64,000 nt of DNA from positions 3,175-67,174 of the forward strand of contig CAVZID010000037.1 of the NCBI GenBank assembly GCA_963775245.1, written 5' to 3'. Positions 1-64,000 of the stretch are shown here, piece after piece. The translations under genes and the position numbers were made by a program. Position 1 is the stretch's first letter, and each line of letters begins with the position of its first letter. The notes under the pieces are model-generated. The model worked only from the letters and a program-made list of their open reading frames with translations, was not told the DNA's origin and did not search any database. Origin of the DNA: an uncultured Bacteroidota bacterium (lineage in GTDB: Bacteria; Bacteroidota; Ignavibacteria; Ignavibacteriales; Ignavibacteriaceae).

Positions 1-10
1 AGAAGTTTGT

Positions 11-2145
11 ATGCAGCCAAAAGAATTATTAAAAAAGTATAATGACCCTAAAAACTTTTTCAACCGCGACTTAAGCTGGATTGAATTCAACCGGCGCGTG
101 CTTGAAGAAGCTTTAGATGCCGACCAGCCGTTGCTGGAAAAGGTAAAGTTCATTTCAATCTTTCATTCCAACTTGGATGAATTTTACATGATCCGAATTT
201 CCGGTTTGAAGGAACAAATAGCAGCAAGTGTGTTGGAACCTTCAATTGACGGACTTACACCAATCGAGCAGCTTCAGAAAATTGAAAAATGTGTTCAGTC
301 TATGCTGAAAACTGTAATGGATTTTTGGACAAATGAAGTTGTCCCGGAATTAAAAGTAAACAATATTGATATTGCAGAGTACCATGAACTTTCCGAAAAT
401 GAAAAAAATATTTTAACCGAATATTTTAAAAAGAAATTTACCCGGTTCTAACTCCGCTTGCTTTCGATCCGGGAAGGCCATTTCCGTATATATCAAATTT
501 AAGCTTAAGCCTGGCTATCCTTATAAAAAAACCTAATGGTGAAAATCATTTCGCTAGGGTAAAAGTTCCAAGCATTCTTCCAAGGCTTATGCAAATTGAT
601 AATATTATTAATCCAAATAAAAAAACACAAACTAATGGACAATTCAGTGCAAAGTTTGTTTGGCTGGGAGATATCATAAAAGATAATCTTTCACTTTTAT
701 TTCCAGGTTTGGAAGTAGTACAGGCACACCGTTTTAGAATTACGCGCGACACTGATATTGAATTACAGGAAGATGAAGCAGATGACCTTTTAAGTGTAAT
801 TGAAGAAAATATTCGTCAGCGCAGGTTTGGCAGCGTTGTTAGACTTGAAGTGGCCAGCAAAATGCCTGATTTCATGCTCGATACTTTAATGGAAAACTTA
901 TTAATAAAAAGTGAAGATGTGCATATAATTGACGGCCAATTAGGTTTAAGCGATATTATGACTTTGTATGACCTTCCGCTTCATCAATTAAAAGCAAAAC
1001 CATATTACCCGGTAATTCCAAAATTCTTCGAAGAGGATGAAGATATTTTTACAACTATCAGGCAAAAAGATATTTTACTTCATCATCCTTATCACTCATT
1101 TACACCTGTAATTGATTTAATAAAGCAGGCGGCAAAAGATCCCGATGTACTTGCAATAAAACAAACACTTTACCGCGTGGGGCTGAATTCACCAATAGTA
1201 AAATATTTAATTGAAGCTGCCGAAAGAGGAAAGCAGGTTGCAGTACTTGTTGAACTTAAAGCACGTTTTGATGAAGAGAATAATATCTTTTGGGCTCGCG
1301 AGCTTGAAAAAGTTGGTGTACATGTTGTTTATGGTTTGGTTGGATTAAAGACTCATGCTAAAATGACTTTAATAGTACGCAAAGAATTTGACGGAGTGAA
1401 AAGATATGTTCATTTATCAACCGGCAATTACAATGCTACTACTGCAAAGCTTTATACCGATTTAGGTTATTTTACTTGCGACAATGATATATGCACTGAC
1501 GTTGCAGATATTTTTAATTACCTTACCGGTTATTCAAAGCAAACAGAATTTAAAAAATTATTTGTATCGCCAATTAATATGCGTACAAGAATGATTGATT
1601 TGATTCTTAGAGAAATAGAAAATAAAAACAACGGCGGTGATGCAAAAATTATTTGGAAGCTCAATTCACTTGTTGATCCGGCAGTTATCAGCGCTTTATA
1701 TGAAGCATCTAACAATGGGGTTCATATTGAATTGATAGTAAGAGGAATCTGCTGCCTGATTCCAGGAGTCGAAGGGCTAAGTGAAAATATTAAAGTTATT
1801 AGTATTGTGGGTAGATATCTTGAGCACAGCCGGTTATTTTATTTTTACAACAACGGCGGCGAAGAAATGTATTTAAGCAGCGCAGACATGATGCAAAGGA
1901 ACCTGGATAGAAGAGTAGAAATAGCTTTCCCGGTTGAAGACAAAAAAATTAAAGATGAACTTTTAAAATCTTTAATTAAAATCTCACTTAAGGATAATAT
2001 TAAAGGAAGAATTTTAAATAGCAATATGACTTATTCTAAAATTGAAGATGAGAATAACCAAAAGAAGATTGATTCACAGGAATGGCTTATGAGCCAGGCT
2101 ATAAAAAAATCAGGCAATTATTCAAAGACTAAAGTATCACGTTAA
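11..2145 (+). pseudogene. ppk: polyphosphate kinase 1 (PPK1). The frame is broken once: the N-terminal 146 aa are in frame 2 (11-451) and the rest is in frame 1 (open from ~430 to 2145).
   Basis: Both ORFs read as PPK1: the N-terminus has FNRDLSWIEFNRRVLEEA, and the C-terminal part has tandem PLD-like domains with LKTHAKM and GRYLEHSR. Reading frame 1 from position 430 gives KEIYPVLTPLAFDPGRPFPYISNLSL, the conserved segment missing between the two ORFs. The shift maps to the A5 run at 428-432. Confidence 0.85.
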
Positions 2146-2219
2146 TATTTTAGACTTTTAGTTTAGAAACTAACTTTTAAAATATTTTCAAATTATTTTA
2201 AAAAGAAAAAGGATTACAA

Positions 2220-3323
2220 ATGATTGACATAACAAAAAGCGGAATACTTAATTCTTTCAAGAAGGTTGATGATAAAAACTTCAGTAAAGATTTGTTAACA
2301 TTGAATTCAATAAAAAATATTGAAACCAATGATGATGATTTGACTATTGATTTTTCGCTGCCTATCTCGCAAGCTAATGTTACAGATGAATTAAAATCAA
2401 AATTTATTAAAGTATTAAAAAATGATTTCCCTGATCTTGGTGAAGTTACCATTAACATTCAAGCTAAAGTAGCAGCTCATAACGATCAAAAGAAAGATTC
2501 AATTTTACCAGGAGTTAAAAATACTATTGCCGTTGCTAGTGGAAAAGGCGGCGTTGGTAAAAGTACTGTAGCTGTAAATCTTGCGGTAGCATTAGCGAAA
2601 GACGGGCACCAGGTTGGGTTAATTGATGCAGATATTTACGGCCCGAGCATTCCAATAATGCTTGGAATAAAAGACAAGCCGCAAATTTATCAGAATCAAA
2701 AAACCATGAAAATGATCCCGCTGGAAAATTACGGAATAAAATTAATTTCCATTGGATTGTTAATTGACGATAATGCCCCGGTTATTTGGAGAGGCCCCAT
2801 GGCCAGCGGTGCAGTAAAACAATTTATGACTGATGTTGATTGGGGTGAGCTTGATTATTTAATTTTCGATATGCCTCCCGGAACCGGCGACATTCAATTA
2901 ACTTTAGTTCAAACTATTCCACTTACAGGAGCAGTCATCGTTACAACTCCACAGGAAGTTTCATTAATCGATGCGCGAAAGGCTTTAAAAATGTTTGCAC
3001 GTGTAAATGTGCCTGTGTTAGGAATTGTCGAAAACATGAGCTATTTCATTGCGCCGGATACCGGTAAAAAATATGACATATTCGGTTCAGGCGGAGGCGA
3101 GAGAATTTCTAAGGAATTAAACTCTCCTTTTATCGGCGGCATTCCTATTGACCCGCGTATAAGGAAAGGTGGAGACAGCGGCGTTCCAATTGTCTACGAT
3201 ATCCCTGATACAGATGAAGCAAAAATTATTACCAGGATTTCAAGAAACTTAGCTGAACAAGTTAATTTGAATAACTTAAAAGATAATTCAAAAGTTGAAA
3301 TTCTTCTTGAAGATGATGAATAA
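2220..3323 (+). CDS. apbC: Mrp/ApbC/NBP35-family P-loop ATPase with an N-terminal DUF59-like domain. The protein contains no cysteine.
   Basis: It has the deviant Walker A GKGGVGKST, a DxPPGTGD switch and a VENMSYF segment typical of the Mrp family. The usual CXXC after ENMS is replaced by IAPDTG. Confidence 0.85.
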   Translation: MIDITKSGILNSFKKVDDKNFSKDLLTLNSIKNIETNDDDLTIDFSLPISQANVTDELKSKFIKVLKNDFPDLGEVTINIQAKVAAHNDQKKDSILPGVKNTIAVASGKGGVGKSTVAVNLAVALAKDGHQVGLIDADIYGPSIPIMLGIKDKPQIYQNQKTMKMIPLENYGIKLISIGLLIDDNAPVIWRGPMASGAVKQFMTDVDWGELDYLIFDMPPGTGDIQLTLVQTIPLTGAVIVTTPQEVSLIDARKALKMFARVNVPVLGIVENMSYFIAPDTGKKYDIFGSGGGERISKELNSPFIGGIPIDPRIRKGGDSGVPIVYDIPDTDEAKIITRISRNLAEQVNLNNLKDNSKVEILLEDDE

Positions 3324-3432
3324 ATTTTGATTTAAATTTAGAACCAAAATTACAAGCATTCCGAAAAGGATGGCATTTATCATGTAATCCTGGTAAAGCA
3401 AAAAAAAATACAAAAGGCATTAAAACAAATTA

Positions 3433-3660
3433 ATGAAAGAAGAAGTTTTAAAAGCATTGGATACGGTTAGGCCGTTTCTTCAGGCTGACAGCGGTGATGT
3501 AGAGTTAGTCGATATAACTGAAGACGGAATAGTGAAAGTAAGATTTTCCGGGGCCTGTGTGGTTTGTCCTATGTCTCAAATGACTTTACGTGCCGGCGTT
3601 GAACGTTCGCTTCAAAAGGAAGTGCCCGGTATTCGCCGCGTAGAAGCAGTTAGCAATTAA
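3433..3660 (+). CDS. NifU/Nfu-type Fe-S cluster carrier domain protein
   Basis: This 75-aa protein has LQADSGDVELVDI and the CVVCPMS CXXC motif characteristic of the NifU C-terminal domain. It lies directly downstream of the Mrp homologue. Confidence 0.8.
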   Translation: MKEEVLKALDTVRPFLQADSGDVELVDITEDGIVKVRFSGACVVCPMSQMTLRAGVERSLQKEVPGIRRVEAVSN

Positions 3661-3749
3661 ATTCTTTTTCTTATATTTTTTCTTATTGAATTTAATAGGT
3701 TGTTATCTTCGACAAATAATATTTTAATTTAAAACGTAATTTTGCTTGC

Positions 3750-4805
3750 ATGACTGAAATAACACAAAGAAAAATATCCAAGTTTCTTTTATGGCTTGTG
3801 GGAATAATAATTTTTCTGTTCCTTATTTATCTATTATCTGATATTATAATTATTCTAGCAATTTCAATCTTGCTTGCTTTTATATTTGACCCTTTTGTTA
3901 AGCTCCTTGAACGAGAAGGATTCGACAGGTTAAGCGGAACTTTAATTACTTTGATTGGTTTTAGTTTACTGCTTTATTTAGTTCTTTCATTCATCATCCC
4001 AAAATTTGCTTACCAGATGAATCAGTTGCTTGCAACTATTAAGCAGTATTCATTGCATGATCAATTAACTGCAATTGAGAGAGAAATTTATAAAATTATT
4101 CCTTTTTTTAACCCTGGTGACTTAACTAATAATTTTGAGCAACTTATTTCGCCTAAAAAAATATTAGGTTCTTTCGATCAAATACCGGCTCTTTTATCAA
4201 ACATCCTTTCAATTGTTGCTATACTAATTATCATTCCGTTTATTACATTTTTTATATTAAAAGACAATCAAAAAATTTTCAAAGCAATAATCGATATTTT
4301 TCCAAACAACTACTTTGAAATGTCTTATTGGATATTCAAAAGAATAACCACACAGCTTGCAAGATTTGTTAGAGGATGGATATTTGATGCTGCTTTTGTA
4401 GGGATTTTTTGCGGCGTGGGTTTTTATTTAATAGGAATAGAGAATGCACTTCCTTTAGGGTTAATTGCCGGGCTTGGCCATCTTGTCCCTTATCTTGGCC
4501 CTTTAATTGGCGGGATTCCTGCGCTCATAATTTCGTTTGTTCAATTCGGCGATTTTTCTCATGCGCCTTTTATATTTTTATTAATCTTAATTGTTTACAC
4601 AATTGATAATGGAATAATTCAACCCTTAGTGTTTTCAAAAAGTGTAGATATGCATCCTATCATCATCATTCTTTTAATAATTGCCGGAAGCCAGTTGTTT
4701 GGAATTTTAGGAATGTTATTAGCAATACCAACCGCAACTGTGGTGAGAACTGCTGCTAAAGAAATTTATTTTGTATTTAAAAATTATAAGATTGCAAAGA
4801 TTTGA
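3750..4805 (+). CDS. AI-2E family transporter (PerM/UPF0118-like permease)
   Basis: This 351-aa polytopic membrane protein has the typical length, helix layout and C-terminal LLAIP motif region of the family. Confidence 0.7.
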   Translation: MTEITQRKISKFLLWLVGIIIFLFLIYLLSDIIIILAISILLAFIFDPFVKLLEREGFDRLSGTLITLIGFSLLLYLVLSFIIPKFAYQMNQLLATIKQYSLHDQLTAIEREIYKIIPFFNPGDLTNNFEQLISPKKILGSFDQIPALLSNILSIVAILIIIPFITFFILKDNQKIFKAIIDIFPNNYFEMSYWIFKRITTQLARFVRGWIFDAAFVGIFCGVGFYLIGIENALPLGLIAGLGHLVPYLGPLIGGIPALIISFVQFGDFSHAPFIFLLILIVYTIDNGIIQPLVFSKSVDMHPIIIILLIIAGSQLFGILGMLLAIPTATVVRTAAKEIYFVFKNYKIAKI

Positions 4806-4838
4806 AAAGTTAAATTGCTTACCGCATAAGATTTACTT

Positions 4839-5837
4839 TTACAATTCATTCATTAAATTATTAATCACATCCACCGAAGTTATCCCCTCTGCTTCAGCAT
4901 TAAAGTTTGTAATAATTCTATGCCGCAGTACAGGTACCATATTAATTTTAACATCATGAATATTAGGAGTGAACCTGCCATCCATGACAGATCGAGTTTT
5001 TGCAGCTAAAATTAAATACTGCGATGCTCTTGGCCCGGCACCCCAGCTAATCATTTGATTGACCATTTGAGAATTTTTTTCATTTTTAGGCCGTGTCTTA
5101 CTAACAGAATTAACAGCAAATTCTATTACATTATCTGCAACAGGAACTTTTCTAACTAAATCTTGAAATTGAATTATTTCTTCAGCAGAAACAATTTTAT
5201 TTAACTTCGGCAAATATCCGCTTGTAGTTGTTTGAACAATTTTAACTTCTTCTTCAAATGAAGGATACTCAAGCCAAAGGTTGAACATAAATCTGTCAAG
5301 CTGTGCTTCAGGCAAAGGGTAGGTACCTTCCTGCTCAATTGGGTTTTGGGTTGCTAATACAAAGAATGGCTCTTCCAAAGTATACGTAGTTCCGGCAGCA
5401 GTTACTTTATGTTCCTGCATCGCTTCAAGTAATGCGGCTTGTGTTTTAGGAGGAGTTCTGTTTATTTCATCAGCAAGAATAACATTTGCAAATACAGGGC
5501 CCGGAATAAATTTAAAATCTCTTTTTTTAGATAGCTGATCTTCCTCTAAAATTTCTGTGCCTGTAATATCGCTCGGCATTAAATCAGGAGTGAATTGAAT
5601 TCGATTAAACTTTAAATCCATTACTTCAGCCAAAGTTTTGATCAAAAGAGTTTTTGCTAAACCAGGAACACCAACCAGCAAACAATGTCCTTTGGCTAAA
5701 AGAGAAATTAATAACTGATCTATAATTTCATTTTGTCCAACTATGACTTTAGAGATTTCAGATTTAATTTCCTTAATTTTAACATTAAGTCTTTCTACCA
5801 ATTGAACATCCTGGTCAAGCGCTTCTGCGTTTTTCAA
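4839..5837 (-). CDS. MoxR-family AAA+ ATPase
   Basis: It has Walker A GVPGLAKT, Walker B ILADEINR and the MoxR-typical FVLATQNPIEQEGTYPLPEAQLDRF segment. Confidence 0.9.
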   Translation of the reverse strand: MKNAEALDQDVQLVERLNVKIKEIKSEISKVIVGQNEIIDQLLISLLAKGHCLLVGVPGLAKTLLIKTLAEVMDLKFNRIQFTPDLMPSDITGTEILEEDQLSKKRDFKFIPGPVFANVILADEINRTPPKTQAALLEAMQEHKVTAAGTTYTLEEPFFVLATQNPIEQEGTYPLPEAQLDRFMFNLWLEYPSFEEEVKIVQTTTSGYLPKLNKIVSAEEIIQFQDLVRKVPVADNVIEFAVNSVSKTRPKNEKNSQMVNQMISWGAGPRASQYLILAAKTRSVMDGRFTPNIHDVKINMVPVLRHRIITNFNAEAEGITSVDVINNLMNEL

Positions 5838-5873
5838 TTTTCATCCTATATTATTTTATATGCTAAAAATTAT

Positions 5874-7151
5874 TTAGATACGAATCTGCCAGTATATTTT
5901 CTTTTTTAATTCCTTAATCCAGTTTTGATATAACTCTTGTTTCTTATACTGGTCTGTTAATTTTTTCAGTTCCTGGTAATCTTTATCAAGATTGACTTCA
6001 TGCTGTGGAATTCTTTTTTCCAAATATACTATATGATAACCATAACTTCCTTTACCAAAATCAATCCTTTTTGGAAAACTGATATCACCTTCTTTCATAT
6101 TTGAAACAACATCCAGCATAGTCTTATCCAATTGATTTAGATAAAAGGTCCCAAGTTCTCCGCCAAAAGGCTGGGTGTCTTTGTCCTCACTATACTTTTT
6201 TGCATACTTAGCGAAAGTGCCGTCACCCTTTACAATGCTGTCTCTAATACTAGTTAAAAATTTAATTGCTGTTAAATCCGCCTGCTCACCGGTTTTAATT
6301 TTAATAAGAATATGCCTGGTATGAATTGCTTCACCACGTCTTTCAATCATTTGAATAATATGAAAACCAACGGGAGATTCCACAACATCAGAAATTTGAC
6401 CTGGTTCTAACGCATAAGCAGCTGCTTCAAATTCCGGATAAAATACTCCTCTCTTAACAAAACCAAGATCCCCACCCTGTGCAGCACTTCCTGGATCTTC
6501 GGAATATTTTTTTGCCATAGTTGCAAAGTCGGCACCGGCTTTTATTGAGTCCAAAATTGCCTGCGCTTTTTCTCTGAATTTTTCTTTCATCTCTACAGTA
6601 GCCGTTGGATTTCGGAAAATATGAGCTAATTGTACTTTTTCAGGAATTACACCAAGACTGTCTTTATATTTATTAAAAAAATCTTCGACTTCTCTTCTAG
6701 TAGCATCTACCGTTCCGAACTTTTTTTCTTGCAGCTTCTGAGCCATTAGATTCTTTTTCACATCATCATGCAGTTCTCTTTTCATTTTTTCAATGCTCAT
6801 CCCGTAAACATCTTCAACTTTTTGTTTTGAACCATATTGCTGAATAAACATATTAATTTGGTAATCAATCCTATTTTTAATTTCATCTTCCGATACGGTT
6901 ATTGAATCCAATATAGCTTGAGCATAAACCAGCTTGTCTTCAATCATAGCATTAAGAACATCTATTTTAAATACAGGCGTAACCTTCTCAATCTTTCTTT
7001 GAGCTGCGTAAAGATTTACCTGAAAATCCAGTTCACTTTGCATGATAATTTCATTATCAACAACAGCTACAATTTTATCTAATACTTCTTGAGCATTAAT
7101 TACTTTAAAAGCTGAGAATATTAAAGCAATCAGAATAATTTTAGTCTTCAT
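5874..7151 (-). CDS. SurA-like periplasmic chaperone / peptidyl-prolyl isomerase with two parvulin domains
   Basis: It has a signal peptide, a SurA-N-like region and two rotamase modules (GGDLGFV...GFHIIQ and GGELGTF...GYHIVY). Confidence 0.8.
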   Translation of the reverse strand: MKTKIILIALIFSAFKVINAQEVLDKIVAVVDNEIIMQSELDFQVNLYAAQRKIEKVTPVFKIDVLNAMIEDKLVYAQAILDSITVSEDEIKNRIDYQINMFIQQYGSKQKVEDVYGMSIEKMKRELHDDVKKNLMAQKLQEKKFGTVDATRREVEDFFNKYKDSLGVIPEKVQLAHIFRNPTATVEMKEKFREKAQAILDSIKAGADFATMAKKYSEDPGSAAQGGDLGFVKRGVFYPEFEAAAYALEPGQISDVVESPVGFHIIQMIERRGEAIHTRHILIKIKTGEQADLTAIKFLTSIRDSIVKGDGTFAKYAKKYSEDKDTQPFGGELGTFYLNQLDKTMLDVVSNMKEGDISFPKRIDFGKGSYGYHIVYLEKRIPQHEVNLDKDYQELKKLTDQYKKQELYQNWIKELKKKIYWQIRI

Positions 7152-7158
7152 TAATCAC

Positions 7159-7989
7159 CTAATTTTTAACGTCTATTTCATTTTTTTTATATAAGTCATT
7201 TATATAATTTTTTACTATGTCTTCTTTTTTATCAGTAATAAATCTTTTTTCAACATTCTTTCTTATTAAATTAAAAGGAGGAATTTCTCCTTTTTCAAAT
7301 TCCTGAATAAGCTGCACGACTATATATTTATTTTGATCATCACGCAGAACAATACTTAACTCATCTTTATTTAGTTCCTGGATTAATCGCAGCAAAGCAA
7401 CAGGTTCAATTTCATGTTCCGGTAAAAACCAGTTTACCTCCTGGTTATTTATGGAAGGATCACCTTTGAATGCAATCAGAGCCTTATTCCAATTACTTTC
7501 CAGTACGGTTGTTCTAAAATGAACTGCTTTATCCTCGTTTTTAAAACTGATGAAATTAATTAAATAATAATCATCACCGATCATAAACTCATTTTTATGA
7601 GCATCGAAATATTTTTCAATATCTTTTTGATTTATAGAAAAACCTGCATCATTGTAATGGTTTTCCAACAATTTAGCAATTGCTAAATCTTTTCTTGATT
7701 CTTCAATGGTCTTTTTAAATTCATCTGTTTTATCTATACCTTCACTTTCAGCTTCCTGGTATAACAACTCGCGGTTTATCCAGTTTCTGATGATTTCAGC
7801 TTTGTAAAAGTTTTTATTGGGGGCAGCTTCAACTAACTTTGCATACTTTTCCTTAGTCAAAAAAGAATTATTCACTCGTGCGATATAATCAATTTTTTTC
7901 TCTTCTTTACCGCAGCCCATTAATAAAGCTGCGGTAAAAAATGTAATGAAAATATTATTGATTTGTAAATGCTTTGGAAAGCTCGTCAT
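7159..7989 (-). CDS. SurA-N-domain-like lipoprotein (chaperone-like, no parvulin domain seen)
   Basis: A lipobox LLMGC follows a hydrophobic leader. The gene lies between two parvulin genes in the same orientation and overlaps the upstream gene by 35 nt. Confidence 0.45.
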
Positions 7990-9931
7990 AATTAAAAACA
8001 GGTTTGTATAATTTCTTTAGACTTTCTATATAATTGTTTTCCAAACGTTTGCTTTCTGCTTCCTGGAATGCGCCTGAAACTTCCGGTTTAGCTTCTTCAT
8101 AAGTCTTTATATGCGATGGATCTTTTTTAATCAGCATAACAATCGAAAAGCCGCCTGAATTTTTAATAGGCTTTGAATAATCACCTGGCTTTTCAAGCTT
8201 ATTTGCTTCAACTGACAATTGTGATTGTTTAACATCCATCAAATCATAATGGCCGGCTTTCTCTTTATATCCTGGACGTTCAGTGTATTTTAATGCTAAG
8301 GTGTCAAAGTTTGCTCCATCTTGAAGCAATGAATAATAATGATTAATCAGAGAATCATTCCTACTGTATATTTCAGCGTATTCAACTCTGTCAGGCCAGG
8401 TATAATTATCTTTTGTTTTTTGATAATACTCTAAAAGCTTTGTGCTGTCTGTTTTAATTTTATTCCAGACTTCTTCTTCCTGCAGCTTAAAAATATAAAT
8501 ACCGTTTCTATAGTCATTCATCAAATCTGTGAAAGTTGAATCAGTTTTATCAAGATTTAAAGCTGCTTCATCCAAAATAAGGTCGCCGCTTATTTTTTTT
8601 ACTGCATTTTCAAGCACATCTTTCTTTAACAATTTATTTTGGAAATCATTGGATTCATTTAAAGTAGAAAAGAAATCACCAACAGAAGTATTTTTATTTG
8701 CGTAACTGAACAAAGTAAGATCTTTTATCTCATCAAAGTTTGATGGATTAGTTCCAACTTTTAATGTATCGGTATCTTTTAATACAATATCAAAAGTCTG
8801 CTGGTTAAGTTTATAATTATATACATTGCGGAGGCTGTCAACCAAAGCGTCATAAGCTTCCTGGTATCCGGATTTCTTGAACGTGGTGGTTAACTCTTCT
8901 TTTTCCTTATCAAATTCCGGCAATGGGGTTTTGCCTGTCAATTTAATTATATGATAGCCGAATCGCGTTTTTATTACACTAGAAATATCACCAACATTTT
9001 TTAAGTTAAATGCAGCTTCATCAAATTCTTTAACCATGGACCTTCTAGGGAAATATCCCAAATCTCCACCTTTTTTTGCACTCCCTGGATCCTGTGAATA
9101 TTCCTCTGCAAGTTTGGCAAAATCAGAATCATTTTTAGCTTTAGTAAGAATTGAATCTATTTTAGCCTTTGCAGCCACAGTATCAATATGGCCTTTATCA
9201 TCCTGATATTTTATTAAGATATGACTTGCTCTAATTTGAGGAACTCTTTCTCTCTTATCTGTAAGCTTGATTATGTGAAAACCAAATCTTGTTCTTACAA
9301 GTTCAGGATAAACTTCTCCGACTTTAAGTGAATATGCGGCATCTGCAAATTTAGGAGGAAGCTGTCCGGCAGTAAAATAATAAACATCGCCACCAGCTTT
9401 TGATGAATACCTGTCTTTAGAATATTTGGCAGCCATTGTCGAAAAATTTGCCCCATTTTTGATACTGTCTAAAACTGCCTGAGCTAATTTTCTTGCAGCT
9501 TCTTCACCTGAGCTGTCGGGAACAATCATAATGTGGCTTACTCTTAATTCCCATTTTCTTTTATTATAAAGATCTTTAATACCGGGGTCAACGATTCGTT
9601 TTTCAAGCAAGAAAGTTACACCAACTTTTTTCTTATAATCCAGCAGTTCTTTATTTAATGTTGAATCATCATAAAAACCTCTTACATAAGCATCACGCAA
9701 TTTCATTTTAAAATTAGTGTAGAGATCAAGAAAATTTTTATACTTTGATATGCTATCTTTTTTAGCAGCTTCAAGGTTACCAACATTTTTTTCATATTGT
9801 TTTTCAAACTCTCCCATTGTTACTGCATTGTCATCATATTTGGATAAAATTATTTCGGAATGTTTGGGAGAGCAAGAAATGATTAGAAAAGATAGAACAA
9901 AGGAAAATAGAATAATTAGTTTTTTGTACAT
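7955..9931 (-). CDS. PpiD/SurA-like peptidyl-prolyl isomerase with two parvulin domains
   Basis: This 658-aa protein has a lipoprotein-like leader (LIISCS) and two rotamase modules (GGDVYYF...FGFHIIKL and GGDLGYF...FGYHIIKL). Confidence 0.75.
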
Positions 9932-10100
9932 AGACTACAGCTCCGTATTTGTTATAATTTCAGCAAATTTAATCGAGAAGTTTAATTATTGACTGTTTGA
10001 AAATCAAGGTAAATTGAATAAGATGGTTAATGATATTATGCCCTCAAAGCGATAAAATGAATATTGAAAAAACAAACTTACAAAATTTAAAGCTTAAATT

Positions 10101-11888
10101 TTATTTTAGTAAGTTGATTTTTATCTCACTAATATTTTCTCCTGCCTGTAATCTTACAAAATAAATTCCACTGGCAAGATTATCCCCTTTTAAGATATAT
10201 TCATGTTCGCCTTGACTAAATGACTGATTTAACAGAGTGCTAACCTTTTCGCCCAAAATATTAAATAAAGAAAGGTTTACATAGGATGTTTTTACCAAAT
10301 CGAATCTTATTTTAGTATCTGGATTAAAAGGATTCGGATAGTTCTGATATAATTTAAATCCATCAGGTATATTTTTCTTACCAACATTTCCAGTAGATAT
10401 ATGTAGATAATTCATCGCTTTGATCACATCAATTATCCCATATCCATAAAAGTCATCAGGTGAATCACTTCTAGAAGAAGTTGCCCAGAGAGCATCTCTA
10501 ATCTGAATTGGAGTAAGATTCGGATTTGCAGAAAGGATAATTGCGCATGCACCGGCAACAAGTGGTGTAGCAAAGGACGTCCCTGAATAATATGATAAAT
10601 AATCACTTGTATCTCCAGGCGTAGCATTTGGAATATAATTATTTACTCCATCTGCCATTACATCAGGTTTAATTCTTCCATCAGCAGTAGGGCCAAAACT
10701 GCTGAAACTAGCTCTATCTCCGTTAACATTTACAGCACCAACGGTAATAACGCTGTCACCATCTGCCGGGGCTCCTAAAGTATTCTGATCATTTGGGTGA
10801 GTTTGTGCTTCATTACCTGCAGCCACAACTACTACAATTCCTTTTTTTACAGCAAGGTCTGCTGCAATCGTAATCTTCGCAGTGTTGCCATCCATTTGAG
10901 CAGAGCTATAATAAACATCTCCATTATGTGGTAGGTCATATCTATAGCTAAGAGAAGTAGATGTTACATCTACTCCAATGCTGTCTGCCCATTCAACTGC
11001 TGCTATCCAGTTATCTTCTTCAATTGTAGATTCACTAGCAGTGTTTTCAGTTTTAGCTAAAATATATTTTGAATTATAAGCAGGCCCAATCATTTGTCCT
11101 TCTTTATATCCACCGATAAGAGCAAGAGTGTACGTCCCATGTGAACCTTCTCCTAAATCAGACTGGTTGGCAATAATACTGTCATGATTTACAAAATCAT
11201 ACATTGCAATAATCTGATTATTATCTCTCATTCTTTTAAAGACTTCATGCGAAAGATTACTTACTCCAGCATCAAGAACACAAATTGTTACACCCTGGCC
11301 TGTATAACCTAATTCTTGTGCAGCAATTACATTAATTTGATTCAACTCATCATAAGAATGGCCGTAATCTATATTGCCAACAGAGGTTGATTTATTTAGG
11401 TTATTATGATTTTCATTAATTTCTTGTGACCCTTCTTTAAGAAAGTTATTTTTTTTTACATACTTTTTAACATCATCAATCTGCTTTACGCAATTAAGAG
11501 CAGATATTTTATTTATCATTTTTGTATCAGCATAGCCGCTAATGCTATTAAACCATTTTGATTTTTGTTTTACTGTAAAACCCAGGCTTTGTACTTGTTT
11601 GATATAATTTTGATTAACAGGTAAATCAGTATAATCAATCAATTCTGATTGAGGTAATACTTTGGCCCTTCTTTCCAGAGATTTTTCACTTACTACTTTA
11701 TCAGGAGACTTATAAAGCTTTTGCAAAGCATTGCCTTTATCAGTAAATGTAACCCAAATTAAATATTGAGTTGAACCATTATCATTTACGATTTGATTTT
11801 TTAGCGTGCCGGTTAATTTTTGATTAGAATTTTGAGCAAATAATATTGATGTTCCAATCAATAAAACCAGTAAAAAAATTTTCTTCAT
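10101..11888 (-). CDS. secreted subtilisin-family (S8) serine protease with a T9SS C-terminal sorting domain
   Basis: The catalytic triad contexts are VLDAGV, GSHGT and SGTSFATP. It has a signal peptide. The C-terminus LYQNYPNPFNPDTKIRF...GIYFVRL is a typical Por/T9SS CTD. Confidence 0.85.
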   Translation of the reverse strand: MKKIFLLVLLIGTSILFAQNSNQKLTGTLKNQIVNDNGSTQYLIWVTFTDKGNALQKLYKSPDKVVSEKSLERRAKVLPQSELIDYTDLPVNQNYIKQVQSLGFTVKQKSKWFNSISGYADTKMINKISALNCVKQIDDVKKYVKKNNFLKEGSQEINENHNNLNKSTSVGNIDYGHSYDELNQINVIAAQELGYTGQGVTICVLDAGVSNLSHEVFKRMRDNNQIIAMYDFVNHDSIIANQSDLGEGSHGTYTLALIGGYKEGQMIGPAYNSKYILAKTENTASESTIEEDNWIAAVEWADSIGVDVTSTSLSYRYDLPHNGDVYYSSAQMDGNTAKITIAADLAVKKGIVVVVAAGNEAQTHPNDQNTLGAPADGDSVITVGAVNVNGDRASFSSFGPTADGRIKPDVMADGVNNYIPNATPGDTSDYLSYYSGTSFATPLVAGACAIILSANPNLTPIQIRDALWATSSRSDSPDDFYGYGIIDVIKAMNYLHISTGNVGKKNIPDGFKLYQNYPNPFNPDTKIRFDLVKTSYVNLSLFNILGEKVSTLLNQSFSQGEHEYILKGDNLASGIYFVRLQAGENISEIKINLLK

Positions 11889-11912
11889 TTTTAATTCCGA
11901 GAATATTTGAAG

Positions 11913-13955
11913 TTATTTTACTCGAATACCACTATTTACCGATTCATCAACAGATAAAACTTGAAGCTTGCCTTCACCATCTTCAATAGCAAGCACCATA
12001 CCTTGTGATTCGAGCCCCATTAATTTAGCAGGTTTTAGATTAGCAACTACAACAATTTTTTTCCCCTTTAATTCTTCCGGCTTATAGCTTTTTGAGATGC
12101 CGGCAATTATTTGCTTTTGTTCATCTCCAATCTTCACTTGTAACTTTAATAGCTTTTCGCTCTTTTCAACTTTTTCAGCTTCCAAAACTTCTGCAACTTT
12201 TAGCTGAACTTTCATAAAATCATCATAACCTATAAGATTATTTTCTTCTGTTTTTTGAACTGATTCTTCTTTATTTAACTGATTTATTTGTTTTTCAATC
12301 ACTTCGTCCTCAATTTTTTCAAATAAGATTTCTGATTTGCCTAATTGATGTTCTTCTTTCAAGTTTTCTTTTCCGCAATCATCCCAATTGCATGGTTTTG
12401 CATTTAACATTTTAAATAATTTTTCCGAAGAAAATGGAATGACCGGGTTGAATAATTCTGCTAAAGTATAAATGGTTTGCAAACAAATATTTAAGGTCGT
12501 TGCACTTCTTTCTTTATCCGATTTAATTGTTTTCCAGGGTTCGGAATCATTAAAATATTTGTTGCCGGCGCGGGCAAGATTCATTATTTCAAGAACACCT
12601 TCTTTAATTTTATAACTTTCAAAAAGAGCTGAAACTTTTTGAGGATATTCTGAAATAAGATTCAGCATATCAGCATCAATTTTATCTATTGAACCTTTCC
12701 TGGGAACTTTACCTTCAAAGTTTTTATGAACAAATGTAAAAGTCCGGTTAATAAAATTACCGAGAATATCAGCCAGCTCACTGTTATTCCTTGACTGAAA
12801 TTCTCTCCAGGTAAAATCTGTGTCACGAAGTTCCGGTAAATTTGCTGCAAGAGTATATCTTAAAGGATCGGCAGGAAAAATTTTTAAGAAATCAATTACA
12901 TCAATTCCCCAATTTCTGCTTTTAGAAAATTTCTTACCTTCAAAATTTAAAAATTCATTACCCGGAACATTTTGCGGCAGTATATATTTTTCTTTTTCAC
13001 CGTCATTCCATCCCATTAATATTGCCGGGAAAATTATACAGTGAAAAACAATATTGTCTTTACCAATAAAAGCTACATATTTTGTATTTTCTCCCTGCCA
13101 GTATTCTTTCCAAAGGTTTTCATTTCCTCTTTGTTTGGATAATTCTTTTGTGGCGGAAATGTAGCCAAGCACTGCTTCAAACCATACATAAATAACTTTG
13201 CCTATTGCAGATTCAATCGGAACTGAAATTCCCCAATCCAAATCCCTTGTTATTGCTCTATCTTGCAAACCGCTTTTGAACCAGCCTTTACAATATTGAA
13301 GAACATTGTCTTTCCAACCATACTTTTTATTCATTTCAGCAATATACTCTTCAAGTCTAGGCTGATAAGCACCAAGTGGAAAATACCAATGGGATGTTTC
13401 TTTAAGGTGGGGAGTTTCACCTGAGATTTTACTTTTAGGATTTTTTAATTCCTTTGGATCGTATAATGAACCACAATTTTCACATTCATCGCTTCTTGCT
13501 TCAACATAACCACAAACAGGGCAGGTACCTTCAACATATCTATCTGGCAAAAACATTTTTGCTTTTTCATCATAAAACTGAAGAGATTTTTTTTCATTTA
13601 GAATTCCGCGGTTATAGAATTCAAGAAAAAATTCCTTTGATGTTTCATGATGTATCGGCAAGCTGGTTCTAGAATAAATATCAAAGCTCATCCCGAATTT
13701 TTCAAAAGCATCTTTATTGATATTATGATAGCGGTCGATAATTACCTTTGGGCTAACATTTTCTTTGTCTGCACTAATTGTAATTGGTACGCCATGTTCA
13801 TCTGACCCGGAAATAAAGATTATATCATTTCCTTTTAACCGGTTATAGCGGACATAAATATCAGCAGGAAGATAAGCCCCGCTTAAATGTCCAAGGTGAA
13901 TGGGCCCGTTTGCATAAGGCAAAGCGGAAGTAACTAATATTTTTTCTTTACTCAA
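11913..13955 (-). CDS. metG: methionyl-tRNA synthetase with a C-terminal tRNA-binding (EMAP/Trbp111-like) domain
   Basis: It has the HLGH and KFSKS class I motifs, the zinc knuckles CPVCG...CENCG, and a C-terminal LKPAKLMGLESQGMVLA domain. Confidence 0.95.
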   Translation of the reverse strand: MSKEKILVTSALPYANGPIHLGHLSGAYLPADIYVRYNRLKGNDIIFISGSDEHGVPITISADKENVSPKVIIDRYHNINKDAFEKFGMSFDIYSRTSLPIHHETSKEFFLEFYNRGILNEKKSLQFYDEKAKMFLPDRYVEGTCPVCGYVEARSDECENCGSLYDPKELKNPKSKISGETPHLKETSHWYFPLGAYQPRLEEYIAEMNKKYGWKDNVLQYCKGWFKSGLQDRAITRDLDWGISVPIESAIGKVIYVWFEAVLGYISATKELSKQRGNENLWKEYWQGENTKYVAFIGKDNIVFHCIIFPAILMGWNDGEKEKYILPQNVPGNEFLNFEGKKFSKSRNWGIDVIDFLKIFPADPLRYTLAANLPELRDTDFTWREFQSRNNSELADILGNFINRTFTFVHKNFEGKVPRKGSIDKIDADMLNLISEYPQKVSALFESYKIKEGVLEIMNLARAGNKYFNDSEPWKTIKSDKERSATTLNICLQTIYTLAELFNPVIPFSSEKLFKMLNAKPCNWDDCGKENLKEEHQLGKSEILFEKIEDEVIEKQINQLNKEESVQKTEENNLIGYDDFMKVQLKVAEVLEAEKVEKSEKLLKLQVKIGDEQKQIIAGISKSYKPEELKGKKIVVVANLKPAKLMGLESQGMVLAIEDGEGKLQVLSVDESVNSGIRVK

Positions 13956-14144
13956 TTTAAAATCCAGATAAGTTTAATTTTAGTCTCAAATATACAGAAA
14001 ATTTGGTTTGAATCTGAAACCAATAATATGGTCAATCACATAGTAATGACTGTGCCATAAAATAGACACAATTGTTTATGATTTAAGCCATTTAATTAAA
14101 ATCGAATCCGAATTAATAGCTCACTTTACATTATACTAGTAGAT

Positions 14145-14182
14145 ATAAACCCAGTTTCTTAAAGAAACTGGGTTTATTTTAG
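14145..14182. repeat. perfect 14-bp-stem hairpin ATAAACCCAGTTTC-TTAA-AGAAACTGGGTTTAT followed by a T-run. A second copy lies at 45312-45349.
   Basis: The palindrome was read directly from the sequence. It sits between the divergent starts of metG and the 14265 gene, so it terminates neither. The second copy is about 90% identical. Confidence 0.6.
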
Positions 14183-14264
14183 TGTCATTGGTAAAATAAA
14201 AACAATATCAAATGTTTGGCTTTCATTTTGAAATATAGGAGATAATAAAAAAGTGGAGGCTGCT

Positions 14265-15314
14265 ATGAAATTGAATTTATACAAGAAATCTTTTCTCTCT
14301 GTCATTTCAATTTTTATTTTAATTATTAGTATTTCTGTATTTCCCCAACAAAGAAAAGACAGAATTGAAACAAAAAATGTAACAAGACAGCCAGCAGTAA
14401 ATAATCCTTCCCCGGTAGTTGAACAAAAAAAGCCTGCGTATAATCCACCGCCTTCTCCACCTCAAAGGCCACAGGAATCACAACCAGTACAAAGGCCGGT
14501 TGTAAATAACCATGTTCAACGAATAGAGCCGCAAAGACAGGCAGTTGTCAAACCTGCCCCACAAATACAAAGGCCTGAAGTAAATAATCCTGCTCCCCGT
14601 ATTGAACAAAAAAAACAAATGGTAGACGAAACACCACAAAGAAATTATGAACCAAAGATAATTGAAAGGCCTACAGAAACTAAAATAAAACATCCCAGTG
14701 AACAGAAGAAACAAGTTGTTGATGAGTCAGGTTCAAAAAAACCTTTAATTAAACAACCTGTGAGGCAAGAAGAAAGGCCAACACCTCCAAATGTTCAACA
14801 TGATCCGCCTGAAGTAATTAACCAACCTGGAGTTGTTTATACTGAACCAGTTTATATTCCAGATCCGCCAATTATTTATTGCCCTGAACCAACAATAATT
14901 GTTTCGAACCCTATAGTTGATCCCATTGATGAGAGAAAACCATTTCCATTGCCGGTAAAGAAATTAAGCCTAAAAGAACAGGCAATTCAGGATTATTATG
15001 ATGAATATTATTTTGACGCTTTAATTGATTTGAATGCTGCTATTGCTAAAGACTCACTTGACTTAGAACTATTCTTTTGGAGAGGAATGACCTGGTTTAA
15101 ATTAGAAAATTATGACAGCAGTGTTGTTGATTTATCAAGATATCTAAAACTATATAATGATGATGCAGAAGCTTATTATTATAGAGCCTTAAGCAATTAT
15201 TATTTAATCAACAAACTTGAAGCATACCATGATTTCTTAAAAGCAAATGAGCTGGGATATCAAAAAGCCGAAGATATGCTCGATAAATATTTTAAAGACT
15301 ATCACGTTTTATAG
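14265..15314 (+). CDS. exported or anchored protein with a proline/glutamine-rich repeat region and a C-terminal TPR-like domain
   Basis: The ATG at 14265 is preceded by GGAGG (14255-14259); the track ORF starts at a GTG at 14253. The protein has a hydrophobic leader, three VNN(P/H)xP..EQKK-type repeats, and a Tyr/Leu-rich helical repeat tail (AEAYYYRALSNYY). Confidence 0.6.
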   Translation: MKLNLYKKSFLSVISIFILIISISVFPQQRKDRIETKNVTRQPAVNNPSPVVEQKKPAYNPPPSPPQRPQESQPVQRPVVNNHVQRIEPQRQAVVKPAPQIQRPEVNNPAPRIEQKKQMVDETPQRNYEPKIIERPTETKIKHPSEQKKQVVDESGSKKPLIKQPVRQEERPTPPNVQHDPPEVINQPGVVYTEPVYIPDPPIIYCPEPTIIVSNPIVDPIDERKPFPLPVKKLSLKEQAIQDYYDEYYFDALIDLNAAIAKDSLDLELFFWRGMTWFKLENYDSSVVDLSRYLKLYNDDAEAYYYRALSNYYLINKLEAYHDFLKANELGYQKAEDMLDKYFKDYHVL

Positions 15315-15442
15315 TTCTTTGACATTAAAATCATACCGCTTACCGATGAAATTCGGGTGTTCACCGATTTTCGCTTCACATATTCTTTTGTTATGATTAT
15401 GTTTTTACCATAAAAGAATATAATCTTCTTACGGAGACTTAA

Positions 15443-16149
15443 ATGAACGAAAATCAAAACTCGACTGGTGCAAGATTTGGACTAGGAGCGATATTAATAT
15501 TAGTTGGCGGTTTGTATTTATTAAAATCATTTGGAATATATATTCCATTTTCAATTTTCTCATGGTATTTCTTCATGTTTGCCGCTGGAATTTTGATTAT
15601 AATCAATTCACAAAAAAAAACTCTTGGTATAGTATTAACGTTGATTGGCGGTTTCTTCCTATTTAGAAGAGCTTTCGACTTGTATGATCTGGACTTTGAA
15701 TCAATATTTGCAGTAGGAATTATAGCTCTTGGTATTCACATTATTTTTAAGCATAGAAAAGGTTCTGAGAATAATGACGATTCCCATGGCGCTTTTTTAA
15801 AAGAGATCTAATAGATGATATTTCAATATTTGGAGGCGGAACAAAAATTATAAACTCGGAAAATTTTAAAGGAGGAAATATCACAGCAATTTTCGGCGGG
15901 TCTGAAATAGATTTAACAAACTGCAAACTGGCAGAGGGCAATAATGTGATCGACGTTTTAATTATGTTTGGAGGAACCGAAATACGCGTTCCGAATAGCT
16001 GGAATGTTATTTTAAGTGTTACACCAATCTTCGGGGGTTTTTCAAATAAGATAAGAAGAGACCCGAATGTTCCGGTCGATCAATCAAAAACTTTAATCAT
16101 TAAAGGATTGGCTATGTTTGGCGGCGGCGAAATTAAATCAAGATTTTGA
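15443..16149 (+). pseudogene. LiaF-like (DUF2154) cell-envelope stress membrane protein, with the frame broken at a T6A4 run
   Basis: The N-terminal 4-TM part (15443-15811) and the C-terminal FGG-repeat beta domain (IFGGG...AIFGGSEIDL...IMFGGTEIRVP...AMFGGGEIK) are in different frames. The second frame is open only from 15778. Making the T-run at 15793-15798 T7 joins them as AFFKRDLIDDISIFGGG. Confidence 0.65.
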
Positions 16150-16170
16150 ATCCCATAAATACGTACTGAG

Positions 16171-17229
16171 ATGGTTTCAAATCCAATATTTCAAAAATTA
16201 AAATATTTTCTATTTTACATTGTCTTCTGGCTTATCAATTCGGCCATCTATTTTTTATTAATTACATTCGGATTAAATGTCAGCTATGGGATTGCCTTAG
16301 TTGACAGCATAGTCTCAAATTTTCTTCTCGCTGCATTGGGATTAAGCTTTTGGTATCCGGCCAGCTATATTCCATTTGAAAAAAATAACGTTTCAAGAAT
16401 AATTATAGCTTATATAGTAGGTGGAATTTTATCATCTGTTCTTTGGTTGTTTGCAGTTTACAGCATAATGGTTAAAGGATTAAATGCTCCAAACGATTAC
16501 ATTTTTTTCTTCAATGAAAGTATTGCCTGGCGTTTCTTGATTGGATTTCTTTTTTATTATTTGATAACAACTTTCTATTATGTTATAATTTATTATTCAA
16601 GATTCAATGAAAGAATAGTTCAAGAATCTGCCTTAAGAAATCTAATAACTGAATCGGAATTAAAGTCACTAAAATTTCAGATTAACCCGCATTTCATTTT
16701 TAACAGCTTAAATTCGATGAGCGCTTTAACAACTATTGATCCTGATAAAGCAAGAGAAATGATTTTAAAATTAGCCGACTTTCTTCGATACACTTTAGCA
16801 AATAATGAAAAGCAAAAAAATAAATTAAGCGATGAATTGAAGAACATAAAGCGATATTTGGATATTGAAAAAATTAGGTTTGAAGATAAGTTTGAATATA
16901 TTGAAGATATTCAAACAGAATGTGCCGATAAATATGTTCCCAATATGATTTTGCAGCCTTTATTCGAAAATGCAATTAAACACGCTGTTTATGAAACGCT
17001 TGATAAAGTGACTTTAAAACTTACTTGTAAAATGGATGAAAACTTTTTAAGGCTTTCTGTTGAAAATGATTTTGAGGAAGAATCGAATAATAAAAAAGGT
17101 ACGGGCATAGGATTAAATAATATTCAAAATAGGATGGAGCTTATTTATCATCAAAGTAATTTGATGGAAATAATAAAATCGGATCATCTTTTTAAGGTAA
17201 ACTTGTATATTCCTCTCGCTGCAGATTAA
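16171..17229 (+). CDS. LytS/YehU-type sensor histidine kinase (His_kinase + HATPase_c)
   Basis: A multi-TM N-terminus is followed by the NPHFIFNSLN H-box and the N/G boxes (LQPLFENAIKHA, GTGIGLNN). Confidence 0.85.
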   Translation: MVSNPIFQKLKYFLFYIVFWLINSAIYFLLITFGLNVSYGIALVDSIVSNFLLAALGLSFWYPASYIPFEKNNVSRIIIAYIVGGILSSVLWLFAVYSIMVKGLNAPNDYIFFFNESIAWRFLIGFLFYYLITTFYYVIIYYSRFNERIVQESALRNLITESELKSLKFQINPHFIFNSLNSMSALTTIDPDKAREMILKLADFLRYTLANNEKQKNKLSDELKNIKRYLDIEKIRFEDKFEYIEDIQTECADKYVPNMILQPLFENAIKHAVYETLDKVTLKLTCKMDENFLRLSVENDFEEESNNKKGTGIGLNNIQNRMELIYHQSNLMEIIKSDHLFKVNLYIPLAAD

Positions 17230-17321
17230 AAATTAATTATCTAAACCAGGTTGGAATACTTCCCGCTAATAGTTTAAATTCTACTTTAGATTTTTTCTAA
17301 CTTTAAACTTTATTATATCTA

Positions 17322-18062
17322 ATGTATAAAGTATTAATCATAGACGACGAAAAGCTCGCCAGGGAAATAACAAAAAAATATTTAGAGGATAAACGCGAAG
17401 TTGAGATTATAGGTGAAGCTTCAAACGGATTTGATGCAATAAAAATTATTAATGAACAGAAACCGGATTTAATTTTTTTGGATATCCAAATGCCGAAGCT
17501 TACCGGTTTTGAAATGATTGATTTAATTGATAACCCGCCTGTAATTATTTTTACAACCGCTTACGATAACTATGCTTTAAAGGCTTTTGAAGCCAATGCA
17601 GTTGATTATCTTTTAAAGCCATTTTCAAAAGAAAGATTCGAAGAAGCACTTCAAAAAGCATTCGTTTATTTGAGAGATAAACTCAAACAAAATTCAATTC
17701 AAAACCTAATTAAGCATAATGACGAAACTAAAAGATTTTTAGACCGGGTAGTAATAAAAGATGGAACGAAAATTAATATTGTCCCGATTGATAAAATAAG
17801 ATGGCTTGAAGCGCAGGATGATTATGTAATGGTTCATTCGGATGATGGTAAATTGCTAAAACAAAAAACGATGAAATATTTTGAAAATCATCTTGACCCA
17901 AAATATTTTGTTAGGATTCACCGTTCCTATATTGTAAATATTGATTTTATTAATCATCTTGAACTAAACGAAAAAGATACTTACCGGATTATATTAAAAA
18001 ATAATAATCCGCTTCCTGTCAGTAAAACAGGGTTATCAAAATTAAAAGATGTAATTAAATAA
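17322..18062 (+). CDS. LytTR-family response regulator
   Basis: It has a receiver domain (IIDDE...DLIFLDIQMP) and a C-terminal LytTR DNA-binding domain (FVRIHRSYIVN). Confidence 0.9.
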   Translation: MYKVLIIDDEKLAREITKKYLEDKREVEIIGEASNGFDAIKIINEQKPDLIFLDIQMPKLTGFEMIDLIDNPPVIIFTTAYDNYALKAFEANAVDYLLKPFSKERFEEALQKAFVYLRDKLKQNSIQNLIKHNDETKRFLDRVVIKDGTKINIVPIDKIRWLEAQDDYVMVHSDDGKLLKQKTMKYFENHLDPKYFVRIHRSYIVNIDFINHLELNEKDTYRIILKNNNPLPVSKTGLSKLKDVIK

Positions 18063-18118
18063 AAATTGAAACTCTTTTTTCTGATAGATATATTTGTTCA
18101 AATCTAAAAGAGGATTAA

Positions 18119-19723
18119 ATGACTTTCGATAATGACCTTCAATCAATTCAGGAAGCACGCACTTTAGCGAGACTAGCTAAAGAAGCTCAGCTTGAATTTA
18201 AACACTTCTCGCAGGAACAAGTTAATAAAATTATAAAAGCCATGGCGGAAGCCGGATATGAAAATTCGGAACTGCTTGCTAAAATGGCTGCTGAAGAAAG
18301 CGGTTTCGGTAAATGGCAGGATAAAGTTATTAAAAATCAGTTTGGAACTAAAAATGTTTATGAATCAATTAAAGATTTAAAGACAGTAGGAATAATTGCC
18401 AGCGAAGCAAACGGAAAAGTATTAAAGATTGCTGTTCCAATGGGAGTTGTATGTGCACTTGTTCCTTCAACCAATCCAACTTCAACAGCAATGTTTAAGA
18501 CTTTGATTTCTTTGAAATGCAGAAACGGAATAGTTGCCAGCCCTCATCCTAGGACTAAAAAATGTACGTATGAATCTCTAAAAATTTTATCAGATGCTGC
18601 TGTAAGTGAAGGCGCTCCTAAAGGATTAATTCAATGTATGAGTAATCCAACCATTGAAGGCACTCAGGAATTAATGCATAATAAAAATATTGCAGTGGTT
18701 TTAGCGACCGGCAGCACTCCCATGGTTAAATCTGCATACAGCGCCGGCAAACCAGCTTATGGAGTTGGTTCAGGAAATGTCCCCGCATTTATTGAACGAA
18801 CAGCAAATTATAAAAAAGCTGTTGCCGATATTGTTTATGGGACTACTTTCGATAACGGAACTTTATGCTCTTCGGAACAAGCAATGATTGTAGATCTACC
18901 TCTAAAAGAAAAAGTTATTGAAGAAGCAAAAAACAACGGATGTTATTTTGTTAACCAACATGAAAAAGAAAAGCTTGCAAAAGCAATTCAAAAAGATTTT
19001 AGAATAAATCCTGAAATAGTAGGCCAATCTGCTGAATTCATTGCACGATATGCAGGATTTCAGGTTCCAAAAAACACCAAAGTTTTAATGGCTGAATGTA
19101 CAGAAGTTGGAAAGAAAGAGCCTCTTTCGATGGAAAAGCTTTCTCCTATTTTAGCTTTCTATGTTGTTGACGGATGGCTGGAAGGCTGTCATAAATGTAT
19201 TGAGCTTTTAGAATTTGGCGGCATTGGACATACAATGGCAATCCATTCCAACGACCAGCCAATAATTATGAAGTTTGCTCTTGAGAAACCAGCGTTCAGA
19301 ATTTTAGTTAATACAGTTGCTTCAGTTGGTGCAGTTGGATATACAACTGCTTTAGATCCATCAATGACTTTAGGACCCGGAACATGGGGCGGTTCAATAA
19401 TTTCAGAAAATGTAACAGCAAAACATTTAATGAATATTAAAAGCTTAGCTTTTGAAACAAATCCGATCAACAGAGGAGATACTGTCACTTCATTTAAAGT
19501 ACCCGCCTCTATTTCCAGCATAAAAACATCAGGCTTAATGAAAGAAATTGAAGAAAGATTGAGAGCCCGCGCAGGGAATCTTCCTTTGAAAGATTCTTTT
19601 AAGAAAAGCAAACCTGAAGAACCTGTAAAAATTAAACCATCTTCCGAAGAAAAAGTTTATGGTACCGGAATCAGTGAGAATGATATAAATAAAATAGTAG
19701 AAGAGTTTAATTTTAAAAAATAA
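18119..19723 (+). CDS. acylating (CoA-dependent) aldehyde dehydrogenase, EutE/PduP/AdhE-N-like, with an ~80-aa C-terminal extension
   Basis: The N-terminus DLQSIQEARTLARLAKEAQ and the catalytic-Cys context FDNGTLCSSEQ are typical of acetaldehyde dehydrogenase (acetylating). Confidence 0.8.
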   Translation: MTFDNDLQSIQEARTLARLAKEAQLEFKHFSQEQVNKIIKAMAEAGYENSELLAKMAAEESGFGKWQDKVIKNQFGTKNVYESIKDLKTVGIIASEANGKVLKIAVPMGVVCALVPSTNPTSTAMFKTLISLKCRNGIVASPHPRTKKCTYESLKILSDAAVSEGAPKGLIQCMSNPTIEGTQELMHNKNIAVVLATGSTPMVKSAYSAGKPAYGVGSGNVPAFIERTANYKKAVADIVYGTTFDNGTLCSSEQAMIVDLPLKEKVIEEAKNNGCYFVNQHEKEKLAKAIQKDFRINPEIVGQSAEFIARYAGFQVPKNTKVLMAECTEVGKKEPLSMEKLSPILAFYVVDGWLEGCHKCIELLEFGGIGHTMAIHSNDQPIIMKFALEKPAFRILVNTVASVGAVGYTTALDPSMTLGPGTWGGSIISENVTAKHLMNIKSLAFETNPINRGDTVTSFKVPASISSIKTSGLMKEIEERLRARAGNLPLKDSFKKSKPEEPVKIKPSSEEKVYGTGISENDINKIVEEFNFKK

Positions 19724-19807
19724 AAAACCCGGCAGAGCAATATTTTAATTTACGAGGGGTCATAAATTAAAATTGTTTTCCGCCAGGTCTATCATAAGAG
19801 GAGGCCT

Positions 19808-19903
19808 ATGATGAAAATCAAAAGCAATTTTCAATTCATTATTTTCTCACTTCTAATTTCTAGAGTAATTATTATTACAGAATTGTTCAATGCAAAATTT
19901 TAA
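19808..19903 (+). CDS. candidate 31-aa hydrophobic mini-protein
   Basis: A strong Shine-Dalgarno AAGAGGAGG (19796-19804) precedes tandem ATGs at 19808 and 19811. The ORF reads MMKIKSNFQFIIFSLLISRVIIITELFNAKF. I recognise no homology. Confidence 0.25.
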   Translation: MMKIKSNFQFIIFSLLISRVIIITELFNAKF

Positions 19904-20013
19904 GGTGATCATATTAATCACATGAATCTATTTTCTCCCCGCTTTTAATGGAAGATCTATTTAAATAAAATTGAAAATTTTAATTCATGAATTAGCTTAA
20001 CAATTTTTATTTA

Positions 20014-21504
20014 TTATTCGCCATGGCAATCTGTACATAAAGAAGTTTTCCAGCTATCACCAATATCCACTGGATGATCGAATTCCAATCCTTTCATAGA
20101 AATTTCTGCTTTTTTATTTTCAGACTGCTGAGATGCAATAATATGACAGGTATTACAATCTTTTGTTAATACTTTCCCGCTAGCACTTACATGTTTACCA
20201 TCGTGACATCTAAAGCAGCCGGGATAGTACATGTGTCCAATGTTATTCGGAAATTTCTTCCAACTAACATGCATTTCAGGGAAATAATTTCTGCGATAGA
20301 TTTCGTCAACTGTCTTTATGCTTTTTTCAATGGAACTGGATTGGCTGGAAGCAATTTTAGGATACCTATTCTTATAGAAATCGTTTATATAAATTTTAAT
20401 GCTGTCAAATGCTATCTCTTTTGTACTATAACTTTTTTCAAGAGCATCAACAGCAACACTTTTAATATAGGGTAAAGCAGTATCAATCAAGTCTGAAGAC
20501 ATCATATGATCAACAGAACTATAAGGTGGATGATAAATATGTGTTGGCCTATTATGGCAATCTATACAATCCATAACCCTAACTTCACCATTAGTCACAG
20601 TATCATTCTTGAATGGGAATTCAGTACTTTTATAAACTGTAACCTTGCCATCTCTAGATTCAGCTTTTACCCAGGGTATTGTTTGCCTTGATGAATCCGA
20701 AGCTATGTAGGTAATTTTATTTGCAATATTCATATGCCAGTGAATACCTGAGGTAATCCCCGTTTCCTCATTGCCTCCACCAATTTTTAACAGCATTGTA
20801 TTAGTAGATTTTGTATTCTGTTCATCAGAGAGAAAATACGAATTTTTAATTTCTTTTTGTGAATAGAAAAATTCAGGCCAGTGGCATTGTTCACAAGTTT
20901 CTCTTGCCGGCCTCAAATTACTTATTGGTGTGGGAATCGGTTTAGAATATTTATTAAATATTACAGAATAAACTTGATACGCACCGGATAATTTTGAACG
21001 CACATACCATCCAGCGCCAGATCCTATGTGACATTGCACGCATCCAACACGTGCATGTGGAGAGACCTTATAAGCAGTATATTCGGGAGTCATTACCTTA
21101 TGACATAAGGTTCCACAAAATTGATCTGAATCTGTAAATTCGTAAGCTTTATAGCTTCCAAACGCACTAAAAAGTAAAAGTAAAATTGTACCTACAAAAA
21201 AAACAGTAAACGCTTTCCGTTGTTTTGGATCATTAAAATTAAATACAGGGAACTTATACGCAATATCTTTTCCTGATTTTAATCTTCTTCCATGCCGAAT
21301 TGCTCCAAATGCTATTAGTAAAAGGCCTATAATTAGAAACCCTGGAAGTACTACGAATGCAATGATTCCCATATAGGGTTTTTGTTCAGTGCTTAAAGCT
21401 TCTAAAAGAATTAAAAAAAGTATTAAGCCAAAGCTTATAAGAGCTATTGCAACACCAGCAAAAGTTATAGGGTTATAGACCGATTCAGGAAATTTTCTTT
21501 TCAT
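20014..21504 (-). CDS. membrane-anchored heptahaem c-type cytochrome (ImcH-like / NapC-NirT-related architecture)
   Basis: It has three N-terminal hydrophobic helices, followed by six CXXCH motifs (CVQCH, CEQCH, CIDCH, CFRCH, CNTCH, CTDCH) and one CX3CH (CGTLCH). Confidence 0.8.
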   Translation of the reverse strand: MKRKFPESVYNPITFAGVAIALISFGLILFLILLEALSTEQKPYMGIIAFVVLPGFLIIGLLLIAFGAIRHGRRLKSGKDIAYKFPVFNFNDPKQRKAFTVFFVGTILLLLFSAFGSYKAYEFTDSDQFCGTLCHKVMTPEYTAYKVSPHARVGCVQCHIGSGAGWYVRSKLSGAYQVYSVIFNKYSKPIPTPISNLRPARETCEQCHWPEFFYSQKEIKNSYFLSDEQNTKSTNTMLLKIGGGNEETGITSGIHWHMNIANKITYIASDSSRQTIPWVKAESRDGKVTVYKSTEFPFKNDTVTNGEVRVMDCIDCHNRPTHIYHPPYSSVDHMMSSDLIDTALPYIKSVAVDALEKSYSTKEIAFDSIKIYINDFYKNRYPKIASSQSSSIEKSIKTVDEIYRRNYFPEMHVSWKKFPNNIGHMYYPGCFRCHDGKHVSASGKVLTKDCNTCHIIASQQSENKKAEISMKGLEFDHPVDIGDSWKTSLCTDCHGE

Positions 21505-21539
21505 GCTATACTTTCTTTTAAAAAAACGAAGAGAATTTT

Positions 21540-22424
21540 CTATCTATAAGCAAAAATCATTGCATAAATTATCCAAATAATAATACTAAATCCAATGCTC
21601 AATGCAGTCCAGCCAAAAAACTTTATTGTTCTGATTACAATGGGAGGATAAGGTTCAACCAAATAATTTTCTAGCTCGCCTTTTTCAACAAGTTCTTTAT
21701 ATTCATCTGGCCTATCATCCTTAAATTCTTCAATTGAAACTCTGCCTGAAAAAATCACAATGTCCATAGGAAATTTTTCGGGGCGAAGGTGAGTATTAAA
21801 AAAATGTATTGTAAAAATAAAACCAGTTGCAAGAAGGGCTTCATCACTATGAATTATTGTTGCAACATTAATTACCCAGCCAGGTAAAAAATTAGTTAGT
21901 AATTCCGGGAACCAAAGTGTTAACCCTGTTGAACCAATTACAACCATCCCCCAAAATACAGCGAAGTAGTCAAACTTTTCCCAATAAGTCCATCTGCCAT
22001 ATTGTGGCCTTTCACCTTTGCCAATAAACCATTTCATCGAATCCCTAAAATCATTCCAATCTTTTTTATTAAACATCATTGAATCTTTATTAAAGATAAA
22101 TTTCAGCAACGAAAGTTTTTCTTTCTTTTTGATTTTTAAGATGTTAACAATGTGTGTTATAAAAACACTAATCATAATTACAGCAGCAAATCGGTGAATA
22201 TAACCTGCAGATTCAAAACCACCTAATAGGTGAGAAAGAATAACTGCCCAGCCGGTATATGAAAATTTCAAAGTCATTCCAGTCAAGGCTAAGGTCATGA
22301 AGCTAACGATCATAAGTATGTGGAGAACACGATTTAATCTTGTAAACCTTTGAAACTGCAGTTGAGTTTTTTTAAGATATTCAGTTTTAGGAATATGATG
22401 TTCAGTTGTCTTCACCAGGTTCAT
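21540..22424 (-). CDS. integral-membrane dihaem cytochrome b-type subunit
   Basis: It has four or five TM helices, with His pairs 13-14 residues apart on two helices (HRFAAVIMISVFITH and HSDEALLATGFIFTIH). It is a paralogue of the C-terminal domain of the 24487-26691 protein. Its start overlaps the upstream gene by 23 nt. Confidence 0.7.
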   Translation of the reverse strand: MNLVKTTEHHIPKTEYLKKTQLQFQRFTRLNRVLHILMIVSFMTLALTGMTLKFSYTGWAVILSHLLGGFESAGYIHRFAAVIMISVFITHIVNILKIKKKEKLSLLKFIFNKDSMMFNKKDWNDFRDSMKWFIGKGERPQYGRWTYWEKFDYFAVFWGMVVIGSTGLTLWFPELLTNFLPGWVINVATIIHSDEALLATGFIFTIHFFNTHLRPEKFPMDIVIFSGRVSIEEFKDDRPDEYKELVEKGELENYLVEPYPPIVIRTIKFFGWTALSIGFSIIIWIIYAMIFAYR

Positions 22425-24453
22425 TAGTATTCTCTTTTAAATTTTCAGCATTCTTATTTTTTAATTTACGACGCCACTGTATTGATCTTGGCAGCCATAG
22501 TAGTGTGTGGATTCCAGCCAATACAAATGTACCAATAAGTAATCCAGTCATTCCCCAAAATGTCCAGAATAGCCAGGGATATTTCTCTGGGTCATGATGC
22601 GTTGCATGAGTAAAATATCCTGCAAACTGTCTATTTGCTCCTTCATGGCATTTCTTACATGTTTGAACAATATTTTGATGGCTTAGATGAGATTCGGGAT
22701 TATCAACTTTTAAGATATCATGTGCACCATGACAATCAAAACATTTTGCAGTTTTTGAATATCCTAATTGTGAAACTTTACCATGGTAAGTATCAAAATA
22801 TGTTTTAGCTATCTTCTCATGACATTTACCACAAGTATTCATTATTTGCATTCTGAAACCAGCTAAATCAGTTCTTTCGATTGTATGTGCAGTATGACAA
22901 GTATTACAGACAGGTAAAGGTTTATCTGTTTTTGTAACAAGCGAAGAATGTACACTCTTTTCGAATTGGGATTCAATTCCAAAATGGCATTTGCCGCAAG
23001 TTTGACTAACATTTTTTGGGTTAATACTTGATCTGGGATCATTATGTGGTAGTTCATGATGAGCAGTATGACAATCAGTACAAGCCGCAGTAACAGTAAG
23101 CCCGCTTTTTAATAATCCTCTACCGTGAATACTCTCATTATAATTATTTAGTATATTACGTTCAGTTCCTTTATAACGTTCTGCAGCAGGTTCTCCATTT
23201 CGATGACATCTCCCGCAGAGATTTGGAATGTTAGTATGAAACGTCGGTGAATTAGAATTATTTTTTGATAATACATGATGAGAACCATGGCATTCTACAC
23301 AAGTTGGGGCGTTAGGATCTTGTTTTGCAAATAACTGCCCATGAGTACTTTCTTTATATTGATCTCCAACTTCCGAATGACAAATCGAGCAATCTACTTT
23401 AGATGTTATTCCGGTACATGGGCGTAACATAGCCGGATTCACTGTATTATGGCATTGACTACACGCAATCTTTGTATGCACAGAATTTTGTAACGCAACA
23501 GCATCAACAAACATTGAACGTCCGTCTTTAGATTTTAAATCTTGCCTGCCATGACAATTTAAACAGTCCTGGTTAGCAATACTTGCTTCATATAAAACTT
23601 GTTTTATTTTATGAGGCGGATGACAATCAATGCAAACAGGTAAAACATGCGGCTTTTCTTCCCATAATTTACCTTTAATAATTTTACGGTGTACTGTTTC
23701 TATTTCCTGATGGCATTGTGTACAAGTATGTGAAATGTTATTCCTGTTAATTGTAGATTCAGGATCTGAAGGAGGAAGTATTTTATGCGGTGAATGACAC
23801 GATGCACATGTTGCAGCAACCGAGAGCCCTTTTTGTAATAGCCCTACACCATGCATACTTTCGGAGTAATTTTCAAAAATATGATCTTTAGGAATATGCC
23901 TTTGAGTCTGAACCTTTGTACCTTCTTTATGGCAAGAACCGCACACAAAAGGTATCTTAATGGGAGAAACTGCTGATTGAGGATTCTTTACAGGAATTAT
24001 ATCATGCGAACCATGGCAATTCTGACAAGTTGGTGCTAGTGGATCACCTTTAGCTTTTGCTTTACCATGAATACCTTCTGAATATAATGTTTGTTCATCA
24101 TCATGGCATGTTGCGCATTGTGCGGGCTCAACATCAGTTTTATGGGGAAAATCTGTACCTGCAAGATCAACATGACAGTCAATACATTGATTTCCTTCAT
24201 GTACCGAGGCTTTTAATTTATTTACATCTACAAAAACGGAAAATGTCTTGCCATTTTTTGTTCCTGTTAATGTGTTATCGCCATGACACATTAAGCAATC
24301 GTCATTCTCTTGTGCTAGTGCATTAACAGAAAGTATGATGAAAAAAGGTAAAACAAAAAAGATAATTTTAAATAGTTGATTTGAGAAATTTTTAAAATTC
24401 CCCTTTTTAGTTATTAACATATTATTATAACTATTGTATAATATCGTTTCCAA
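22402..24453 (-). CDS. 19-haem c-type cytochrome with a single C-terminal TM anchor
   Basis: I counted 19 CXXCH motifs. It has a signal/anchor sequence, five copies of the doubled-CXXCH unit (for example CQNCHGSHDIIPVKNPQS...CGSCH), and the C-terminal hydrophobic helix LFWTFWGMTGLLIGTFVLAGIHTLLW. Confidence 0.9.
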   Translation of the reverse strand: METILYNSYNNMLITKKGNFKNFSNQLFKIIFFVLPFFIILSVNALAQENDDCLMCHGDNTLTGTKNGKTFSVFVDVNKLKASVHEGNQCIDCHVDLAGTDFPHKTDVEPAQCATCHDDEQTLYSEGIHGKAKAKGDPLAPTCQNCHGSHDIIPVKNPQSAVSPIKIPFVCGSCHKEGTKVQTQRHIPKDHIFENYSESMHGVGLLQKGLSVAATCASCHSPHKILPPSDPESTINRNNISHTCTQCHQEIETVHRKIIKGKLWEEKPHVLPVCIDCHPPHKIKQVLYEASIANQDCLNCHGRQDLKSKDGRSMFVDAVALQNSVHTKIACSQCHNTVNPAMLRPCTGITSKVDCSICHSEVGDQYKESTHGQLFAKQDPNAPTCVECHGSHHVLSKNNSNSPTFHTNIPNLCGRCHRNGEPAAERYKGTERNILNNYNESIHGRGLLKSGLTVTAACTDCHTAHHELPHNDPRSSINPKNVSQTCGKCHFGIESQFEKSVHSSLVTKTDKPLPVCNTCHTAHTIERTDLAGFRMQIMNTCGKCHEKIAKTYFDTYHGKVSQLGYSKTAKCFDCHGAHDILKVDNPESHLSHQNIVQTCKKCHEGANRQFAGYFTHATHHDPEKYPWLFWTFWGMTGLLIGTFVLAGIHTLLWLPRSIQWRRKLKNKNAENLKENTNEPGEDN

Positions 24454-24486
24454 AATTTTTTAATATCTACTTAAATATATTTAACA

Positions 24487-26691
24487 TTATTTATCATCGA
24501 GTTTATCGCTCTCGGTTTCTACTCTTGATTCTTTAATTTTCTTAAGCTCTAACGGATGCTCTTCTTCCATTTCTTCTTCCGACAATTTACCGTTGAACCA
24601 GGCAGTGTTCATTGGGTAAACATCAGGATTAAAAATTATAAAGTAAAAATGCCAAACAACAATAGCTAAAAAAGCAAGCCAGGCTTCATAAAAATGAATT
24701 GTGTTCGCAATATCCCAGCCAAGCTTTGTAAAGATTCCAATAAACGTATTATCAAACCACATTATAACGCCGGTTACAGACATAACAATTGTTCCCCAAA
24801 CCAAAGCCCAATATTCAGACTTTTCAACATAACTAAATCTATCAAGTTTAGGCTTTTGTTTAGATATCCCAAGGTTGAAAGAAGCTACACCAATGGCATC
24901 AGTTAAATCTTTATACTTTGGCAATAAGTCTTTAAATAATTGGCGTCCTCTTTTTGTAAAAATTAAATATCCGATATGATAAACACTTACAGAAACCATA
25001 ATCACAGCTGCAATCCTATGAAGTATGCTTCTTATTTCAAAAGTATATTCGCTCAAGTCCCTAATATGCTGCACCCACCATGTATTTGGGAACCGCAACA
25101 TAAATCCGGTTATCACTAAAGTAATAAAACTGGCCGCGAGCAGGATATGCTGCACTCTTTCATTAGCTGTCATCCTTAGATACAAACCATGCCCGTGTAC
25201 TTCAGGCCTTAACATTCCGCTTTGTCTTAATTTTTTTATCTTTGCCTTTTTAATGAAATCAAACAAGTTATGCAAGAACATAAATCCAATGACAAGGATA
25301 ATTAAAATGATGTACATTGAAGAGATCCAATAAAGTATTGGCTCAGATTTTTGTGCTACAGTAACATGAATTTTACCTACAGCAAAGTTTTGATTTGCTC
25401 CCGGATGACATTTACCACAAGTTTTAGCAAGGTTCTTCTTATTTATTGTTGAAAGAGGATCACTTGCAGGTAAAATATTATGAACCCCATGACAGCTTGC
25501 ACAATTGGCTACAATGGTAGAACCGCCTTCAAGAGCAAGTCCGTGATAACTGTTCATATATGTTTTAAATCTATCCGGTGCAAGTCCGTATTTCTTTGTT
25601 AACTTTACTGAGCTATGGCATGGAGAACAAACCTGTGTTGATACATTTTGAAATGCCACAGGAGATTTAGGATTTGAGGGTTGTAAAATATTATGTTCAC
25701 CATGACAGTCAGTACATACAGGTGCGTCTAAATTTCCTTTAGCAACTTCTTTTCCGTGTATACTTTTTTCGTATGTATTTTTAATATCTGTGTGGCATTG
25801 TCCGCATGTATTAGGAACATTAGTTTTATATACTGTAGATTTTGGATTAGAACCTGGCAATATCTCATGAGCACTATGACAATTTATACAGGTAGCTACT
25901 TTACCATTTCCCTTTTGAAGTGCTGATCCGTGCACACTATGTTCGTAAGCAGAAATAAATCCCGCAGATGGGGCAGTTCTCCCTCTAACGTCCGGATTAT
26001 TAAGATGACATGATAAACACAATTTTTCTTGTGCTTGTTTTAATTTAGTTATATCCTCTTTACCGGATACATCTGCAACTGAATATTTATGACAGGTAAG
26101 ACAATATGGGGCACCCGCAATTTTGTTTTTAAATCCTTGATAATGAAGTGATTGTGTGTATTGCCCTACTTCTTTGCTATGACATTTTCCACATGAATTT
26201 ACTAGATTATTTTTACCCCATTTTGAATCCGGATTCTTAGGAGAAATTATATCATGAGTTCCATGACAGTTCCTGCATGACATATCAGGGGAACCATTTA
26301 TTCCATTAGCTTTTAATAACTGTGGATGAAAGCTATGTTTTATTGGTGCGTCTCTGTGACAAGTAAGACAATTTATCGGAGTTATATTTTCTTTATGAGG
26401 AATATTGTTGGGATCAAAACCTACGTGGCAAGATACACAATTTAATTTTCCGTGAACTGAATGAGTGAATACTTTCGAACTAACATATAACGAAACTTCT
26501 TTACCGTTTCTTTCAGTAGTTAAAGTATTATCGTCATGACACATCAGACAGTCGTCATTTGTTTGAGGGTAGATGTTTTGAGAGCTGACAATCAGGCAGA
26601 TTATAAGACTAACTATAAAGTACACTAACTTTTGCAGTAGATTAGTTTCCACTTTCATTTTGTGCGATGGTCGAGACTGTCCGATGTGCAT
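24487..26691 (-). CDS. 13-haem c-type cytochrome fused to a dihaem cytochrome b membrane domain (CbcL-like architecture)
   Basis: I counted 13 CXXCH motifs and four doubled-CXXCH units. A TM helix follows, and then a C-terminal ~230-aa domain homologous to the 21540-22424 protein. The true start may be the internal MKVETN at 26658. Confidence 0.9.
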   Translation of the reverse strand: MHIGQSRPSHKMKVETNLLQKLVYFIVSLIICLIVSSQNIYPQTNDDCLMCHDDNTLTTERNGKEVSLYVSSKVFTHSVHGKLNCVSCHVGFDPNNIPHKENITPINCLTCHRDAPIKHSFHPQLLKANGINGSPDMSCRNCHGTHDIISPKNPDSKWGKNNLVNSCGKCHSKEVGQYTQSLHYQGFKNKIAGAPYCLTCHKYSVADVSGKEDITKLKQAQEKLCLSCHLNNPDVRGRTAPSAGFISAYEHSVHGSALQKGNGKVATCINCHSAHEILPGSNPKSTVYKTNVPNTCGQCHTDIKNTYEKSIHGKEVAKGNLDAPVCTDCHGEHNILQPSNPKSPVAFQNVSTQVCSPCHSSVKLTKKYGLAPDRFKTYMNSYHGLALEGGSTIVANCASCHGVHNILPASDPLSTINKKNLAKTCGKCHPGANQNFAVGKIHVTVAQKSEPILYWISSMYIILIILVIGFMFLHNLFDFIKKAKIKKLRQSGMLRPEVHGHGLYLRMTANERVQHILLAASFITLVITGFMLRFPNTWWVQHIRDLSEYTFEIRSILHRIAAVIMVSVSVYHIGYLIFTKRGRQLFKDLLPKYKDLTDAIGVASFNLGISKQKPKLDRFSYVEKSEYWALVWGTIVMSVTGVIMWFDNTFIGIFTKLGWDIANTIHFYEAWLAFLAIVVWHFYFIIFNPDVYPMNTAWFNGKLSEEEMEEEHPLELKKIKESRVETESDKLDDK

Positions 26692-26803
26692 GATGATAAA
26701 AACTTTTCAATTATTTAAAAGAGCGATTATTATTCTAAATTTTTTCATTTAATTCAATTTCTATTTACATTTTATTTAGATTTAGTTATTCAATCCACAA
26801 TAA

Positions 26804-26965
26804 TTAATATTCCAACTGAGAAACAGGCACTTTGTTAGATACCTTGGTTATTTTTGTACTCTGCTTATTTGAATCCTTGGTGTGACTGAAATCCATAGAA
26901 TATGCAAAACCATATAATGCAACAATCATAATAACAACAAATAAATAAATTAAAAGTCCTTTCAT
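26804..26965 (-). CDS. candidate 53-aa single-TM mini-protein upstream of the cytochrome operon
   Basis: My own translation is MKGLLIYLFVVIMIVALYGFAYSMDFSHTKDSNKQSTKITKVSNKVPVSQLEY. It is on the same strand as the operon and has only a weak AGG upstream. It falls below the ORF-track length cut-off. Confidence 0.3.
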   Translation of the reverse strand: MKGLLIYLFVVIMIVALYGFAYSMDFSHTKDSNKQSTKITKVSNKVPVSQLEY

Positions 26966-27256
26966 GTCATTACCTTTCTAAATAAAATTTCAAACTTGCA
27001 TTATTAATTCAGCGTTGGCTGATTGGTATGCATGGGATTTTCAAAGAATATGCCGTAATTATTTTTACATTATTTTAAGAATTTAAGGCAGGTGTTGAAT
27101 TATTTCCCAGATAAAAGAATTATTGCAAAATCATCTTTCCATTGGTGAGAATACTTTGCAATGAAATGCAATAATGTTTGAAATATTGATTAGAATACAA
27201 TTTTTCTAAAATAACTTTTAGAATATTTGAGATAATAGAAAGTTGAAAATTGTTGC

Positions 27257-28786
27257 TTATGCTATTTGTTTTTCTTCATCTATCAAATTTACTTTTGCGT
27301 TTGGATGAAGAATAAACAATTCTTTAATATCATATTCATTTGGGGATAAATCCCTATGAAAATATTCATTCTTTGATGACGAATAAACATAATATTTCTT
27401 CCATTCAGAAATATTTTCAACAATTTCTTTCACCGCATTCGTTATAAAAAAGATTTCGTCATTTTTCATTGTAGGATGAATAGACATTCGAACCCAGCCG
27501 GGTTTTTCAGAAAGATCACCAACATTTATTTTATCGGTGATGTGTTTTGATTTGCCTGGAGTAACATGAAGCAGATAATGCCCATAAGTTCCCGCACACG
27601 AGCAGCCGCCTCTAGTTTGAATTCCATATCTATCATTCAGCAGCTTTACAATTAAATTGTAATGAATACCTTTAACATAAAATGAAATTGCTCCCAATCG
27701 CTCTTCAATATTGTCAGCTAAAATTTGGAGCCCATGTATTTTTCTTAACTCATCAAAAACAATTTTAATTAATTCTTCTTCACGTTTTCGAATGTTTTCT
27801 ACTCCCATTTCTTCTTTAAGTTGAACGCAAAGTGCAGCTTTAATTGTCTGTAAAAAAGCAGGGGTACCGCCGTCTTCTCTTGCTTCAATATTTGAAACAA
27901 ATTTATACTGGCCCCAAGGATTAGTCCAATCAACCGTTCCTCCGCCGGGATTATCCGGTACTCTATTTTTATAAAGTTTTGAATCAAAGATTAAAACTCC
28001 AGAGGTACCGGGGCCGCCAAGAAATTTATGAGGCGAAAAAAATACTGCATCAAGTTTTTCAAGCGGATCTTCAGGATGCATATCTATATTTGAATAAGGA
28101 GCGGAACACGCAAAATCAATAAAACAAAATCCTCCATTCTCGTGCATTATTTTTGACATTTGATGATATGGAGTTTCAATTCCTGTAACATTTGAACAAG
28201 CTGTAAAAGCACCAATTTTTAATTTGCGGTTTTTATAAACTTCTAATTCATTTTTCAAATTTCCCAAATCGACTAAGCCATGAATATCAGGATCAATACA
28301 AACCACATCTGCAATTGTCTCAAGCCATGAGGTATGGTTTGAATGATGTTCCATATGAGTTACAAAAACAACCGGCTTTAATTCTTTAGGAAGCTTTAAA
28401 TAATCTTTTAACTGCTCTGAAATTTTTAATCCGAGAATTCTTTGAAACTTATTAACCATTGCTGTCATCCCGGAACCGGCAGTAATTATAATATCGTCCG
28501 GCCCGGCGTTTACATGTTTCTTTATAATCTTTTGTGCATGATGATATGCATGAGTCATTGTTGTCCCGGTAATACTTGCTTCGGAATGAGTATTCCCCAC
28601 CCAAGGGCCAAATGTTTCAATCATCTTTTTTTCTATCGGTTCATAAAGCCTGCCGGAAGCAACCCAATCAGCATAAATTATTTTCTTCTCGCCATAAGGA
28701 GATTGAAAAGTTTTATCGATACCTATAATGTTGGTTCTAAACTCTTCAAAGTATTTTTCCAGGTTTTGCATTCCATCCTCAAGCAT
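27257..28786 (-). CDS. class V aminotransferase-fold PLP enzyme (cysteine desulfurase / selenocysteine lyase-like, long form)
   Basis: The PLP-lysine context is FFSPHKFLGGPGTSGVL, and the 509-aa fold-type I layout fits this class. Confidence 0.75.
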   Translation of the reverse strand: MLEDGMQNLEKYFEEFRTNIIGIDKTFQSPYGEKKIIYADWVASGRLYEPIEKKMIETFGPWVGNTHSEASITGTTMTHAYHHAQKIIKKHVNAGPDDIIITAGSGMTAMVNKFQRILGLKISEQLKDYLKLPKELKPVVFVTHMEHHSNHTSWLETIADVVCIDPDIHGLVDLGNLKNELEVYKNRKLKIGAFTACSNVTGIETPYHQMSKIMHENGGFCFIDFACSAPYSNIDMHPEDPLEKLDAVFFSPHKFLGGPGTSGVLIFDSKLYKNRVPDNPGGGTVDWTNPWGQYKFVSNIEAREDGGTPAFLQTIKAALCVQLKEEMGVENIRKREEELIKIVFDELRKIHGLQILADNIEERLGAISFYVKGIHYNLIVKLLNDRYGIQTRGGCSCAGTYGHYLLHVTPGKSKHITDKINVGDLSEKPGWVRMSIHPTMKNDEIFFITNAVKEIVENISEWKKYYVYSSSKNEYFHRDLSPNEYDIKELFILHPNAKVNLIDEEKQIA

Positions 28787-28857
28787 TAATCAATAGTCAA
28801 ATTTAAGAAAAATATATTTTATTAACAGGTGATAAGATAAGTTTTTAGTTTTACGAA

Positions 28858-29616
28858 TTACACAAAACTCTTGCCCGTAACAAGAGCATAGTGTTCAATT
28901 TTCATATTTTCGGAAGACTGCTTTTGAGGGTTATATTCTTTCTCAAGCGCCATTTTCCACAAATAAAAATGAGAAAAAGTATGGCTAATCTTTTTTACTA
29001 AAAGATTAAACTTGCCGCTGGCTTCATACAAATCAGCATCTTCTTTATTACTCCAGATCGTTAGAGAAATAAATTCATCATCTTCGCTTGTGCTTTCGAT
29101 CAGATAAACATATTCGCAGCCTTGAACGGCTTGTAGCTCAGGTATAATTATTTCTGTATATACTTTTTTAAACTCATCAATCTTTCCTTCTTGTATTTTT
29201 GCAGAGACTATTCTTAAATACATATTAGAATTTGAAATATTAAATTTCTCCGCTTCATTTTTCCGGGCTTGAACAGAATATTTTTTAATTACGGGTTCTT
29301 CTGAAACGGGGGCATACTCATATTCGCTATTATCAAAAAGATGAATTTTCCATTCTGCCGATTCAGTTAAATATGGTTTAGTCTCTTTTAAAAGTTCTTT
29401 AAATATTCCCTTATTCTCATAATTCTCGGCATAAATTTTCGTTTCCCAGAAAGTGATTGACACAAATTTATTCTCATTCGGACCGCTTTTTATCAATCCG
29501 GCAAAAAGGCATCCAGGTGTCCTTTGCAGCTTCGGAAAAACTATATACTCATAAAACTTCTTAAATTCGTTTATGAATTCAGGCTTTATCTCAATCTGAA
29601 AAAAGCGCATAAACAT
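28858..29616 (-). CDS. tandem ABM-like (dimeric alpha-beta barrel) domain protein
   Basis: Two internal repeats of ~100 aa share the pattern (I/V)x(I/A)KxxxxxEFKKxYxxxxxPxLQxxxGC...(V/I)S(I/L)T(F/I)W. Confidence 0.5.
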   Translation of the reverse strand: MFMRFFQIEIKPEFINEFKKFYEYIVFPKLQRTPGCLFAGLIKSGPNENKFVSITFWETKIYAENYENKGIFKELLKETKPYLTESAEWKIHLFDNSEYEYAPVSEEPVIKKYSVQARKNEAEKFNISNSNMYLRIVSAKIQEGKIDEFKKVYTEIIIPELQAVQGCEYVYLIESTSEDDEFISLTIWSNKEDADLYEASGKFNLLVKKISHTFSHFYLWKMALEKEYNPQKQSSENMKIEHYALVTGKSFV

Positions 29617-29985
29617 ATTCGAACTCCGTTCTGATAATTGAAATTAAAGTTTAAGCTTTTAAAATTTTGATTGCAATAGACGTAGTTTACTTAATAAACA
29701 TTTGCATTTAATTAAAAATAATTTTGACGCAAGTAATAAATTTTTCTTTCTTAATTTTTGAATAATCAGGTAAACTTAAAATAAAATACTTAAATCAAAG
29801 GTTTATGTTTTAAATCACCGGGTCAAATTTATTATCGAATAATTGCTTCCATTATGCAGAGTAGAAGTAGTCGAGAATTGAATCGGTTTTAAACTATGAA
29901 AAAAATAATTAAGATGTTATAAAATTAATTCACTATTTTGCAAAAGAATAATTTTTTACTAAAATCATCATTAAGAAGGGAAAAA

Positions 29986-30369
29986 ATGACATTTGAACAC
30001 TTTGCCTTAAATGTTTCTAAACCGGTTGAAATGGGCCAATGGTATATAGATAATTGCGAAATGAAGCTGGTTAAGTCAATGAATGATTATCCCTATACAA
30101 GATTTTTAGCTGATAAATCGGGACAGGTCGTTCTTGAAATTTATTCAAATACTTCTGCAAGAATTCCTGAATATAATAAGCAGCATCCGCTTGAATTTCA
30201 TTTTGCATTGAAGGTTGAAAACCCTGTTGAAATAAAAGATAAATTAATTGCAGCCGGGGCAAAAGTTGAAGAAGAAATTAAGCTTGATGACGGTTCTCAT
30301 TTAATTATGCTGCGCGATCCTTTTGGTGTGCCGCTTCAATTATGTAAACGAGCAAAGCCTTTGGTTTAA
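29986..30369 (+). CDS. VOC/glyoxalase-family protein
   Basis: FEHFALNV at the start and LRDPFGVPLQL near the end are typical VOC beta-alpha-beta-beta-beta modules. I prefer the ATG at 29986, which has GAAGGG upstream, over the TTG at 29938. Confidence 0.65.
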   Translation: MTFEHFALNVSKPVEMGQWYIDNCEMKLVKSMNDYPYTRFLADKSGQVVLEIYSNTSARIPEYNKQHPLEFHFALKVENPVEIKDKLIAAGAKVEEEIKLDDGSHLIMLRDPFGVPLQLCKRAKPLV

Positions 30370-30509
30370 CAAATTCTTAAGCTGTGTTAAAATGTTATCG
30401 AATAGTTTAATAATTCCTTTTGAAATTAACATTTTATTCAGTTTTAACTTCATTCTTTTTTTTCTATTTTTAATTTCAATTCACTAACTTTTTAGTAAGC
30501 AATTCTTAC

Positions 30510-31439
30510 ATGAAATATCTTATTGGAATTGACGGCGGAGGAACTAAAACACACTGTATAATAACCAATCTTGAAGGTAATTGCTTATATGAATGTTATG
30601 GTTCACCTTCCAATTTTTTAATTCTTGGAACTCAAAAAGTCTCCGAAACTATTCTGAATTTAGTTGATGAATGTAAATCAAAAGTTAACATTAATTATGA
30701 AGATATTGGCTGTGTATTAATCGGTACAACCGGTGCCGGAAGAAGAAGTGATGCTGAAAGATTGGAAGAAGCATTTAATGAATTCATTAAATTAAAAAAT
30801 ATTGAAATTAAAAATTTCAAAGTTGAAAGCGATGCACGTATTGCTCTTGAAGGAGCTTTTACTGGAAAGCCGGGAAGCATTTTAATTGCCGGAACAGGTT
30901 CTATTATATTTGGGAAAGATGCAGCAGGTAACATTCATCGTGTTGGCGGGTTTGGAAGATTTATTGGAGATGAAGGCAGCGGATATTCTATTGGAAGAAA
31001 AGCATTAACTGCAATTGCAAAAGAATTTGATGGAAGAGGAAGCAAAACAATTCTAACCAACCTCCTTAAAGAAAAATTTAAAATTGAAACTTCGGAAGAA
31101 TTAATTACACAGATTTACAAAAATAATTTCGATATAGCATCTGCCGCACCTTTAGCTTTACAAGCAGCGGAAATGAAAGATGAAATCGCTTTAAAAATTA
31201 TTCATGAAGAAACTGATGAACTAATTTCTCATATTTCAACAATGGCAAAAAATATTAATGAGCCGGTATTAAACACAGCTTTGATTGGCGGAATTATCAG
31301 CAGCGAAAATATTTATTCAAAAACATTAAGAAAGAAAGTAAAAGAAATATTACCGAAAGTAAATTTAACTTTGCCTGAAAATCCGCCAGAAGTTGGGGCT
31401 ATCTTAATGGCAAAAAAATTTGTGAAAAAACTTAAATGA
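30510..31439 (+). CDS. BadF/BadG/BcrA/BcrD-type ATPase, N-acetylglucosamine (or MurNAc/GlcNAc) kinase-like
   Basis: It has the N-terminal IGIDGGGTKT phosphate-1 motif, plus IAGTGS and GGFGRFIGDEGSG motifs. Confidence 0.8.
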   Translation: MKYLIGIDGGGTKTHCIITNLEGNCLYECYGSPSNFLILGTQKVSETILNLVDECKSKVNINYEDIGCVLIGTTGAGRRSDAERLEEAFNEFIKLKNIEIKNFKVESDARIALEGAFTGKPGSILIAGTGSIIFGKDAAGNIHRVGGFGRFIGDEGSGYSIGRKALTAIAKEFDGRGSKTILTNLLKEKFKIETSEELITQIYKNNFDIASAAPLALQAAEMKDEIALKIIHEETDELISHISTMAKNINEPVLNTALIGGIISSENIYSKTLRKKVKEILPKVNLTLPENPPEVGAILMAKKFVKKLK

Positions 31440-31446
31440 ATTAATT

Positions 31447-31567
31447 AGGGGCTGTCTCAAAAGATTAGATTTGTCAGTCTGAGCTTGTCGAAGACGAACT
31501 TTTTAGAATAAATTCACACTTCGATAAACTCAGTGTGACAGTAAAAATTACTTTTGAGACAGCCTCT
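31447..31567. repeat. 121-nt nested imperfect palindrome (REP/MITE-like structured element)
   Basis: The outer arms AGGGGCTGTCTCAAAAG (31447-31463) and CTTTTGAGACAGCCTCT (31551-31567) match 16/17. The inner arms TGTCAGTCTGAGCTTGTCGAAG (31472-31493) and CTTCGATAAACTCAGTGTGACA (31519-31540) match 18/22. Confidence 0.7.
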
Positions 31568-31635
31568 AATATTTAATTTATTAGTAAAGATTAAATTATA
31601 AAAATAAATTATCTTGAAATACCCGGAGACAAATA

Positions 31636-32934
31636 ATGGCATTAGCAAAACCTGAAAAAAGAAATCCCTGGGCTTGGGTTCCAACTTTATATTTTGCTGA
31701 AGGTGTACCGTATATTATTGTTAATGTTGTTTCAGTGGCATTCTATAAAAAAATGGGTATTTCAAATACTGATATTGCACTTTATACCAGCCTGCTTTAT
31801 CTGCCCTGGGTTGTAAAGCCTTTATGGAGCCCATCTATTGATATGTTAAAAACCAAACGTTTTTGGATTCTGATTATGCAATTGATTTTAGGTGGAGGCC
31901 TGGTTGGATTAACAATTTTTGCTACGTCATCCAACTTCTTTTTATACACATTAATTTTTTTCTGTCTTATTGCTTTTGGTTCTGCCACGCATGATATAGC
32001 CGCTGACGGCTTTTATATGATTGGACTTAATGAAAAACAGCAGGCATTTTTTGTCGGAATTAGAAGCACCTTTTATAGAATTGCTATGTGGGCAGGTCAG
32101 GGTTTATTATTAATTATTGCTGGTTACTTTGAAGCCACAACCGGCAACATTCCATTATCATGGCAATATACTTTTATTATGATAACTGTTTTATACCTTG
32201 CCATATTTGTGTACCATAATTTTTTACTTCCTTTCCCTAAAACCGACAAGCCTGCGGTAAGTGATAAAGGGCAGCTTTCTGAATTTATAAAAATCTTCAA
32301 ATTATTTTTTGAAAAAGATAATATTGGTATTGCCATAACATTTTTGCTTATTTTTAGATTCGGTGAAGCACAGTTATTAAAACTTGCGCAGCCGTTTTTT
32401 CTTGACCCTATAAATAAAGGAGGACTTGGACTTTCATTAGAACAGATTGGAGTTGCTTATGGAACCTTCGGAATTATTGCTTTATTATTAGGTGGGATTC
32501 TTGGTGGAATTGTAGTCTCAAGAGATGGTTTGAAGAAATGGATTTGGTGGATGTTCGCAGCTATTAATATTCCGCATGTTGTTTATATTTTTCTAGCATT
32601 TGTTCAGCCCGGTAATATTTATCTCATATCTATATGCATCGTCGGGGAGCAATTTGGCTACGGATTTGGTTTTACAGCTTATATGTTATACATGATTTAT
32701 GTTTCGCAGGGCGAATTTAAAACTTCCCACTTTGCAATATGCACTGGTTTTATGGCTTTGAGCATGATGCTGCCAGGTGCTTTTAGCGGAATGATTGAAG
32801 AGTTTTTAGGATATAAATTTTTCTTTGTTTGGGTTTTTATTACGATGATTCCCGGTTATTTTATAGTTAGAGCATTACCATTTGACCCTGAATTTGGAAA
32901 GAAATCTGAGGAGCAAAAAAATGTTTCGGCGTAA
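31636..32934 (+). CDS. ampG: AmpG-family MFS muropeptide permease
   Basis: The N-terminus NPWAWVPTLYFAEGVPY and the ATHDIAADGFY motif are typical of AmpG. The protein has about 12-14 TM helices. Confidence 0.85.
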   Translation: MALAKPEKRNPWAWVPTLYFAEGVPYIIVNVVSVAFYKKMGISNTDIALYTSLLYLPWVVKPLWSPSIDMLKTKRFWILIMQLILGGGLVGLTIFATSSNFFLYTLIFFCLIAFGSATHDIAADGFYMIGLNEKQQAFFVGIRSTFYRIAMWAGQGLLLIIAGYFEATTGNIPLSWQYTFIMITVLYLAIFVYHNFLLPFPKTDKPAVSDKGQLSEFIKIFKLFFEKDNIGIAITFLLIFRFGEAQLLKLAQPFFLDPINKGGLGLSLEQIGVAYGTFGIIALLLGGILGGIVVSRDGLKKWIWWMFAAINIPHVVYIFLAFVQPGNIYLISICIVGEQFGYGFGFTAYMLYMIYVSQGEFKTSHFAICTGFMALSMMLPGAFSGMIEEFLGYKFFFVWVFITMIPGYFIVRALPFDPEFGKKSEEQKNVSA

Positions 32935-34099
32935 AAATATTTTATTGTCGTTTCTATTAATCTTACTTTTTCTTTTTTTTCAAAATGCAGTCATATTAAA
33001 AAGTAAAGAAGCTAAACTAAGTACAATTAATTTTGACAAAGTTGATAAAGTTGTTGAAACAGCAATTAAAGATTCTGCTTTCCCTGGTGCGGTTCTTTTA
33101 ATTTCTAAAGATGGGCATACTATTTATCAAAAAGCTTACGGCCATTACACTTATAACGATTCTTCACCTCTTATGAAAATAAGTACCATATTTGATCTTG
33201 CTTCAGTATCAAAAGTTATATCAACAACTACGTGCACAATGATCTGCTATGATAGAGGATTATTTAAGCTTGATGATAAAGTCTCTAAATACATTCCGGC
33301 TTTTGGCCATAATGGGAAAGAAAATGTAACTATAAGAAATTTACTTGTTCATGACAGCGGCTTAAGGCCTGATATCAAATCATATAAAGCTTATGAAAAC
33401 TCGCCTCACCCTGAACAAGATATCCTAAATGAAATTTATTCTGATACTTTAATTTATCCTATCGGCACAAAAATGGTTTATTCAGATTTAAATATGATTA
33501 CTATGGCTAAAATTATTGAAAAAATTACCGGTAAAACATTGGATAAATTTGCTGATGAAGAGGTATTTAAACCTTTGGGAATGAATCATACAATGTATAA
33601 TCCACCTGCCTCAATAAAGGATAGTATTGCTCCTACTGAGACAGATAATTATTTTAGAAATAGACAGCTACAAGGTGAAGTTCACGATGAAACCTCGTTT
33701 TTAATGGGCGGAGTTGCCGGTCATGCCGGGTTATTCTCCAATGTAAATGATTTGGCTAAATTTTTGAAGATGCTTCTTAATAAGGGCTCTCTTAACGGTA
33801 AACAGCTAATAAAACCTGAAACCGTTAATTTGTTTATCAAACAGCAAAGTGATTTAAGTTCGCGGGCGTTGGGCTGGGATACAAAATCCACCGAGGGTTA
33901 TTCTTCTGCAGGCAAATACTTTAGCCCTTTATCTTATGGGCATACCGGCTTTACAGGAACCTCAGTTTGGACAGATCCCACAAGAAAATTAATCGTAATT
34001 TTTCTAACAAATAGAGTTTACCCAACAAGAAAGAATACGAAGATATTACAGGTTCGGCCTTTAGTTCATAATGCTGTTATAGAAGCTCTTGAAAAATAA
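32921..34099 (+). CDS. exported beta-lactamase-fold serine hydrolase (class C/PBP4*-like; candidate AmiE-type MurNAc-L-Ala amidase)
   Basis: It has a signal peptide, the SxxK motif SVSK (33203-33214), a YSD/YxN region and an HTGFTG box. I prefer the ATG at 32921 over the overlapping TTG at 32882. Confidence 0.75.
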   Translation: MFRRKNILLSFLLILLFLFFQNAVILKSKEAKLSTINFDKVDKVVETAIKDSAFPGAVLLISKDGHTIYQKAYGHYTYNDSSPLMKISTIFDLASVSKVISTTTCTMICYDRGLFKLDDKVSKYIPAFGHNGKENVTIRNLLVHDSGLRPDIKSYKAYENSPHPEQDILNEIYSDTLIYPIGTKMVYSDLNMITMAKIIEKITGKTLDKFADEEVFKPLGMNHTMYNPPASIKDSIAPTETDNYFRNRQLQGEVHDETSFLMGGVAGHAGLFSNVNDLAKFLKMLLNKGSLNGKQLIKPETVNLFIKQQSDLSSRALGWDTKSTEGYSSAGKYFSPLSYGHTGFTGTSVWTDPTRKLIVIFLTNRVYPTRKNTKILQVRPLVHNAVIEALEK

Positions 34100-34173
34100 T
34101 ATTCTCAAATAAAAAATATTATTCTCGATACTAATTCTATTGGTGACTAACAAGGTTTTGATAAGAATACCCT

Positions 34174-37092
34174 ATGGCAAAAAAACACTTTCGTAGTTCT
34201 ATAATTATTTGGGTTGTTTTGCTCGTTTTTTTTACGACATTTCCCACTTCGCTTAAAACATCGAAATTAAATTTCTTTGGAATTTTTATGGACAAGAAAT
34301 TTTCTAATTCAAAGAGTCTGGAAAACCCTTTGTTTGATTTAACATCTACGGAAGAAAGTTGGGTAGAAGAAAAATTAAATCACATGAGCACTTATGAAAA
34401 ATGCGCTCAAATGGTTATGCCCTGGGTTACTGGAGATTATCTTGCCGAAGATTCAAAAGAATATCAAAGATTAAAACATTTAGTTGAAGATGAAAAAGTC
34501 GGCGGATTAATTTTCTTTAAAGGAAATATTCTTAATGAAGCTTCTTTAATTAATAAAATGCAGAAGCTTGCCGATGTTCCACTTTTAATCTCATCTGATT
34601 TTGAACACGGGCTTGGAATGCGTTTAACAGACGGACTAAGTTTCCCTTATAATATGGCATTGGCAGCAACAGGAGATATTCAACTTGCTTACCAAATGGC
34701 TAAGATTGTTTCATTAGAAAGCCGTGCCTTAGGAGTTCAACAAAACTATGCGCCGGTTGCCGATGTTAATAACAATCCATTAAATCCTATCATAAATATC
34801 CGTTCGTATTCGGAGAATAAAGATATTGTATCAAAATTTACTTCAGCATTTATAAGAGGTGAATCCGAAGAAAGAGTATTATCCACAGCAAAACATTTCC
34901 CGGGACATGGAAATACTGAAATAGATTCGCATACAGACATGCCTAAAATCTCTGTTGATAAATATAATATTGCCAATATTGAATTGGCACCTTTTGAAGC
35001 AGCAATAAATGCAGGTGTTAAATCTGTAATGGTTGGCCATTTAAATGTTCCGGCTCTCGATCCCAGCGGTGTTCCGGCGACACTTTCAAAAAGGATTATA
35101 ACTGATCTTTTGAAACACGAAATGGGATTTAAAGGATTAGTTGTTACAGATGCAATGAACATGAACGCAATTACAAAATATTATTCTGTAGCGGAAGCAA
35201 CTGTAAAAGCAGTGCAGGCAGGGAATGATATAATCCTAATGCCGCCGGATGAAGAGATTGCTATTAATTCTATTTACGAAGCAGTTGAAGATAATGAAAT
35301 CAGTATTGATAGAATTAATGAAAGTGTTAAGAAAATTCTTACTGCAAAAAAATGGCTGCAGATTGAAAGAAATAAATTTTCAGATCTTGATAATTTAAAT
35401 AAAGTTATAGGTATTGGATCACACCAGAAATTAGCTGAAGAAATTGCTGTTAAATCTATAACGCTTGTAAAGAATGATGATAAAATAATTCCGGTTGATC
35501 CAGTTAAAGTTCGTAGAGCAGCTTGTATTTCAATCACAGAAAGTGATAATAATGAATCGGAGAAAATATTCGAAAGTGAAATTGAAGGCAAGTTTACTAA
35601 TCTTCAAAAAATATTTTTAACTAAAAAAAGTAAAAAGAGAGATTACCGCAGAGCATATAATATTGCAAAAAGTTCAAGTTTGATAATACTCCCCTCTTAT
35701 GTAAGAGTAAAAGCTTATGAAGGGACTGTTAGTTTATCTAAAACCAATACTGAGTTTATTAAAAAAATTCTAAAGCTTAAAACGCCTTCGGTAGTAATTA
35801 GTTTTGGAAATCCATATTTGCTTTCCATGTTTCCGGAAGCTTCAACTTACCTTTGTGCTTACGGTGATGTTCCTGTTTCTCAAGAGGCAATGGCTGAAGC
35901 AATAGTTGGAGAAAATAAAATTCAAGGAAGACTTCCGATTTCAATTCCCAATACAGACTATATTGTCGGCGATGGAATTAAGGTAGAAAGTTCAACTCTA
36001 AAATATGTTGAAGGTGGAGTAGATTTAAATTATAATTTTGCACCTGTTGAAGGAGCCATGAATCAAGCAATTGACAGTAAAATTTTTCCTGGCGGAGTTT
36101 TATTAATCGGCAAAGAAGGAAAAGTAATTTACGAAAAAGCATTCGGTAATTTTAATTATGAAAAGTCTTCAACCAAGATGACAACAGATGCTATATTTGA
36201 TCTCGGTAATATTTCCGAAGCAGTTGCTACCACAACTGCCGCCATGCTTTTAAATGACTGGGGAATATTAAAGTTAAATAAAAAAGTTTCAGATTATTTA
36301 CCAGAATTTGAAAACAATGGTAAAGGAAAAATCAAAATAAAAAATCTGCTGCTGCATAATTCAGGATTGATTGATGATAGAGATTTTTTTGCTCTTCATA
36401 AAAACAAAGAAGAATTACTTGATTCAATTATGAATGATAAAATTGCCTATGAAACAGAAACAAAATCCGTTTATAGTACAATAAATATGAATTTACTTCT
36501 GCAAGTGATTGAAAAGATTGCCGGAGAAAATATTGATGATTTGCTTAAAGAAAATATTTTTAATCCTTTAAAGATGAACCGTACGATGTATAATCCCCCG
36601 AAGGAATTATATTACTATTGCCCGCCAACCAGCGATGATTTTGCTTCAAAGAAACGCAACAAAGGTGTAGCTTATGACGGCAATACTTTTTTGCTTGATG
36701 GCATTTCCGGAAGCTCCGGACTTTTTTCAACAGCAGAAGATCTTGCAACATTTATGCAAATGATGCTGCAAGATGGATCTTATGGTGACCAACAATATTT
36801 AAAATCATCAACTATTAAAAAGTGGCCAGAAGTTCAATCATTATTCAATTCACATGGATTAGGATGGGACACAAACTTGAATAAAAAATCATCAGCGGGA
36901 GAAATGTTATCTGAAAATTCATTTGGAAAATCAAGTAATACAGGCTGTTCGATATGGGCTGATAAAGATAAAAACATATTTGTAATTTTTCTTACTAACA
37001 GCATATACCCTGGTGAAAAGAATGATGAACTTGTTAAATTTGAACCTGAACTTCACAATAAAATAATTCAAACAATTTCAGAAAATTTATAG
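34174..37092 (+). CDS. nagZ: GH3 beta-N-acetylglucosaminidase (NagZ-like) fused to a C-terminal beta-lactamase-fold domain that lacks the SxxK catalytic motif
   Basis: The GH3 motifs are KHFPGHG and GLVVTDAMNM. The C-terminal ~340 aa align with the neighbouring serine hydrolase, but SVSK is replaced by NISE (36208-36219) and HTG by NTG. Confidence 0.85.
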   Translation: MAKKHFRSSIIIWVVLLVFFTTFPTSLKTSKLNFFGIFMDKKFSNSKSLENPLFDLTSTEESWVEEKLNHMSTYEKCAQMVMPWVTGDYLAEDSKEYQRLKHLVEDEKVGGLIFFKGNILNEASLINKMQKLADVPLLISSDFEHGLGMRLTDGLSFPYNMALAATGDIQLAYQMAKIVSLESRALGVQQNYAPVADVNNNPLNPIINIRSYSENKDIVSKFTSAFIRGESEERVLSTAKHFPGHGNTEIDSHTDMPKISVDKYNIANIELAPFEAAINAGVKSVMVGHLNVPALDPSGVPATLSKRIITDLLKHEMGFKGLVVTDAMNMNAITKYYSVAEATVKAVQAGNDIILMPPDEEIAINSIYEAVEDNEISIDRINESVKKILTAKKWLQIERNKFSDLDNLNKVIGIGSHQKLAEEIAVKSITLVKNDDKIIPVDPVKVRRAACISITESDNNESEKIFESEIEGKFTNLQKIFLTKKSKKRDYRRAYNIAKSSSLIILPSYVRVKAYEGTVSLSKTNTEFIKKILKLKTPSVVISFGNPYLLSMFPEASTYLCAYGDVPVSQEAMAEAIVGENKIQGRLPISIPNTDYIVGDGIKVESSTLKYVEGGVDLNYNFAPVEGAMNQAIDSKIFPGGVLLIGKEGKVIYEKAFGNFNYEKSSTKMTTDAIFDLGNISEAVATTTAAMLLNDWGILKLNKKVSDYLPEFENNGKGKIKIKNLLLHNSGLIDDRDFFALHKNKEELLDSIMNDKIAYETETKSVYSTINMNLLLQVIEKIAGENIDDLLKENIFNPLKMNRTMYNPPKELYYYCPPTSDDFASKKRNKGVAYDGNTFLLDGISGSSGLFSTAEDLATFMQMMLQDGSYGDQQYLKSSTIKKWPEVQSLFNSHGLGWDTNLNKKSSAGEMLSENSFGKSSNTGCSIWADKDKNIFVIFLTNSIYPGEKNDELVKFEPELHNKIIQTISENL

Positions 37093-37102
37093 AATATTTT
37101 TA

Positions 37103-37405
37103 ATGAAACATTTCGTTATCTCAATTACTTACACTGCACAATTAGAGAAAATAGATGAAATTCGACCGAACCACAGAAAATTTTTACAAATAGGATATGA
37201 CATTGGATTTATATTATGCTCAGGCCCGCGAAATCCAATGACCGGCGGAATTGTAATAGCACGTGCCGAAAGTAAAGATGAAATAGAATTGTTATTTCAA
37301 AAAGATCCTTATCAAATTAATAAATTAGCAAACTACGAATTCATAGAATTCAACCCGGTTAAACACCAAGAGTTTTTATCCGATTGGGTAAATAAAGAAA
37401 TGTAA
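37103..37405 (+). CDS. YciI-like protein
   Basis: The 100-aa protein has the pattern HFVISITY...RPNHRKFL...GGIVIARAESKDEIELLFQKDPY typical of YCII-related domains. Confidence 0.75.
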   Translation: MKHFVISITYTAQLEKIDEIRPNHRKFLQIGYDIGFILCSGPRNPMTGGIVIARAESKDEIELLFQKDPYQINKLANYEFIEFNPVKHQEFLSDWVNKEM

Positions 37406-37735
37406 ATGCGCAAGTTTAGTCCCGTTGAGTTTGGTAATTCGAAGCTTATTAATTTACAATAGATATTCCTCTCCTATTAGAAAATTTATTAAAAATTCTG
37501 ACTGTTAAAATAAGTATCCTTTTTTTTCAGTATTTCTAATCCCGGAGGGATTAAATGTTTGTAACTATTCAAACCACAAAAGACCACGACAACTCCTTTA
37601 GGAGTTGAACATACGTAAAGTAATTAGGTTCTTCTTTCATCTTTATTTAATCACACTTATTATTTTTCAAACTAAAATAAGAAATATTTATTTGTATTTT
37701 TAATTATTCAATTTTTATAATTAAAGAAAATCATC

Positions 37736-37930
37736 ATGTCTTTAAAAAGGTCAAATAATAAAATGATTGCAGGTGTTTGCGGCGGAATTGCTGAATGGCT
37801 TCACTGGGATCCTACTGTCGTAAGGATCGGTTATATTCTTCTTTCAGTGTTAAGCGCAGCATTTCCAGGTATATTGGTTTATATAATTTTATGGGCAATA
37901 ATGCCCACAGCGGATTCAGAAGGATTATAA
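37736..37930 (+). CDS. PspC-domain membrane protein
   Basis: The motif KMIAGVCGGIAEWLHWDPTVVRIGYILL followed by a TM helix is the canonical PspC domain. Confidence 0.8.
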   Translation: MSLKRSNNKMIAGVCGGIAEWLHWDPTVVRIGYILLSVLSAAFPGILVYIILWAIMPTADSEGL

Positions 37931-37977
37931 AGAAATTTTAAGCCGCGATTTTCATTGCTGACAAGAAAGGATGAAAT

Positions 37978-39126
37978 ATGTCTAACAATATTTTTAAAAT
38001 ATCATTTATATTATTTCTTATTTCATTTGCTGCAATAATATTTACTTCATGCAAATCAAATAACAATGAAAGTGTCCCTTCAAGCCAAAGTGATATTTCC
38101 GGAATAAGCCTGCCGCCTGGATTTAAAATTGATATTTATACCGATCAAGTTGAAGGTGCAAGGGAGATGGCTTTGAGTGATAATGACATTCTTTATGTTG
38201 GAACAAGGGGAACTGGCAAAGTCTATGCTGTAATAGATACCAATAAAGATTACAAAGCGGATAAAGTAATCACAATTGCAAGCGGTTTGAATAGCCCGAA
38301 TGGAGTTGCTTTGCGAGATGGGAATTTATATGTAGCTGAAATAAATAAAGTTTCTCGTTATGACAATATTGATGCTAATCTTGATCATGTGCCAGCTCCG
38401 GTTATTGTTAATGACAGTTTCCCAAGCGACCAGCATCATGGCGCAAAGTTTATTGCATTTGGGCCGGATGGTAAACTGTATGTTCCAGTTGGTGCGCCAT
38501 GCAACATTTGTAATAGAGATGACGATCCACGATATGCATCGATTATGCGTATGAATCCGGACGGAAGTGATTTGGAAATATATGCTCACGGTATTAGAAA
38601 CACTGTAGGATTTGATTGGCAGCCAGGAACAAATGAACTTTGGTTTACAGATAATGGAAGAGATTTGATGGGTGACGATATTCCAAACGATGAATTAAAC
38701 TGCGCTCCTAAAAAAGGTTTACACTTTGGTTATCCGTTTGTTCATCAAGGCGATATACTTGATCCCGAATTCGGCAAAGGGAAAAATATTGATGATTATG
38801 TAAAGCCTGTTCAAAAACTTGGCCCGCACGTTGCTTCATTAGGAATGACCTTTTATACCGGGAATATGTTTCCAGCCGAATATAAAAATCAGATATTCAT
38901 TGCCGAGCATGGTTCATGGAATAGAAGTCATAAAATCGGCTACCGTGTTATGGTTGTTAAAATTGATGGAAACAAAGCAGTCGGATATGAGCCTTTTGCG
39001 GAAGGCTGGCTGAAAGGAGAAAATGTTTCAGGAAGGCCGGTAGATGTTTTAGTTATGCATGACGGTTCGTTATTAGTTTCCGATGATTTTAATGGAGTTA
39101 TTTATAGGATTTCTTATGGCGATTAG
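37978..39126 (+). CDS. PQQ-dependent sugar (sorbosone/glucose) dehydrogenase-like beta-propeller lipoprotein
   Basis: It has a lipobox FTSC and the motifs HHGAKFIAFGPDGKLYV, HGIRNTVGFDW, WFTDNGRD and EHGSWNRS, typical of the soluble GDH/sorbosone dehydrogenase family. Confidence 0.8.
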   Translation: MSNNIFKISFILFLISFAAIIFTSCKSNNNESVPSSQSDISGISLPPGFKIDIYTDQVEGAREMALSDNDILYVGTRGTGKVYAVIDTNKDYKADKVITIASGLNSPNGVALRDGNLYVAEINKVSRYDNIDANLDHVPAPVIVNDSFPSDQHHGAKFIAFGPDGKLYVPVGAPCNICNRDDDPRYASIMRMNPDGSDLEIYAHGIRNTVGFDWQPGTNELWFTDNGRDLMGDDIPNDELNCAPKKGLHFGYPFVHQGDILDPEFGKGKNIDDYVKPVQKLGPHVASLGMTFYTGNMFPAEYKNQIFIAEHGSWNRSHKIGYRVMVVKIDGNKAVGYEPFAEGWLKGENVSGRPVDVLVMHDGSLLVSDDFNGVIYRISYGD

Positions 39127-39149
39127 ATTTTTGCTAAGTTCTCCTGTAG

Positions 39150-39176
39150 GAACTTCATTTATGAAGTTCATTTTGG
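39150..39176 (+). terminator. rho-independent terminator candidate after the dehydrogenase gene
   Basis: A perfect 9-bp stem GAACTTCAT-TT-ATGAAGTTC is followed by ATTTTGG. A second, looser hairpin (TGGTTCTA...TAGAACCA, 39174-39217) follows between the convergent genes. Confidence 0.55.
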
Positions 39177-39242
39177 TTCTACAAATTAAAAAGAATGTTT
39201 AGACAAAAATAGAACCACTTTGGAATTTCATAAGTCAAATTC

Positions 39243-39605
39243 TTACAATTGAACTTTTCTTTTATGATAACCTTTTTCATCAAACGGCTGCAATTTATCA
39301 AGCCACATTTCTTTAAGTACATTTAAATCTTCTGTATAATCATAACTCAAATCTTCTTTAGGCTCCAAACTATCTATCACTTCAAAAGAAAATTTTTCTT
39401 CGCCTAATTCGTTATAATCTTTTTGAAGCTTTTCATTCATATAAGTTCCCATCTTTAATTGAAATTTAGCACTGTTTATGCTACCAGGTAAGTTTTTACC
39501 ATTTTCAATAAATATCTTTCCACTCACCAAATTTTTAATTTGAAAAATACCCATAGGTGTTAATGTTTGTTTGTATTGCTTCTTTAATTCTTTTTTATCG
39601 AGCAT
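39243..39605 (-). CDS. small GIY-YIG-like domain protein
   Basis: GIFQIKNLVSGKIFIENGKNL resembles the GIY-(x9-11)-YIG core, and a later ...NEKLQKDYNELGEEKFSFEVI segment fits. The assignment rests on motifs only. Confidence 0.5.
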   Translation of the reverse strand: MLDKKELKKQYKQTLTPMGIFQIKNLVSGKIFIENGKNLPGSINSAKFQLKMGTYMNEKLQKDYNELGEEKFSFEVIDSLEPKEDLSYDYTEDLNVLKEMWLDKLQPFDEKGYHKRKVQL

Positions 39606-39763
39606 ATATATATTCGGTTTAGTACATCTTAGTTTTTATAATTACTCTTTTTAAAAGTTAAGTGCAAAGATAATAAACTAATCATTTAAGCATAATATTT
39701 TGTTTTAAGATTCGTTTGTTCAATACGACACAGAATAGAATGAAATAATTAGATTACGAAATG

Positions 39764-40639
39764 CTACTTACTATCGTTGAAGATTAACTCATACTTCCCC
39801 GCCCAGGTAAAAAATCCCTTATTAACTTTTTCAAGCACATCTAATTGGTATTCTTTCTTTGATCGATTCCAATGAATCTTTTTTAATATTTCAATAAAAT
39901 ATTTTCCCATATCATCGTAAACTTCTGCAACCCGCATTTCAAATACGGATTGGTACCAGGCATAGTTTTCTATTCCAACTCTGTAATAATAATTTTCGAA
40001 TTCCCTTAAAGTTGATTTTGGATGTGATAATTCTTTTGATAATGCTTTAGCGACTCTATACCAAATTTTGCAATCTGTAATCTGTTGCTTCTCTAAAAAG
40101 TAATATGCTATATAAGTTGCTGCAAATTCAAACGTCCATTTATTGGGAAAGTGCAATCCGTATCTTTTAGCATAAATATGCCCTAATTCATGAAGTCCGA
40201 TTAAAGTAATGAACTTAAATACTATCTCATCATTTGTTAATGAAAATTCTTTGTTTAAGTGGTGGTTTATTATTGATTTTTTAATTACTCTTCCAAGCTC
40301 ATTTTCTGAAGAAACAGGGATAATAATTGTATAAGGCGAGCCGGATACAAACGGAAGCCCATAAGGTATATTTGTTAATTTAATCCAATCACTTGAATCA
40401 AGTACAGCAATTAAAAAATCTTCTTTAATCCTAAACTTGCTTTGAAAAAATGCTTTTGCTTTTTCTAATAATGTTTTTACTTCTCCGGCATTCTTTTCAT
40501 GTCCCGTTGAATAATAAGTAATTGCATTTCCTTCAATCGAATTAAGATTAAGTGTTTTAACTTTTTCCGGAAGTGATTGAGTGAAAATAGCTGCCTGGCA
40601 ATAAAATAAAACAACTAAACATATTAAATATTTTTGCAC
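39764..40639 (-). CDS. secreted hypothetical protein with an HExxH zinc-metallopeptidase motif
   Basis: It has a signal peptide and LIGLHELGHIYAKRY. I recognise no specific family. Confidence 0.45.
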   Translation of the reverse strand: MQKYLICLVVLFYCQAAIFTQSLPEKVKTLNLNSIEGNAITYYSTGHEKNAGEVKTLLEKAKAFFQSKFRIKEDFLIAVLDSSDWIKLTNIPYGLPFVSGSPYTIIIPVSSENELGRVIKKSIINHHLNKEFSLTNDEIVFKFITLIGLHELGHIYAKRYGLHFPNKWTFEFAATYIAYYFLEKQQITDCKIWYRVAKALSKELSHPKSTLREFENYYYRVGIENYAWYQSVFEMRVAEVYDDMGKYFIEILKKIHWNRSKKEYQLDVLEKVNKGFFTWAGKYELIFNDSK

Positions 40640-40733
40640 TTACTTTCCCCCTCCTATATTTTAGTATTAAGAAATAGTAATTAACTCAATTATAGCTGAA
40701 ATAAAATTTCCAAAGAGTCTTTTTCAATTTTGA

Positions 40734-41390
40734 CTATGCTGTTTTTATAGACTCGGATTCTTTTTTATTATTAATAAGCAATAAAGTAAATCCAAGAAGT
40801 CCCGCGATAAGTAATCCAATATCTTCATAAACAGATAGCTTTAATGCTGCCATAAAACCTATTAAGGACCATATCAGTGGTAAAATAATCAAGGTTACTT
40901 TAATTTTTTTGTTGATAAATAGCAGCATCCCGAATGTGAATATTGTTGTTGGACAAGGCAAACCAAATGTAGGAGAATATGGATACTGATGACCTAACAT
41001 ATGCCCAAGTACCGGATAGATAACTAATGCATATATTAAGAATAACATTCCCAGATAATTTGAAAATGATTTTTTGAAATTGTATTGAAGTTCTTCTTTT
41101 ACAACTCCGTAATACAAAAAAAGCAGGCTTTGAATAATAAAAATTATTCCAAAGAAATAGGCAGCTTTATTTATTGAAGAGAAAAATAAAACCTGGTAAA
41201 CGATTCCAATCCACAACCATAAAAATGATAACACACCATTTATAATTTTATTTTTAATCTTATAATCTTTAAATAAGATATAAATACAAAATAAGGCTGC
41301 AGTGATAAATAAAATTTGCAATGGAAAAACAGCTTGGTTGTAGGATTTAAAAATATTAAGGAATTCTTCAGTGGTGAATGGTAATTGCAT
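40734..41390 (-). CDS. polytopic membrane protein (DUF6064-like)
   Basis: It has six predicted TM helices. The N-terminal PFTTEEFLNIFKSYNQAVFPLQ resembles the DUF6064 family start, recalled from memory. Confidence 0.45.
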   Translation of the reverse strand: MQLPFTTEEFLNIFKSYNQAVFPLQILFITAALFCIYILFKDYKIKNKIINGVLSFLWLWIGIVYQVLFFSSINKAAYFFGIIFIIQSLLFLYYGVVKEELQYNFKKSFSNYLGMLFLIYALVIYPVLGHMLGHQYPYSPTFGLPCPTTIFTFGMLLFINKKIKVTLIILPLIWSLIGFMAALKLSVYEDIGLLIAGLLGFTLLLINNKKESESIKTA

Positions 41391-41665
41391 AACACCCCCT
41401 TTTCGGATGAATTACATTGTCAAATCAATTAGTTTCTGTTTAAAAAATAAATAAAAAATTAGAGAATGTTAAGTGGATTGCAAATTCTTTCATAAATTCT
41501 TATGTCGTTGAATTTATTTTCTAAATAATTAAATCAAAATTCATCCTTCACACGTCTAAATATTTTTAATTAAAATATTCTACAACTCGTTTTATGTATT
41601 TTAAATAACTAAAAAAGTAAATAATTTTGCGGTAATTTTTTCTACTAATTAAACAAAGGTAAATC

Positions 41666-43710
41666 ATGTTCAAAGGAACCATATTACTCATGTTTATTTT
41701 GAGTACTTCATTTGTTTTTTTTTCGTGTTCACAAAAAAATTCGGAGGTGAAAGATAAAGGATTGGATTTAACAAACATTGACTCTACTGTGAGTCCCGCA
41801 AAAGATTTTTATGATTATGCTGTTGGTAACTGGGTAAAAAATAATAAGATACCAGATGAGTATAGCCGCTGGGGCAGCTTTGAACTTTTAGCTGAACAAA
41901 ATTACAAAGTACTTCATAATATTTTAGATTCTGCTGCAAATAACAAAGAGGCTAAACCAAGCAGTAATATTTATAAAGTTGGAATGTTTTATTCCTTAGG
42001 AATGGATACAGTAAAAATTGAAAAACAAGGTTATTCAACTATAAAAGATGAACTTGATCTGGTTGATGCAGTTAAAAATAAAGACGACTTATATAAGGAA
42101 CTAGCTCATATTCATTTAAATGTTGGTGCTCCATTTTTTAATTTCGGCTCAACTCCAGATGAGAAAAATAGTGATATGACTATAACCGGTTTAGGCCAGG
42201 GCGGATTAGGTTTGCCTGATAAAGATTACTATTTGAAAAATGATGCTCACTCAAAAGAAGTGAGGCTAAAATACCATCAACACATAACCAATATGTTTAA
42301 GCTGATTGGTTATACAGAAACTGATGCTAAAAAGTCAGCAAACGAAATTATGAAAATTGAAACAGAACTAGCTAAAGCTTCAAGATCAAGAGTTGAATTA
42401 AGAAATCCGGAAAAGAATTATAACAAAATGAAACTTTCCGGTTTGGAAAAAGTAGCGCCTCAATTTGACTGGCCTGTATTTTTTAAACTGGTTAACCTCT
42501 CTAATCCGGGAGATATTGATGTAGGCCAACCTGAATTTTTTACTGCGGTTGGAAAAGTTGTCAGTAAAACTCCAATTGAAGATTTAAAGACATATTTGAA
42601 ATGGAATGTCTTAAGAGGACTTGCTCCGTATTTAAGCAGTAATTTTGTAAATGAAAGATTTGATTTTTATAGTAAATACTTAAATGGAGCTAAGGCCATG
42701 GAGCCGCGATGGAAAATGGTTATGAAATCAGTTAATGGTTCTTTAGGTGAAGCGCTTGGCGAGTTATATGTAAAAGAAACATTTCCCCCAGAAGCAAAAG
42801 CAAGAGCATTGAAGATTGTAAAGAGTCTTGTTGATGCAATGAAAGAAAGAATTGAAAACGTTGATTGGATGAGTGACACAACTAAAAAGAAAGCTCTTGA
42901 GAAGCTCTCTAAGCTTACAGTAAAAATCGGATATCCGGATAAATGGAAAGACTATTCAAAGTTGGATATTAAAAATGATTCTTATGTTGAAAATGGAATT
43001 AGAGCATCACATTTTGAATTTGAGCGCGACCTTGCTAAAATCGGAAAACCGGTTGACAAAACTGAATGGCATATGACTCCGCAAACTGTAAATGCTTATT
43101 ACAACCCTGTAAATAATGAAATTGTATTTCCTGCCGCTATCCTGCAGCCTCCATTTCTTCAATCAAAATGCAGACGATGCTGTTAATTACGGAGCAATGG
43201 GCGCTGTAATCGGACACGAAATTACTCATGGGTTTGATGACCAAGGCAGACACTATGATGCTAATGGAAATCTAACTGATTGGTGGACAAAACAGGATGC
43301 AGAAAAATTCAGTAAACGAGCAGATGGCTTGGTAAAACAATTTGACAGCTATAATCCGGTAGATACAATGCATATAAACGGCAGATTAACCTTAGGTGAA
43401 AACATTGCTGATCTTGGCGGACTCACAGTTTCATTTACTGCATTCAAAAAAACTGATGAGTATAAAGAGAATAAAAAGATAGATGGATTTACTCCGGCTC
43501 AAAGATTTTTCTTATCCTGGGCCCAAGTTTGGAGAAATATTATTCGTGATAAAGATCTTAATGTTGAGATTAAAAACTGATCCACACTCACCAAATAAAG
43601 AAAGAGTAAACGGGCCATTCAGTAATTTGGCTCCATTCTGGAAGGCATTCAATGTAAAAGAAGGAGACCCAATGAGAAGGCCGGATAGTGAAGTTGTAAA
43701 GATCTGGTAA
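41666..43710 (+). pseudogene. pepO: M13-family zinc metallopeptidase (PepO/neprilysin-like) interrupted by two frameshifts
   Basis: Three consecutive ORFs in frames 2, 0 and 1 together read as one M13 peptidase: a lipoprotein leader, NAYYNPVNNEIVFPAAILQPPF | FNQNADDAVNYGAMGAVIGHEITHGFDDQG ... GENIADLGG ... WAQVWRN | TDPHSPNKERVNGPFSNLAPFWKAF...KIW. Confidence 0.9.
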
Positions 43711-43732
43711 AGCAAAATTAATTATTTATATC

Positions 43733-43767
43733 AAAGCCTCCGGAACTTAATCCGGAGGCTTTTTTTA
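43733..43767 (+). terminator. rho-independent terminator of the M13 peptidase gene
   Basis: A 10-bp GC-rich stem AGCCTCCGGA-ACTTAA-TCCGGAGGCT is followed by T7. Confidence 0.85.
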
Positions 43768-43781
43768 TGATTATTTGTTGT

Positions 43782-43831
43782 CACTAATTTCACAAATCAC
43801 ACTAATTTAATTCGTGCAAATTTGTGAAATT
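43782..43831. promoter_or_regulatory. operator-like repeat cluster upstream of cydA
   Basis: A perfect 12-bp inverted repeat, AATTTCACAAAT (43786-43797) and ATTTGTGAAATT (43820-43831), is separated by 22 nt. A 9-bp direct repeat CACTAATTT occurs at 43782 and 43800. Confidence 0.4.
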
Positions 43832-43972
43832 CGTAGCCAGCTATTTTTCGTCTAAAATATAATTAGTTCATATTGTTATTTTATTTATATCACAACTTAT
43901 TCTGCGAACATTAAACAAATATTTTATAGTTTAGTACTACTAAATCTTAAAATTTATTTCTTATAACTGATT

Positions 43973-45277
43973 ATGGACAATCTTCTCGCTGCCCGTTCTA
44001 CAATGGCTTTATCTCTGGGCTTTCACATTATCTTCGCCTGCATTGGAATGACCATGCCTTTCTTGATGGTAGTTTCACATTGGCTTTATTTAAAACGAAA
44101 AGATGAAATTTATTTGAAGCTTACAAAAACCTGGTCGAAAGGAGTTGCCATATTTTTTGCAATTGGGGCCGTGTCTGGTACTGCACTTTCCTTCGAACTT
44201 GGAATTTTATGGCCTGGATTTATGAAATATGCCGGAGCAATTATCGGAATGCCTTTTAGCTGGGAAGGAACTGCATTCTTTGTTGAAGCAATTTGTATTG
44301 GATTATTTCTTTATGGATGGAATAAATTAAATCCGTATGTCCATTGGTTCGCCGGATTAATGGTTGGAATTTCAGGAGTGCTTTCAGGAATATTTGTAGT
44401 TGCAGCAAATGCCTGGATGAATGCCCCAGCCGGATTCGATTGGGTAAATGGAAAAGCTATTAACATTGATCCCTTTGCCGCAATGTTTAATCCTGCTTGG
44501 GTTAGTCAAACTTCGCACATGATAATTGCAGCATTCGAAGCTACTGCGTTTGCTGTTGCCGGGCTTCATGCATTTTTACTTTTGAAAGGAAAGAATACTT
44601 CGATTCATAAAATGGCTATGATAATTGCTTTGTCAATCGGAAGTATTGCGGCTATTATTCAGCCTCTAAGCGGCGACCATTCGGCAAAGGATGTTGCCAA
44701 AAGACAGCCAATTAAACTTGCAGCCATGGAAGGATTATTTCATACAGAAAGCGGCGCAGGTTTAACCATCGGCGGTATTCCAAATGAAAAGGAACGAACT
44801 ACAAAATTCGGTTTAACAATTCCAAAAGGATTAAGCTTTTTAGCTTATGGAGATTTTAATGCCGAGGTAAAAGGATTAAATGATTTCCCGGAAGAAAATT
44901 GGCCGCCGGTTGCACCGACACATATTGCTTTTCAAATTATGGTTGGATGCGGTACCCTTTTAGCTTTAGCAGGAGTTTTATTCTGGGTGATTCGCTACAA
45001 ATGGAAAGATGTTTTGTTGAATAAAAAGTTTTTAACTTTCATTGCCCTAATCGGACCATTAGGATTTGTTGCTGTTGAAGCCGGTTGGATTGTAACCGAA
45101 GTTGGAAGGCAGCCCTGGATAATTTATAATATTATGAGAACGGCTCAAGCTGTTTCACCCGTGCCCGGACAAATTTTTCATTTTACACTTTTTGCAATTT
45201 CATATTTGGTTTTATGCTTTGCTGCTTATTGGTTAATGAAAAGACAAATAATAAAATTGGACGAAGAAGAGTTTTGA
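43973..45277 (+). CDS. cydA: cytochrome bd-type quinol oxidase subunit I (short Q-loop form)
   Basis: The N-terminus LAARSTMALSLGFHIIFACIGM, the GVAIFFAIGAVSGT and EAGWIVTEVGRQPW motifs are canonical CydA. Confidence 0.9.
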   Translation: MDNLLAARSTMALSLGFHIIFACIGMTMPFLMVVSHWLYLKRKDEIYLKLTKTWSKGVAIFFAIGAVSGTALSFELGILWPGFMKYAGAIIGMPFSWEGTAFFVEAICIGLFLYGWNKLNPYVHWFAGLMVGISGVLSGIFVVAANAWMNAPAGFDWVNGKAINIDPFAAMFNPAWVSQTSHMIIAAFEATAFAVAGLHAFLLLKGKNTSIHKMAMIIALSIGSIAAIIQPLSGDHSAKDVAKRQPIKLAAMEGLFHTESGAGLTIGGIPNEKERTTKFGLTIPKGLSFLAYGDFNAEVKGLNDFPEENWPPVAPTHIAFQIMVGCGTLLALAGVLFWVIRYKWKDVLLNKKFLTFIALIGPLGFVAVEAGWIVTEVGRQPWIIYNIMRTAQAVSPVPGQIFHFTLFAISYLVLCFAAYWLMKRQIIKLDEEEF

Positions 45278-45311
45278 AATTAGTAACTGATGTTACGCTA
45301 AACAATTAGTT

Positions 45312-45349
45312 ATAAACCCAGTTTCATTAAGAAACTGAGTTTATTTAGG
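45312..45349. repeat. second copy of the AAACCCAGTTTC...GAAACTG(A/G)GTTT hairpin, located inside the cydA-cydB spacer
   Basis: ATAAACCCAGTTTCATTAAGAAACTGAGTTTATTTAGG is about 90% identical to 14145-14182. It looks like a terminator, with a T-rich tail. Confidence 0.6.
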
Positions 45350-45403
45350 CTCTTGCGTAAGGTAACTTAATACGATAATAGCTTCGAGTTTTTTGGAAAA
45401 CTA

Positions 45404-45432
45404 TTGACATAATTATTACTGAGTAATACAAT
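45404..45432 (+). promoter_or_regulatory. sigma70-consensus-like promoter candidate in front of cydB
   Basis: TTGACA (45404-45409), an exact 17-nt spacer and TACAAT (45427-45432) lie 69 nt upstream of the cydB ATG. Confidence 0.4.
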
Positions 45433-45500
45433 ATGATTAAACTTCGAAGTTCTGAATTTAAACAATTTGACTTTTTAATTTTGAATTTTGACTTAACACC

Positions 45501-46508
45501 ATGCTTTACGTAGTAATTATATTTTTGTTAGTTTCTGTTTATCTTTATTGCTTATTAGGCGGTGCAGACTTTGGTGCCGGAATAATTGAACTAACATCCC
45601 GAGGTGAAAATAAAATACGAATCCGAAAAATAGTAAGTGATTCGATGGCGCCAATATGGGAAGCAAACCACATGTGGTTAATAATCACTGTAGTTATATT
45701 GTTTAATGCTTTCCCTCCAATTTACAGCCAGATTTCTATTTCACTTTATATTCCTTTAATACTTTTATTGTTTGGAATTATTTTAAGAGGAACAGCTTTC
45801 ACCTTTCGTCATTACGATGCAATAAAAGATTCATCGCAGGAAGTCTATTCAAGATTTTTTCAAATCTCCAGCTTGCTCGTCCCGTTCTTCTTCGGATTGT
45901 TAATAGGAGCCTTAGTTTCTGGAAGAATATATGTAAACCCTCATGGATTTTTTGAAGGATACATTTTACCCTGGCTAAATCCATTTTCAATTTCTATTGG
46001 AATTTTTATTGTATCCTTGTTTGCATTTATTGCTGCTGTATTTTTAATTGGCGATTCAACCAATGAACAGCTCAGAAAAATATTTATTCAAAAAGCCAAG
46101 GCAGCAAACCTTCTAACAGTAATTAGCGGTGGACTTGTATTTTTATCTTCTGCTGTTTTTTCCAATAATGGTTTTGCAAAGAATTTTTTCAGTCATCCAA
46201 TAAGTATAGGCTTCATTGTCATCGCTACAATTATACTTCCGTTTTTATGGAAGGTTCTGGAAAAAGGATTCACCTGGCGCACGCGAATACTTGCCGGGGC
46301 AGAGTTGCTTTTTATTCTTGCAGCTTTTTATGCGGTTTACTTCCCTACCATAGTTATTATCAGTGATGCTGATAATTTAACTTTGCTTAACAGTGCAGCA
46401 AATGAATTGACTTTATCTTACCTCGGCTGGGCTTTGATTCTCGGCTCACTAATAATTTTTCCTGCTTTATTTTATTTATTGAAAGTTTTTAAGCTTGGTA
46501 AAAATTAA
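45501..46508 (+). CDS. cydB: cytochrome bd-type quinol oxidase subunit II
   Basis: This 335-aa polytopic protein has the N-terminal LLGGADFGAGI motif and sits next to cydA. Confidence 0.85.
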   Translation: MLYVVIIFLLVSVYLYCLLGGADFGAGIIELTSRGENKIRIRKIVSDSMAPIWEANHMWLIITVVILFNAFPPIYSQISISLYIPLILLLFGIILRGTAFTFRHYDAIKDSSQEVYSRFFQISSLLVPFFFGLLIGALVSGRIYVNPHGFFEGYILPWLNPFSISIGIFIVSLFAFIAAVFLIGDSTNEQLRKIFIQKAKAANLLTVISGGLVFLSSAVFSNNGFAKNFFSHPISIGFIVIATIILPFLWKVLEKGFTWRTRILAGAELLFILAAFYAVYFPTIVIISDADNLTLLNSAANELTLSYLGWALILGSLIIFPALFYLLKVFKLGKN

Positions 46509-46518
46509 AGTAAGTTTC

Positions 46519-46552
46519 ACAAACCCAATTTCTCAAAAAAATTTGGTTTGTT
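46519..46552. terminator. hairpin between convergent cydB and gldC (bidirectional terminator candidate)
   Basis: ACAAACCCAATTT-CTCAAAAAA-ATTTGGTTTGT forms a stem with one bulge and has T-rich sequence on both sides. Confidence 0.5.
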
Positions 46553-46566
46553 GTTTATAACTAAAT

Positions 46567-46914
46567 CTACTTTTTCATCCCTTTCACGAGTTCCAGTTTA
46601 GCTGCAAACTCATTAGCAAAATTTCTTATTGTTTTTGCTACATCATTATTTTGAGTAGCACGGAAATAAGTATCTGCCATCTTTAAAAATGTTTGATGAA
46701 AATGAACATTCATATCATTCACAAGCATTTTTTTTGTCCAAAGATTGATTGCTAATGTAACTTTGTCTTCCTTATCCCAGAGAGAAAGCAGTATTGAACT
46801 GCATTCTTTCTTACCCTTGAAGTCTGCATCATCAGCTTCCCACTCAATTTTAGAAGGCATTTTTGTTTCATCAAGCTCTACAGTAAATTTTATTTCTGAT
46901 TTTTTACCTGGCAT
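46567..46914 (-). CDS. gldC: gliding-motility-associated protein GldC
   Basis: The 115-aa protein reads SEIKFTVELDETKMPSKIEWEADD...LWTKKM...FHQTFLKMADTYFRAT...FAAKLEL, which matches the GldC family pattern. Confidence 0.8.
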   Translation of the reverse strand: MPGKKSEIKFTVELDETKMPSKIEWEADDADFKGKKECSSILLSLWDKEDKVTLAINLWTKKMLVNDMNVHFHQTFLKMADTYFRATQNNDVAKTIRNFANEFAAKLELVKGMKK

Positions 46915-47000
46915 GGTTATCCCTTTAATATTTTATTCTATAACTCAAAATTTTTTATTCTAAGTTTAATGAAATTATTTTAAAAATATTTAAACTCAGA

Positions 47001-47100
47001 TTGTCATTTCGAACAAGTCATCAAGTGAGAAATCTTCTATATTTTGTAAAAAAGATTTCTCCCTCCGCCCGCCTACCGGCAGGCAGGGTCGAAATGACAA
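47001..47100. repeat. 100-nt nested palindromic element (REP/MITE-like, GTCATTTCGA...TCGAAATGAC class)
   Basis: The outer arms TTGTCATTTCGA (47001-47012) and TCGAAATGACAA (47089-47100) are perfect, as are the inner arms GAGAAATCTT (47027-47036) and AAGATTTCTC (47052-47061). The right arm carries an extra GC-rich segment CCTCCGCCCGCCTACCGGCAGGCAGG. Confidence 0.7.
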
Positions 47101-47164
47101 ATGTGATTGTTTCATAGTACAAAGAAGCCAAACGTTAACATAGTTTAAAATATAAATCTTTTTT

Positions 47165-47521
47165 CTAATACTTATGATAAACAGCAAATTTATTTTTAAC
47201 AATCTCATCATTAACATTTATATAATTACCGCCGCCGGTGTCCAGCCAGATTTCACCTAGATAGCGGCCGTACTTTCCTTTTTTGTCTTTTATAGTTTCC
47301 AAAACAATTTGTTTATTTAAGATTAAGCCTCGTAAATAATCACGTGAAAGTGTTCCTTTAGGTTTTTCCGGCCCTCTCATCTCCGGTGCATTGATACGGT
47401 TTAATCTTATTTTTTCTCCCTTTGCCCAGACGCTCAGTCCAAGGTCAATATCAACTGTGATTGTATCGCCGTCATAAACGGCAATCACATTGGCGGTATA
47501 ATGATATAGTGTTTGTTGCAT
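47165..47521 (-). CDS. thermonuclease (staphylococcal nuclease, SNase-like) family protein
   Basis: VYDGDTITVD...IRLNRINAPEMRG...GKYGRYLGEIW is the SNase OB-fold signature. Confidence 0.8.
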   Translation of the reverse strand: MQQTLYHYTANVIAVYDGDTITVDIDLGLSVWAKGEKIRLNRINAPEMRGPEKPKGTLSRDYLRGLILNKQIVLETIKDKKGKYGRYLGEIWLDTGGGNYINVNDEIVKNKFAVYHKY

Positions 47522-47586
47522 AAAACACCTTTATATTTGGGTAAATAAATTATAATTAGTTGTTTAGCAATGATAACGGAATATAA

Positions 47587-48138
47587 ATGAAAAAAATTTC
47601 TCTACCAATTAGATTACTCATATTATCAATAATCTTTTTTATTTCATCCTTTAATCTAAATGCACAAAACTTTAGCGTTGGCGGATTTTTTGGCGGAGGT
47701 GTAATAAAAAGCAACTCACCCAATGAAGGCAGCTTCACCTCTTCCCTCTTTGTTGATTTTGGTCCGCCTTTAAGCTCTGTTACATACAGGTTAAGTTTTT
47801 TGTACGCCGGCTATTTTGCAATGCTTGTTCCAGGTTCAACAAACAGATACTTTCCTTTTGTAAGAGGAATAAGTATTAAAGCAACCACTTCACAGCCGGT
47901 TAATAATTTAGTTTACATTGAAGAGGCAGCAGGTTTGCTTACTTTAAATGATAGAATATTTGAAGGAGCTAATGAATGGGATTACGGAGTTGTATTCTCA
48001 TTGCTTGGAGGATTGGATTTAAGAAATAATTCTCCAACAGGATTTAAAATTGGAGCCGGAACAGAATTCGGTTTAACATTTAACAACAGTAATGCGGAAT
48101 ATTTTTCACTTCATTTTCAAGTGCAGTATGTGTTTTAA
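47587..48138 (+). CDS. putative outer-membrane beta-barrel protein
   Basis: It has a signal peptide (SSFNLNAQ), alternating hydrophobic beta-strand periodicity, Gly/aromatic-rich sequence and a C-terminal YVF. Confidence 0.45.
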   Translation: MKKISLPIRLLILSIIFFISSFNLNAQNFSVGGFFGGGVIKSNSPNEGSFTSSLFVDFGPPLSSVTYRLSFLYAGYFAMLVPGSTNRYFPFVRGISIKATTSQPVNNLVYIEEAAGLLTLNDRIFEGANEWDYGVVFSLLGGLDLRNNSPTGFKIGAGTEFGLTFNNSNAEYFSLHFQVQYVF

Positions 48139-48229
48139 TTTAAATTGAAGAGACTCATAACATTCATTCAGTTAGGAAAAGCTTGATGAGGAATGAAAGT
48201 GTGGAGATGTGCTTATTATTTAATAATTT

Positions 48230-48412
48230 TTACAGTGCGTTTTTAGGCAATTTAATATTATAATGATGAGCTAAACTATCCATAATAACATTCAATGCAT
48301 TATAGTCGTCCTTCTTATCCATTAATACCCATCTAGCTCTTAAGTCAATATCTTGTTTTCGGGATATTACGGTTCTAAGAACTGTCATTTTATCATTGAA
48401 TGACCTATTCAA
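48230..48412 (-). CDS. orphan small ORF. The frame stays open upstream to 48556 through a TM-like segment, but with no canonical start codon.
   Basis: The track ORF starts at TTG. My upstream translation, ...KSLSVIVALFLIIPIVYLTILISVNQS, is in frame. I recognise no family. Confidence 0.25.
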   Translation of the reverse strand: MNRSFNDKMTVLRTVISRKQDIDLRARWVLMDKKDDYNALNVIMDSLAHHYNIKLPKNAL

Positions 48413-48570
48413 TGACTGATTTACTGAAATTAATATTGTTAAATAAACGATAGGGATTATTAAAAATAATGCTACTATGACAGATAGACTTTTAATTTTA
48501 TTTATGACTTTACTGATGATTTCACTTTTTGAATTAATCCTTCCAATGTTAATAAATCAGAAGGTTCTTT

Positions 48571-48810
48571 TTATCCAGGGTTCTCCATTTTTTCTTTTAT
48601 TTTATCGACTTTTTTCTCCATTGAAGATATTTCGGAAAATAAAAGAGATAATTTATCAGAGACTAATATCCCAAATACTATAATAATGAGGAGGCACATA
48701 ATATTTTCGCCATAAGCTGCATTTTTGAAGAAATAATCAATGAAGCCTTTGTATACTAAGTTGGACAAATCAGTCAATATATGGAATGTAAATTTTAACA
48801 GGATCAACAA
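48571..48810 (-). CDS. orphan small membrane ORF (79 aa)
   Basis: It has one hydrophobic helix (IMCLLIIIVFGILV) and a charged tail. I recognise no family. The region is very AT-rich. Confidence 0.25.
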   Translation of the reverse strand: MLILLKFTFHILTDLSNLVYKGFIDYFFKNAAYGENIMCLLIIIVFGILVSDKLSLLFSEISSMEKKVDKIKEKMENPG

Positions 48811-48920
48811 AAATTAGCAATATCAAATATGTTACTATCCCAATTATTATCGTTTTAAGAGTAGATTTATCAAAAAATTTTAAATTAATTTTCATTATAA
48901 AAACATTGTATTGGTAATTA

Positions 48921-49169
48921 TTATTTAAATGAAGTTATTTCCAAAATAATTTTTTTAATAAGCAATAAATATTTTATAGACAAAATGATAATTAAAATAC
49001 CACAACCATCAAGCAGATAATCTAAATAATTATTGTATCCAGTCAAGAACAAACTTACTAAAGATATGATAAGTATGATAATTGTCCCCCGCAACAAAAT
49101 AGGTAAGAGATTTTTTATTTTATTTTCAAAATCTTCCATTGATTCAACAGAATTTACCAATCTCACCAT
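48921..49169 (-). CDS. orphan small two-TM ORF (82 aa)
   Basis: It has two hydrophobic helices (IIILIISLVSLFLTG and GILIIILSIKYLLLI). I recognise no family. Confidence 0.3.
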   Translation of the reverse strand: MVRLVNSVESMEDFENKIKNLLPILLRGTIIILIISLVSLFLTGYNNYLDYLLDGCGILIIILSIKYLLLIKKIILEITSFK

Positions 49170-49205
49170 ATTGTTATAAGTTTCACTATTAACATGTTTC
49201 TTTAA

Positions 49206-49426
49206 TTAGATATATTCCTTTGCATATGCAATAGTCTCATTAATATACTGTTCAACAATGTGGTTGGAAGAAGTTCTTCCTATATACTCATTTATTCTAT
49301 CAATAAACCTATTTTTTGTTTTTTGATATTATCAAAAAAATATAAGAAATACATTGCTCCGAGAGTTATAATTGCAGCGAACCCTTGAAATACAGCACTA
49401 AAAAAATATCTTAATGTTTCTTCCAT
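49206..49426 (-). pseudogene. orphan small ORF (~73 aa once one homopolymer shift is repaired)
   Basis: My own translation gives MEETLRYFFSAVFQGFAAIITLGAMYFLYFFDNIKKQK followed by NRFIDRINEYIGRTSSNHIVEQYINETIAYAKEYI in the adjacent frame. The junction is at the T6 run 49312-49317. Confidence 0.25.
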
Positions 49427-49900
49427 ATTATTTTATTGAGTTAACCATTTTAAAAAGCCTTATTCATAGCCAGCGAAATAACTTATTATAAATATTATAA
49501 TAAAAAAGACAATACCTATTATAAAACTCAAGCTGATTTGCTTTTCATTTCTTGTCTATAAACTTCTGTTACTTATATTTGTGCAACGAGCAATAAAAAC
49601 TTCCTTCTGATGCCAATTTTTGCATGTACTTCCATATCTATTCCTTCCTTTATAAATTATTTTTCTCTGGTCATTTTAATTTTTTATTGTCGTTAACATT
49701 TTATTATTAAATAAATCTGAATTTATTTTCAACTAACTATGCATTCATTATACATATATAAAATAAGTTGTGGTTTAATTATATAAGATGACATTCCCAC
49801 ATTTTTTAACTCTTCTAACTTTCCCCTATAATTTTGCTTTTAATTTTTTTTCTTCATAATAATCAATTTCAGATTCTTCTGCAAATAATTAATTTTAAAA

Positions 49901-49933
49901 CCAAAAAACCCAGTCTAATAAAAAGCTGGGTTT
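49901..49933 (-). terminator. rho-independent terminator of the S46 peptidase gene
   Basis: On the minus strand, AAACCCAGC-TTTTTATTAGA-CTGGGTTT is followed by TTTTTTGG. A longer imperfect hairpin at 49951-49990 precedes it. Confidence 0.75.
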
Positions 49934-50001
49934 CAATGTGAGTTGATAGATGCTGAAACAAGCCAATTTACCGGTCAGGTTGGTTCAGCATAAATTCTTT
50001 T

Positions 50002-52206
50002 TCACTTCTCTACTGTATTAACTTCCTTTTCAATCTTTCCATTTTTCAGCTCATCGGTTAATCGATCTGCTTTGTAGATTTTTTTTAAGGCTTCAACTAA
50101 ACCGGCAGAATGAACAGCAACACATCTATTTTCATCTTCTGTAAAAATAAAATCTCCCGGAAGGCTTTGTATATTGCCGTCAAATGCTAAACCTACTATT
50201 TGTGCTTTCTCGTTTATAACTGGGCTGCCGGAGTTGCCGCCGATAATATCATTTGTGGAAACAAAATTAAACGGCACTTCAAGGTCAAAATCAGCCGGTG
50301 GATTCTGCCACTTTTTAGGAAGTTCAAACGGATCTTTTTTACCGAATGAATAATACCTGTCGTACATCCCGTAAAAAGTTGTGAAAGGCGGAGCTATGGT
50401 TCCGTTATAAGGAAATCCTTTTATAACTCCATCTGAAATCCTTAAAGTAAAAGTTGCATCCGGCGGAATTGAAATTCCGTAAACAGCGAACAAAGCTTTT
50501 CCTAATTCACTATTGCACTCAAATTCTTTAATAGCTAATTGATTAGCTTCCTGCTGAAGATCGCCCTGCTCTATTTCCGTATTCACAATAAAATAAATAA
50601 ACGGATCATCAGATTTTAAAATTGCATCGGCACCTTTGTTTACCAATTCCTTAATTTTGTCTTCGCTTGACATATATGAATTTTGAACCATATATTCCGC
50701 AGCCTGCTTCGGCGTTTTACCACCAGTTATCTTCTTAACAACTTTATTATCCTTGCCGAGATATTTAATCATCAAGTCAACTTGATTTTGCAGTAAAGTC
50801 ATCTCATAATTTTTATCAATATCTGCCGGGAAAAGATTTTGAATGGTTGAATCAAGCTTACCACCTATATACTCTTCATCACGTTTGTCTTCAGGCTTTT
50901 TCAATTCTCTTGCTAAATAAATAACATCCGAAGCGATAAAGAAATATTCTGAAGTTCTCCTGGAATTCATTGTTAATATATAAAGCTTATTAGTAACTTC
51001 TCTTTTCTGAACTTGAATGCTGTCAATTTCATTCCAAAGATTTCCATATTTCTTATCAAGCTTTTTATCGGATTGAACAGCAGTTTTAAATGTTTCTTCG
51101 AAATCTTTTTTCCTCTGCATAAGTACAGGATCTCTTAATCCGGCAAGCATTCCTTTAAAAGCTTTTTGCGAGTTCAAATATCTTAGCTGCTGAACTATGT
51201 ATTCATCTTTCTTTTCCGGCTGGTCATTAATTAATTTAGTATAAACATTAACCATTCCGTTGTAGTAATCTAAAGTGCGCGGGTAGCTAATGTCACGCAT
51301 ATATTCAAGCTGCGAAACAGTACTTAATCTTTTTGTAGAGCCGGGATTACCTACCACAAATATCGGCTCGCCGGGATTAGCTCCATTCGGGCTCCATTTA
51401 AAATAATTTTTTGTTTTTAAAGGCTTGCCGCTGTCATCATAAACTCTAAAGAAAGAACAATCCAAATCGTATCGCGGGTAAGTAAAATTATCGGGGTCGC
51501 CTCCGAAATATCCCATCTGGCTTTCCGGGGCAAATACAAGTCTTACATCAGTATATCTTTTATATCCATAAAGCGAATATTTAGCGCCGTCATAAAGCGG
51601 CACTACTGAAACTTTTAAACCAGTGCTATCGGATTCTTTCTTTTCCAGTTCATTTATCACCTGATCTTCTTTGAACAGTTTGTCATAATCACTTTTAACA
51701 CTATCTACTCTTGATTGTATTTCTTTGGTAACATCTTTAATCAATACAAGCTGATCGACATACAAACCCGGGACAGGCCTTTCCGCTCCAAGGGAATCAG
51801 CATAAAAACCATTCTTAAATAAATCTTCACCTTCTTTTGAAACTTGTACCACACTTTCACGGGCGCAGTGATCATTAGTCATTATCAATCCATCCCCGGA
51901 AACAAATGAAGCAGAGCAGTAATTTGCAAACCTTAAGGCCGACATACGCACGTGATCAAGCCAATCTTGCGTTGGTGTGAAGTTATATGTCTGCTTAAAA
52001 TAATCTAACGGCGGATATTCGAAAGTCCACATTCTTCCGTTATCAAATTTCCCGGCTTTTACTGTATCTAATTTTAACCAGCTATAACTATCAGAAGCTG
52101 CAGCAGTAGTTTTTGTAATATTTTTTGAAGTAGAACAAGAAGAGAAGATTAGCAAACCGGCAATTGAAAGTATCTTGATTAAAGAGGAAAAAGAAATATT
52201 TTTCAT
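50002..52206 (-). CDS. S46-family dipeptidyl-peptidase (DPP7/DPP11-like) lipoprotein
   Basis: It has a lipobox FSSC, the His context MTNDHCARE and the Ser context IIGGNSGSPVIN...GLAFDGN. The 734-aa length is typical of S46. Confidence 0.9.
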   Translation of the reverse strand: MKNISFSSLIKILSIAGLLIFSSCSTSKNITKTTAAASDSYSWLKLDTVKAGKFDNGRMWTFEYPPLDYFKQTYNFTPTQDWLDHVRMSALRFANYCSASFVSGDGLIMTNDHCARESVVQVSKEGEDLFKNGFYADSLGAERPVPGLYVDQLVLIKDVTKEIQSRVDSVKSDYDKLFKEDQVINELEKKESDSTGLKVSVVPLYDGAKYSLYGYKRYTDVRLVFAPESQMGYFGGDPDNFTYPRYDLDCSFFRVYDDSGKPLKTKNYFKWSPNGANPGEPIFVVGNPGSTKRLSTVSQLEYMRDISYPRTLDYYNGMVNVYTKLINDQPEKKDEYIVQQLRYLNSQKAFKGMLAGLRDPVLMQRKKDFEETFKTAVQSDKKLDKKYGNLWNEIDSIQVQKREVTNKLYILTMNSRRTSEYFFIASDVIYLARELKKPEDKRDEEYIGGKLDSTIQNLFPADIDKNYEMTLLQNQVDLMIKYLGKDNKVVKKITGGKTPKQAAEYMVQNSYMSSEDKIKELVNKGADAILKSDDPFIYFIVNTEIEQGDLQQEANQLAIKEFECNSELGKALFAVYGISIPPDATFTLRISDGVIKGFPYNGTIAPPFTTFYGMYDRYYSFGKKDPFELPKKWQNPPADFDLEVPFNFVSTNDIIGGNSGSPVINEKAQIVGLAFDGNIQSLPGDFIFTEDENRCVAVHSAGLVEALKKIYKADRLTDELKNGKIEKEVNTVEK

Positions 52207-52354
52207 TAAAAGGTCTCACTATATTTAGGAAATTTTAATAACATAAACATCAAACTTAATTTTTTAATTCTATTTATAAAAGGGAAAATAATGGGATTCA
52301 AAAGAGATTATATGAAGGTGTTAAATCTGTCAAGGGTAGCGTTCCAAGAAACTT

Positions 52355-52388
52355 TTTTTAAAATAAAAAGACGCTCCATTAGAGCGCC
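52355..52388 (-). terminator. rho-independent terminator after the zinc-ribbon gene
   Basis: On the minus strand, GGCGCTC-TAATG-GAGCGTC (with one G-U pair) is followed by TTTTTATTTT. Confidence 0.65.
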
Positions 52389-52478
52389 TTCTAAAATAAA
52401 TATAGTTTTGTCCGCAAGTTACCAAGCAACAATTGCTAAATTTTACAATTCACATCGCGATTGTTAAAATGAAATATA

Positions 52479-52823
52479 CTAAATATAAGAATCCGGTTGA
52501 TATAAAGGTTCTATCTCCCATTCGTCTTCAATAGTACCAATGCAATGTGAACATTTGTGAACATTGAAAATTACTTTTTCTTCGCTGGGTGTTGCTCTGA
52601 TAAAATTTAAAATTGTTTTACAGCTAGAGCATTGAACAATATGTGATGTAGTTGTTTTCTTGCTGCAATCCGGGCAAATAAAACCTAAATCGCCAGGAGT
52701 TTCGTCCGGGTCCACAAGAAAAATTGAATTACATTTTATGTTGTTGCATTTAGCGAAGTGCCATTTAACAGTATCTTTTTTTACGATAGCTATCTCCCTC
52801 ACAATATTATTGGTTGTAAACAT
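52479..52823 (-). CDS. small cysteine-rich (four Cys pairs) zinc-ribbon-like protein
   Basis: The Cys pairs are CNNIKC, CPDC, CSSC and CSHC, spaced as two treble-clef or ribbon knuckle pairs. I recognise no family. Confidence 0.45.
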   Translation of the reverse strand: MFTTNNIVREIAIVKKDTVKWHFAKCNNIKCNSIFLVDPDETPGDLGFICPDCSKKTTTSHIVQCSSCKTILNFIRATPSEEKVIFNVHKCSHCIGTIEDEWEIEPLYQPDSYI

Positions 52824-52997
52824 AATTAGATATATTTAAAAAGTCTATTGAAAAAAATATCCCTTAGTGAAATAGTTATTAAATATTTAAATTTAGGCTG
52901 TAAAGATAATTCCGTCGAGCATACAAAGTAATTCATAATTTATTCCACGAAAATTTTTTCAACTGCTTTTTAATAAAAAAGATTGGAGCAATACAAT

Positions 52998-54347
52998 ATG
53001 GATAGAATTAATTGTTTTAAAGCCTATGATATTAGAGGCAAGGTGCCTTCAGAATTAAACGGCGAGCTGGCATATAAAATAGGAGTGGCTTATTCCAAAT
53101 TCATCGATGCTGAAAAGATAGTTGTGGGGCATGATATAAGAAAATCTTCCCGGGCAATTTCAGATGCATTAATTAGAGGCTTGAATGATGCAGGTGTAAA
53201 TGTAATTGATATCGGGCTTTGCGGAACAGAAATGATTTACTTTTCAACTCCATATTTCGAAGCAGACGGCGGAATAATGATTACTGCCAGCCACAACCCG
53301 CCGGAATATAACGGAATGAAATTCGTTAGAAAAAATTCTGTACCGGTAGGTTATGACAGCGGATTAAATGAAGTTGAAAAAAAGATTCTTAATGATGATG
53401 TTGATCCCTGGGGGCCGCATGATCCCGGAAAAGTCGAGCATCATGATGTTATGAAGCATTTTATGCATCATCTAACAAAGTTTTATGACGCTCATAAAAT
53501 TAAACCTTTTAATGTAGTTGTAAATGCGGGAAACGGATGCGCAGGGCTTTCACTAGATGCAATTGAAAGCAGCCTTCCAATTAAAATGATAAAAATATTT
53601 AATGACCCTGATCCTGAATTTCCAAACGGCGTACCCAATCCGCTGTTAGTTGAAAACAGAAATTCAACAATAAATGCAGTAAAGAAAAATAATGCAGATC
53701 TTGGTGTAGCATGGGACGGCGATTATGACAGATGTTTTTTCTTCGATGAAAAAGGAAATTTTATTGAAGGGTACTATATCGTAGGATTATTAGCAAAATC
53801 AATTCTTAAAAAACATCCTGGTGAAAATATTGTTCACGATCCGCGGTTAGTTTGGAACACTTTAGAAGTAGTAAATAATGCCGGAGGTAAAGCAGTCGAA
53901 TCAATCAGCGGCCATGCATATATTAAACAAAAAATGAGAGAAGTAAATGCAGTGTATGGTGGTGAAATGTCGGCGCATCATTACTTCAAAGAAAATTCAT
54001 ATTCTGACAGCGGGATGATTCCGTTTTTATTAATACTTCAATTAATGTCCGAAGAAAACAAAAAGCTTTCTGAATTGGTTGAAGAGATGATTGAAAAATA
54101 TCCTTGTTCAGGAGAAATTAATTCAAAGATTGAAGACCCGGCAAAAAAGATTAAAGAAGTCGAAGCAAAATATAAAGACGGCAAACATGATCATTTAGAT
54201 GGCTTGAGTGTTGAGTATCCTGATTGGAGATTCAATTTACGAATGTCCAACACAGAGCCAATCCTCAGATTAAATGTTGAAAGCAAAGGTGATAAAAAAT
54301 TAATGGAAGAAAAGACAGAAGAGTTGTTAAAGATAATTAGATTTTAG
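52998..54347 (+). CDS. phosphomannomutase / phosphoglucomutase (alpha-D-phosphohexomutase family)
   Basis: It has the active-site loop TASHNPPEYNGMK, the metal loop AWDGDYDR and the sugar loop GGEMSAHH. I prefer the ATG at 52998, which has GGAG upstream, over the TTG at 52983. Confidence 0.9.
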   Translation: MDRINCFKAYDIRGKVPSELNGELAYKIGVAYSKFIDAEKIVVGHDIRKSSRAISDALIRGLNDAGVNVIDIGLCGTEMIYFSTPYFEADGGIMITASHNPPEYNGMKFVRKNSVPVGYDSGLNEVEKKILNDDVDPWGPHDPGKVEHHDVMKHFMHHLTKFYDAHKIKPFNVVVNAGNGCAGLSLDAIESSLPIKMIKIFNDPDPEFPNGVPNPLLVENRNSTINAVKKNNADLGVAWDGDYDRCFFFDEKGNFIEGYYIVGLLAKSILKKHPGENIVHDPRLVWNTLEVVNNAGGKAVESISGHAYIKQKMREVNAVYGGEMSAHHYFKENSYSDSGMIPFLLILQLMSEENKKLSELVEEMIEKYPCSGEINSKIEDPAKKIKEVEAKYKDGKHDHLDGLSVEYPDWRFNLRMSNTEPILRLNVESKGDKKLMEEKTEELLKIIRF

Positions 54348-54420
54348 TGGATTTAAAGTATGAACCATATGCTCTTTTCTAGAATTATTATTATTTTTAT
54401 TGAAAGTAATTATATATAAC

Positions 54421-55581
54421 ATGTCAAAACAAATAGCTGAAGTAAATCCGGAAATCTTAAGATGGGCTAGAGAAAGAGCAGGGCTTTCCCTTGATGAAGT
54501 CGCACTTGTTTTTAAAAAAGGACCTGAGGTTATTATTAATTGGGAAACAGGTATTGATTTTCCCACTTACGTGCAACTGGAGAAATTAGCCTATCAGTTA
54601 TATAAGAGACCAATTGCTATATTTTTTTTCCCGAACATTCCTGTTGAACAAGATCCAAAAGAATCTTTCAGAACTTTGCCAATATTTGAAAAGGAAAATT
54701 TAAAAAGTGATTCTGTATTAGCTTTACGTCAAGGTCTAGCTATGCAAATTTCACTTCGAGAATTATGTGATGGTGTAAATCCAAGTAAGAAAAAAATATT
54801 TCAGGATATAACATTAAATATTAATTCAGACATCTATTTTGAGACAAAAAAAATAAGGGAATATATAGCTATTGATTTAACAACACAGAGTAGTTGGATG
54901 AACTCTGAGGAAGCCTTTAAAGTTTGGAGAAACGCTTTCGAAGATTGTGGAATTTTTGTATTTAAACGCTCCTTCAAACAAAAGGATATTTCTGGCTTTT
55001 GCTTAGTCGATAAAGAATTTCCAATAATTTATATCAATAACAGTACAAGTATTAATCGACAAATCTTTACTTTATTTCATGAATTGTGTCATATACTTTT
55101 TAACTTTAATGGTATAACAAAAGAAGACAATTCCTTTATTGATAGCCTTCCACGATTAGAAAAATCAATTGAAATATTTTGTAATGAATTTGCTGCTGAA
55201 TTTCTAGTCCCTTCTGAAGATTTTAACGAAGAAATTAAATCAAAAATAATTTCTGATGAAACTATTTTTAAATTATCAAAGAAATATAAAGTTAGTCGAG
55301 AAGTAATTTTAAGAAAATTACTAGATCGAAAACTAATTTCAAAATCTATTTATGAATCTAAATCCTCCGAATTGAATAATTCATATCTAAGTTATAAATC
55401 AAAAAAAAGTGGTGGAGATTATTACGCAACTCAAGCTGTTTATCTAGGAGATAATTTTCTAAACTTAGCTTTTAGCAAATATTATCAAGGTCGATGTACG
55501 ATAGAACAATTAGCCGAACATTTGAACATTAAAATTAAAAATATTTCAAATTTAGAAAATTTAGTTCTATCCAGGGGATAA
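54421..55581 (+). CDS. XRE-type HTH fused to an ImmA/IrrE (COG2856) zinc-metallopeptidase domain
   Basis: The N-terminal LRWARERAGLSLDEVA...WETG...PTYVQLEKLA reads as an HTH. The HExxH motif is FTLFHELCHILF. I prefer the ATG at 54421. Confidence 0.8.
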   Translation: MSKQIAEVNPEILRWARERAGLSLDEVALVFKKGPEVIINWETGIDFPTYVQLEKLAYQLYKRPIAIFFFPNIPVEQDPKESFRTLPIFEKENLKSDSVLALRQGLAMQISLRELCDGVNPSKKKIFQDITLNINSDIYFETKKIREYIAIDLTTQSSWMNSEEAFKVWRNAFEDCGIFVFKRSFKQKDISGFCLVDKEFPIIYINNSTSINRQIFTLFHELCHILFNFNGITKEDNSFIDSLPRLEKSIEIFCNEFAAEFLVPSEDFNEEIKSKIISDETIFKLSKKYKVSREVILRKLLDRKLISKSIYESKSSELNNSYLSYKSKKSGGDYYATQAVYLGDNFLNLAFSKYYQGRCTIEQLAEHLNIKIKNISNLENLVLSRG

Positions 55582-55583
55582 TA

Positions 55584-56054
55584 ATGATATATGTTTTTGA
55601 TACCAACTGTTTCATTGTCCTGGGTCATTATTTTCCTGAACGTTTCCCAACTTTTTGGACTAATATCAAGGAATGCATTAGTGATGGCAAAATCATATCT
55701 ACTAGAGAAGTCTTTAATGAACTAATTGATAAAGGGAACAAAGAGTTTTTAGATAATTGGCTCAAAGAAAATAAAAATATTTTTTTAACACCAACTTCAG
55801 AAGAACTTACCTTTGTGAAAGAAATTTTCTCCGTACAACATTTTCAACAACTAGTGAAAGAAAAACAAAGATTAAAAGGCACGCCTGTTGCGGATCCATT
55901 TGTAATTGCTTTGGCTAAAGTAAAAAAGGCGTGCGTTATAACTGAAGAATCAATGAAAAAAAATGCAGCCCGAATTCCAAATGTATGTGAACATTTCAAA
56001 ATAGATTGTACAAATCTTGAAGGTTTTATGAAAAGGGAGAACTGGACATTTTAA
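55584..56054 (+). CDS. DUF4411-like PIN-domain-like protein (putative nuclease/toxin partner)
   Basis: MIYVFDTNCFI at the N-terminus carries the PIN-like acidic residue, and ...VFNEL...ADPFVIALA fits the family. The gene starts 2 nt after the ImmA/IrrE gene. The family was assigned from memory of the motif. Confidence 0.65.
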   Translation: MIYVFDTNCFIVLGHYFPERFPTFWTNIKECISDGKIISTREVFNELIDKGNKEFLDNWLKENKNIFLTPTSEELTFVKEIFSVQHFQQLVKEKQRLKGTPVADPFVIALAKVKKACVITEESMKKNAARIPNVCEHFKIDCTNLEGFMKRENWTF

Positions 56055-56070
56055 ACATGATTATATAAAT

Positions 56071-56673
56071 TCATTTCTCAACCGTTACTTCAACCGTAAA
56101 AGGTATTTTTAATTTGTCCCATTCCAGCCTTACTACTGCTGAAGTATCGGAAGTTCTAGTAAAAGTATATTCAAGCCATTCAACAAAATTTCCTTTTTCA
56201 GGTTTCACTTTAAATCTAAAAACATCTTCGGCAATATTATATTCAAAAGCACCCCATTGGTCAGCAACTTTGTTAAAGATTAAAGTCCACTCTCCGTTTT
56301 TAGAAGGAATAATAAAAAAGCTGTAAGAACCGGCTTTTAATTTTTTCCCGTTAATTTTAACATCCGTGCTGAAAGTAAACTTAGTAGCTTCATCTGCACC
56401 GGCTCGCCAAACAACATTGTAAGGAACTAGATTTCCCCAAATTACTCTGCCTTTTACACCGGGACGGCTGTATGAAATATTTACTTTTGTTAACCCAACT
56501 ACCTGCATCACTCCCGCTTTAGGGCTTACTCTTATTTGGTTAGCGTTATATTTTTGTTGTGAATAAGTATAATTTAACGTGGAAGCTGTAATAAATATCG
56601 CAACTAAAATAATACCGGCTAAATAATTCCTCTTCAGCATTAACTGCTCCAATTGATTGAATTCTACTAACAC
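56071..56673 (-). CDS. DUF2911-like exported protein
   Basis: It has a signal/anchor sequence, then SPKAGVMQVVGLTKVNISYSRPGVKGRVIWGNLVPYNVVWRAGADEAT, which matches the DUF2911 pattern. Confidence 0.65.
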   Translation of the reverse strand: MLVEFNQLEQLMLKRNYLAGIILVAIFITASTLNYTYSQQKYNANQIRVSPKAGVMQVVGLTKVNISYSRPGVKGRVIWGNLVPYNVVWRAGADEATKFTFSTDVKINGKKLKAGSYSFFIIPSKNGEWTLIFNKVADQWGAFEYNIAEDVFRFKVKPEKGNFVEWLEYTFTRTSDTSAVVRLEWDKLKIPFTVEVTVEK

Positions 56674-56708
56674 AAAATTAAAAAATAAAAATCAAAATTC
56701 ATCTTGAT

Positions 56709-57861
56709 TTATTGAGTATTGTCTTTCACATTTTTTAATTCATTAACAACAATATTAATTTCTTCTTTAGTATTATAAAAATGTGGTGCAAATCTCACAA
56801 TGCCTTCTCTTACCGCCCCAATATTTTTTTATTTTTTAATTGGTCAAATAACTTTTGTGAATTTTCATGTTTAAATGAAACTATACCTCCAATATTTTGT
56901 TCTTCACAATTTATTAGAAAAGATTTTATTCCAATTTTATCAAGCTCATTAATAAAATATTTTGAATTTGAAATAACTGTCTCTTCAATTTCATCATTTC
57001 CAAATTCACTGAACAATTTTAAGGAGGCATTCAAAGCATAAATACCTATTGTATTTACGGTTCCGGTTTGCAATGTATCTGCGTTTTCTTTTAATGTTAA
57101 TTTATAGTCCAATAGATTCCATGCATTCTTAACTGATTGCCAACCGGCATACTTTGGAATAAGTTTTTCCTGGAGATTTTTAGATATATAAATAAAACCT
57201 AACCCCTGCAATCCCATTAACCATTTTTGAGTGCCGCAGGAAATATAATCAATATTATCTTTTTGAATATCAAGCCCAATTGCGCCTAATCCTTGAATAG
57301 CATCTACACAAAATATAATTTTATTTTCCTTACAAAATTCTCCCAATTTTTGAAGATCAATTCTGTAGCCGGTTAAAAATTGAACCTGACTGACTGAAAT
57401 TAATTTTGTAGCGGGTTTTACGTTTTCAATAATATCATCAGCTGTAACAATCCCATCATGTGATTTAACAAAATCAATTGCGACACCATCTCTTTCTAAA
57501 TTTAAAAAAGGATAAACATTTGCAGGGAACTCGATATCATTTAATAATATTCTATCACCTTTCTTCCACTGAATTCCTTGCGCAAGAATGTTTAATCCGT
57601 TTGTAGTATTATCAACAAATGCAATTCTATCCAAGTGGTATTAATTAATTTTGCCAGCTCCATTTTTGTGTCTTCAAATACTTTTAACATTGAAGTAAAA
57701 TCATCTATATTAGATTCGCTTTTTTGTTTTACAAGTTCTTTTATAGCTTCAGATACTTTTATTGAAATGGGGCTTGTTGCAGCGTGATTAAAATATACTA
57801 TTCCATTGGACAAATAAGGGAAATAGCTTCTAGCTTTTTTAATTTGATTATCGCTTAACAT
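56709..57861 (-). pseudogene. class V aminotransferase (cysteine desulfurase-like, ~384 aa) interrupted by two frameshifts
   Basis: The N-terminal piece reads YFNHAATSP. The middle piece ends ...LKNKKILGR*. My translation of the third frame gives NIGAVREGIVRFAPHFYNTKEEINIVVNELKNVKDNTQ*, the conserved C-terminus. The junctions are at ~57633-57637 and at the T7 run 56824-56830. Confidence 0.85.
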
Positions 57862-57982
57862 GATTAGCCGATTTTTTTTATTTTTGAAATTATAAACAAT
57901 AATAATTAGATTTTATCACACAATCTAATTTTACGTCGGTGAAAAAATTCACTTTTTACAAACATGAACCACAGGTAAATTA

Positions 57983-60442
57983 ATGACAAAACCCCGCAGC
58001 ACAAAACCAAGAGAGCTCAAAAGTAATGAACTTAGATGGAATTGTGACCCCAAAATTTTTGATTTTGAATCAACCAAAGACCTCGAACCCCTGGAAGGAA
58101 TACTTGGGCAAGAGCGTGCATTAAAAGCAATCAAACTGGGAGTAGAAATAAAAAGCCCCGGATATAATATTTATATTGCCGGCTTATCAGGTTCCGGCAA
58201 AGCTTCTTCTGTAAAAGAAATTCTGGAAAGGGTATCCAGCGAATGTTCACCGCTTAAGGATTATGCTTATGTAAATAATTTTAAAGACAGTGACAGGCCA
58301 ATTCTTTTAACTTTCGATTGCGGTAAAGCAAAGCTATTCAAACATGTACTTGGATCTTCAATTGAAATTCTTAAGCAAAGAATTCCCCAATCATTGGATA
58401 ATGAAGTTTTTGTTAATCGTAAAAAGAAAATAGTTGAACAATATAATCAAAAGGAACATGAGCTTTTTGGAAGCTTTGAAGAAAAGCTTAGCAAAGAAAA
58501 ATTCTCTCTGGGCCAAATTAAAGTTGGTGAGGTTGTTCGGCCGGATCTATTCCCTGTGATAGATAGTAATCCAATCCCAATTTACCAGATTGATGACAAA
58601 ATAAAAGAAGGAAAAATTACAAAAGAGGAAGCTGAAGAAGTTGTTAAAAAATATAAATCGCATCAACAGGAACTTCAAGTTATTTTTAAAAAAGGATTAA
58701 AGCTCAGCCAGGAGTTCCAACAAAAACTTTCAAATATTGAAAAAGAAACAGTTGAAATAGTTGTTAAAAGTGTTATTGAAAATTTAAAAGATGAATATAA
58801 GGATGAAAAAATAATTGAATACCTTAACCAGGTTGAAGGAGATATTTTAGATAATATTCAAATCTTTAAAGGATTAAAACCAGAACAAGCAGCTACTGAA
58901 GATGGGCTTTTAGTCGATTACTTTAAAGTATATGAAATTAATATTATCCTCGACAATTCCGAAACAAAACAATGCCCGGTTATAATTGAAACTTCGCCAT
59001 CATTTACAAATATTTTTGGAACTATAGAAAAGATAAACGACGGCAGAGGCGGGTGGTATACTGACTTTACAAAAATTAAGGCTGGTTCATTGTTAAGGGC
59101 TAATAACGGATTTTTAGTTATAAATGTAAACCATCTTTTAGAAGAACCAGGCGTATGGCGCATACTGAAAAGAGTTTTAAGCTATAGGAAATTAGAGATA
59201 CAGGAGTCGCCTACTTATTTTCAAGTCGCTTCTACAATGATAAAACCAGAACCAATACAAATTGACGCAAAAATAATTTTAATTGGTAGTCAATATATCT
59301 ATTCCATGCTTTCAAACTATGAATATGATTTTAAAAAAATATTTAAAGTGAAAGCAGACTTTGACTATGAAATTAAAAGGAATGATGAGGTTCTGGTTAA
59401 GTATGCTCAGGTTGTAAAAAAATTAATTACAGACGAAGGGTTGCTAGAATTTGATAATACAGCTATTGCAACTTTAATCGAAATATCTGCTAGGTATGCG
59501 GGACAAAAAGATAAATTAACTACACGCTTTTCACAAATAGCCGACTTAGCTCGTGAAGCTAGCTTCTGGGCTAAGGATGATGGATTCAAAGTTGTTAGTG
59601 ATGCTCATATTAGAAAAGCCTTCGCTTCTGCAAAAGACAGGCATGGAATGCTGGAATCAAAAATTACTGATATGCTTACAGAAGAAACTATTTTAATTGA
59701 CACCGAAGGTGAACGGATTGGCCAAATAAACGGACTGGCTGTTTACAATGCCGACTTTTATTCTTTTGGAAGGCCAACCAGAATTACGGCTACGGTTTCT
59801 CTAGGAGGCGGAAGCATTATCAATGTTGAACGTGAAGCAGGAATGAGCGGCAGGCATTATAACAAAGGTGTACTTATTATCTCCGGTTATTTCCGTGAAA
59901 CTTTTGGACAGGATCAGCCCTTATCATTTAATGCAAATCTTGTGTTCGAACAATCTTACGGTACTGTTGACGGCGACAGTGCTTCGTGTGCAGAAATTTT
60001 TGCGCTGGTTTCCACTTTAGCCGGACTCCCTATTAAGCAATCTATTGCGGTTACAGGTTCTTTAAATCAAAAAGGTGATGTGCAGCCAATTGGCGGAGTA
60101 AACGAAAAGATAGAAGGATTTTATGATGTATGCAAAGCAAAGAAATTAACCGGCAAACAAGGCGTTATTATGCCTATTCAAAATATAAAAGATTTAATGC
60201 TGCGTGAAGATATTATTGAAGCAGTTGAAAAAGGAGTATTCCACATTTACCCGATTGAAAGAGTAGAAGAAGGAATTGAAATTTTAACCGGGGTTAAAAG
60301 CGGCAAGAGGCTTCCCAAAGGTGGTTACCCTGAAGGAAGTGCATTTGATTTAGTCGAGAAAAAAATCAAAGATTTATATAGAAAGTCGCGCGCTACAAAA
60401 CTGTTAAATAATAACGGCAGCCGCAAGAAAAGGAAAAAATGA
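57983..60442 (+). CDS. Lon-like protease of the YcbZ/LonC type (AAA_32-like N-domain with a helical insertion + Lon S16 protease domain)
   Basis: It has Walker A GLSGSGKAS, and the protease domain shows the GDSASCAE catalytic Ser context and the GGVNEKIEGF Lys context. Confidence 0.8.
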   Translation: MTKPRSTKPRELKSNELRWNCDPKIFDFESTKDLEPLEGILGQERALKAIKLGVEIKSPGYNIYIAGLSGSGKASSVKEILERVSSECSPLKDYAYVNNFKDSDRPILLTFDCGKAKLFKHVLGSSIEILKQRIPQSLDNEVFVNRKKKIVEQYNQKEHELFGSFEEKLSKEKFSLGQIKVGEVVRPDLFPVIDSNPIPIYQIDDKIKEGKITKEEAEEVVKKYKSHQQELQVIFKKGLKLSQEFQQKLSNIEKETVEIVVKSVIENLKDEYKDEKIIEYLNQVEGDILDNIQIFKGLKPEQAATEDGLLVDYFKVYEINIILDNSETKQCPVIIETSPSFTNIFGTIEKINDGRGGWYTDFTKIKAGSLLRANNGFLVINVNHLLEEPGVWRILKRVLSYRKLEIQESPTYFQVASTMIKPEPIQIDAKIILIGSQYIYSMLSNYEYDFKKIFKVKADFDYEIKRNDEVLVKYAQVVKKLITDEGLLEFDNTAIATLIEISARYAGQKDKLTTRFSQIADLAREASFWAKDDGFKVVSDAHIRKAFASAKDRHGMLESKITDMLTEETILIDTEGERIGQINGLAVYNADFYSFGRPTRITATVSLGGGSIINVEREAGMSGRHYNKGVLIISGYFRETFGQDQPLSFNANLVFEQSYGTVDGDSASCAEIFALVSTLAGLPIKQSIAVTGSLNQKGDVQPIGGVNEKIEGFYDVCKAKKLTGKQGVIMPIQNIKDLMLREDIIEAVEKGVFHIYPIERVEEGIEILTGVKSGKRLPKGGYPEGSAFDLVEKKIKDLYRKSRATKLLNNNGSRKKRKK

Positions 60443-61878
60443 AAACAAACCTGAACAGCATATTTGCTAAAACAAAGATACTTTGCACATTAGGGCCAGC
60501 TACTATTTCAACAGAAGAAATAAAGAGTCTAATTTTATCGGGAATGGATGGGGCAAGATTAAATTTCTCACATGGCAACTACGATTTTTATGAAAAAGTA
60601 TTTGAAAATATAAATCAAGCTTGTAAAGAAACAGAATCTCCCTTAGCAATTCTTTTGGATTTGCAAGGTCCTAAAATACGTATTGGTGAATTATCGGAAG
60701 ATGAAATAGAAATTGAAACCGGCGGGGAAATTGAGATTACAATTGATGATGTTAAAGGAACAAAAGGAAAAATATCAACTTCGTATAAACAGCTTGTAGC
60801 CGACTGTAAAATAAATGAAATAATACTTATAGATGATGGTTTAATAAAACTTAAAATCATCAAAAAGAAAAAAAGCTCAATTGGTTGTTTAATAGAAAAC
60901 GGCGGGGTTCTTCATTCTAAAAAAGGAATGAATCTACCAGGAATGCAACTGTCAACTCCTTCAGTTACTGAAAAAGATTACCATGACCTTGAATTCGCAT
61001 TAAAGCACCGCATAGATTACATAGCACTTTCATTTGTTAGATCTGCGAATGATATTAAATTATTAAGAGAATGGTTGAAGAAGAATAATTTTTCAATCCC
61101 TATAATTGCAAAGATAGAAAAGAAAGAAGCCGTGGATGATTTCGATAATATACTTGATGTTGCTGATGGAATTATGGTTGCCCGCGGTGATTTAGGTGTT
61201 GAGCTTCCTCCTCAAGACGTGCCGATTATTCAAAAACAAATTATAAAAAAATGCAACTCAGTTGGAAAGCTTGTAATCACTGCCACACAAATGCTTGAAT
61301 CAATGATTCATAATCCAATTCCTACAAGAGCTGAAGCATCTGATGTAGCAAATGCCGTTTGGGATGGAACCGATGTCGTAATGTTAAGCGGCGAAACTTC
61401 TGTAGGAAAATACCCATTTAAAGCAGTACATATAATGAACGATATTATAAAAAATGCTGAAGTTCATATTCCCGAACCAAAGCACACTGATTTTAAAATT
61501 CCTGCCAGCATTGAAGAAAATCTTTTTGATGCTGTTGGAAGAGCTGTAACCGAAATGAGTAAGCAAATAAATGCTGCAGCTATCGTTGCCTTCACATCAA
61601 AAGGAAGAACAGCAACCAACTTAGCCAAATTTAGGCCAAATGCTAAAATCATTGCGTTATCAGACAGCTTTGAAACAATGAACAAGCTCTGTCTTCGTTG
61701 GGGAGTGATTTCTGTTTACCTAGAAGATTTGAAAAAAGAAAATCTTGTAATTGATAAAGCAAAAAAGCTAATAGTTGAAAATGAACTTGTTAAAGAAGGC
61801 GATGTTGTTGTGTTTACTGCTGGGGCTCCTTATTCTGAAAAGAATAGAAGTAATTGGTTAAAGTTTGAAGTGATATAA
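60439..61878 (+). CDS. pyk: pyruvate kinase
   Basis: TKILCTLGPA, ARLNFSHG, MVARGDLGVE and TQMLESM are canonical pyruvate kinase motifs. The start overlaps the Lon-like stop in ATGA. Confidence 0.95.
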   Translation: MKTNLNSIFAKTKILCTLGPATISTEEIKSLILSGMDGARLNFSHGNYDFYEKVFENINQACKETESPLAILLDLQGPKIRIGELSEDEIEIETGGEIEITIDDVKGTKGKISTSYKQLVADCKINEIILIDDGLIKLKIIKKKKSSIGCLIENGGVLHSKKGMNLPGMQLSTPSVTEKDYHDLEFALKHRIDYIALSFVRSANDIKLLREWLKKNNFSIPIIAKIEKKEAVDDFDNILDVADGIMVARGDLGVELPPQDVPIIQKQIIKKCNSVGKLVITATQMLESMIHNPIPTRAEASDVANAVWDGTDVVMLSGETSVGKYPFKAVHIMNDIIKNAEVHIPEPKHTDFKIPASIEENLFDAVGRAVTEMSKQINAAAIVAFTSKGRTATNLAKFRPNAKIIALSDSFETMNKLCLRWGVISVYLEDLKKENLVIDKAKKLIVENELVKEGDVVVFTAGAPYSEKNRSNWLKFEVI

Positions 61879-62102
61879 CCTTGAGAAAGCAGATATTAAT
61901 GATTTATATGAATATTAAAATTGGCAAGATAATAATTTTTATCTAATATCATATACGCTCAAGTCCAGTAATAATAAGAATTGACAACTGGATATACAAT
62001 ATAGCGTATTTTAATTTTCAGTGCGTTGATTTATTAACAATATAGCATTAAGCTTTTAGATTTTTGACTGACAATTAAAAGACTGTTATAAAAGGAAAAA
62101 AT

Positions 62103-63302
62103 TTAATAATAATTATTTTTAAAATAATTATTAAGCCTAGTTTTATTTGCCTTACGAATTTTTGAATGCCCTAATTCATTTATGGTAACCTCGAACAATG
62201 TAATTAAATCTGTTCTATCATAAAAGTATTTGCTATGTGTTGTAAAAAAGAATTGATTTATTGTTGCCTTGTCTATTTCATCATTTATAAATTTAATTAA
62301 TTCAAGTTGATATAAAGGGGATAGATTCAATTCTAATTCTTCTATTAAAATTATCTTTGAACTGCTACTAAAGATATTAATTAAAATATAAATAAGTTGT
62401 TGTATTCCAGAACCATAGTTGATAAGCGGATATCGATTCCCTTTACCATTCTTCAGCATTAGCTCATATTTATTATTAAATTTTGTAAATCCAATTTCTG
62501 GCTTTTCGAGAGGGGAATTTAACAAATGTTGTTTTAATATTTCGATACCTTGATCCTTCACTTTAAAAGAACCGATTGATGATAAAAGGCTCATAAAGTT
62601 TTCATATTCATAAAGATAGAGGGAAAATAATGAATCCTTAAACAAATCAGGTTTTAGATAATTACTATAATTTATATCTTCATTATTTGGCATTTCTTTA
62701 GTATTCAAAGAATCATTTGTAGGTATTCTGTTACTATCTAGAAATAAAACGCAATCATTTAATTCTTTTAAGATAAAATAAAATTGTTCTTGTGAAAGAT
62801 TATTATACCCAGGGAAATAATCACCTTCTTGGAATATGACTTTGTTATTCATTTGAACTTCTTTTAACTCTATCCTTGAAGTTGTTTTATTGGTAGCTAC
62901 AAATTGGCCATTAATAAAAATGTTTGAATAATCCTTATTTGGTATTGTAATTTTTTCTTCTTTTAGTTCTTCTATTAAAGGAATTTCATTATTATTTAAC
63001 TCAAGAGTTATATCGAATTCAATTGGAGAGTCAATATTATTATTAAAAAAAATATACGGAAGATTACTAACTTCCCCTTCCCAGAAATTAGTTAGGTTCG
63101 TAACCTGTCTCCGATTCTCTTCCGAATTTACTTTCACTTGTTGTCCATAAGTTTTAGACTGGAATACTAGACTGAGAAACTTTAGCATATTTGATTTTCC
63201 GCTATTATTAAGACCAAATATCATATTAATATTTCCAAATTTAGAAGCTGGGAAATCGTACAAGCTTTTAAAATTTTTAATATAAAAAGATTTTATTTTC
63301 AT
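62103..63302 (-). CDS. ABC/SMC-like AAA ATPase (AAA_15/AAA_21-type, as found in many anti-phage systems)
   Basis: The N-terminus IKNFKSLYD...NMIFGLNNSGKSNMLKFL is a Walker A. There is a signature-like GSGIQQLI, a Walker B ILIEELELNLSP and a TTHS H-loop. Confidence 0.75.
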   Translation of the reverse strand: MKIKSFYIKNFKSLYDFPASKFGNINMIFGLNNSGKSNMLKFLSLVFQSKTYGQQVKVNSEENRRQVTNLTNFWEGEVSNLPYIFFNNNIDSPIEFDITLELNNNEIPLIEELKEEKITIPNKDYSNIFINGQFVATNKTTSRIELKEVQMNNKVIFQEGDYFPGYNNLSQEQFYFILKELNDCVLFLDSNRIPTNDSLNTKEMPNNEDINYSNYLKPDLFKDSLFSLYLYEYENFMSLLSSIGSFKVKDQGIEILKQHLLNSPLEKPEIGFTKFNNKYELMLKNGKGNRYPLINYGSGIQQLIYILINIFSSSSKIILIEELELNLSPLYQLELIKFINDEIDKATINQFFFTTHSKYFYDRTDLITLFEVTINELGHSKIRKANKTRLNNYFKNNYY

Positions 63303-63304
63303 TT

Positions 63305-64000
63305 TTAACCTATGTAATCTTTAAATGTATTTAAAATATCTTCATTTATTTTACTAAATGATTGACGATCTATAATATGTTTTTCTAGATTCAATGTTAA
63401 AATAAGATGAAACCTAAAAAATACATCAGTGTATTTTTTACCTTTAAATAAAGGATAGTTTTTATTTATTACAATTTTTTTGTTTCTTATTATTAAAGCC
63501 GGGAATTCACTATTTTCATACTCCCAGCTATCTAATTCAAGGTTATAATTAATCTTGCCAAAATCTAATTTGCGCTGAAACTGTTCATCATCTTTAGAAA
63601 TTACAATTGTTTTATTTTCTTTGTTTACCTGCACCGGTTCTTCATTTTTATTTAGCTCTCTTCTTATTACTTTAAATCCTCTATCTTGAAGCTTGTTTAT
63701 TTTTTGTAACGTATTTTTTGAATCAATTGATTTCAAATCTTTAAGTCGGTCAACTTGCTTTACTTCCTTAGAAAAAGTATTTATATCATAAGTTTGAGTT
63801 GCAAGGTTGACAAGTCTGTTTCTAAAATATTCTTTAAGTTTTTCATAATCCTCATCATAATTAAATTTATCTCGGTCTAGTGAAATTAAATCATTTAAGC
63901 CTTCAATAATATTTATATCACCAGTAAGATGGGTTAAACTTGCTCGTGTACCCGATTCTGTTCCTGCACCAAATGTATCTCTTTGACCAACACCAACATT
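63305..64000 (-). CDS. C-terminal part (>=231 codons) of an unknown protein truncated by the window edge and operonic with the AAA ATPase
   Basis: I translated the frame by hand and it is open from 64000 (NVGVGQRDTFGAGTESGTRASL...) to the stop at 63305. The track start at 63736 is an internal TTG. The gap to the downstream gene is 2 nt. Confidence 0.5.
   Translation of the reverse strand, partial: NVGVGQRDTFGAGTESGTRASLTHLTGDINIIEGLNDLISLDRDKFNYDEDYEKLKEYFRNRLVNLATQTYDINTFSKEVKQVDRLKDLKSIDSKNTLQKINKLQDRGFKVIRRELNKNEEPVQVNKENKTIVISKDDEQFQRKLDFGKINYNLELDSWEYENSEFPALIIRNKKIVINKNYPLFKGKKYTDVFFRFHLILTLNLEKHIIDRQSFSKINEDILNTFKDYIG

What the first reader, a model, noticed from the sequence alone, without database searches (positions are those of the whole stretch)
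20014..26965. One operon with 38 CXXCH + 1 CX3CH haem-c motifs and two dihaem-b modules, combining CbcL-like and ImcH-like quinol-oxidase architectures
Four co-directional, abutting or overlapping minus-strand genes run from 26691 to 20014, preceded by a 53-codon TM mini-ORF. (i) A 734-aa protein has 13 CXXCH motifs, a TM helix and a C-terminal membrane domain with His pairs 13-14 residues apart on two helices, the dihaem cytochrome b pattern. (ii) A 683-aa protein has 19 CXXCH motifs and one C-terminal TM anchor. (iii) A 294-aa protein is a stand-alone paralogue of the b domain. (iv) A 496-aa protein has three N-terminal TM helices and seven haem motifs. The unit CxxCH(G/S)xH(I/L)x4-5(N/D)PxS...CxxCH recurs 5 times in (ii) and 4 times in (i); this is the doubled-CXXCH module of Geobacter/Shewanella-type cytochromes. 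Architecture (i) matches the published description of Geobacter CbcL, a multihaem c domain fused to a HydC/FdnI-type b cytochrome. Architecture (iv) matches the description of ImcH, with up to 3 TM helices, a NapC/NirT-like region and 7 haems. In Geobacter those two are encoded at separate loci and serve different redox-potential windows. Here both architectures and a 19-haem protein sit in one transcription unit. The window contains no catalytic reductase subunit and no outer-membrane porin-cytochrome gene. My inference is an inner-membrane quinol-to-periplasm electron-export machine of unusual composition, whose terminal acceptor cannot be told from the sequence.
Basis: partly seen in the sequence, partly recalled or inferred. 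Interest (0 to 1): 0.8.

Follow-up and report, generated by a model that had tools for sequence, protein, structure and literature searches.

The report
CbcL-type plus ImcH cytochrome operon
An Ignavibacteria-like bacterium encodes in one operon three membrane cytochrome modules (two CbcL-like, one ImcH-like) that most likely move respiratory electrons from the membrane quinone pool out to the periplasm. The parts belong to known families, and their tight linkage, presented as unusual, turns out to be common outside Geobacter.

Summary
Four tightly packed minus-strand genes (20014-26691) carry 38 CXXCH plus 1 CX3CH motifs and two FdnI-type dihaem-b modules, and a real small TM-peptide gene precedes them.

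D is a bona fide ImcH-family member. A is a CbcL-type bc-cytochrome with 13 haems and five TM helices. The split is genuine, not a frameshift.

The composition is not unusual. Among 75 informative imcH-like loci (71 species genomes, three relatives and the window), 48 have a CbcL-type gene immediately upstream and 58 have one within 7 kb. In Acidobacteriota the figure is 23 of 24. Twenty loci have two b-modules.

Published tables already contain adjacent cbcL/imcH locus tags, although no searchable paper states the linkage.

No reductase flanks any locus. Relatives continue into Rieske/cytochrome b, further multihaem cytochromes and a putative porin.

The most likely function is a set of co-expressed, parallel menaquinol oxidases for periplasmic or extracellular electron export. 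The locus is a modest variant of known systems and of moderate interest.

The parts
26966..27160 (-). Conserved non-coding stretch (promoter/operator or 5' leader) immediately upstream of the mini-ORF
   Evidence: It is 88% identical over 197 nt to relative L001, and nearly 100% identical in the proximal ~100 nt. The next 100 nt upstream are only about 50% identical. Only two sequences are available. There is no Rfam match and no sigma-54 consensus. Its role is inferred.
26804..26965 (-). Mini-ORF: small single-TM peptide gene (53 codons here, 25-44 in relatives)
   Evidence: Differences from L001 fall mainly at third codon positions. A profile built from the 25-residue N-terminal segments of four copies (which contain the 23-residue TM core) also finds a fifth copy in L002 at E = 1.5e-9. 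The copies (window, L001, L002, L003, L016) always lie just 5' of the first cytochrome gene. Function unknown; possibly a small subunit.
24487..26691 (-). A: CbcL-type bc-cytochrome with signal/anchor helix, 13 CXXCH, then five TM helices holding an FdnI-like dihaem-b domain (His515, 558, 572, 666, 681)
   Evidence: PF01292 58 bits; PF09699 55 bits. The five His are invariant or nearly so (80-82 of 82 homologues). A profile aligns to FdnI 1KQF_C at E = 2.7e-12. A is a full-length paralogue of B + C.
22402..24453 (-). B: 19-haem periplasmic cytochrome c with a cleavable-looking signal peptide (..ALA-QE) and one C-terminal TM anchor; the haem subunit of a split CbcL-type protein
   Evidence: Its motif positions match the 19-haem CbcL homologues OGU58019.1 and OGV21847.1 of Zhong & Shi Table S2. 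Fused orthologues occur in L015, L032, L065 and L080. It shares 29% identity over 524 aa with A's haem domain (E = 1.5e-60).
21540..22424 (-). C: stand-alone FdnI-like dihaem cytochrome b subunit (four FdnI-type TM helices plus one C-terminal TM; His35, 77, 91, 192, 207); partner of B
   Evidence: PF01292 scores 37 bits. It is 33% identical to A's b domain (E = 5e-31). All 120 best homologues are stand-alone proteins of 257-313 aa. The His residues are conserved. FdnI matches by profile and by Foldseek on a low-confidence model (TM-score 0.70, probability 1.00). The B/C overlap is identical in an independent assembly.
20014..21504 (-). D: ImcH-family inner-membrane heptahaem cytochrome with three TM helices, CX3CH at residue 130 and six CXXCH
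   Evidence: PF03264 42 bits. Motif positions are 130/155/204/313/430/450/490, against 132/156/205/311/428/448/486 in GSU3259. It is 44% identical over 486 aa (E = 3e-172) to a Syntrophus protein that has the GSU3259 motif spacing. All seven motifs plus M138, H150, H322, H424 and H477 are invariant in 36 diverse relatives.

Best explanation
The locus is an operon for the inner-membrane entry point of a multihaem-cytochrome electron-export chain. It encodes three parallel menaquinol:cytochrome-c oxidoreductase modules.

1. **D, an ImcH orthologue.** It oxidises menaquinol at a NrfH-like site at haem 1 on the periplasmic face. Protons are released to the periplasm and the electrons run along seven c haems.
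2. **A, a CbcL-type bc-cytochrome.** Its FdnI-like dihaem-b domain connects a quinone site on the cytoplasmic face, across the membrane, to a chain of 13 c haems in the periplasm.
3. **B + C, the same design split into two subunits.** B is a 19-haem subunit anchored by one helix. C is the b subunit. The pair probably assembles as Geobacter CbcBA does.

The long haem chains (13 and 19) probably reach far into the periplasm. They hand electrons to further multihaem cytochromes and an outer-membrane conduit encoded elsewhere in this genome; in relatives those genes lie directly downstream.

Because the modules are co-transcribed, the choice among them would be made by the proteins' own redox properties, as in Geobacter. 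ImcH would serve higher-potential acceptors. The b-type modules, assisted by the membrane potential, would serve lower-potential ones.

**Shown:** family membership, ligand conservation, the split, the synteny, and the absence of reductase neighbours.
**Inferred:** the direction of electron flow, the potential windows, the assembly of B with C, and the extracellular acceptor.
For: **Anatomy and domain hits.**

**ImcH fingerprint and similarity.**
- Motif positions and spacing match the family.
- D aligns with NrfH over TM3 and haems 1-3. The invariant M138 aligns with NrfH's haem-1 Met, and K171 with the NrfH quinol-site Lys.
- D125, K171 and Y186 correspond to the conserved E127, K173 and Y188 of Geobacter ImcH.

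**b-type domains.** The four FdnI haem-ligand His are conserved in A and C across 82 homologues from several phyla.

**B + C as one unit.** The evidence is B's motif match to published 19-haem CbcL homologues, the fused orthologues, the stand-alone C homologues, the relatives' loci and the junction identical in an independent assembly.

**Operon structure.** Gaps are 33, -23 and 35 nt, with no credible internal terminator. Gene order is conserved across phyla.

**Outward conduit in relatives.** Relatives with the same four genes continue co-directionally into the following:
- Rieske and cytochrome b
- 11-, 4-, 12/14- and 5-8-haem cytochromes
- a signal-peptide protein with weak outer-membrane barrel hits
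- a CcmF-like haem lyase

**Literature.**
- ImcH and CbcL are menaquinol oxidases for extracellular electron transfer.
- Both are constitutively expressed, and CbcL is gated by potential.
- ImcH is electroneutral with a periplasmic-side quinol site.
Against: - There is no experimental datum for this organism or for any Ignavibacteria homologue.
- The window has no periplasmic or outer-membrane partner. D is followed by a convergent aldehyde dehydrogenase gene.
- FdnI-family b subunits classically work in the opposite direction, reducing quinone.
- CbcL/MtoC homologues also occur in Fe(II) oxidisers (abstract of Zhong & Shi).
- The porin assignment in relatives rests only on sub-threshold hits.
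- All NCBIfam hits are far below their cut-offs.
- A fifth invariant His in the b domain is unexplained.
Confidence: 0.6

Rival explanations
1. The modules act as the quinol dehydrogenase for one or more soluble-substrate periplasmic reductases encoded elsewhere (nitrite, sulfur compounds, arsenate, N-oxides). This is how NrfH, NapC, TorC and CymA serve their partners. Under this reading the operon is not part of an extracellular electron-transfer chain.
For: - D is a NapC/NirT/NrfH relative.
- The window has no outer-membrane conduit.
- CymA-type proteins are promiscuous.
Against: - No reductase gene lies beside the cluster in the window or in the 83 related loci. The recurrent neighbours include multihaem cytochromes, Rieske/cytochrome b, a putative barrel protein, two-component regulators and, in Acidobacteriota, radical-SAM/SPASM and YwiC-like genes.
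- Haem chains of 13 and 19 are more than a dedicated reductase anchor needs.
Confidence: 0.13
2. Electron flow is reversed or looped. The CbcL-type modules work in the FdnI direction: they take electrons from periplasmic or extracellular donors (Fe(II), reduced humics, a partner cell) and reduce menaquinone at the cytoplasmic face. ImcH then re-oxidises menaquinol at the periplasmic face. Together they form a proton-motive redox loop between two periplasmic redox couples, or an electron-uptake route.
For: - The b domains are FdnI-like over their whole length, and the region that aligns with FdnI's cytoplasmic-side quinone pocket (as I recall it) is conserved: Y147-x-E149-K150-x-x-Y153 in C.
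- CbcL/MtoC/MtrH homologues occur in Fe(II) oxidisers.
- A quinone reductase and a quinol oxidase with sites on opposite membrane faces are conserved as neighbours in many phyla.
Against: - Geobacter genetics show that CbcL works as a quinol oxidase at low potential.
- ImcH homologues have been found only in reducers.
- No donor-side enzyme is encoded nearby.
Confidence: 0.12
3. ImcH and the CbcL-type proteins form one obligate supercomplex with a Q-cycle-like mechanism. Quinol is oxidised at the ImcH site. One electron leaves through the c haems. The other returns through the FdnI-like b haems to a cytoplasmic-side quinone site.
For: - The two genes are near-universal immediate neighbours in Acidobacteriota (23 of 24) and common neighbours elsewhere.
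- A small TM peptide gene sits upstream, as in other respiratory complexes.
- The b domain has a fifth invariant His and a cytochrome b6-like HR-x12-H helix.
Against: - Nothing shows physical contact between the proteins.
- In Geobacter the two proteins function independently in single mutants and are encoded far apart.
- Many imcH loci have no CbcL-type neighbour, for example Bacteroidales, Draconibacterium, Syntrophus and two of three Calditrichota loci.
Confidence: 0.05
4. B and C are fragments of a single gene broken by a sequencing or assembly indel, or by a recent pseudogenising frameshift.
For: - C starts in the +1 frame inside B's last 23 nt, next to an A-run.
- Fused versions of 919-952 aa exist.
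- Other genes in this window look frameshift-split, namely ppk and an M13 peptidase.
Against: - The junction is 100% identical (205 of 205 nt) in an independent assembly of a public sequencing run.
- Relatives keep separate genes with different junctions: an 8-nt ATGGATAA overlap in L001 and a 25-nt gap in L002.
- All 120 closest C homologues are stand-alone proteins, from many assemblies.
- The split falls in the cytoplasmic loop, where it is topologically harmless.
Confidence: 0.01

Closest known systems
ImcH (GSU3259) of Geobacter sulfurreducens
   Same: - D has nearly the same length: 496 aa against 507 aa.
- It has three N-terminal TM helices.
- It has the atypical CX3CH next to TM3 and six CXXCH with almost identical spacing.
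- It has a NapC/NirT-like region.
- The Lys and Tyr of the proposed quinol site are conserved.
   Different: - Identity to the Geobacter-clade protein tested is about 44%.
- D has Asp where Geobacter has Glu127.
- D is encoded directly downstream of CbcL-type genes, not at a separate locus.
- Its function is untested.
CbcL (GSU0274) and the CbcL/MtrH/MtoC family (Zhong & Shi 2018)
   Same: - The design is the same: a periplasmic multihaem c domain, one linking TM helix, then an FdnI/HydC-type dihaem b domain.
- The spacing of the last four haems and the distance to the first TM match: 28/43/28/28 in CbcL against 29/42/28/~27 in A.
- B's 19 motif positions coincide with published family members OGU58019.1 and OGV21847.1.
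   Different: - A has 13 haems rather than 9, and lacks the sixth (C-terminal) TM helix.
- B + C is split into two polypeptides and has 19 haems.
- There was no direct alignment to GSU0274.
CbcBA (Geobacter bc-type complex)
   Same: B + C has the same subunit plan: a multihaem c subunit with a single C-terminal TM helix, plus a separate dihaem-b membrane subunit (description).
   Different: - B has 19 haems; CbcA has 7.
- C has five TM helices; CbcB has 4.
- B + C is orthologous to fused CbcL-type proteins.
- The sequence relationship to CbcBA was not tested.
FdnI, gamma subunit of E. coli formate dehydrogenase-N (PDB 1KQF chain C)
   Same: - A profile aligns over the full length (E = 2.7e-12).
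- All four haem-ligand His (18, 57, 155, 169) are conserved.
- It is the only significant Foldseek match of the C model.
   Different: - There are no FdnG/FdnH partners.
- The scores are far below the NCBIfam cut-off (about 51-53 bits against 115.85).
- There is an extra invariant His and an extra C-terminal TM helix.
- The electron partner is a multihaem cytochrome.
NrfH / NapC / CymA quinol dehydrogenases
   Same: - D residues 97-208 align with the NapC/NirT fold region.
- The haem-1 Met and the quinol-site Lys are conserved.
   Different: - D has three TM helices and seven haems, not one TM helix and four haems.
- No nrfA or nap genes are adjacent.
- The TIGR03153 score is 46 bits against a cut-off of 134.

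Membership tests
ImcH | Three TM helices at the N-terminus | tested here: met
   Hydropathy gives helices at 9-42, 41-73 and 96-120. The AF2 model gives helices at 12-37, 43-76 and 93-124.
ImcH | Atypical CX3CH next to TM3 plus six CX2CH at the family's spacing, in a protein of about 495-519 aa (Zhong & Shi 2018) | tested here: met
   D is 496 aa, with CX3CH at 130 and CXXCH at 155, 204, 313, 430, 450 and 490. GSU3259 has 132, 156, 205, 311, 428, 448 and 486. All seven motifs are invariant in 36 diverse relatives.
ImcH | NapC/NirT/NrfH-like region covering TM3 and the first haems | tested here: met
   PF03264 scores 42 bits against a cut-off of 24.1, over residues 97-187. D aligns with NrfH 2J7A_C over residues 113-208, with the Met and Lys conserved.
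ImcH | Full-length sequence similarity to Geobacter-clade ImcH | tested here: met
   D is 44% identical over 486 aa (E = 3e-172) to the Syntrophus sp. protein in L078. That protein's motif spacing equals GSU3259's, and the paper places the Syntrophus homologue in the Geobacter ImcH clade. A direct alignment to GSU3259 itself was not possible.
ImcH | Conserved quinol-site residues (E127, K173 and Y188 of GSU3259) | tested here: met
   D has D125 (most relatives have Glu), K171 and Y186. The mapping uses motif offsets and family alignments, not a direct pairwise alignment.
ImcH | Required only for reduction of acceptors above about -0.1 V | not testable with these tools
   Needs genetics and electrochemistry.
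CbcL/MtrH/MtoC | N-terminal periplasmic multihaem c domain (3-23 CX2CH) | tested here: met
   A has 13 and B has 19. Both have signal-like N-termini.
CbcL/MtrH/MtoC | HydC/FdnI-type dihaem b domain fused C-terminally in the same polypeptide | tested here: met
   Met for A: PF01292 at residues 507-689, 58 bits. For B + C the feature is NOT met, because the b domain is a separate gene (C). Fused orthologues exist.
CbcL/MtrH/MtoC | Conserved His ligands for the b haems | tested here: met
   Five His are invariant or nearly so (80-82 of 82 sequences). Four of them align with FdnI H18, H57, H155 and H169.
CbcL/MtrH/MtoC | Six TM helices | tested here: not met
   A has five and lacks the C-terminal helix. 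B + C together have six (1 + 5). The family paper accepts a few homologues with four or five TM helices.
CbcL/MtrH/MtoC | Direct sequence similarity to GSU0274 | not tested
   No Geobacter sequence could be obtained. The proxies are the spacing of the last four haems and first TM, and the match between B's motif positions and published family members.
CbcBA | Separate multihaem c subunit with one C-terminal TM helix, plus a dihaem b subunit | tested here: met
   B + C have this architecture. Haem and TM numbers differ (19 against 7; 5 against 4). Homology to GSU0593/0594 was not tested.
Formate dehydrogenase-N gamma subunit (FdnI) | Score above the TIGR01583 cut-off, with adjacent FdnG/FdnH genes | tested here: not met
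   The scores are 52.7 bits (A) and 50.6 bits (C) against a cut-off of 115.85. No molybdopterin or FeS subunit genes are in the window. The fold and ligands are shared.
NrfH (nitrite reductase quinol dehydrogenase) | About 150 aa, one TM helix, four haems, nrfA adjacent, TIGR03153 cut-off reached | tested here: not met
   D is 496 aa with three TM helices and seven haems. It scores 46.2 bits against 134.2. No nrfA is found in the window or in related loci.

The most novel reading that the evidence does not exclude
The cross-phylum, immediate adjacency of a CbcL-type bc-cytochrome and ImcH may mean that the two are subunits of a single energy-conserving machine rather than alternative quinol oxidases. 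The CbcL-type protein has an FdnI-like domain with a quinone site on the cytoplasmic face. ImcH has a NrfH-like quinol site on the periplasmic face. Together they could form a redox loop or a Q-cycle analogue built from non-bc1 parts. The small TM peptide and the fifth invariant b-domain His would be parts of that machine. Geobacter's separated genes would then be the derived exception.
Probability: 0.07. Interest if true: 0.85.

Novelty: new variant of a known kind. Interest (0 to 1): 0.42.

Why it matters
ImcH and CbcL are the textbook example of a bacterium choosing respiratory 'gears' according to the redox potential of an extracellular acceptor. They have been studied only in Geobacter, where they are encoded apart.

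In the genomes surveyed, which are mostly Ignavibacteriota/Bacteroidota and Acidobacteriota with single loci from several other phyla, an imcH-like gene usually sits directly behind a CbcL-type gene. Often a second, split, 19-haem CbcL-type module is also present. This has three consequences:

1. It gives annotators a recognisable operon signature for the inner-membrane step of extracellular electron transfer in uncultured soil and sediment lineages.
2. It supports the idea that the choice between gears is made at the protein level, not by transcription.
3. It raises a testable question: do the two proteins cooperate physically?

For this particular locus the pay-off is modest. It is one ordinary member of that widespread arrangement, and it lacks the downstream conduit genes that its relatives carry.

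Tried and rejected
- **Frameshift or pseudogene origin of the B/C split.** Rejected.
- **Exact look-up of protein A on contigs.** Nothing on record.
- **PDB sequence searches for solved ImcH or CbcL.** There are none. Only NrfH (E = 3.6e-4) and an unnamed 278-aa cytochrome c (E = 6.5e-3) appeared.
- **AlphaFold2 model of D.** pLDDT was 64 and the haem regions were below 50. Foldseek gave no meaningful hit, so this was a dead end.
- **AlphaFold2 model of C.** It was also poor (pLDDT 62) and was used only as corroboration of FdnI.
- **The single genome-contig scan.** I hoped it would return a Geobacter locus for direct alignment. The best-80 cap returned only closer relatives; the most Geobacter-like was a Syntrophus locus.
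- **Sigma-54 promoter search.** Fewer matches than chance, and none upstream of the operon.
- **Sigma-70 and terminator scans.** At or below shuffle expectation, so uninformative.
- **Rfam and tRNA scans.** Nothing found.
- **The conserved upstream DNA element.** It could be found only in the closest relative.
It matches nothing; only a loosened reading works.
- **Porin assignment of the ~435-aa downstream protein of relatives.** Inconclusive: only sub-threshold outer-membrane barrel hits and no PDB match.
- **Literature searches for an explicit description of a cbcL-imcH operon.** None found in the searchable library. Subscription-only papers could not be checked.
- **Third homologous-protein search.** Not spent, because the answer would not have changed the verdict.

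Full report
**1. The observation**

ORF listing reproduces the four co-directional minus-strand genes and the mini-ORF at the stated coordinates.

| Gene | Coordinates | Length | Haem motifs |
|---|---|---|---|
| A | 24487-26691 | 734 aa | 13 CXXCH |
| B | 22402-24453 | 683 aa | 19 CXXCH |
| C | 21540-22424 | 294 aa | none |
| D | 20014-21504 | 496 aa | 6 CXXCH + CX3CH at residue 130 |

That is 38 + 1 motifs, as claimed. Shuffled sequences give at most 2 motifs. These are the only CXXCH-bearing ORFs in the 64 kb window. The gene junctions are 33 nt, a 23-nt overlap, and 35 nt.

Pfam places Ni_hydr_CYTB (prokaryotic cytochrome b561) in A residues 507-689 and in C. It places Paired_CXXCH_1 and c7/c3 repeats in A and B, and the NapC/NirT domain in D residues 97-187. 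All of these score above the gathering thresholds.

NCBIfam hits (FdnI, NrfH, DmsE-type decahaem) all fall far below their cut-offs. None of the proteins is therefore an equivalog of a named enzyme subunit.

**2. Context**

The flanks are unrelated genes:
- an aminotransferase upstream;
- a convergent aldehyde dehydrogenase and a LytS/LytTR two-component system downstream;
- MetRS, peptidyl-prolyl isomerases and a subtilase with a T9SS sorting domain further out;
- a cytochrome bd oxidase about 17 kb away.

G+C content is about 33%. The closest named homologues come from Ignavibacteriaceae/Ignavibacteriota and 'Bacteroidota' MAGs. The window has no reductase, porin or other cytochrome c.

**3. 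D is an ImcH**

Zhong & Shi (2018, PMC6295460) define ImcH homologues by four features: three N-terminal TM helices, an atypical CX3CH next to the TM region, six CX2CH, and a length of 495-519 aa. D meets all four.

- Its motif positions (130/155/204/313/430/450/490) track those listed for GSU3259 (132/156/205/311/428/448/486) and for three Ignavibacteria homologues.
- An exhaustive search finds 785 50%-identity clusters at E <= 1e-30. Almost all of the best 150 representatives carry one CX3CH.
- In an alignment of 36 diverse relatives, all seven haem motifs plus M138, H150, H322, H424 and H477 are invariant.
- D is 44% identical over 486 residues (E = 3e-172) to the Syntrophus protein in L078. 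That protein's motif spacing is identical to GSU3259's, and the paper places the Syntrophus homologue in the Geobacter ImcH clade.
- The NrfH alignment puts D's invariant Met138 on NrfH's haem-1 Met, and K171 on the NrfH quinol-site Lys. D125, K171 and Y186 correspond to the conserved E127, K173 and Y188 of Geobacter ImcH.

**4. A and B + C are two CbcL-type units**

A's membrane domain and C are paralogues (33% identity, E = 5e-31). A's haem domain and B are also paralogues (29% over 524 aa, E = 1.5e-60).

B's 19 motif positions coincide with those of two Ignavibacteria proteins of 944-952 aa that Zhong & Shi list as CbcL homologues with six TM helices. Fused orthologues of 919-952 aa with 19 haems occur in L015, L032, L065 and L080. 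B plus C is therefore a split version of that protein.

The split is genuine:
- The closest relative (L001, with D 89% identical) has the same four genes, with a different 8-nt ATGGATAA overlap between B and C.
- L002 has a 25-nt gap between them.
- All 120 best homologues of C are stand-alone proteins of 257-313 aa.
- An independent assembly of a public sequencing run reproduces the window's junction 205 of 205 nt.

The break lies in the cytoplasmic loop between the linking helix and the FdnI-like domain. B keeps the anchor helix and C starts in the cytoplasm, as FdnI does. This gives B + C the subunit plan described for Geobacter CbcBA.

C retains the sixth (C-terminal) TM helix of CbcL, and A lacks it.

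**5. The b-type haem sites**

Across 82 A-type and C-type membrane domains from several phyla, five His are invariant or nearly so (80-82 of 82). In C they are H35, H77, H91, H192 and H207; in A they are H515, H558, H572, H666 and H681.

A profile of 36 of these domains aligns end to end with E. coli FdnI (1KQF_C, E = 2.7e-12). The FdnI ligands H18, H57, H155 and H169 fall on C's H35, H77, H192 and H207.

A low-confidence AF2 model of C (pLDDT 62) has FdnI as its only significant Foldseek match (TM-score 0.70).

The fifth His has no FdnI counterpart and is unexplained. It creates a cytochrome b6-like HR-x12-H helix.

**6. The arrangement is common**

I analysed them together with three relatives' loci and the window.

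| Measure | Count |
|---|---|
| Loci with at least 2.3 kb upstream sequence | 75 |
| CbcL-type b-domain gene ending < 400 nt upstream of imcH, same strand | 48 |
| CbcL-type b-domain gene within 7 kb upstream | 58 |
| Two b modules present | 20 |
| An 18- or 19-haem protein present | 24 |

By taxon, immediate adjacency is seen in:
- 23 of 24 Acidobacteriota loci, usually with an 11-haem A-type protein;
- 10 of 15 Ignavibacteria loci;
- 5 of 12 loci labelled Bacteroidota;
- the single Zixibacteria, Dadabacteria and Binatia loci, and one of three Calditrichota loci.

The full A-B-C-D set recurs in L001, L006, L008, L016, L035, L036, L039, L068 and L070. It appears in the order B-C-A-D in three Acidobacteriota genomes.

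On a neighbour-joining tree of the ImcH-like proteins, A-type adjacency fills both the Ignavibacteria/Bacteroidota clade and the Acidobacteriota clade. The 19-haem module is patchy within both.

Loci without any CbcL-type neighbour include Bacteroidales, Draconibacterium, Syntrophus, Krumholzibacteriia, Gemmatimonadota and two of the three Calditrichota loci.

**7. What the literature holds**

Their tables nevertheless list consecutive or near-consecutive locus tags:
- Syntrophobacterales bacterium GWC2_56_13: CbcL A2X96_02390 and ImcH A2X96_02395;
- Geobacteraceae bacterium GWB2_52_12: CbcL A2X80_11570 and ImcH A2X80_11560.

I found no paper in the searchable library that states the linkage.

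In Geobacter both genes are constitutively expressed, and CbcL is switched off above about -0.1 V at the protein level. ImcH is electroneutral with a periplasmic-side quinol site. CbcL's FdnI-like motif implies a cytoplasmic-side site. Co-transcription therefore fits the existing model and does not challenge it.

**8. Where the electrons go**

Nothing in the window answers this. In relatives carrying the same four genes (L006, L008), and in many A-D loci, the cluster continues co-directionally. The genes that follow are:
- Rieske protein and cytochrome b;
- an 11-haem cytochrome;
- a c554-like tetrahaem cytochrome;
- a signal-peptide protein of about 435 aa;
- a 12- or 14-haem cytochrome with faint MtrC/MtrF-like similarity;
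- further cytochromes with 5-8 haems;
- a CcmF-like haem lyase.

The 435-aa family gives only sub-threshold hits, and almost all of them are to outer-membrane barrel families. It ends in an aromatic residue. This is suggestive of a porin-cytochrome conduit, not proof.

No nrfA, hao, ttr or molybdoenzyme gene recurs next to the cluster.

**9. Mini-ORF and leader**

The 53-codon ORF is real. Its substitutions against L001 are mostly synonymous third-position changes. A profile built on its TM core (four 25-residue seed segments) finds copies immediately upstream of the first cytochrome gene in five loci.

The ~190 nt upstream of it are much better conserved than the neighbouring intergenic DNA. 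Only two sequences are available, so its role is open.

**10. Verdict**

The biological reading as a quinol-to-periplasm electron export module is the best supported one (confidence about 0.6).

The claim of an unusual composition does not hold. The locus is a typical representative of a widespread arrangement of imcH with cbcL-type genes, and that arrangement has received little attention in print. The window's copy even lacks the downstream conduit genes.

The remaining points of interest are:
- the cross-phylum synteny itself;
- the polymorphism between split and fused 19-haem modules;
- the fifth invariant His;
- the small TM peptide.

The hypothesis that ImcH and CbcL-type proteins cooperate in one machine is not excluded, but it is unlikely (about 7%).

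Noticed in passing
window 26966-27160 (minus strand): About 190 nt of non-coding DNA just 5' of the mini-ORF is 88% identical to relative L001, and nearly 100% identical in the proximal ~100 nt. The next 100 nt upstream are about 50% identical. It could be an operator/promoter or a structured leader. There is no Rfam hit.
   Followed up: partly
window 26804-26965; L001 4579-4713; L002 4618-4695; L003 7512-7595; L016 4751-4828: A family of small (25-53 aa) single-TM peptides, MK(G/N)..Y..F....AL(Y/F)G..(F/Y)S, always lies immediately upstream of the first cytochrome gene of the cluster. It may be a small subunit.
   Followed up: partly
A H572 / C H91 (window 24976-24978 and 22152-22154, minus strand): A fifth invariant His lies in the FdnI-like b domain, 14 residues after the haem-ligand His on the same helix. 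The pattern resembles cytochrome b6 helix B. FdnI has no counterpart. A-type proteins also have an invariant His712 (58 of 58) where C-type proteins have Arg.
   Followed up: partly
L006 11448-21482; L008 11412-21394; L005 2397-12244; L003 11511-16212: In many Ignavibacteriota/Bacteroidota relatives, imcH is followed co-directionally by a further block. The block holds Rieske, cytochrome b, an 11-haem cytochrome, a c554-like tetrahaem, a putative outer-membrane barrel protein, 12/14-haem and 5-8-haem cytochromes, and a CcmF-like lyase. The whole supercluster is about 17 kb and carries roughly 80 c-haem sites. The window lacks this block.
   Followed up: partly
L053, L061, L064 (Acidobacteriota); L043 11607-12881; L042 13063-13905; L044 7358-7750: In three Acidobacteriota loci (L053, L061, L064) the 19-haem + b module sits upstream of the A-type gene (order B-C-A-D). 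Recurrent neighbours in Acidobacteriota loci are a radical-SAM/SPASM protein, a YwiC-like membrane protein and a monohaem class-I cytochrome c.
   Followed up: no
window 11-451 and 589-2145: Polyphosphate kinase appears split into two ORFs. The N-terminal domain is separate from the middle and C-terminal domains. The cause could be a frameshift, a pseudogene or an assembly indel.
   Followed up: no
window 41666-43186 and 43116-43580: An M13 peptidase is split into two overlapping ORFs, so a frameshift is likely. The class-V aminotransferase at 56810-57634 also looks truncated (profile positions 62-319 only).
   Followed up: no
window 43973-46508: cydAB (cytochrome bd quinol oxidase) lies about 17 kb from the operon. 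The organism therefore also has an O2-linked quinol oxidase.
   Followed up: no
window 54400-56054 and 62103-63736: Two defence- or toxin-antitoxin-like gene pairs. One is HTH + M78 (IrrE-like) peptidase with DUF4411. The other is an AAA_15/AbiEii-like ATPase with a small unannotated ORF.
   Followed up: no
proteins P0256 (734 aa), P0290 (771 aa), P0374 (1429 aa): In some ImcH-family representatives the ImcH unit forms the C-terminal part of a much longer protein (ImcH region at 227-721, 277-767 and 1005-1398). Others carry up to 24 CXXCH. These fusions were not examined.
   Followed up: no
L002 475-3274; L003 3885-6699: In some relatives a PAS histidine kinase and a sigma-54-type response regulator sit directly upstream of the cluster. 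In the window and in L001 they are absent, and no sigma-54 promoter consensus was found.
   Followed up: partly

Follow-up and report, generated by a model that had tools for sequence, protein, structure and literature searches.

Why should an HTH-peptidase gene and a PIN-like nuclease gene stand together, as a unit of their own, between two housekeeping genes? The question arises at one locus in the 64,000-nt stretch of DNA analyzed here (the window), where the original prediction saw a toxin-antitoxin (TA) or abortive-infection-like system. That reading is backed by HMMs, by fold prediction, by synteny, and by homology to a solved TA complex, and we put a probability of about 0.78 on the locus being a horizontally acquired type II TA module of the VapBC52 type (HTH-ImmA/IrrE plus DUF4411.1). 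Toxicity, a trigger, and phage defense are extrapolated to this cassette from the characterized homologue.

Such pairs were, as the original prediction noted, first recognized bioinformatically. COG2856-Xre modules with PIN/RelE toxins were described by Makarova et al. in 2009 (PMC2701414), and a fusion of HTH and DUF955 (COG2856) with DUF4411.1 was predicted as a three-component TA system by Matelska et al. in 2017 (PMC5499597). The further statement that the pairing is experimentally uncharacterized is out of date, however. Rv2514c is toxic and is rescued by Rv2515c in Mycobacterium smegmatis (Akarsu et al. 2019, PMC6504116), and the two were renamed VapBC52 when structure and mechanism were reported (Singh et al., NAR 2026, PMC13273310; PDB 9VZY and 9VZZ). 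VapBC52 shows ssDNA-induced self-cleavage and tRNA cleavage; the N-terminal domain of VapB52 is the main toxin-binding domain, and the crystal structure shows direct binding of the PIN partner, with the C-terminal domain covering the toxin active site (PMC13273310).

The layout of the cassette is compact (Table 1). Gene 1 ends with a TAA stop at positions 55579 to 55581, and the ATG of gene 2 follows after 2 nt, the gap that had been noted at the outset. An alternative TTG start for gene 1 exists at position 54400; homologue N termini line up with the ATG start instead. The purine run ahead of gene 2 was found by direct reading and is consistent with translational coupling, its putative function. 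Pfam confirms the flanking genes as PMM (PGM_PMM domains I to IV) and DUF2911, the latter on the minus strand with its stop at position 56071 and convergent with PMM. In the same surroundings, a neighboring aminotransferase gene looks split, and an AriA/AbiLi-like ATPase, a second candidate defense pair, lies 6 kb from the cassette.

Table 1. Coordinates of the cassette, its predicted domains and motifs, and the ends of the foreign block (positions in the window)
Feature	Position	Strand	Remarks
Gene 1, HTH-ImmA/IrrE (Peptidase_M78) protein, predicted VapB52-type antitoxin/sensor	54421..55581	+	386 aa from ATG
N-terminal XRE-type helix-turn-helix, residues 13-57	54457..54591	+	Pfam HTH_3; aligns with VapB52 N-terminal domain
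F83-R84 "FR" motif in the linker between N-terminal and peptidase domains; probable self-cleavage site	54667..54672	+	Homologue alignments
Peptidase_M78 (IrrE-like) domain, residues 174-300	54940..55320	+	HELCH, E251, and Thr233 lie inside
HELCH, residues 220-224 of gene 1	55078-55092	+	Zinc motif intact
C-terminal helical region, ~residues 331-386, from conserved GG	55411..55578	+	Aligns with 9vzy_A C-terminal residues
AGGGGA, Shine-Dalgarno-like purine run	55573..55578	+	5 nt 5′ of gene 2 ATG, within the end of gene 1
Gene 2, DUF4411 PIN-like nuclease, predicted VapC52-type toxin	55584..56054	+	156 aa, starts MIYVFDTNCFI
Left end of foreign block	54342..54420	+	Last PMM codon TTT (Phe), stop TAG at 54345-54347, then spacer
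Right end of foreign block	56055..56059	.	Strand unassigned; homology to relatives' empty sites restarts at 56060-56086

Gene 2 is the open reading frame originally described, and its assignment as a DUF4411, PIN-like protein holds over its whole length. The Pfam model DUF4411 (PF14367) matches residues 3 to 156 at 2.2e-35, spanning model positions 1 to 159 of 159, and residues 2 to 156 align with the "DUF4411 family protein" of PDB 9vzy_D (E 5e-14, 32% identity). When the acidic pairings were counted by hand from the 9vzy_D alignment, the PIN residues D6, E46, D104, and E122 of gene 2 fell on D6, E48, D99, and E117 of VapC52. These four residues, together with E42 and E121, are invariant among 33 homologues. 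The AF2 model (mean pLDDT of 89.9) has a PIN/VapC fold, and its top Foldseek matches are PIN/VapC proteins (1y82, 3zvk, 3h87, and 6a7v), all at a probability of 1.0.

Gene 1 likewise proved to be the fusion of an XRE HTH with an ImmA/IrrE domain carrying an intact HELCH motif that had been proposed (HTH_3, 3.7e-8; Peptidase_M78, 5.5e-24). All of these Pfam E-values, that of DUF4411 included, lie well outside the range of chance. The protein aligns over its full length with PDB 9vzy_A (residues 9 to 378 to 9vzy_A residues 3 to 383, E 1.8e-22), with 24% identity to VapB52 by BLASTP. In the AF2 model (mean pLDDT of 89.7), the best fold matches are CapP (7t5t), IrrE (3dti), and PprI (8sln), the HTH is ImmR/C-protein-like, and the C terminus forms four helices (residues 334 to 342, 344 to 355, 361 to 368, and 372 to 385). 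NCBIfam gave only subthreshold matches; among the candidates for gene 1, the spr1629 family repressor/antitoxin (NF052239) was rejected at 44.5 bits against a curated cutoff of 335, with the peptidase region only being matched.

Several features of gene 1 are conserved across the family. First, the zinc site (H220, E221, H224, and E251) was invariant in the first two homologue samples, one of them comprising 36 close homologues, and among 150 cluster representatives these residues are kept in 147, 148, 149, and 148, respectively. Second, F83-R84 is invariant among the 36 close homologues. Of the 150 representatives, 128 have F and 14 have L at position 83 (142 with either), and 140 have R at position 84. 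HMMER and MAFFT both align this pair to F75-R76 of VapB52, with BLASTP offset by 6 residues. Third, at the start of the C-terminal helical region, G331 is near-invariant and G332 invariant among the 36 close homologues. Finally, Thr233 stands in the column of VapB52 C229, the cysteine switch that lies nine residues past the second His. In the 150 representatives this column holds D in 63, T in 46, S in 12, F in 7, E in 6, and C in only 4, so that 58 carry Thr or Ser and 69 carry Asp or Glu. Judged from this alignment column, the zinc-capping cysteine is not a general feature of the VapBC52-type family. The mechanism proposed from the single solved example, a cysteine switch released by ssDNA, depends on a residue absent from most relatives in the sample, this member included, so that trigger and auto-inhibition may not be as proposed for most of the family.

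By analogy with VapBC52, the module would work as follows. The gene 1 protein would bind a dimer of the gene 2 protein, with the N-terminal HTH holding the toxin and the C-terminal helices covering its active site. A cue from stress or infection (ssDNA in VapB52) would switch on the M78 peptidase, whose cut in its own linker, at F83-R84 or close by, would detach the toxin-binding domain. Once free, the PIN nuclease would cut tRNAs or other RNAs and cause growth arrest, by which phage replication may be aborted or the locus stabilized. The earlier formula of a protease-controlled repressor that gates a toxin comes close to this but needs correction, because in the homologue the HTH-peptidase is the antitoxin itself, which binds the toxin and cuts itself. 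The residue that caps the zinc in VapB52 and CapP is a cysteine, and here it is Thr, so auto-inhibition of the peptidase must differ or be absent; judging from the residues, the auto-inhibition step probably differs from that of VapB52. With the cysteine switch missing (T233), the ssDNA trigger may not carry over either. Putting these points together, it is possible, though on the whole doubtful, that the peptidase is gated without a cysteine switch, that its cue is something other than generic ssDNA, and that the intact pair is an abortive-infection system with its own trigger.

The evidence on phage defense is divided. The module might be a purely selfish addiction or stress-response TA pair with no anti-phage role, one that persists because cells losing it die or stop growing and that spreads horizontally. 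In the VapBC52 work, phage protection came from overexpressed toxin alone, and M. smegmatis that coexpressed VapB52 with VapC52 gained no protection against phage D29 (PMC13273310), so a defense role of the intact pair is putative even for the homologue. A selfish pair would also fit the minimal two-gene block, which carries no recombinase and sits between housekeeping genes outside any contiguous defense island, and the scarcity of the family in phage records (2 of 50,697) and on plasmids (13 of 72,556). In the PADLOC profiles, a comparison that the original prediction had proposed, gene 1 matches 15 RmrA models of PADLOC (the best at 5.6e-23, several of them spanning residues 1 to ~310) as well as capP (1e-21), but the same profile search with gene 2 matched 0 families at E ≤ 0.1, RmrT models included. 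Against a selfish role, the antitoxin is built like the DNA-damage and infection sensors CapP and IrrE and matches RosmerTA antitoxin models, ImmA-type systems include validated defense systems (PMC10440598), and the AriA/AbiLi-like candidate pair is close by. We regard a purely selfish pair as unlikely, if worth keeping in view, and a VapBC52-type TA module remains the preferred reading.

The two genes travel together. In 78 of 79 GTDB loci, drawn from >15 phyla, the two genes are syntenic and the M78 gene stops within ~30 nt of DUF4411, upstream on the same strand, which bears out the neighborhood conservation proposed earlier as a check. In the related genomes, all 9 DUF4411 loci have an M78 gene within ~400 nt upstream on the same strand, and on metagenome contigs the M78/DUF4411 pairing was found in 3 of 3 protein look-ups. 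The closest toxins belong to other lineages and come from an unplaced Logan metagenome contig (84% identity), a Cytophagia metagenome-assembled genome (70%), and Planctomycetota and Spirochaetia (66 to 68%), and identity to toxins of the same family, the host lineage, is at most 47%. With the closest available copy, nucleotide homology extends from the gene 1 ATG to the gene 2 stop.

This conservation as a unit also bears on a different reading of gene 1, namely, that it is an ImmR/ImmA-like or CapH/CapP-like switch aimed at another set of genes, such as a mobile element or CBASS, with DUF4411 as a passenger. The M78 domain and HTH do resemble ImmA/ImmR, IrrE/DdrO, and CapP/CapH, and further CapP-like genes occur elsewhere in the same genome. 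However, the block consists of two genes only, no integrase, CBASS, or other cargo adjoins it, what is conserved is the gene pair itself, as the synteny and the homology with the closest copy show, and the homologue's antitoxin binds its PIN partner directly in the crystal structure. An element switch of the ImmA/ImmR type was rejected because HTH and protease are fused, no cargo adjoins, and the pair is conserved, and a switch for other genes is altogether extremely improbable.

The cassette forms a foreign block of ~1.72 kb, from position 54342 to ~56059, that carries only genes 1 and 2. Homology to empty sites of the same genus stops at position 54341 in 3 of 4 comparisons, and PMM and DUF2911 adjoin, with a short terminator spacer between them, in 7 of the 8 related genomes examined. 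Judged by these comparisons, the block replaced the terminator spacer between the two convergent housekeeping genes. The cassette was acquired horizontally by a genome that is probably of the Ignavibacteriales. Neither a recombinase nor a target duplication accompanies the block, whether a short one or the long kind that has been reported for another copy of the cassette; no direct repeat spanning the junctions exceeds 8 nt, and a search for terminal inverted repeats at its ends found none that were meaningful.

In composition, the cassette is more AT-rich than its neighbors, as had been claimed, although the difference is more modest than "visibly" suggests: its GC content is 29.0%, compared to 36.0% for PMM, 35.2% for DUF2911, and 32.7% for the genome, which places it at the 8th percentile of 1,723-nt genome windows (~1.3 SD below the mean). 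Genes 1 and 2 have GC3 values of 0.18 and 0.25, respectively, compared to 0.28 to 0.30 for the flanking genes. The 73-nt spacer 5′ of gene 1 has a GC content of 19% and presumably holds the cassette promoter, and we infer both promoter and operator there. A sigma-70 scan upstream of gene 1 found no consensus site (11 sites compared to 10.5 expected from shuffling), an operator search of 100 nt upstream found no perfect palindrome of ≥6 nt, and a comparison of the gene 1 upstream region with its counterparts in six homologous cassettes revealed nothing conserved. No terminator-like hairpin remains at the right end of the cassette, and Rfam gave two chance-level matches in positions 54000 to 56400 (E ~0.7 to 0.8), far under the gathering scores.

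Could the cassette then be a decaying, nonfunctional relic? The low GC and GC3 of foreign DNA, the absence of a terminator of its own and of a recognizable promoter, and the apparently split aminotransferase gene nearby would all agree with decay. Nevertheless, both frames are intact and full length by Pfam models and homologues, and all family-invariant catalytic and motif residues are kept. On these two grounds the idea of a relic was rejected as very unlikely, and the cassette is better read as an intact VapBC52-type module.

As such, it is a sound find of a fairly ordinary kind, since the family had been predicted between 2009 and 2017 and was characterized at the bench in 2019 and 2026. 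It brings a member from a little-studied lineage into a mobile TA family that is very widespread and whose first structure and mechanism came only in 2026. It also offers a clean case of two genes that, as a block with no recombinase, took the place of a terminator spacer between convergent housekeeping genes, with empty sites in sister species. Neither this insertion nor the point about the cysteine switch will greatly surprise a specialist.

Among known systems, VapBC52 of M. tuberculosis is the most alike. The two share the antitoxin-then-toxin order, full-length homology of both proteins, and similar sizes (386 aa compared to 393 residues in 9vzy_A, and 156 aa compared to 162 residues in 9vzy_D). 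On the antitoxin side, an XRE HTH N-terminal domain, an IrrE-type M78 domain with HExxH plus E, an FR linker, and C-terminal helices are held in common, and on the toxin side, a PIN domain of the DUF4411 type in which the four acidic residues are conserved. They differ in sequence (24% identity for the antitoxin and 32% for the toxin), in Cys229 of VapB52, which is Thr233 here, and in host, an actinobacterium compared to a probable member of the Ignavibacteriales, and VapBC52 is known from bench data, the present cassette from its genes alone. The predicted three-component TA systems (PMC5499597, PMC2701414) show no difference in architecture, with DUF4411.1 directly 3′ of a fused HTH-COG2856 gene; they differ in being prediction only and in that a separate Xre repressor was thought to be cut, rather than the protein cutting itself.

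More distant systems share parts of the design. RosmerTA (RmrT/RmrA) and the NetFlax ImmA hub also combine an HTH plus ImmA-type peptidase antitoxin with a variable toxin, and PIN-like proteins are among the partners noted for that antitoxin hub (Ernits et al. 2023, PMC10440598). RosmerTA differs in that its RmrA models match gene 1 but no PADLOC RmrT model matches gene 2, and the validated Rosmer toxins include some of a different type, such as one that depolarizes the membrane (PMC10440598). CapH/CapP (CBASS), IrrE/DdrO (Deinococcus), and ImmA/ImmR (ICEBs1) likewise couple an M78 fold to an XRE HTH substrate, the signal for CapP and PprI being DNA damage or ssDNA. Those systems keep protease and HTH substrate as two proteins and act on the transcription of other genes, whereas the cassette fuses the two and would act by setting free a bound nuclease; neither CBASS nor an ICE nor a radiation regulon lies next to it. 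Finally, canonical VapBC has the same antitoxin-first bicistron, PIN fold, and four acidic residues, and gene 2 matches VapC2, VapC3, VapC11, and VapC15 with a Foldseek probability of 1.0. The difference lies in the antitoxin. Canonical VapBs are small (~8 to 13 kDa for those of M. tuberculosis; PMC13273310), lack an enzymatic domain, and are cleared by proteases of the host, whereas gene 1 encodes 386 aa with a peptidase of its own.

The cassette is a genuine, intact, horizontally acquired member of a known, recently characterized toxin-antitoxin family, as seen from its homology to a solved complex, the preservation of its catalytic and motif residues, the predicted folds, the synteny of the gene pair, and the insertion. 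The ORF list, the sequence, and Pfam all agree with the original prediction of an XRE-M78 plus DUF4411 two-gene cassette lying between housekeeping genes.

Positions and products of the two cassette genes in the window
Feature	Position	Strand	Product	Source
Gene 1	54421-55581	Same strand as gene 2	386 aa from ATG	ORF list and sequence
Gene 2	55584-56054	Same strand as gene 1	156 aa	ORF list and sequence

A TTG at 54400 is a possible start for gene 1, yet the N termini of 35 homologues line up with the ATG in the alignment. The two nucleotides TA separate the TAA of gene 1 (55579-55581) from the ATG of gene 2, and a purine run, AGGGGA, lies 5 nt upstream of this ATG. Both domain assignments proposed for an HMM check were recovered by Pfam: gene 1 matches HTH_3 at residues 13-57 (3.7e-8) and Peptidase_M78 at residues 174-300 (5.5e-24), and gene 2 is DUF4411 over its whole length (2.2e-35). 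By Pfam, the flanking genes encode a four-domain phosphomannomutase/phosphoglucomutase (PMM) and a DUF2911 protein. The cassette had also been described as visibly more AT-rich than the flanking genes. This is true relative to both flanking genes (35-36% GC) and the genome (32.7%), but the difference is modest, the cassette GC of 29.0% being at the 8th percentile among genome windows of the same length.

A sequence search of the PDB with both proteins showed that they match one entry, 9VZY. Residues 9-378 of gene 1 align with residues 3-383 of 9vzy_A ("HTH cro/C1-type domain-containing protein"; E value 1.8e-22, BLASTP identity 24%), and residues 2-156 of gene 2 match 9vzy_D ("DUF4411 family protein"; E value 5e-14, BLASTP identity 32%). 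Judged by its molecule names, the lengths of its chains, and its residue numbering, the entry corresponds to the Mycobacterium tuberculosis VapB52-delta23/VapC52 (Rv2515c/Rv2514c) complex of PMC13273310. The view that this pairing is experimentally uncharacterized therefore no longer holds. Comparative genomics had predicted operons that combine COG2856-Xre fusions, Rv2515c named among them, with a PIN or RelE toxin (2009; PMC2701414) and operons with DUF4411.1 genes 3′ of HTH-DUF955 fusions (2017; PMC5499597). Toxicity of Rv2514c in M. smegmatis, and its rescue by Rv2515c, had been shown (PMC6504116) before the structural work on the complex and its mechanism (PMC13273310).

In the toxin alignment (n = 33), D6, E42, E46, D104, E121, and E122 are invariant, and D6, E46, D104, and E122 of gene 2 correspond to D6, E48, D99, and E117 of VapC52 (alignment to 9vzy_D). 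In the antitoxin alignment (n = 36), F83-R84, H220, E221, H224, and E251 are invariant. The PIN-like fold anticipated for gene 2 was supported by its AF2 model (mean pLDDT, 89.9), whose best structural matches are PIN/VapC proteins with a probability of 1.0. The gene 1 model (mean pLDDT, 89.7) has an N-terminal HTH resembling ImmR, C.BclI, and DdrO, a middle domain resembling CapP, IrrE, and PprI, and a C-terminal end of four helices.

The pair proved syntenic across genomes. First, a genome search found only one DUF4411 gene in the window's genome, and 8 of 40 other related genomes carry nine loci in total. These are sited elsewhere in the genome and share 25-47% identity with gene 2, and all nine have an HTH-M78 gene directly upstream of DUF4411. 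Second, DUF4411 occurs in 38 of 201 genomes (27 of 110 genera) in a phylum sample and at no fewer than 551 loci in a GTDB scan of one genome per species. The best 80 of these at least 551 loci are 51-70% identical to gene 2, and their hosts are Cytophagia, Planctomycetota, Spirochaetota, Cyanobacteria, Poribacteria, Verrucomicrobiota, Chloroflexota, Actinomycetota, Acidobacteriota, Nitrospirota, Deinococcota, several proteobacterial classes, and others. Among the 79 of these 80 with enough upstream DNA, 78 have a full-length gene 1 homologue on the same strand, ending ≤30 nt before the toxin start. The only exception (L074; OY843751.1, 2531-4000) has ∼1.47 kb between the M78 gene and the toxin, which may represent a third gene or an inserted element. 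Third, the same pair was present in all three metagenome contigs looked up, in unrelated surroundings. The family is found in 13 plasmid records, 6 of them conjugative, and rarely (2) in phage records. It is large, since a full-library profile search for the antitoxin returned 2,694 representatives at an E value of ≤1e-30.

Four genomes of the same genus and three of the same family share a conserved orthologous neighborhood, comprising S46 peptidase, a zinc-ribbon gene, PMM, DUF2911, aminotransferase, and Lon-like protease; a fifth same-genus genome (G003) yielded the DUF2911-to-Lon side alone. PMM and DUF2911 in the former seven are convergent neighbors ∼50-250 nt apart, with a hairpin inside the spacer of the two closest relatives. 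Homology between the window and these empty sites ends at 54341 and returns at 56060-56086. Therefore, the spacer was replaced by a foreign block of ∼1.72 kb, which provides the last codon and stop of PMM and whose right end is ∼12 nt from the DUF2911 stop. The block contains no recombinase, and no inverted ends or duplication of >8 nt were found at it. The closest available copy, on an unplaced Logan metagenome contig, has protein identities of 84% (toxin) and 69% (antitoxin). Because nucleotide homology to this copy begins at the ATG of gene 1 and runs to the stop codon of gene 2, with none outside, the two genes themselves appear to be the moving unit. No terminator was found between the convergent PMM and DUF2911 in the window, so transcription from PMM may run on into the cassette, and transcription from DUF2911 may enter the toxin gene in antisense.

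Other features of these sites were also apparent. Immediately upstream of the Logan copy (L041, 160-1473) is a gene for a 437-aa protein (Mrr_cat plus Peptidase_M78), a restriction-endonuclease-like domain fused to the cassette's type of peptidase. Same-genus empty sites (L024, 7740-7930; L026, 8585-8796; L028, 1468-1714) hold nested palindromic REP/MITE-like elements of varied length, and the PMM/DUF2911 site is therefore variable even without the cassette. The class-V aminotransferase beside DUF2911 (window 56810-57861, minus strand) appears as two overlapping ORFs of 274 and 89 aa in different frames. Relatives too match in two pieces, one ending at residue 76 and the other starting from residue 2, which may reflect either an error of assembly or a frameshift that they share.

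The PADLOC check succeeded for one gene of the two: gene 1 was matched as a RosmerTA-type antitoxin or CapP relative, whereas gene 2 matched no PADLOC model. Elsewhere in the window (62103-64000, minus strand), a 399-aa AAA ATPase that matches the PADLOC models PDC-M38A (2.6e-21), AriA (1.1e-19), and AbiLi (3.5e-19) has a 5′ partner ORF 2 nt away, which is truncated where the window ends and matches no PADLOC model. The two form a second candidate defense pair, located 6 kb downstream and separated from the cassette by Lon-like protease and pyruvate kinase genes. The window's genome (G000) has a second M78 module (C15:183004-183369; L128, 362-2317, minus strand), in which a 112-aa HTH_3 protein is followed by a 282-aa Peptidase_M78 protein and then by an abutting protein of 255 aa that matched neither Pfam nor PADLOC; this is a split-gene, Rosmer-like three-gene arrangement with the 255-aa protein as putative effector. 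It also has two CapP-like peptidases (C14:78081-78386, L129; C26:276334-276606, L130). One is full length (258 aa; PADLOC capP, 5.7e-58), with an overlapping ORF of 137 aa that belongs to no known family in front of it, and the second, at 175 aa, is shorter (capP, 6e-40).

VapC52 is a tRNA-cleaving toxin with a PIN fold. VapB52 and VapC52 form a 1:2 complex in which VapB52 binds the toxin dimer through its N-terminal HTH domain and blocks an active site of the toxin with its C-terminal helices (PMC13273310). VapB52 self-cleavage is induced by ssDNA and occurs at a linker with a conserved F-R motif, and in the IrrE-type peptidase domain Cys229 caps the zinc as a "cysteine switch," as in CapP (PMC13273310). 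Against phage D29 in M. smegmatis, only overexpressed toxin was protective, whereas the coexpressed pair was not (PMC13273310); phage defense is therefore no more than a possible role of the intact pair. By analogy, the gene 1 protein would neutralize the gene 2 protein directly in a 1:2 complex and would cleave itself at the F-R linker on a nucleic acid cue; the gene 2 nuclease, predicted to cut tRNAs, would then be set free and would arrest growth. The published mechanism is not matched in one defining respect: VapB52 Cys229 aligns with Thr233 in gene 1, so the cysteine switch is missing and the trigger may differ. In 86 antitoxins from cassette loci, counted without gene 1 and VapB52, this column is T in 48, S in 21, D in 12, and C in 1. 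In the best 150 of the 2,694 representatives (50%-identity clusters), it is D in 63, T in 46, S in 12, F in 7, E in 6, and C in 4, and nearly all of these 150 retain the F/L-R motif and the zinc ligands.

What the first reader, a model, noticed from the sequence alone, without database searches (positions are those of the whole stretch)
62103..64000. AT-rich two-gene locus: ABC/AAA_15-21-type ATPase plus an unknown upstream partner cut by the window edge (candidate defence system)
Downstream of pyk the composition drops to clearly lower GC. Two minus-strand genes there are separated by 2 nt. The distal gene (399 aa) has Walker A GLNNSGKSN, a signature-like GSGIQQLI, Walker B ILIEELE and TTHS. 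This is the ATPase type that forms the sensor or motor of Septu, Gabija, PARIS, AbiL and similar anti-phage systems. However, no HNH, Toprim/OLD or DUF4435 partner follows it before pyk. The proximal gene is open to the window edge, with at least 231 codons. Its visible part fits nothing I can name with confidence. The segment GVGQRDTFGAGTESG is faintly reminiscent of the GHKL/MORC ATP-lid (GxFGxGxxS), but that is weak. An ATPase of this class paired with an unrecognised partner is the kind of locus from which new defence systems have been described.
Basis: partly seen in the sequence, partly recalled or inferred. Interest (0 to 1): 0.6.

Follow-up and report, generated by a model that had tools for sequence, protein, structure and literature searches.

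The report
Methylase, clamp ATPase, ABC ATPase cassette
The two genes at the window edge belong to a horizontally acquired three-gene cassette (an adenine DNA methylase, an Hsp90/MORC-like clamp ATPase and an ABC ATPase) that recurs unchanged in dozens of uncultured bacteria, looks like a restriction-modification-type immune system with no recognisable DNA-cutting enzyme, and is not described in any library or paper I could search.

Summary
A low-GC island after pyk holds a 399-aa AAA_15/21 ABC ATPase, and 2 nt upstream lies a gene cut by the window edge. Extending the contig shows three genes, not two. The cut gene encodes a 521-aa GHKL ATPase: an Hsp90/MORC-like ATPase plus transducer, a long helix and a 147-aa C-terminal domain with no known relative. 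A D12-class N6-adenine DNA methyltransferase overlaps its start (ATGA).

In 45 loci the order MTase-GHKL-ABC holds wherever flanks exist. Two loci carry an unrelated beta-class MTase after the ABC gene instead. No fourth gene recurs. GHKL and ABC co-evolve tightly (r = 0.92), and all catalytic motifs are conserved. Three close relatives lack the cassette at this site, and only 1 of 401 genomes sampled in the phylum has it.

It meets the membership criteria of none of these: paraMORC3/HgiDII restriction enzymes, PARIS, Septu, Gabija, AbiL, Menshen, MADS, Mza or Tiamat. No nuclease domain is detectable in any of the three proteins.

Best reading: a methylation-gated, R-M-like defence or selfish module whose effector is the ABC-GHKL ATPase pair. 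How it acts on DNA is inferred, not shown.

The parts
62103..63302 (-). Gene 3 of the cassette: a 399-aa OLD-type ABC ATPase (AAA_15/AAA_21) with no fused nuclease. Key residues are Walker A G30-x4-G35-K36-S37, signature-like G297-S-G299..Q302, Walker B/catalytic E321-E322 and H-loop H356.
   Evidence: AAA_15 4e-17 covering residues 1-360 against profile positions 1-373 of 374. (PDC-M38A 2.6e-21, AriA 1.1e-19, AbiLi 3.5e-19, NsnB 6.4e-19); motifs conserved at 90% or more in 42 homologues.
63305..64000 (-). The visible C-terminal 231 codons of gene 2. The complete gene is 521 aa and runs beyond the window to window-equivalent 64870 (contig C37:66479-68044). Architecture: GHKL ATPase (HATPase_c_3, residues 28-137, outside the window), a transducer-like middle domain to about 335, a long helix at 340-371, and an orphan C-terminal domain at 375-521.
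64000..64000 (-). Marker at the window edge for gene 1, which lies wholly outside the window (window-equivalent 64867-65949; contig C37:68041-69123; L003 4041-5123). It is a 360-aa D12-class (alpha-group) N6-adenine DNA methyltransferase with motif I F43-G-G45 and motif IV D231-P-P-Y234. Its stop overlaps the GHKL start (ATGA).
   Evidence: PF02086 1.9e-15; PADLOC MTase_II 5.9e-54.
61879..64000 (.). The part of the low-GC inserted island (GC 0.22-0.30) that lies inside the window. The island runs from the pyk stop to the start of the radical-SAM gene (window-equivalent 61879-66114). Same-genus relatives have no island here; a 256-aa gene sits at this position instead.
61883..61918 (+). A 36-nt remnant (GAGAAAGCAGATATTAATGATTTATATGAATATTAA) of the 3' end of the 256-aa gene that lies between pyk and the radical-SAM gene in relatives. 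It marks a deletion that accompanied or followed acquisition of the cassette.
   Evidence: compare the gene ends in G401 and G406, GATAAAGCAGATATAAATGATCTGTATGAATAA.
61953..62010 (+). Hairpin followed by a U-rich tail between the convergent pyk and ABC genes. It is a probable terminator.
   Evidence: minimum free energy -12.8 kcal/mol, z = -2.6. Weak evidence.

Best explanation
The locus is a self-contained, horizontally mobile three-gene system: a D12 N6-adenine DNA methyltransferase, an Hsp90/MORC-like GHKL clamp ATPase with an orphan C-terminal domain, and an OLD-type ABC ATPase. I read it as a methylation-gated, restriction-modification-like defence (or selfish addiction) module. Shown: the three genes are translationally packed and always occur together. 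The methyltransferase can be replaced by an unrelated DNA methyltransferase. All three enzymes keep intact catalytic motifs. GHKL and ABC co-evolve. The cassette is an insertion that close relatives lack. Inferred: the MTase marks the host's own DNA with m6A at its recognition sites. The ABC ATPase (the fastest-evolving component) and the GHKL dimer form a complex that engages DNA lacking the mark. This would resemble the way the ABC ATPase MutS recruits the GHKL ATPase MutL in Dam-directed mismatch repair, or the way OLD-type ABC ATPases hold and regulate a partner effector in Septu, PARIS, Menshen and MADS. The GHKL protein would then close on the DNA in an ATP-dependent way. The final step is unknown. 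My rough split is 35% nuclease-free blocking or entrapment of unmethylated DNA, 30% cleavage by an unrecognised active site in the orphan C-terminal domain, 15% recruitment of a host nuclease, and the remainder not defence.
For: Three tightly coupled genes. Domain assignments. The AF2 model (pLDDT 81.9) matches MORC3, MORC2, MORC4 and Hsp90/TRAP1 over the GHKL and middle domains at E about 1e-12 to 1e-13. In 45 loci, every locus with upstream sequence has a DNA MTase: 36 with D12 upstream, and 2 (L007, L136) with a beta-class PF01555 MTase downstream. Every locus with downstream sequence has the ABC gene. No fourth gene recurs. Distance-matrix correlations are GHKL-ABC r = 0.92 and MTase with either about 0.72-0.74, with Mantel 0 of 2000. 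Catalytic motifs are conserved at 90% or more. The cassette is absent at the syntenic site in G401, G406 and G412 and present in 1 of 401 genomes of the phylum. It has low GC. Some neighbours are AbiE, type I/IIG/IV restriction genes or IS elements. For context, paraMORC/MORC ATPases were predicted to be R-M components (PMC2292703), and OLD-type ABC ATPases regulate bound effectors (PMC12065111, PMC13662399).
Against: No nuclease or other effector domain is recognisable in any of the three proteins, so the restriction step is entirely inferred. No member of the family has been tested experimentally. Many cassettes sit among housekeeping genes rather than in clear defence islands. None was found on phage or plasmid records or in viral contigs. 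The interaction between GHKL and ABC rests on co-occurrence and co-evolution only. The methylation target and specificity are unknown.
Confidence: 0.62

Rival explanations
1. This is an ordinary type II (or ATP-dependent type II-like) R-M system. The GHKL protein is itself the restriction endonuclease, as in the GHKL-containing HgiDII/BbrUII (paraMORC3) enzymes, with a cryptic nuclease site in its orphan C-terminal domain. The ABC ATPase is an accessory motor.
For: The nearest named relatives of the GHKL domain are restriction enzymes: NCBIfam BbrUII/HgiDII 1.9e-21, PADLOC REase_II 1.7e-15, and 35% identity to phage 'ParaMORC3' over residues 10-121. The orphan domain sits where paraMORC3, MutL and Tiamat carry their nucleases (PMC2292703; bioRxiv 10.64898/2026.09.30.754977). 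A cognate MTase is always present.
Against: Similarity stops at residue ~130 (76 bits against a cut-off of 550). The C-terminal domain has no Pfam, PDB-sequence or fold match, with best Foldseek E of 0.47 (PDB) and 0.08 (BFVD). Its invariant polar residues are only N469 and D482. H488 is not invariant, being replaced by Q or N in some members. That is too few residues for the usual metal-dependent nuclease sites. The obligate, tightly co-evolving ABC partner is not a feature of known type II enzymes.
Confidence: 0.2
2. This is an abortive-infection or PARIS/AbiL-like sensor-effector pair (ABC plus GHKL) triggered by a phage protein. The methyltransferase would be only a frequent neighbour, or would serve an unrelated epigenetic role.
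For: The ABC ATPase scores best against the sensors of such systems: AriA, AbiLi, NsnB, HEC-01A and PDC-M38A. It is the most divergent of the three proteins (mean pairwise identity 37%), as expected for a component in an arms race.
Against: An MTase is present in 38 of 38 loci with enough sequence, is translationally coupled (ATGA overlap), and is replaced by a different DNA MTase in the two loci where the D12 enzyme is missing. That pattern indicates functional necessity, not neighbourhood. None of the partner effectors (AriB, AbiLii, PtuB, NsnA, NsnC) is present.
Confidence: 0.08
3. This is not an immune system. It would be a mobile methyl-directed DNA repair, recombination or chromosome-organisation module: a MutS/MutL/Dam-like trio that acts on host DNA.
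For: The composition formally parallels Dam (D12 MTase), MutL (GHKL) and MutS (ABC-class ATPase). Iyer et al. 2008 (PMC2292703) note that some paraMORCs may have been recruited to repair. Many cassettes lie among housekeeping genes.
Against: The distribution is extremely sparse and patchy (1 of 401 genomes in the phylum). The cassette is absent from congeners, has anomalous GC and has different flanks in nearly every locus. These are properties of selfish or defence cargo, not of a housekeeping repair pathway. The ABC protein is of the OLD/AAA_15 type, not MutS.
Confidence: 0.07

Closest known systems
paraMORC3 / BbrUII-HgiDII family GHKL restriction enzymes (Iyer, Abhiman & Aravind 2008, PMC2292703; NCBIfam NF050001)
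   Same: Both have an N-terminal HATPase_c_3 GHKL domain (35% identity over about 115 residues to phage PhiR44_1 'ParaMORC3'), followed by a transducer-type middle domain and a C-terminal extension. Both are paired with a DNA methyltransferase, are common in Bacteroidota and are laterally mobile.
   Different: There is no RE-fold (E-D-ExK) nuclease domain; an orphan 147-aa domain takes its place. The score against NF050001 is 76 bits with a cut-off of 550, whereas the phage protein scores 751. The MTase here is N6-adenine D12, whereas the phage 'ParaMORC3' is paired with a gene annotated Dcm. There is an obligate OLD-type ABC ATPase partner.
OLD-type ABC ATPase defence systems: PARIS (AriA/AriB), Septu (PtuA/PtuB), Gabija (GajA), AbiL, Menshen (NsnABC), MADS MAD3-MAD4
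   Same: Gene 3 is an AAA_15/AAA_21 ABC ATPase of the same class, with E-values of 1e-12 to 1e-21 against their PADLOC models. In those systems the ATPase oligomer binds and regulates a partner protein encoded next to it (PMC12065111, PMC13662399).
   Different: The partner here is a GHKL ATPase, not a Toprim, DUF4435, HNH or inPIN effector. No nuclease is present. A DNA methyltransferase is an integral third component. MADS also has an MTase, but it has eight genes and the MAD4 nuclease.
Prokaryotic MORC/paraMORC R-M-like operons in general, and eukaryotic MORC DNA clamps
   Same: The fold of residues 1 to about 335 matches the MORC2, MORC3 and MORC4 ATPase modules. Both are associated with DNA methylation, and both are proposed to act through ATP-driven dimerisation around DNA.
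   Different: There is no SFII helicase and no recognisable nuclease, the two partner types that paper (PMC2292703) emphasises. At the sequence level the ATPase is closer to Hsp90/HtpG than to MutL or MORC. The transducer loop carries an Hsp90-like Arg (V-S-R333-D) rather than the Lys that, from my own knowledge, MORC and MutL use.
Dam-MutS-MutL methyl-directed mismatch repair (analogy only)
   Same: Both combine a D12 adenine methylase, an ABC-class DNA-sensing ATPase and a GHKL matchmaker or clamp ATPase.
   Different: There is no orthology: the ABC is OLD/AAA_15-type, not MutS, and the GHKL is not MutL (best MutL model 33 bits against a cut-off of 180). The cassette is mobile, rare cargo rather than a core pathway.

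Membership tests
paraMORC3 / BbrUII-HgiDII restriction enzyme family | Whole-protein match to NCBIfam NF050001 at or above its cut-off (550 bits) | tested here: not met
   76.3 bits, covering residues 11-133 only. The positive control, phage 'ParaMORC3', scores 751 bits over its full length.
paraMORC3 / BbrUII-HgiDII restriction enzyme family | C-terminal RE-fold (E-D-ExK) endonuclease domain | tested here: not met
   The C-terminal domain has no Pfam or PDB sequence hit and no fold hit. No conserved E-D-ExK set appears in the alignments.
GHKL (GHL) ATPase superfamily | Bergerat-fold motifs I-IV (E/N, DxGxG, G-rich lid, T) plus a transducer domain | tested here: met
   PF13589 at 6.2e-22. E34, N38, D62, G64, G66, G97-G102 and T166 are invariant in 24 sequences. 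The fold matches MORC and Hsp90 N-terminal plus middle domains.
Hsp90/HtpG family | Whole-protein match to HtpG/Hsp90 models, with the Hsp90 middle and C-terminal dimerisation domains | tested here: not met
   HtpG NF003555 scores 40.5 bits against a cut-off of 371, over the N-domain only. PDB profile hits are restricted to residues ~16-135. The C-terminal domain is unrelated.
Prokaryotic MORC operons (Iyer et al. 2008) | Association with an SFII helicase and/or nuclease gene | tested here: not met
   No helicase or nuclease recurs next to the trio in 45 loci.
PARIS (AriA/AriB) | AriB (DUF4435/Toprim) effector next to the AriA ABC ATPase | tested here: not met
   There is an AriA-like hit at 1.1e-19, but the adjacent genes are GHKL and MTase, which give no AriB hit.
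Septu (PtuA/PtuB) | HNH nuclease PtuB partner | tested here: not met
   No HNH gene is in the cassette.
Gabija GajA / OLD family nucleases | Toprim nuclease domain fused to the ABC ATPase | tested here: not met
   The 399-aa protein is fully covered by AAA_15 (residues 1-360). GajA and Old models match only the ATPase segments.
AbiL (AbiLi/AbiLii) | AbiLii partner gene | tested here: not met
   There is an AbiLi-like hit at 3.5e-19, but no AbiLii hit among the partners.
Menshen (NsnA/NsnB/NsnC) | DUF262 NsnA, an NsnB with a C-terminal DUF3696, and an NsnC effector | tested here: not met
   There is an NsnB-like hit at 6.4e-19. No DUF3696 or DUF262 appears in Pfam scans. Composition per PMC12065111.
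MADS | Eight-gene system including the MAD3 ATPase-MAD4 OLD-type nuclease module | tested here: not met
   Only weak mad3 (2.2e-10) and mad2 (1.9e-7) hits. The cassette has three genes and no MAD4-like nuclease. Composition per PMC13662399.
PADLOC candidate PDC-M38 | PDC-M38A together with its defined partner gene(s) | not testable with these tools
   PDC-M38A is the best PADLOC hit for the ABC protein (74.7 bits). The GHKL and MTase proteins hit no PDC-M38 model. The composition of PDC-M38 could not be found.
Mza and Tiamat (GHKL-containing defence systems) | Whole-protein match to MzaB or TmtA | tested here: not met
   MzaB scores 24 bits against a cut-off of 850. There is no TmtA hit at E <= 0.1.
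Type II restriction-modification system | Cognate DNA MTase plus a recognisable restriction endonuclease | tested here: inconclusive
   The MTase feature is met (PF02086; MTase_II 5.9e-54). No endonuclease domain was found, though a cryptic one cannot be excluded.

The most novel reading that the evidence does not exclude
The cassette is a nuclease-free restriction system. An OLD-type ABC ATPase and an Hsp90/MORC-like GHKL clamp would form a mobile analogue of MutS-MutL. They would read the absence of Dam-type m6A marks and entrap or block unmethylated invading DNA rather than cutting it. That would be a bacterial counterpart of eukaryotic MORC-mediated silencing. The sister operon, in which two unknown proteins replace the ABC, would then show a modular 'GHKL plus MTase core with an exchangeable partner' architecture.
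Probability: 0.3. Interest if true: 0.85.

Novelty: new variant of a known kind. Interest (0 to 1): 0.66.

Why it matters
GHKL (MORC/paraMORC) ATPases were predicted to be components of restriction-modification systems in 2008, yet very few have been tested. OLD-type ABC ATPases are now known as regulators of nuclease effectors in several defence systems. This cassette joins the two ATPase classes with a methylase in a minimal three-gene unit that has no recognisable nuclease. If it defends, two outcomes are possible. It may reveal a new nuclease fold in the orphan C-terminal domain. Or it may be a compact, tractable model for nuclease-free, methylation-guided DNA silencing by a MORC-like clamp, which bears on the origin of eukaryotic MORC function. 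A cultured Maribacter isolate carries a homologue, so the hypothesis can be tested directly.

Tried and rejected
- **Genome-collection scan with the full GHKL alignment.** The patterns fell in the generic GHKL N-domain. 79 of the 80 loci were unrelated GHKL proteins and only L007 was useful. I redid the search with family-specific patterns in metagenomes.
- **Viral contigs, phage records and plasmid records.** No full-length relatives, only N-domain hits.
- **Promoter and terminator consensus scan.** No better than shuffles in this AT-rich DNA.
- **Flanking direct or inverted repeats, integrase or transposase at the island borders.** None beyond AT-rich chance matches.
- **C-terminal domain as a nuclease, HEPN domain or zincin.** No significant match. 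The weak Foldseek hits recur on minimal zincin-like folds (selecase, IrrE-N, SprT) at E of 0.08 or more and TM of 0.33 or less, and the family lacks HExxH. I rejected this as a functional assignment.
- **Split ABC ATPase as the explanation for the two small genes of the sister operon.** No recorded AAA_15/AAA_21 hit, no Pfam, PADLOC or PDB hit, and no P-loop motif that I could see in the sequences. This is negative evidence only; I did not compare them directly with the ABC protein.
- **Krishnan et al. 2020 classification of ABC ATPases.** Not held in the library.
- **'PDC-M38' in the literature.** Not found in any paper.
- **Cluster look-up for host names.** Returned none.
- **P0100 (Daejeonella) context look-up.** Not on record.
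Full report
**Observation.** The ORF listing gives a minus-strand ORF of 399 aa at 62103-63302 with the quoted Walker A, signature-like, Walker B and H-loop strings. It also gives a second minus-strand ORF at 63305-64000 that is open at the window edge (231 codons). The two are 2 nt apart. GC drops to 0.22-0.29 here, against 0.32-0.41 in the neighbouring Lon-like and pyk genes. Pfam assigns the 399-aa protein to AAA_15 (4e-17, residues 1-360 against profile positions 1-373 of 374) and AAA_21 (1.7e-15). PADLOC's best hits are ABC ATPase subunits of defence systems: PDC-M38A 2.6e-21, AriA 1.1e-19, AbiLi 3.5e-19, NsnB 6.4e-19, and weaker GajA, Old and mad3. The visible 231-aa fragment has no significant family hit.

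**Extension beyond the window.** The window is contig C37:3175-67174 of a 5.9-Mb, 44-contig genome. I fetched C37:64001-84000 as L003 (window coordinate = L003 coordinate + 60826). The operon has three genes, not two.
- **Methyltransferase.** A 360-aa gene (L003 4041-5123, minus strand) is a D12-class N6-adenine DNA methyltransferase: PF02086 at 1.9e-15 and PADLOC MTase_II at 5.9e-54, with motif I FGG and motif IV DPPY.
- **GHKL protein.** Its stop overlaps (ATGA) the start of the 521-aa full-length form of the cut gene. That protein carries an N-terminal HATPase_c_3 GHKL domain at residues 28-137 (6.2e-22).
- **ABC gene.** It follows after 2 nt.

The lid is G97-Q-F-G-V-G-F103, beyond the window edge. 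The quoted segment belongs to a separate, nearly invariant family motif, R288-N-x-N-x-G-V-G...F300.

**The GHKL protein.** A search of 5.8 billion proteins gave 260 hits at E of 0.001 or below. The 120 listed are near-full-length relatives (455-542 aa, 41-79% identity). Where they are named at all, they are named only 'ATP-binding protein', and the named organisms are Bacteroidota: Chitinophagaceae, Maribacter, Daejeonella and Bacteroidales.
- **Fold.** An AlphaFold2 model built on 24 homologues (mean pLDDT 81.9) matches the ATPase modules of MORC3, MORC2 and MORC4, and Hsp90/TRAP1/HtpG N-terminal plus middle domains, at Foldseek E of about 1e-12 to 1e-13.
- **Sequence.** At the sequence level only residues ~16-135 find solved relatives, with Hsp90-family proteins ahead of MutL/PMS2.
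- **Catalytic loop.** The conserved loop G317-E...G324-x-N326...V-S-R333-D resembles the Hsp90 middle-domain catalytic loop (LPLNISRE). This is my reading of the alignment, not a tool result.
- **C-terminal domain.** After a long helix (340-371) comes a 147-residue alpha/beta domain. Modelled alone it is confident (pLDDT 88.3). It has no significant neighbour in the PDB (best E 0.47, TM about 0.2) or in BFVD (best E 0.08), and no Pfam or PDB sequence match in any of 20 members.
- **Distribution of that domain.** A profile of it, searched against 1.84 billion representative proteins, finds only 89 clusters. Apart from two long repetitive proteins that match many times over a short stretch and look spurious, they are proteins of about 440-565 aa carrying the domain at their C-terminus, or shorter ones that I take to be fragments.
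- **Conserved residues.** The invariant residues are W449, A458, N469, Y472, P473, F475 and D482, mostly hydrophobic. It is an orphan domain and not a recognisable nuclease.

**The cassette is a unit.** I examined 45 loci: the window's own, six reached through identical-protein look-ups, L007, and 38 metagenome contigs found with family-specific patterns.
- **Gene order.** A tally by BLAST shows D12 MTase, then GHKL, then ABC, in that order and tightly packed, in all 36 loci where the upstream flank exists and the D12 gene is present. Every locus with downstream sequence has the ABC gene.
- **MTase displacement.** Two loci (L007, L136) lack the D12 enzyme. They carry a 530-aa beta-class N6_N4 DNA methyltransferase (PF01555, 2e-15; DPPH motif) immediately after the ABC gene. 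These two loci are each other's nearest relatives, so this was one displacement event. Replacement of one DNA methylase by an unrelated one argues strongly that DNA methylation is essential to the system.
- **No fourth gene.** The largest cluster of neighbouring ORFs spans only 3 loci.
- **Co-evolution.** Pairwise-identity matrices correlate at r = 0.92 for GHKL against ABC, and at 0.72-0.74 for either against the MTase (Mantel 0 of 2000). ABC is the most divergent (mean identity 37%, against 47% for GHKL and about 54% for the MTase).
- **Motifs.** Catalytic motifs of all three enzymes are conserved at 90% or more. All three are therefore likely to be active enzymes.

**Acquisition.** In two same-genus genomes and one same-family genome, pyk is followed by a 256-aa gene and then the radical-SAM gene, with no cassette. 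In the window's genome that 256-aa gene is deleted except for its last ~36 nt (window 61883-61918). The 3.85-kb cassette lies between that remnant and the radical-SAM gene.
- A profile search of 401 genomes spread over the phylum finds the family only in the window's own genome.
- I found no integrase, transposase or flanking repeats.
- Elsewhere the cassette has different flanks almost every time. Some are defence or mobile genes: AbiEii/AbiEi, type I HsdR, an MmeI-type IIG enzyme, type IV enzymes, a BglII-like gene, and IS3 and IS200 transposases. Many are ordinary housekeeping genes.
- No full-length relative occurs in phage, plasmid or viral-contig collections.

**Comparison with known systems.** The GHKL domain's closest named relatives are the GHKL-containing restriction enzymes.
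- **paraMORC3 / HgiDII.** The phage PhiR44_1 protein annotated 'ParaMORC3' (next to a gene annotated Dcm) is a full-length member of NCBIfam BbrUII/HgiDII, scoring 751 bits against a cut-off of 550. Our protein scores 76 bits, over the first ~130 residues only. It is therefore related to that family but is not a member. It lacks the RE-fold nuclease that defines paraMORC3 (PMC2292703).
- **MORC/paraMORC operons.** The partners that paper emphasises are SFII helicases, nucleases and mostly cytosine methylases. Its text names an ABC ATPase once, and that is MutS.
- **OLD-type ABC systems.** On the ABC side, PARIS, Septu, Gabija, AbiL, Menshen and MADS all pair this ATPase class with a nuclease or toxin partner (PMC12065111, PMC13662399). 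None of those partners is present here.
- **Other GHKL systems.** Mza and Tiamat models do not match beyond noise.
- **Literature.** Full-text searches found no paper combining HATPase_c_3 with AAA_15, and none mentioning PDC-M38. The most relevant classification paper (Krishnan et al. 2020) is not in the library, so prior computational mention cannot be excluded.
- **Earlier notes of this scan.** They describe other methylase-linked GHKL cassettes without recognisable nucleases, with C5 methylases and different partners. None shares sequence with this one. They are parallels, not evidence.

**Mechanism.**
- **Shown.** An obligatory trio of active-looking enzymes, an interchangeable DNA methylase, GHKL-ABC co-evolution, and mobile, rare cargo behaviour.
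- **Inferred.** The MTase marks self DNA with m6A. The ABC ATPase and the GHKL dimer form a complex that acts on unmarked DNA. This would resemble OLD-type ABC ATPases holding and regulating a partner, or MutS (ABC class) recruiting MutL (GHKL) in Dam-directed mismatch repair. The GHKL protein would close around the DNA on ATP binding, as MORC and Hsp90-class proteins dimerise.
- **Unknown.** What happens next. All three proteins are fully accounted for by known ATPase or MTase folds, apart from the orphan C-terminal domain. Any intrinsic nuclease would have to be there, where paraMORC3, MutL and Tiamat carry theirs, but that domain has very few conserved polar residues. The alternatives are a nuclease-free block (as is thought, from my own knowledge, for BREX) or recruitment of a host nuclease.

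**A sister system.** The most divergent proteins that carry the same C-terminal domain (556-559 aa) sit in a different operon: GHKL, then an unknown gene of 244-248 aa, then an unknown gene of 245-268 aa, then a D12 MTase of the same type (TRYQGSKRK motif), with no ABC ATPase. The two small proteins are conserved between loci (37% and 34% identity). They have no Pfam, PADLOC or PDB match. This suggests a constant core of GHKL plus MTase with an exchangeable partner module.

**Limits.** GHKL-ABC complex formation is not modelled. The defence-island association is only a tally, not an enrichment statistic. The ABC family was not surveyed from its own side.

**Verdict.** This is a real, conserved and apparently undescribed three-gene, methylase-linked system that combines two ATPase classes and has no recognisable nuclease. 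I file it as a new variant of the R-M-like GHKL/paraMORC and OLD-ABC defence themes, not as a member of any named system.

Noticed in passing
L143:172-3783, L144:1680-5975, L145:480-4775: A sister operon of the same GHKL family (same orphan C-terminal domain) has GHKL (556-559 aa), then an unknown gene of 244-248 aa, then an unknown gene of 245-268 aa, then a D12 MTase, with no ABC ATPase. The two small proteins are conserved between loci (37% and 34% identity) but match nothing in Pfam, PADLOC or PDB sequences. Conserved strings are 'VNLDF.SQ.P' in the first and 'LYKYA..CLRS.LE.T.RLIYFS' and 'LS.Y.H' in the second.
   Followed up: partly
L007:5980-10433 and L136:5206-9702: A variant cassette in which the upstream D12 MTase is absent and a 530-aa beta-class N6_N4 DNA methyltransferase (PF01555) follows the ABC gene. 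In L007 an intact MmeI-type IIG restriction-modification enzyme (933 aa) lies immediately upstream.
   Followed up: partly
L003:5289-6349 (window-equivalent 66115-67175, beyond the window end): The radical-SAM gene next to the island reads as two ORFs in different frames (275 aa and 101 aa). The orthologue in the same-genus genome G401 is one intact 342-aa ORF. This is either a frameshift (pseudogene) or an assembly error near L003 ~6050-6110.
   Followed up: partly
window 61883-61918 (L003 1057-1092); L098:1746-2516: A 256-aa gene present between pyk and the radical-SAM gene in three relatives has been deleted here except for its last ~36 nt. By eye it looks like a creatininase-family amidohydrolase (HGGN and GELETS strings). 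I did not test that.
   Followed up: partly
L101:10056-10832: Next to the cassette in an NCBI genome (GCA_024508725.1) lie a BglII-like endonuclease gene (PF09195) and a small HTH gene on the opposite strand, with no second MTase gene called among their neighbours. This could be a remnant R-M system, or one that uses the cassette's methylase.
   Followed up: no
L004, L102, L139 (downstream of the cassette): Three cassettes share the same downstream neighbour, a DUF4251 gene on the opposite strand. This suggests either a common insertion site or vertical inheritance within one flavobacterial lineage.
   Followed up: no
window 61953-62010: A hairpin with a U-rich tail lies between the convergent pyk and ABC genes (minimum free energy -12.8 kcal/mol, z = -2.6). 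The consensus terminator scan did not find it.
   Followed up: partly
L104 (phage PhiR44_1, PV340563.1:7111-9069): The gene annotated 'ParaMORC3' in a phage whose neighbouring genes are annotated GpO, GpP, GpQ and GpA, next to a gene annotated Dcm, is a full-length member of the NCBIfam BbrUII/HgiDII restriction-enzyme family (751 bits). The 'paraMORC3' of Iyer et al. 2008 and these named restriction enzymes therefore appear to be the same family.
   Followed up: partly
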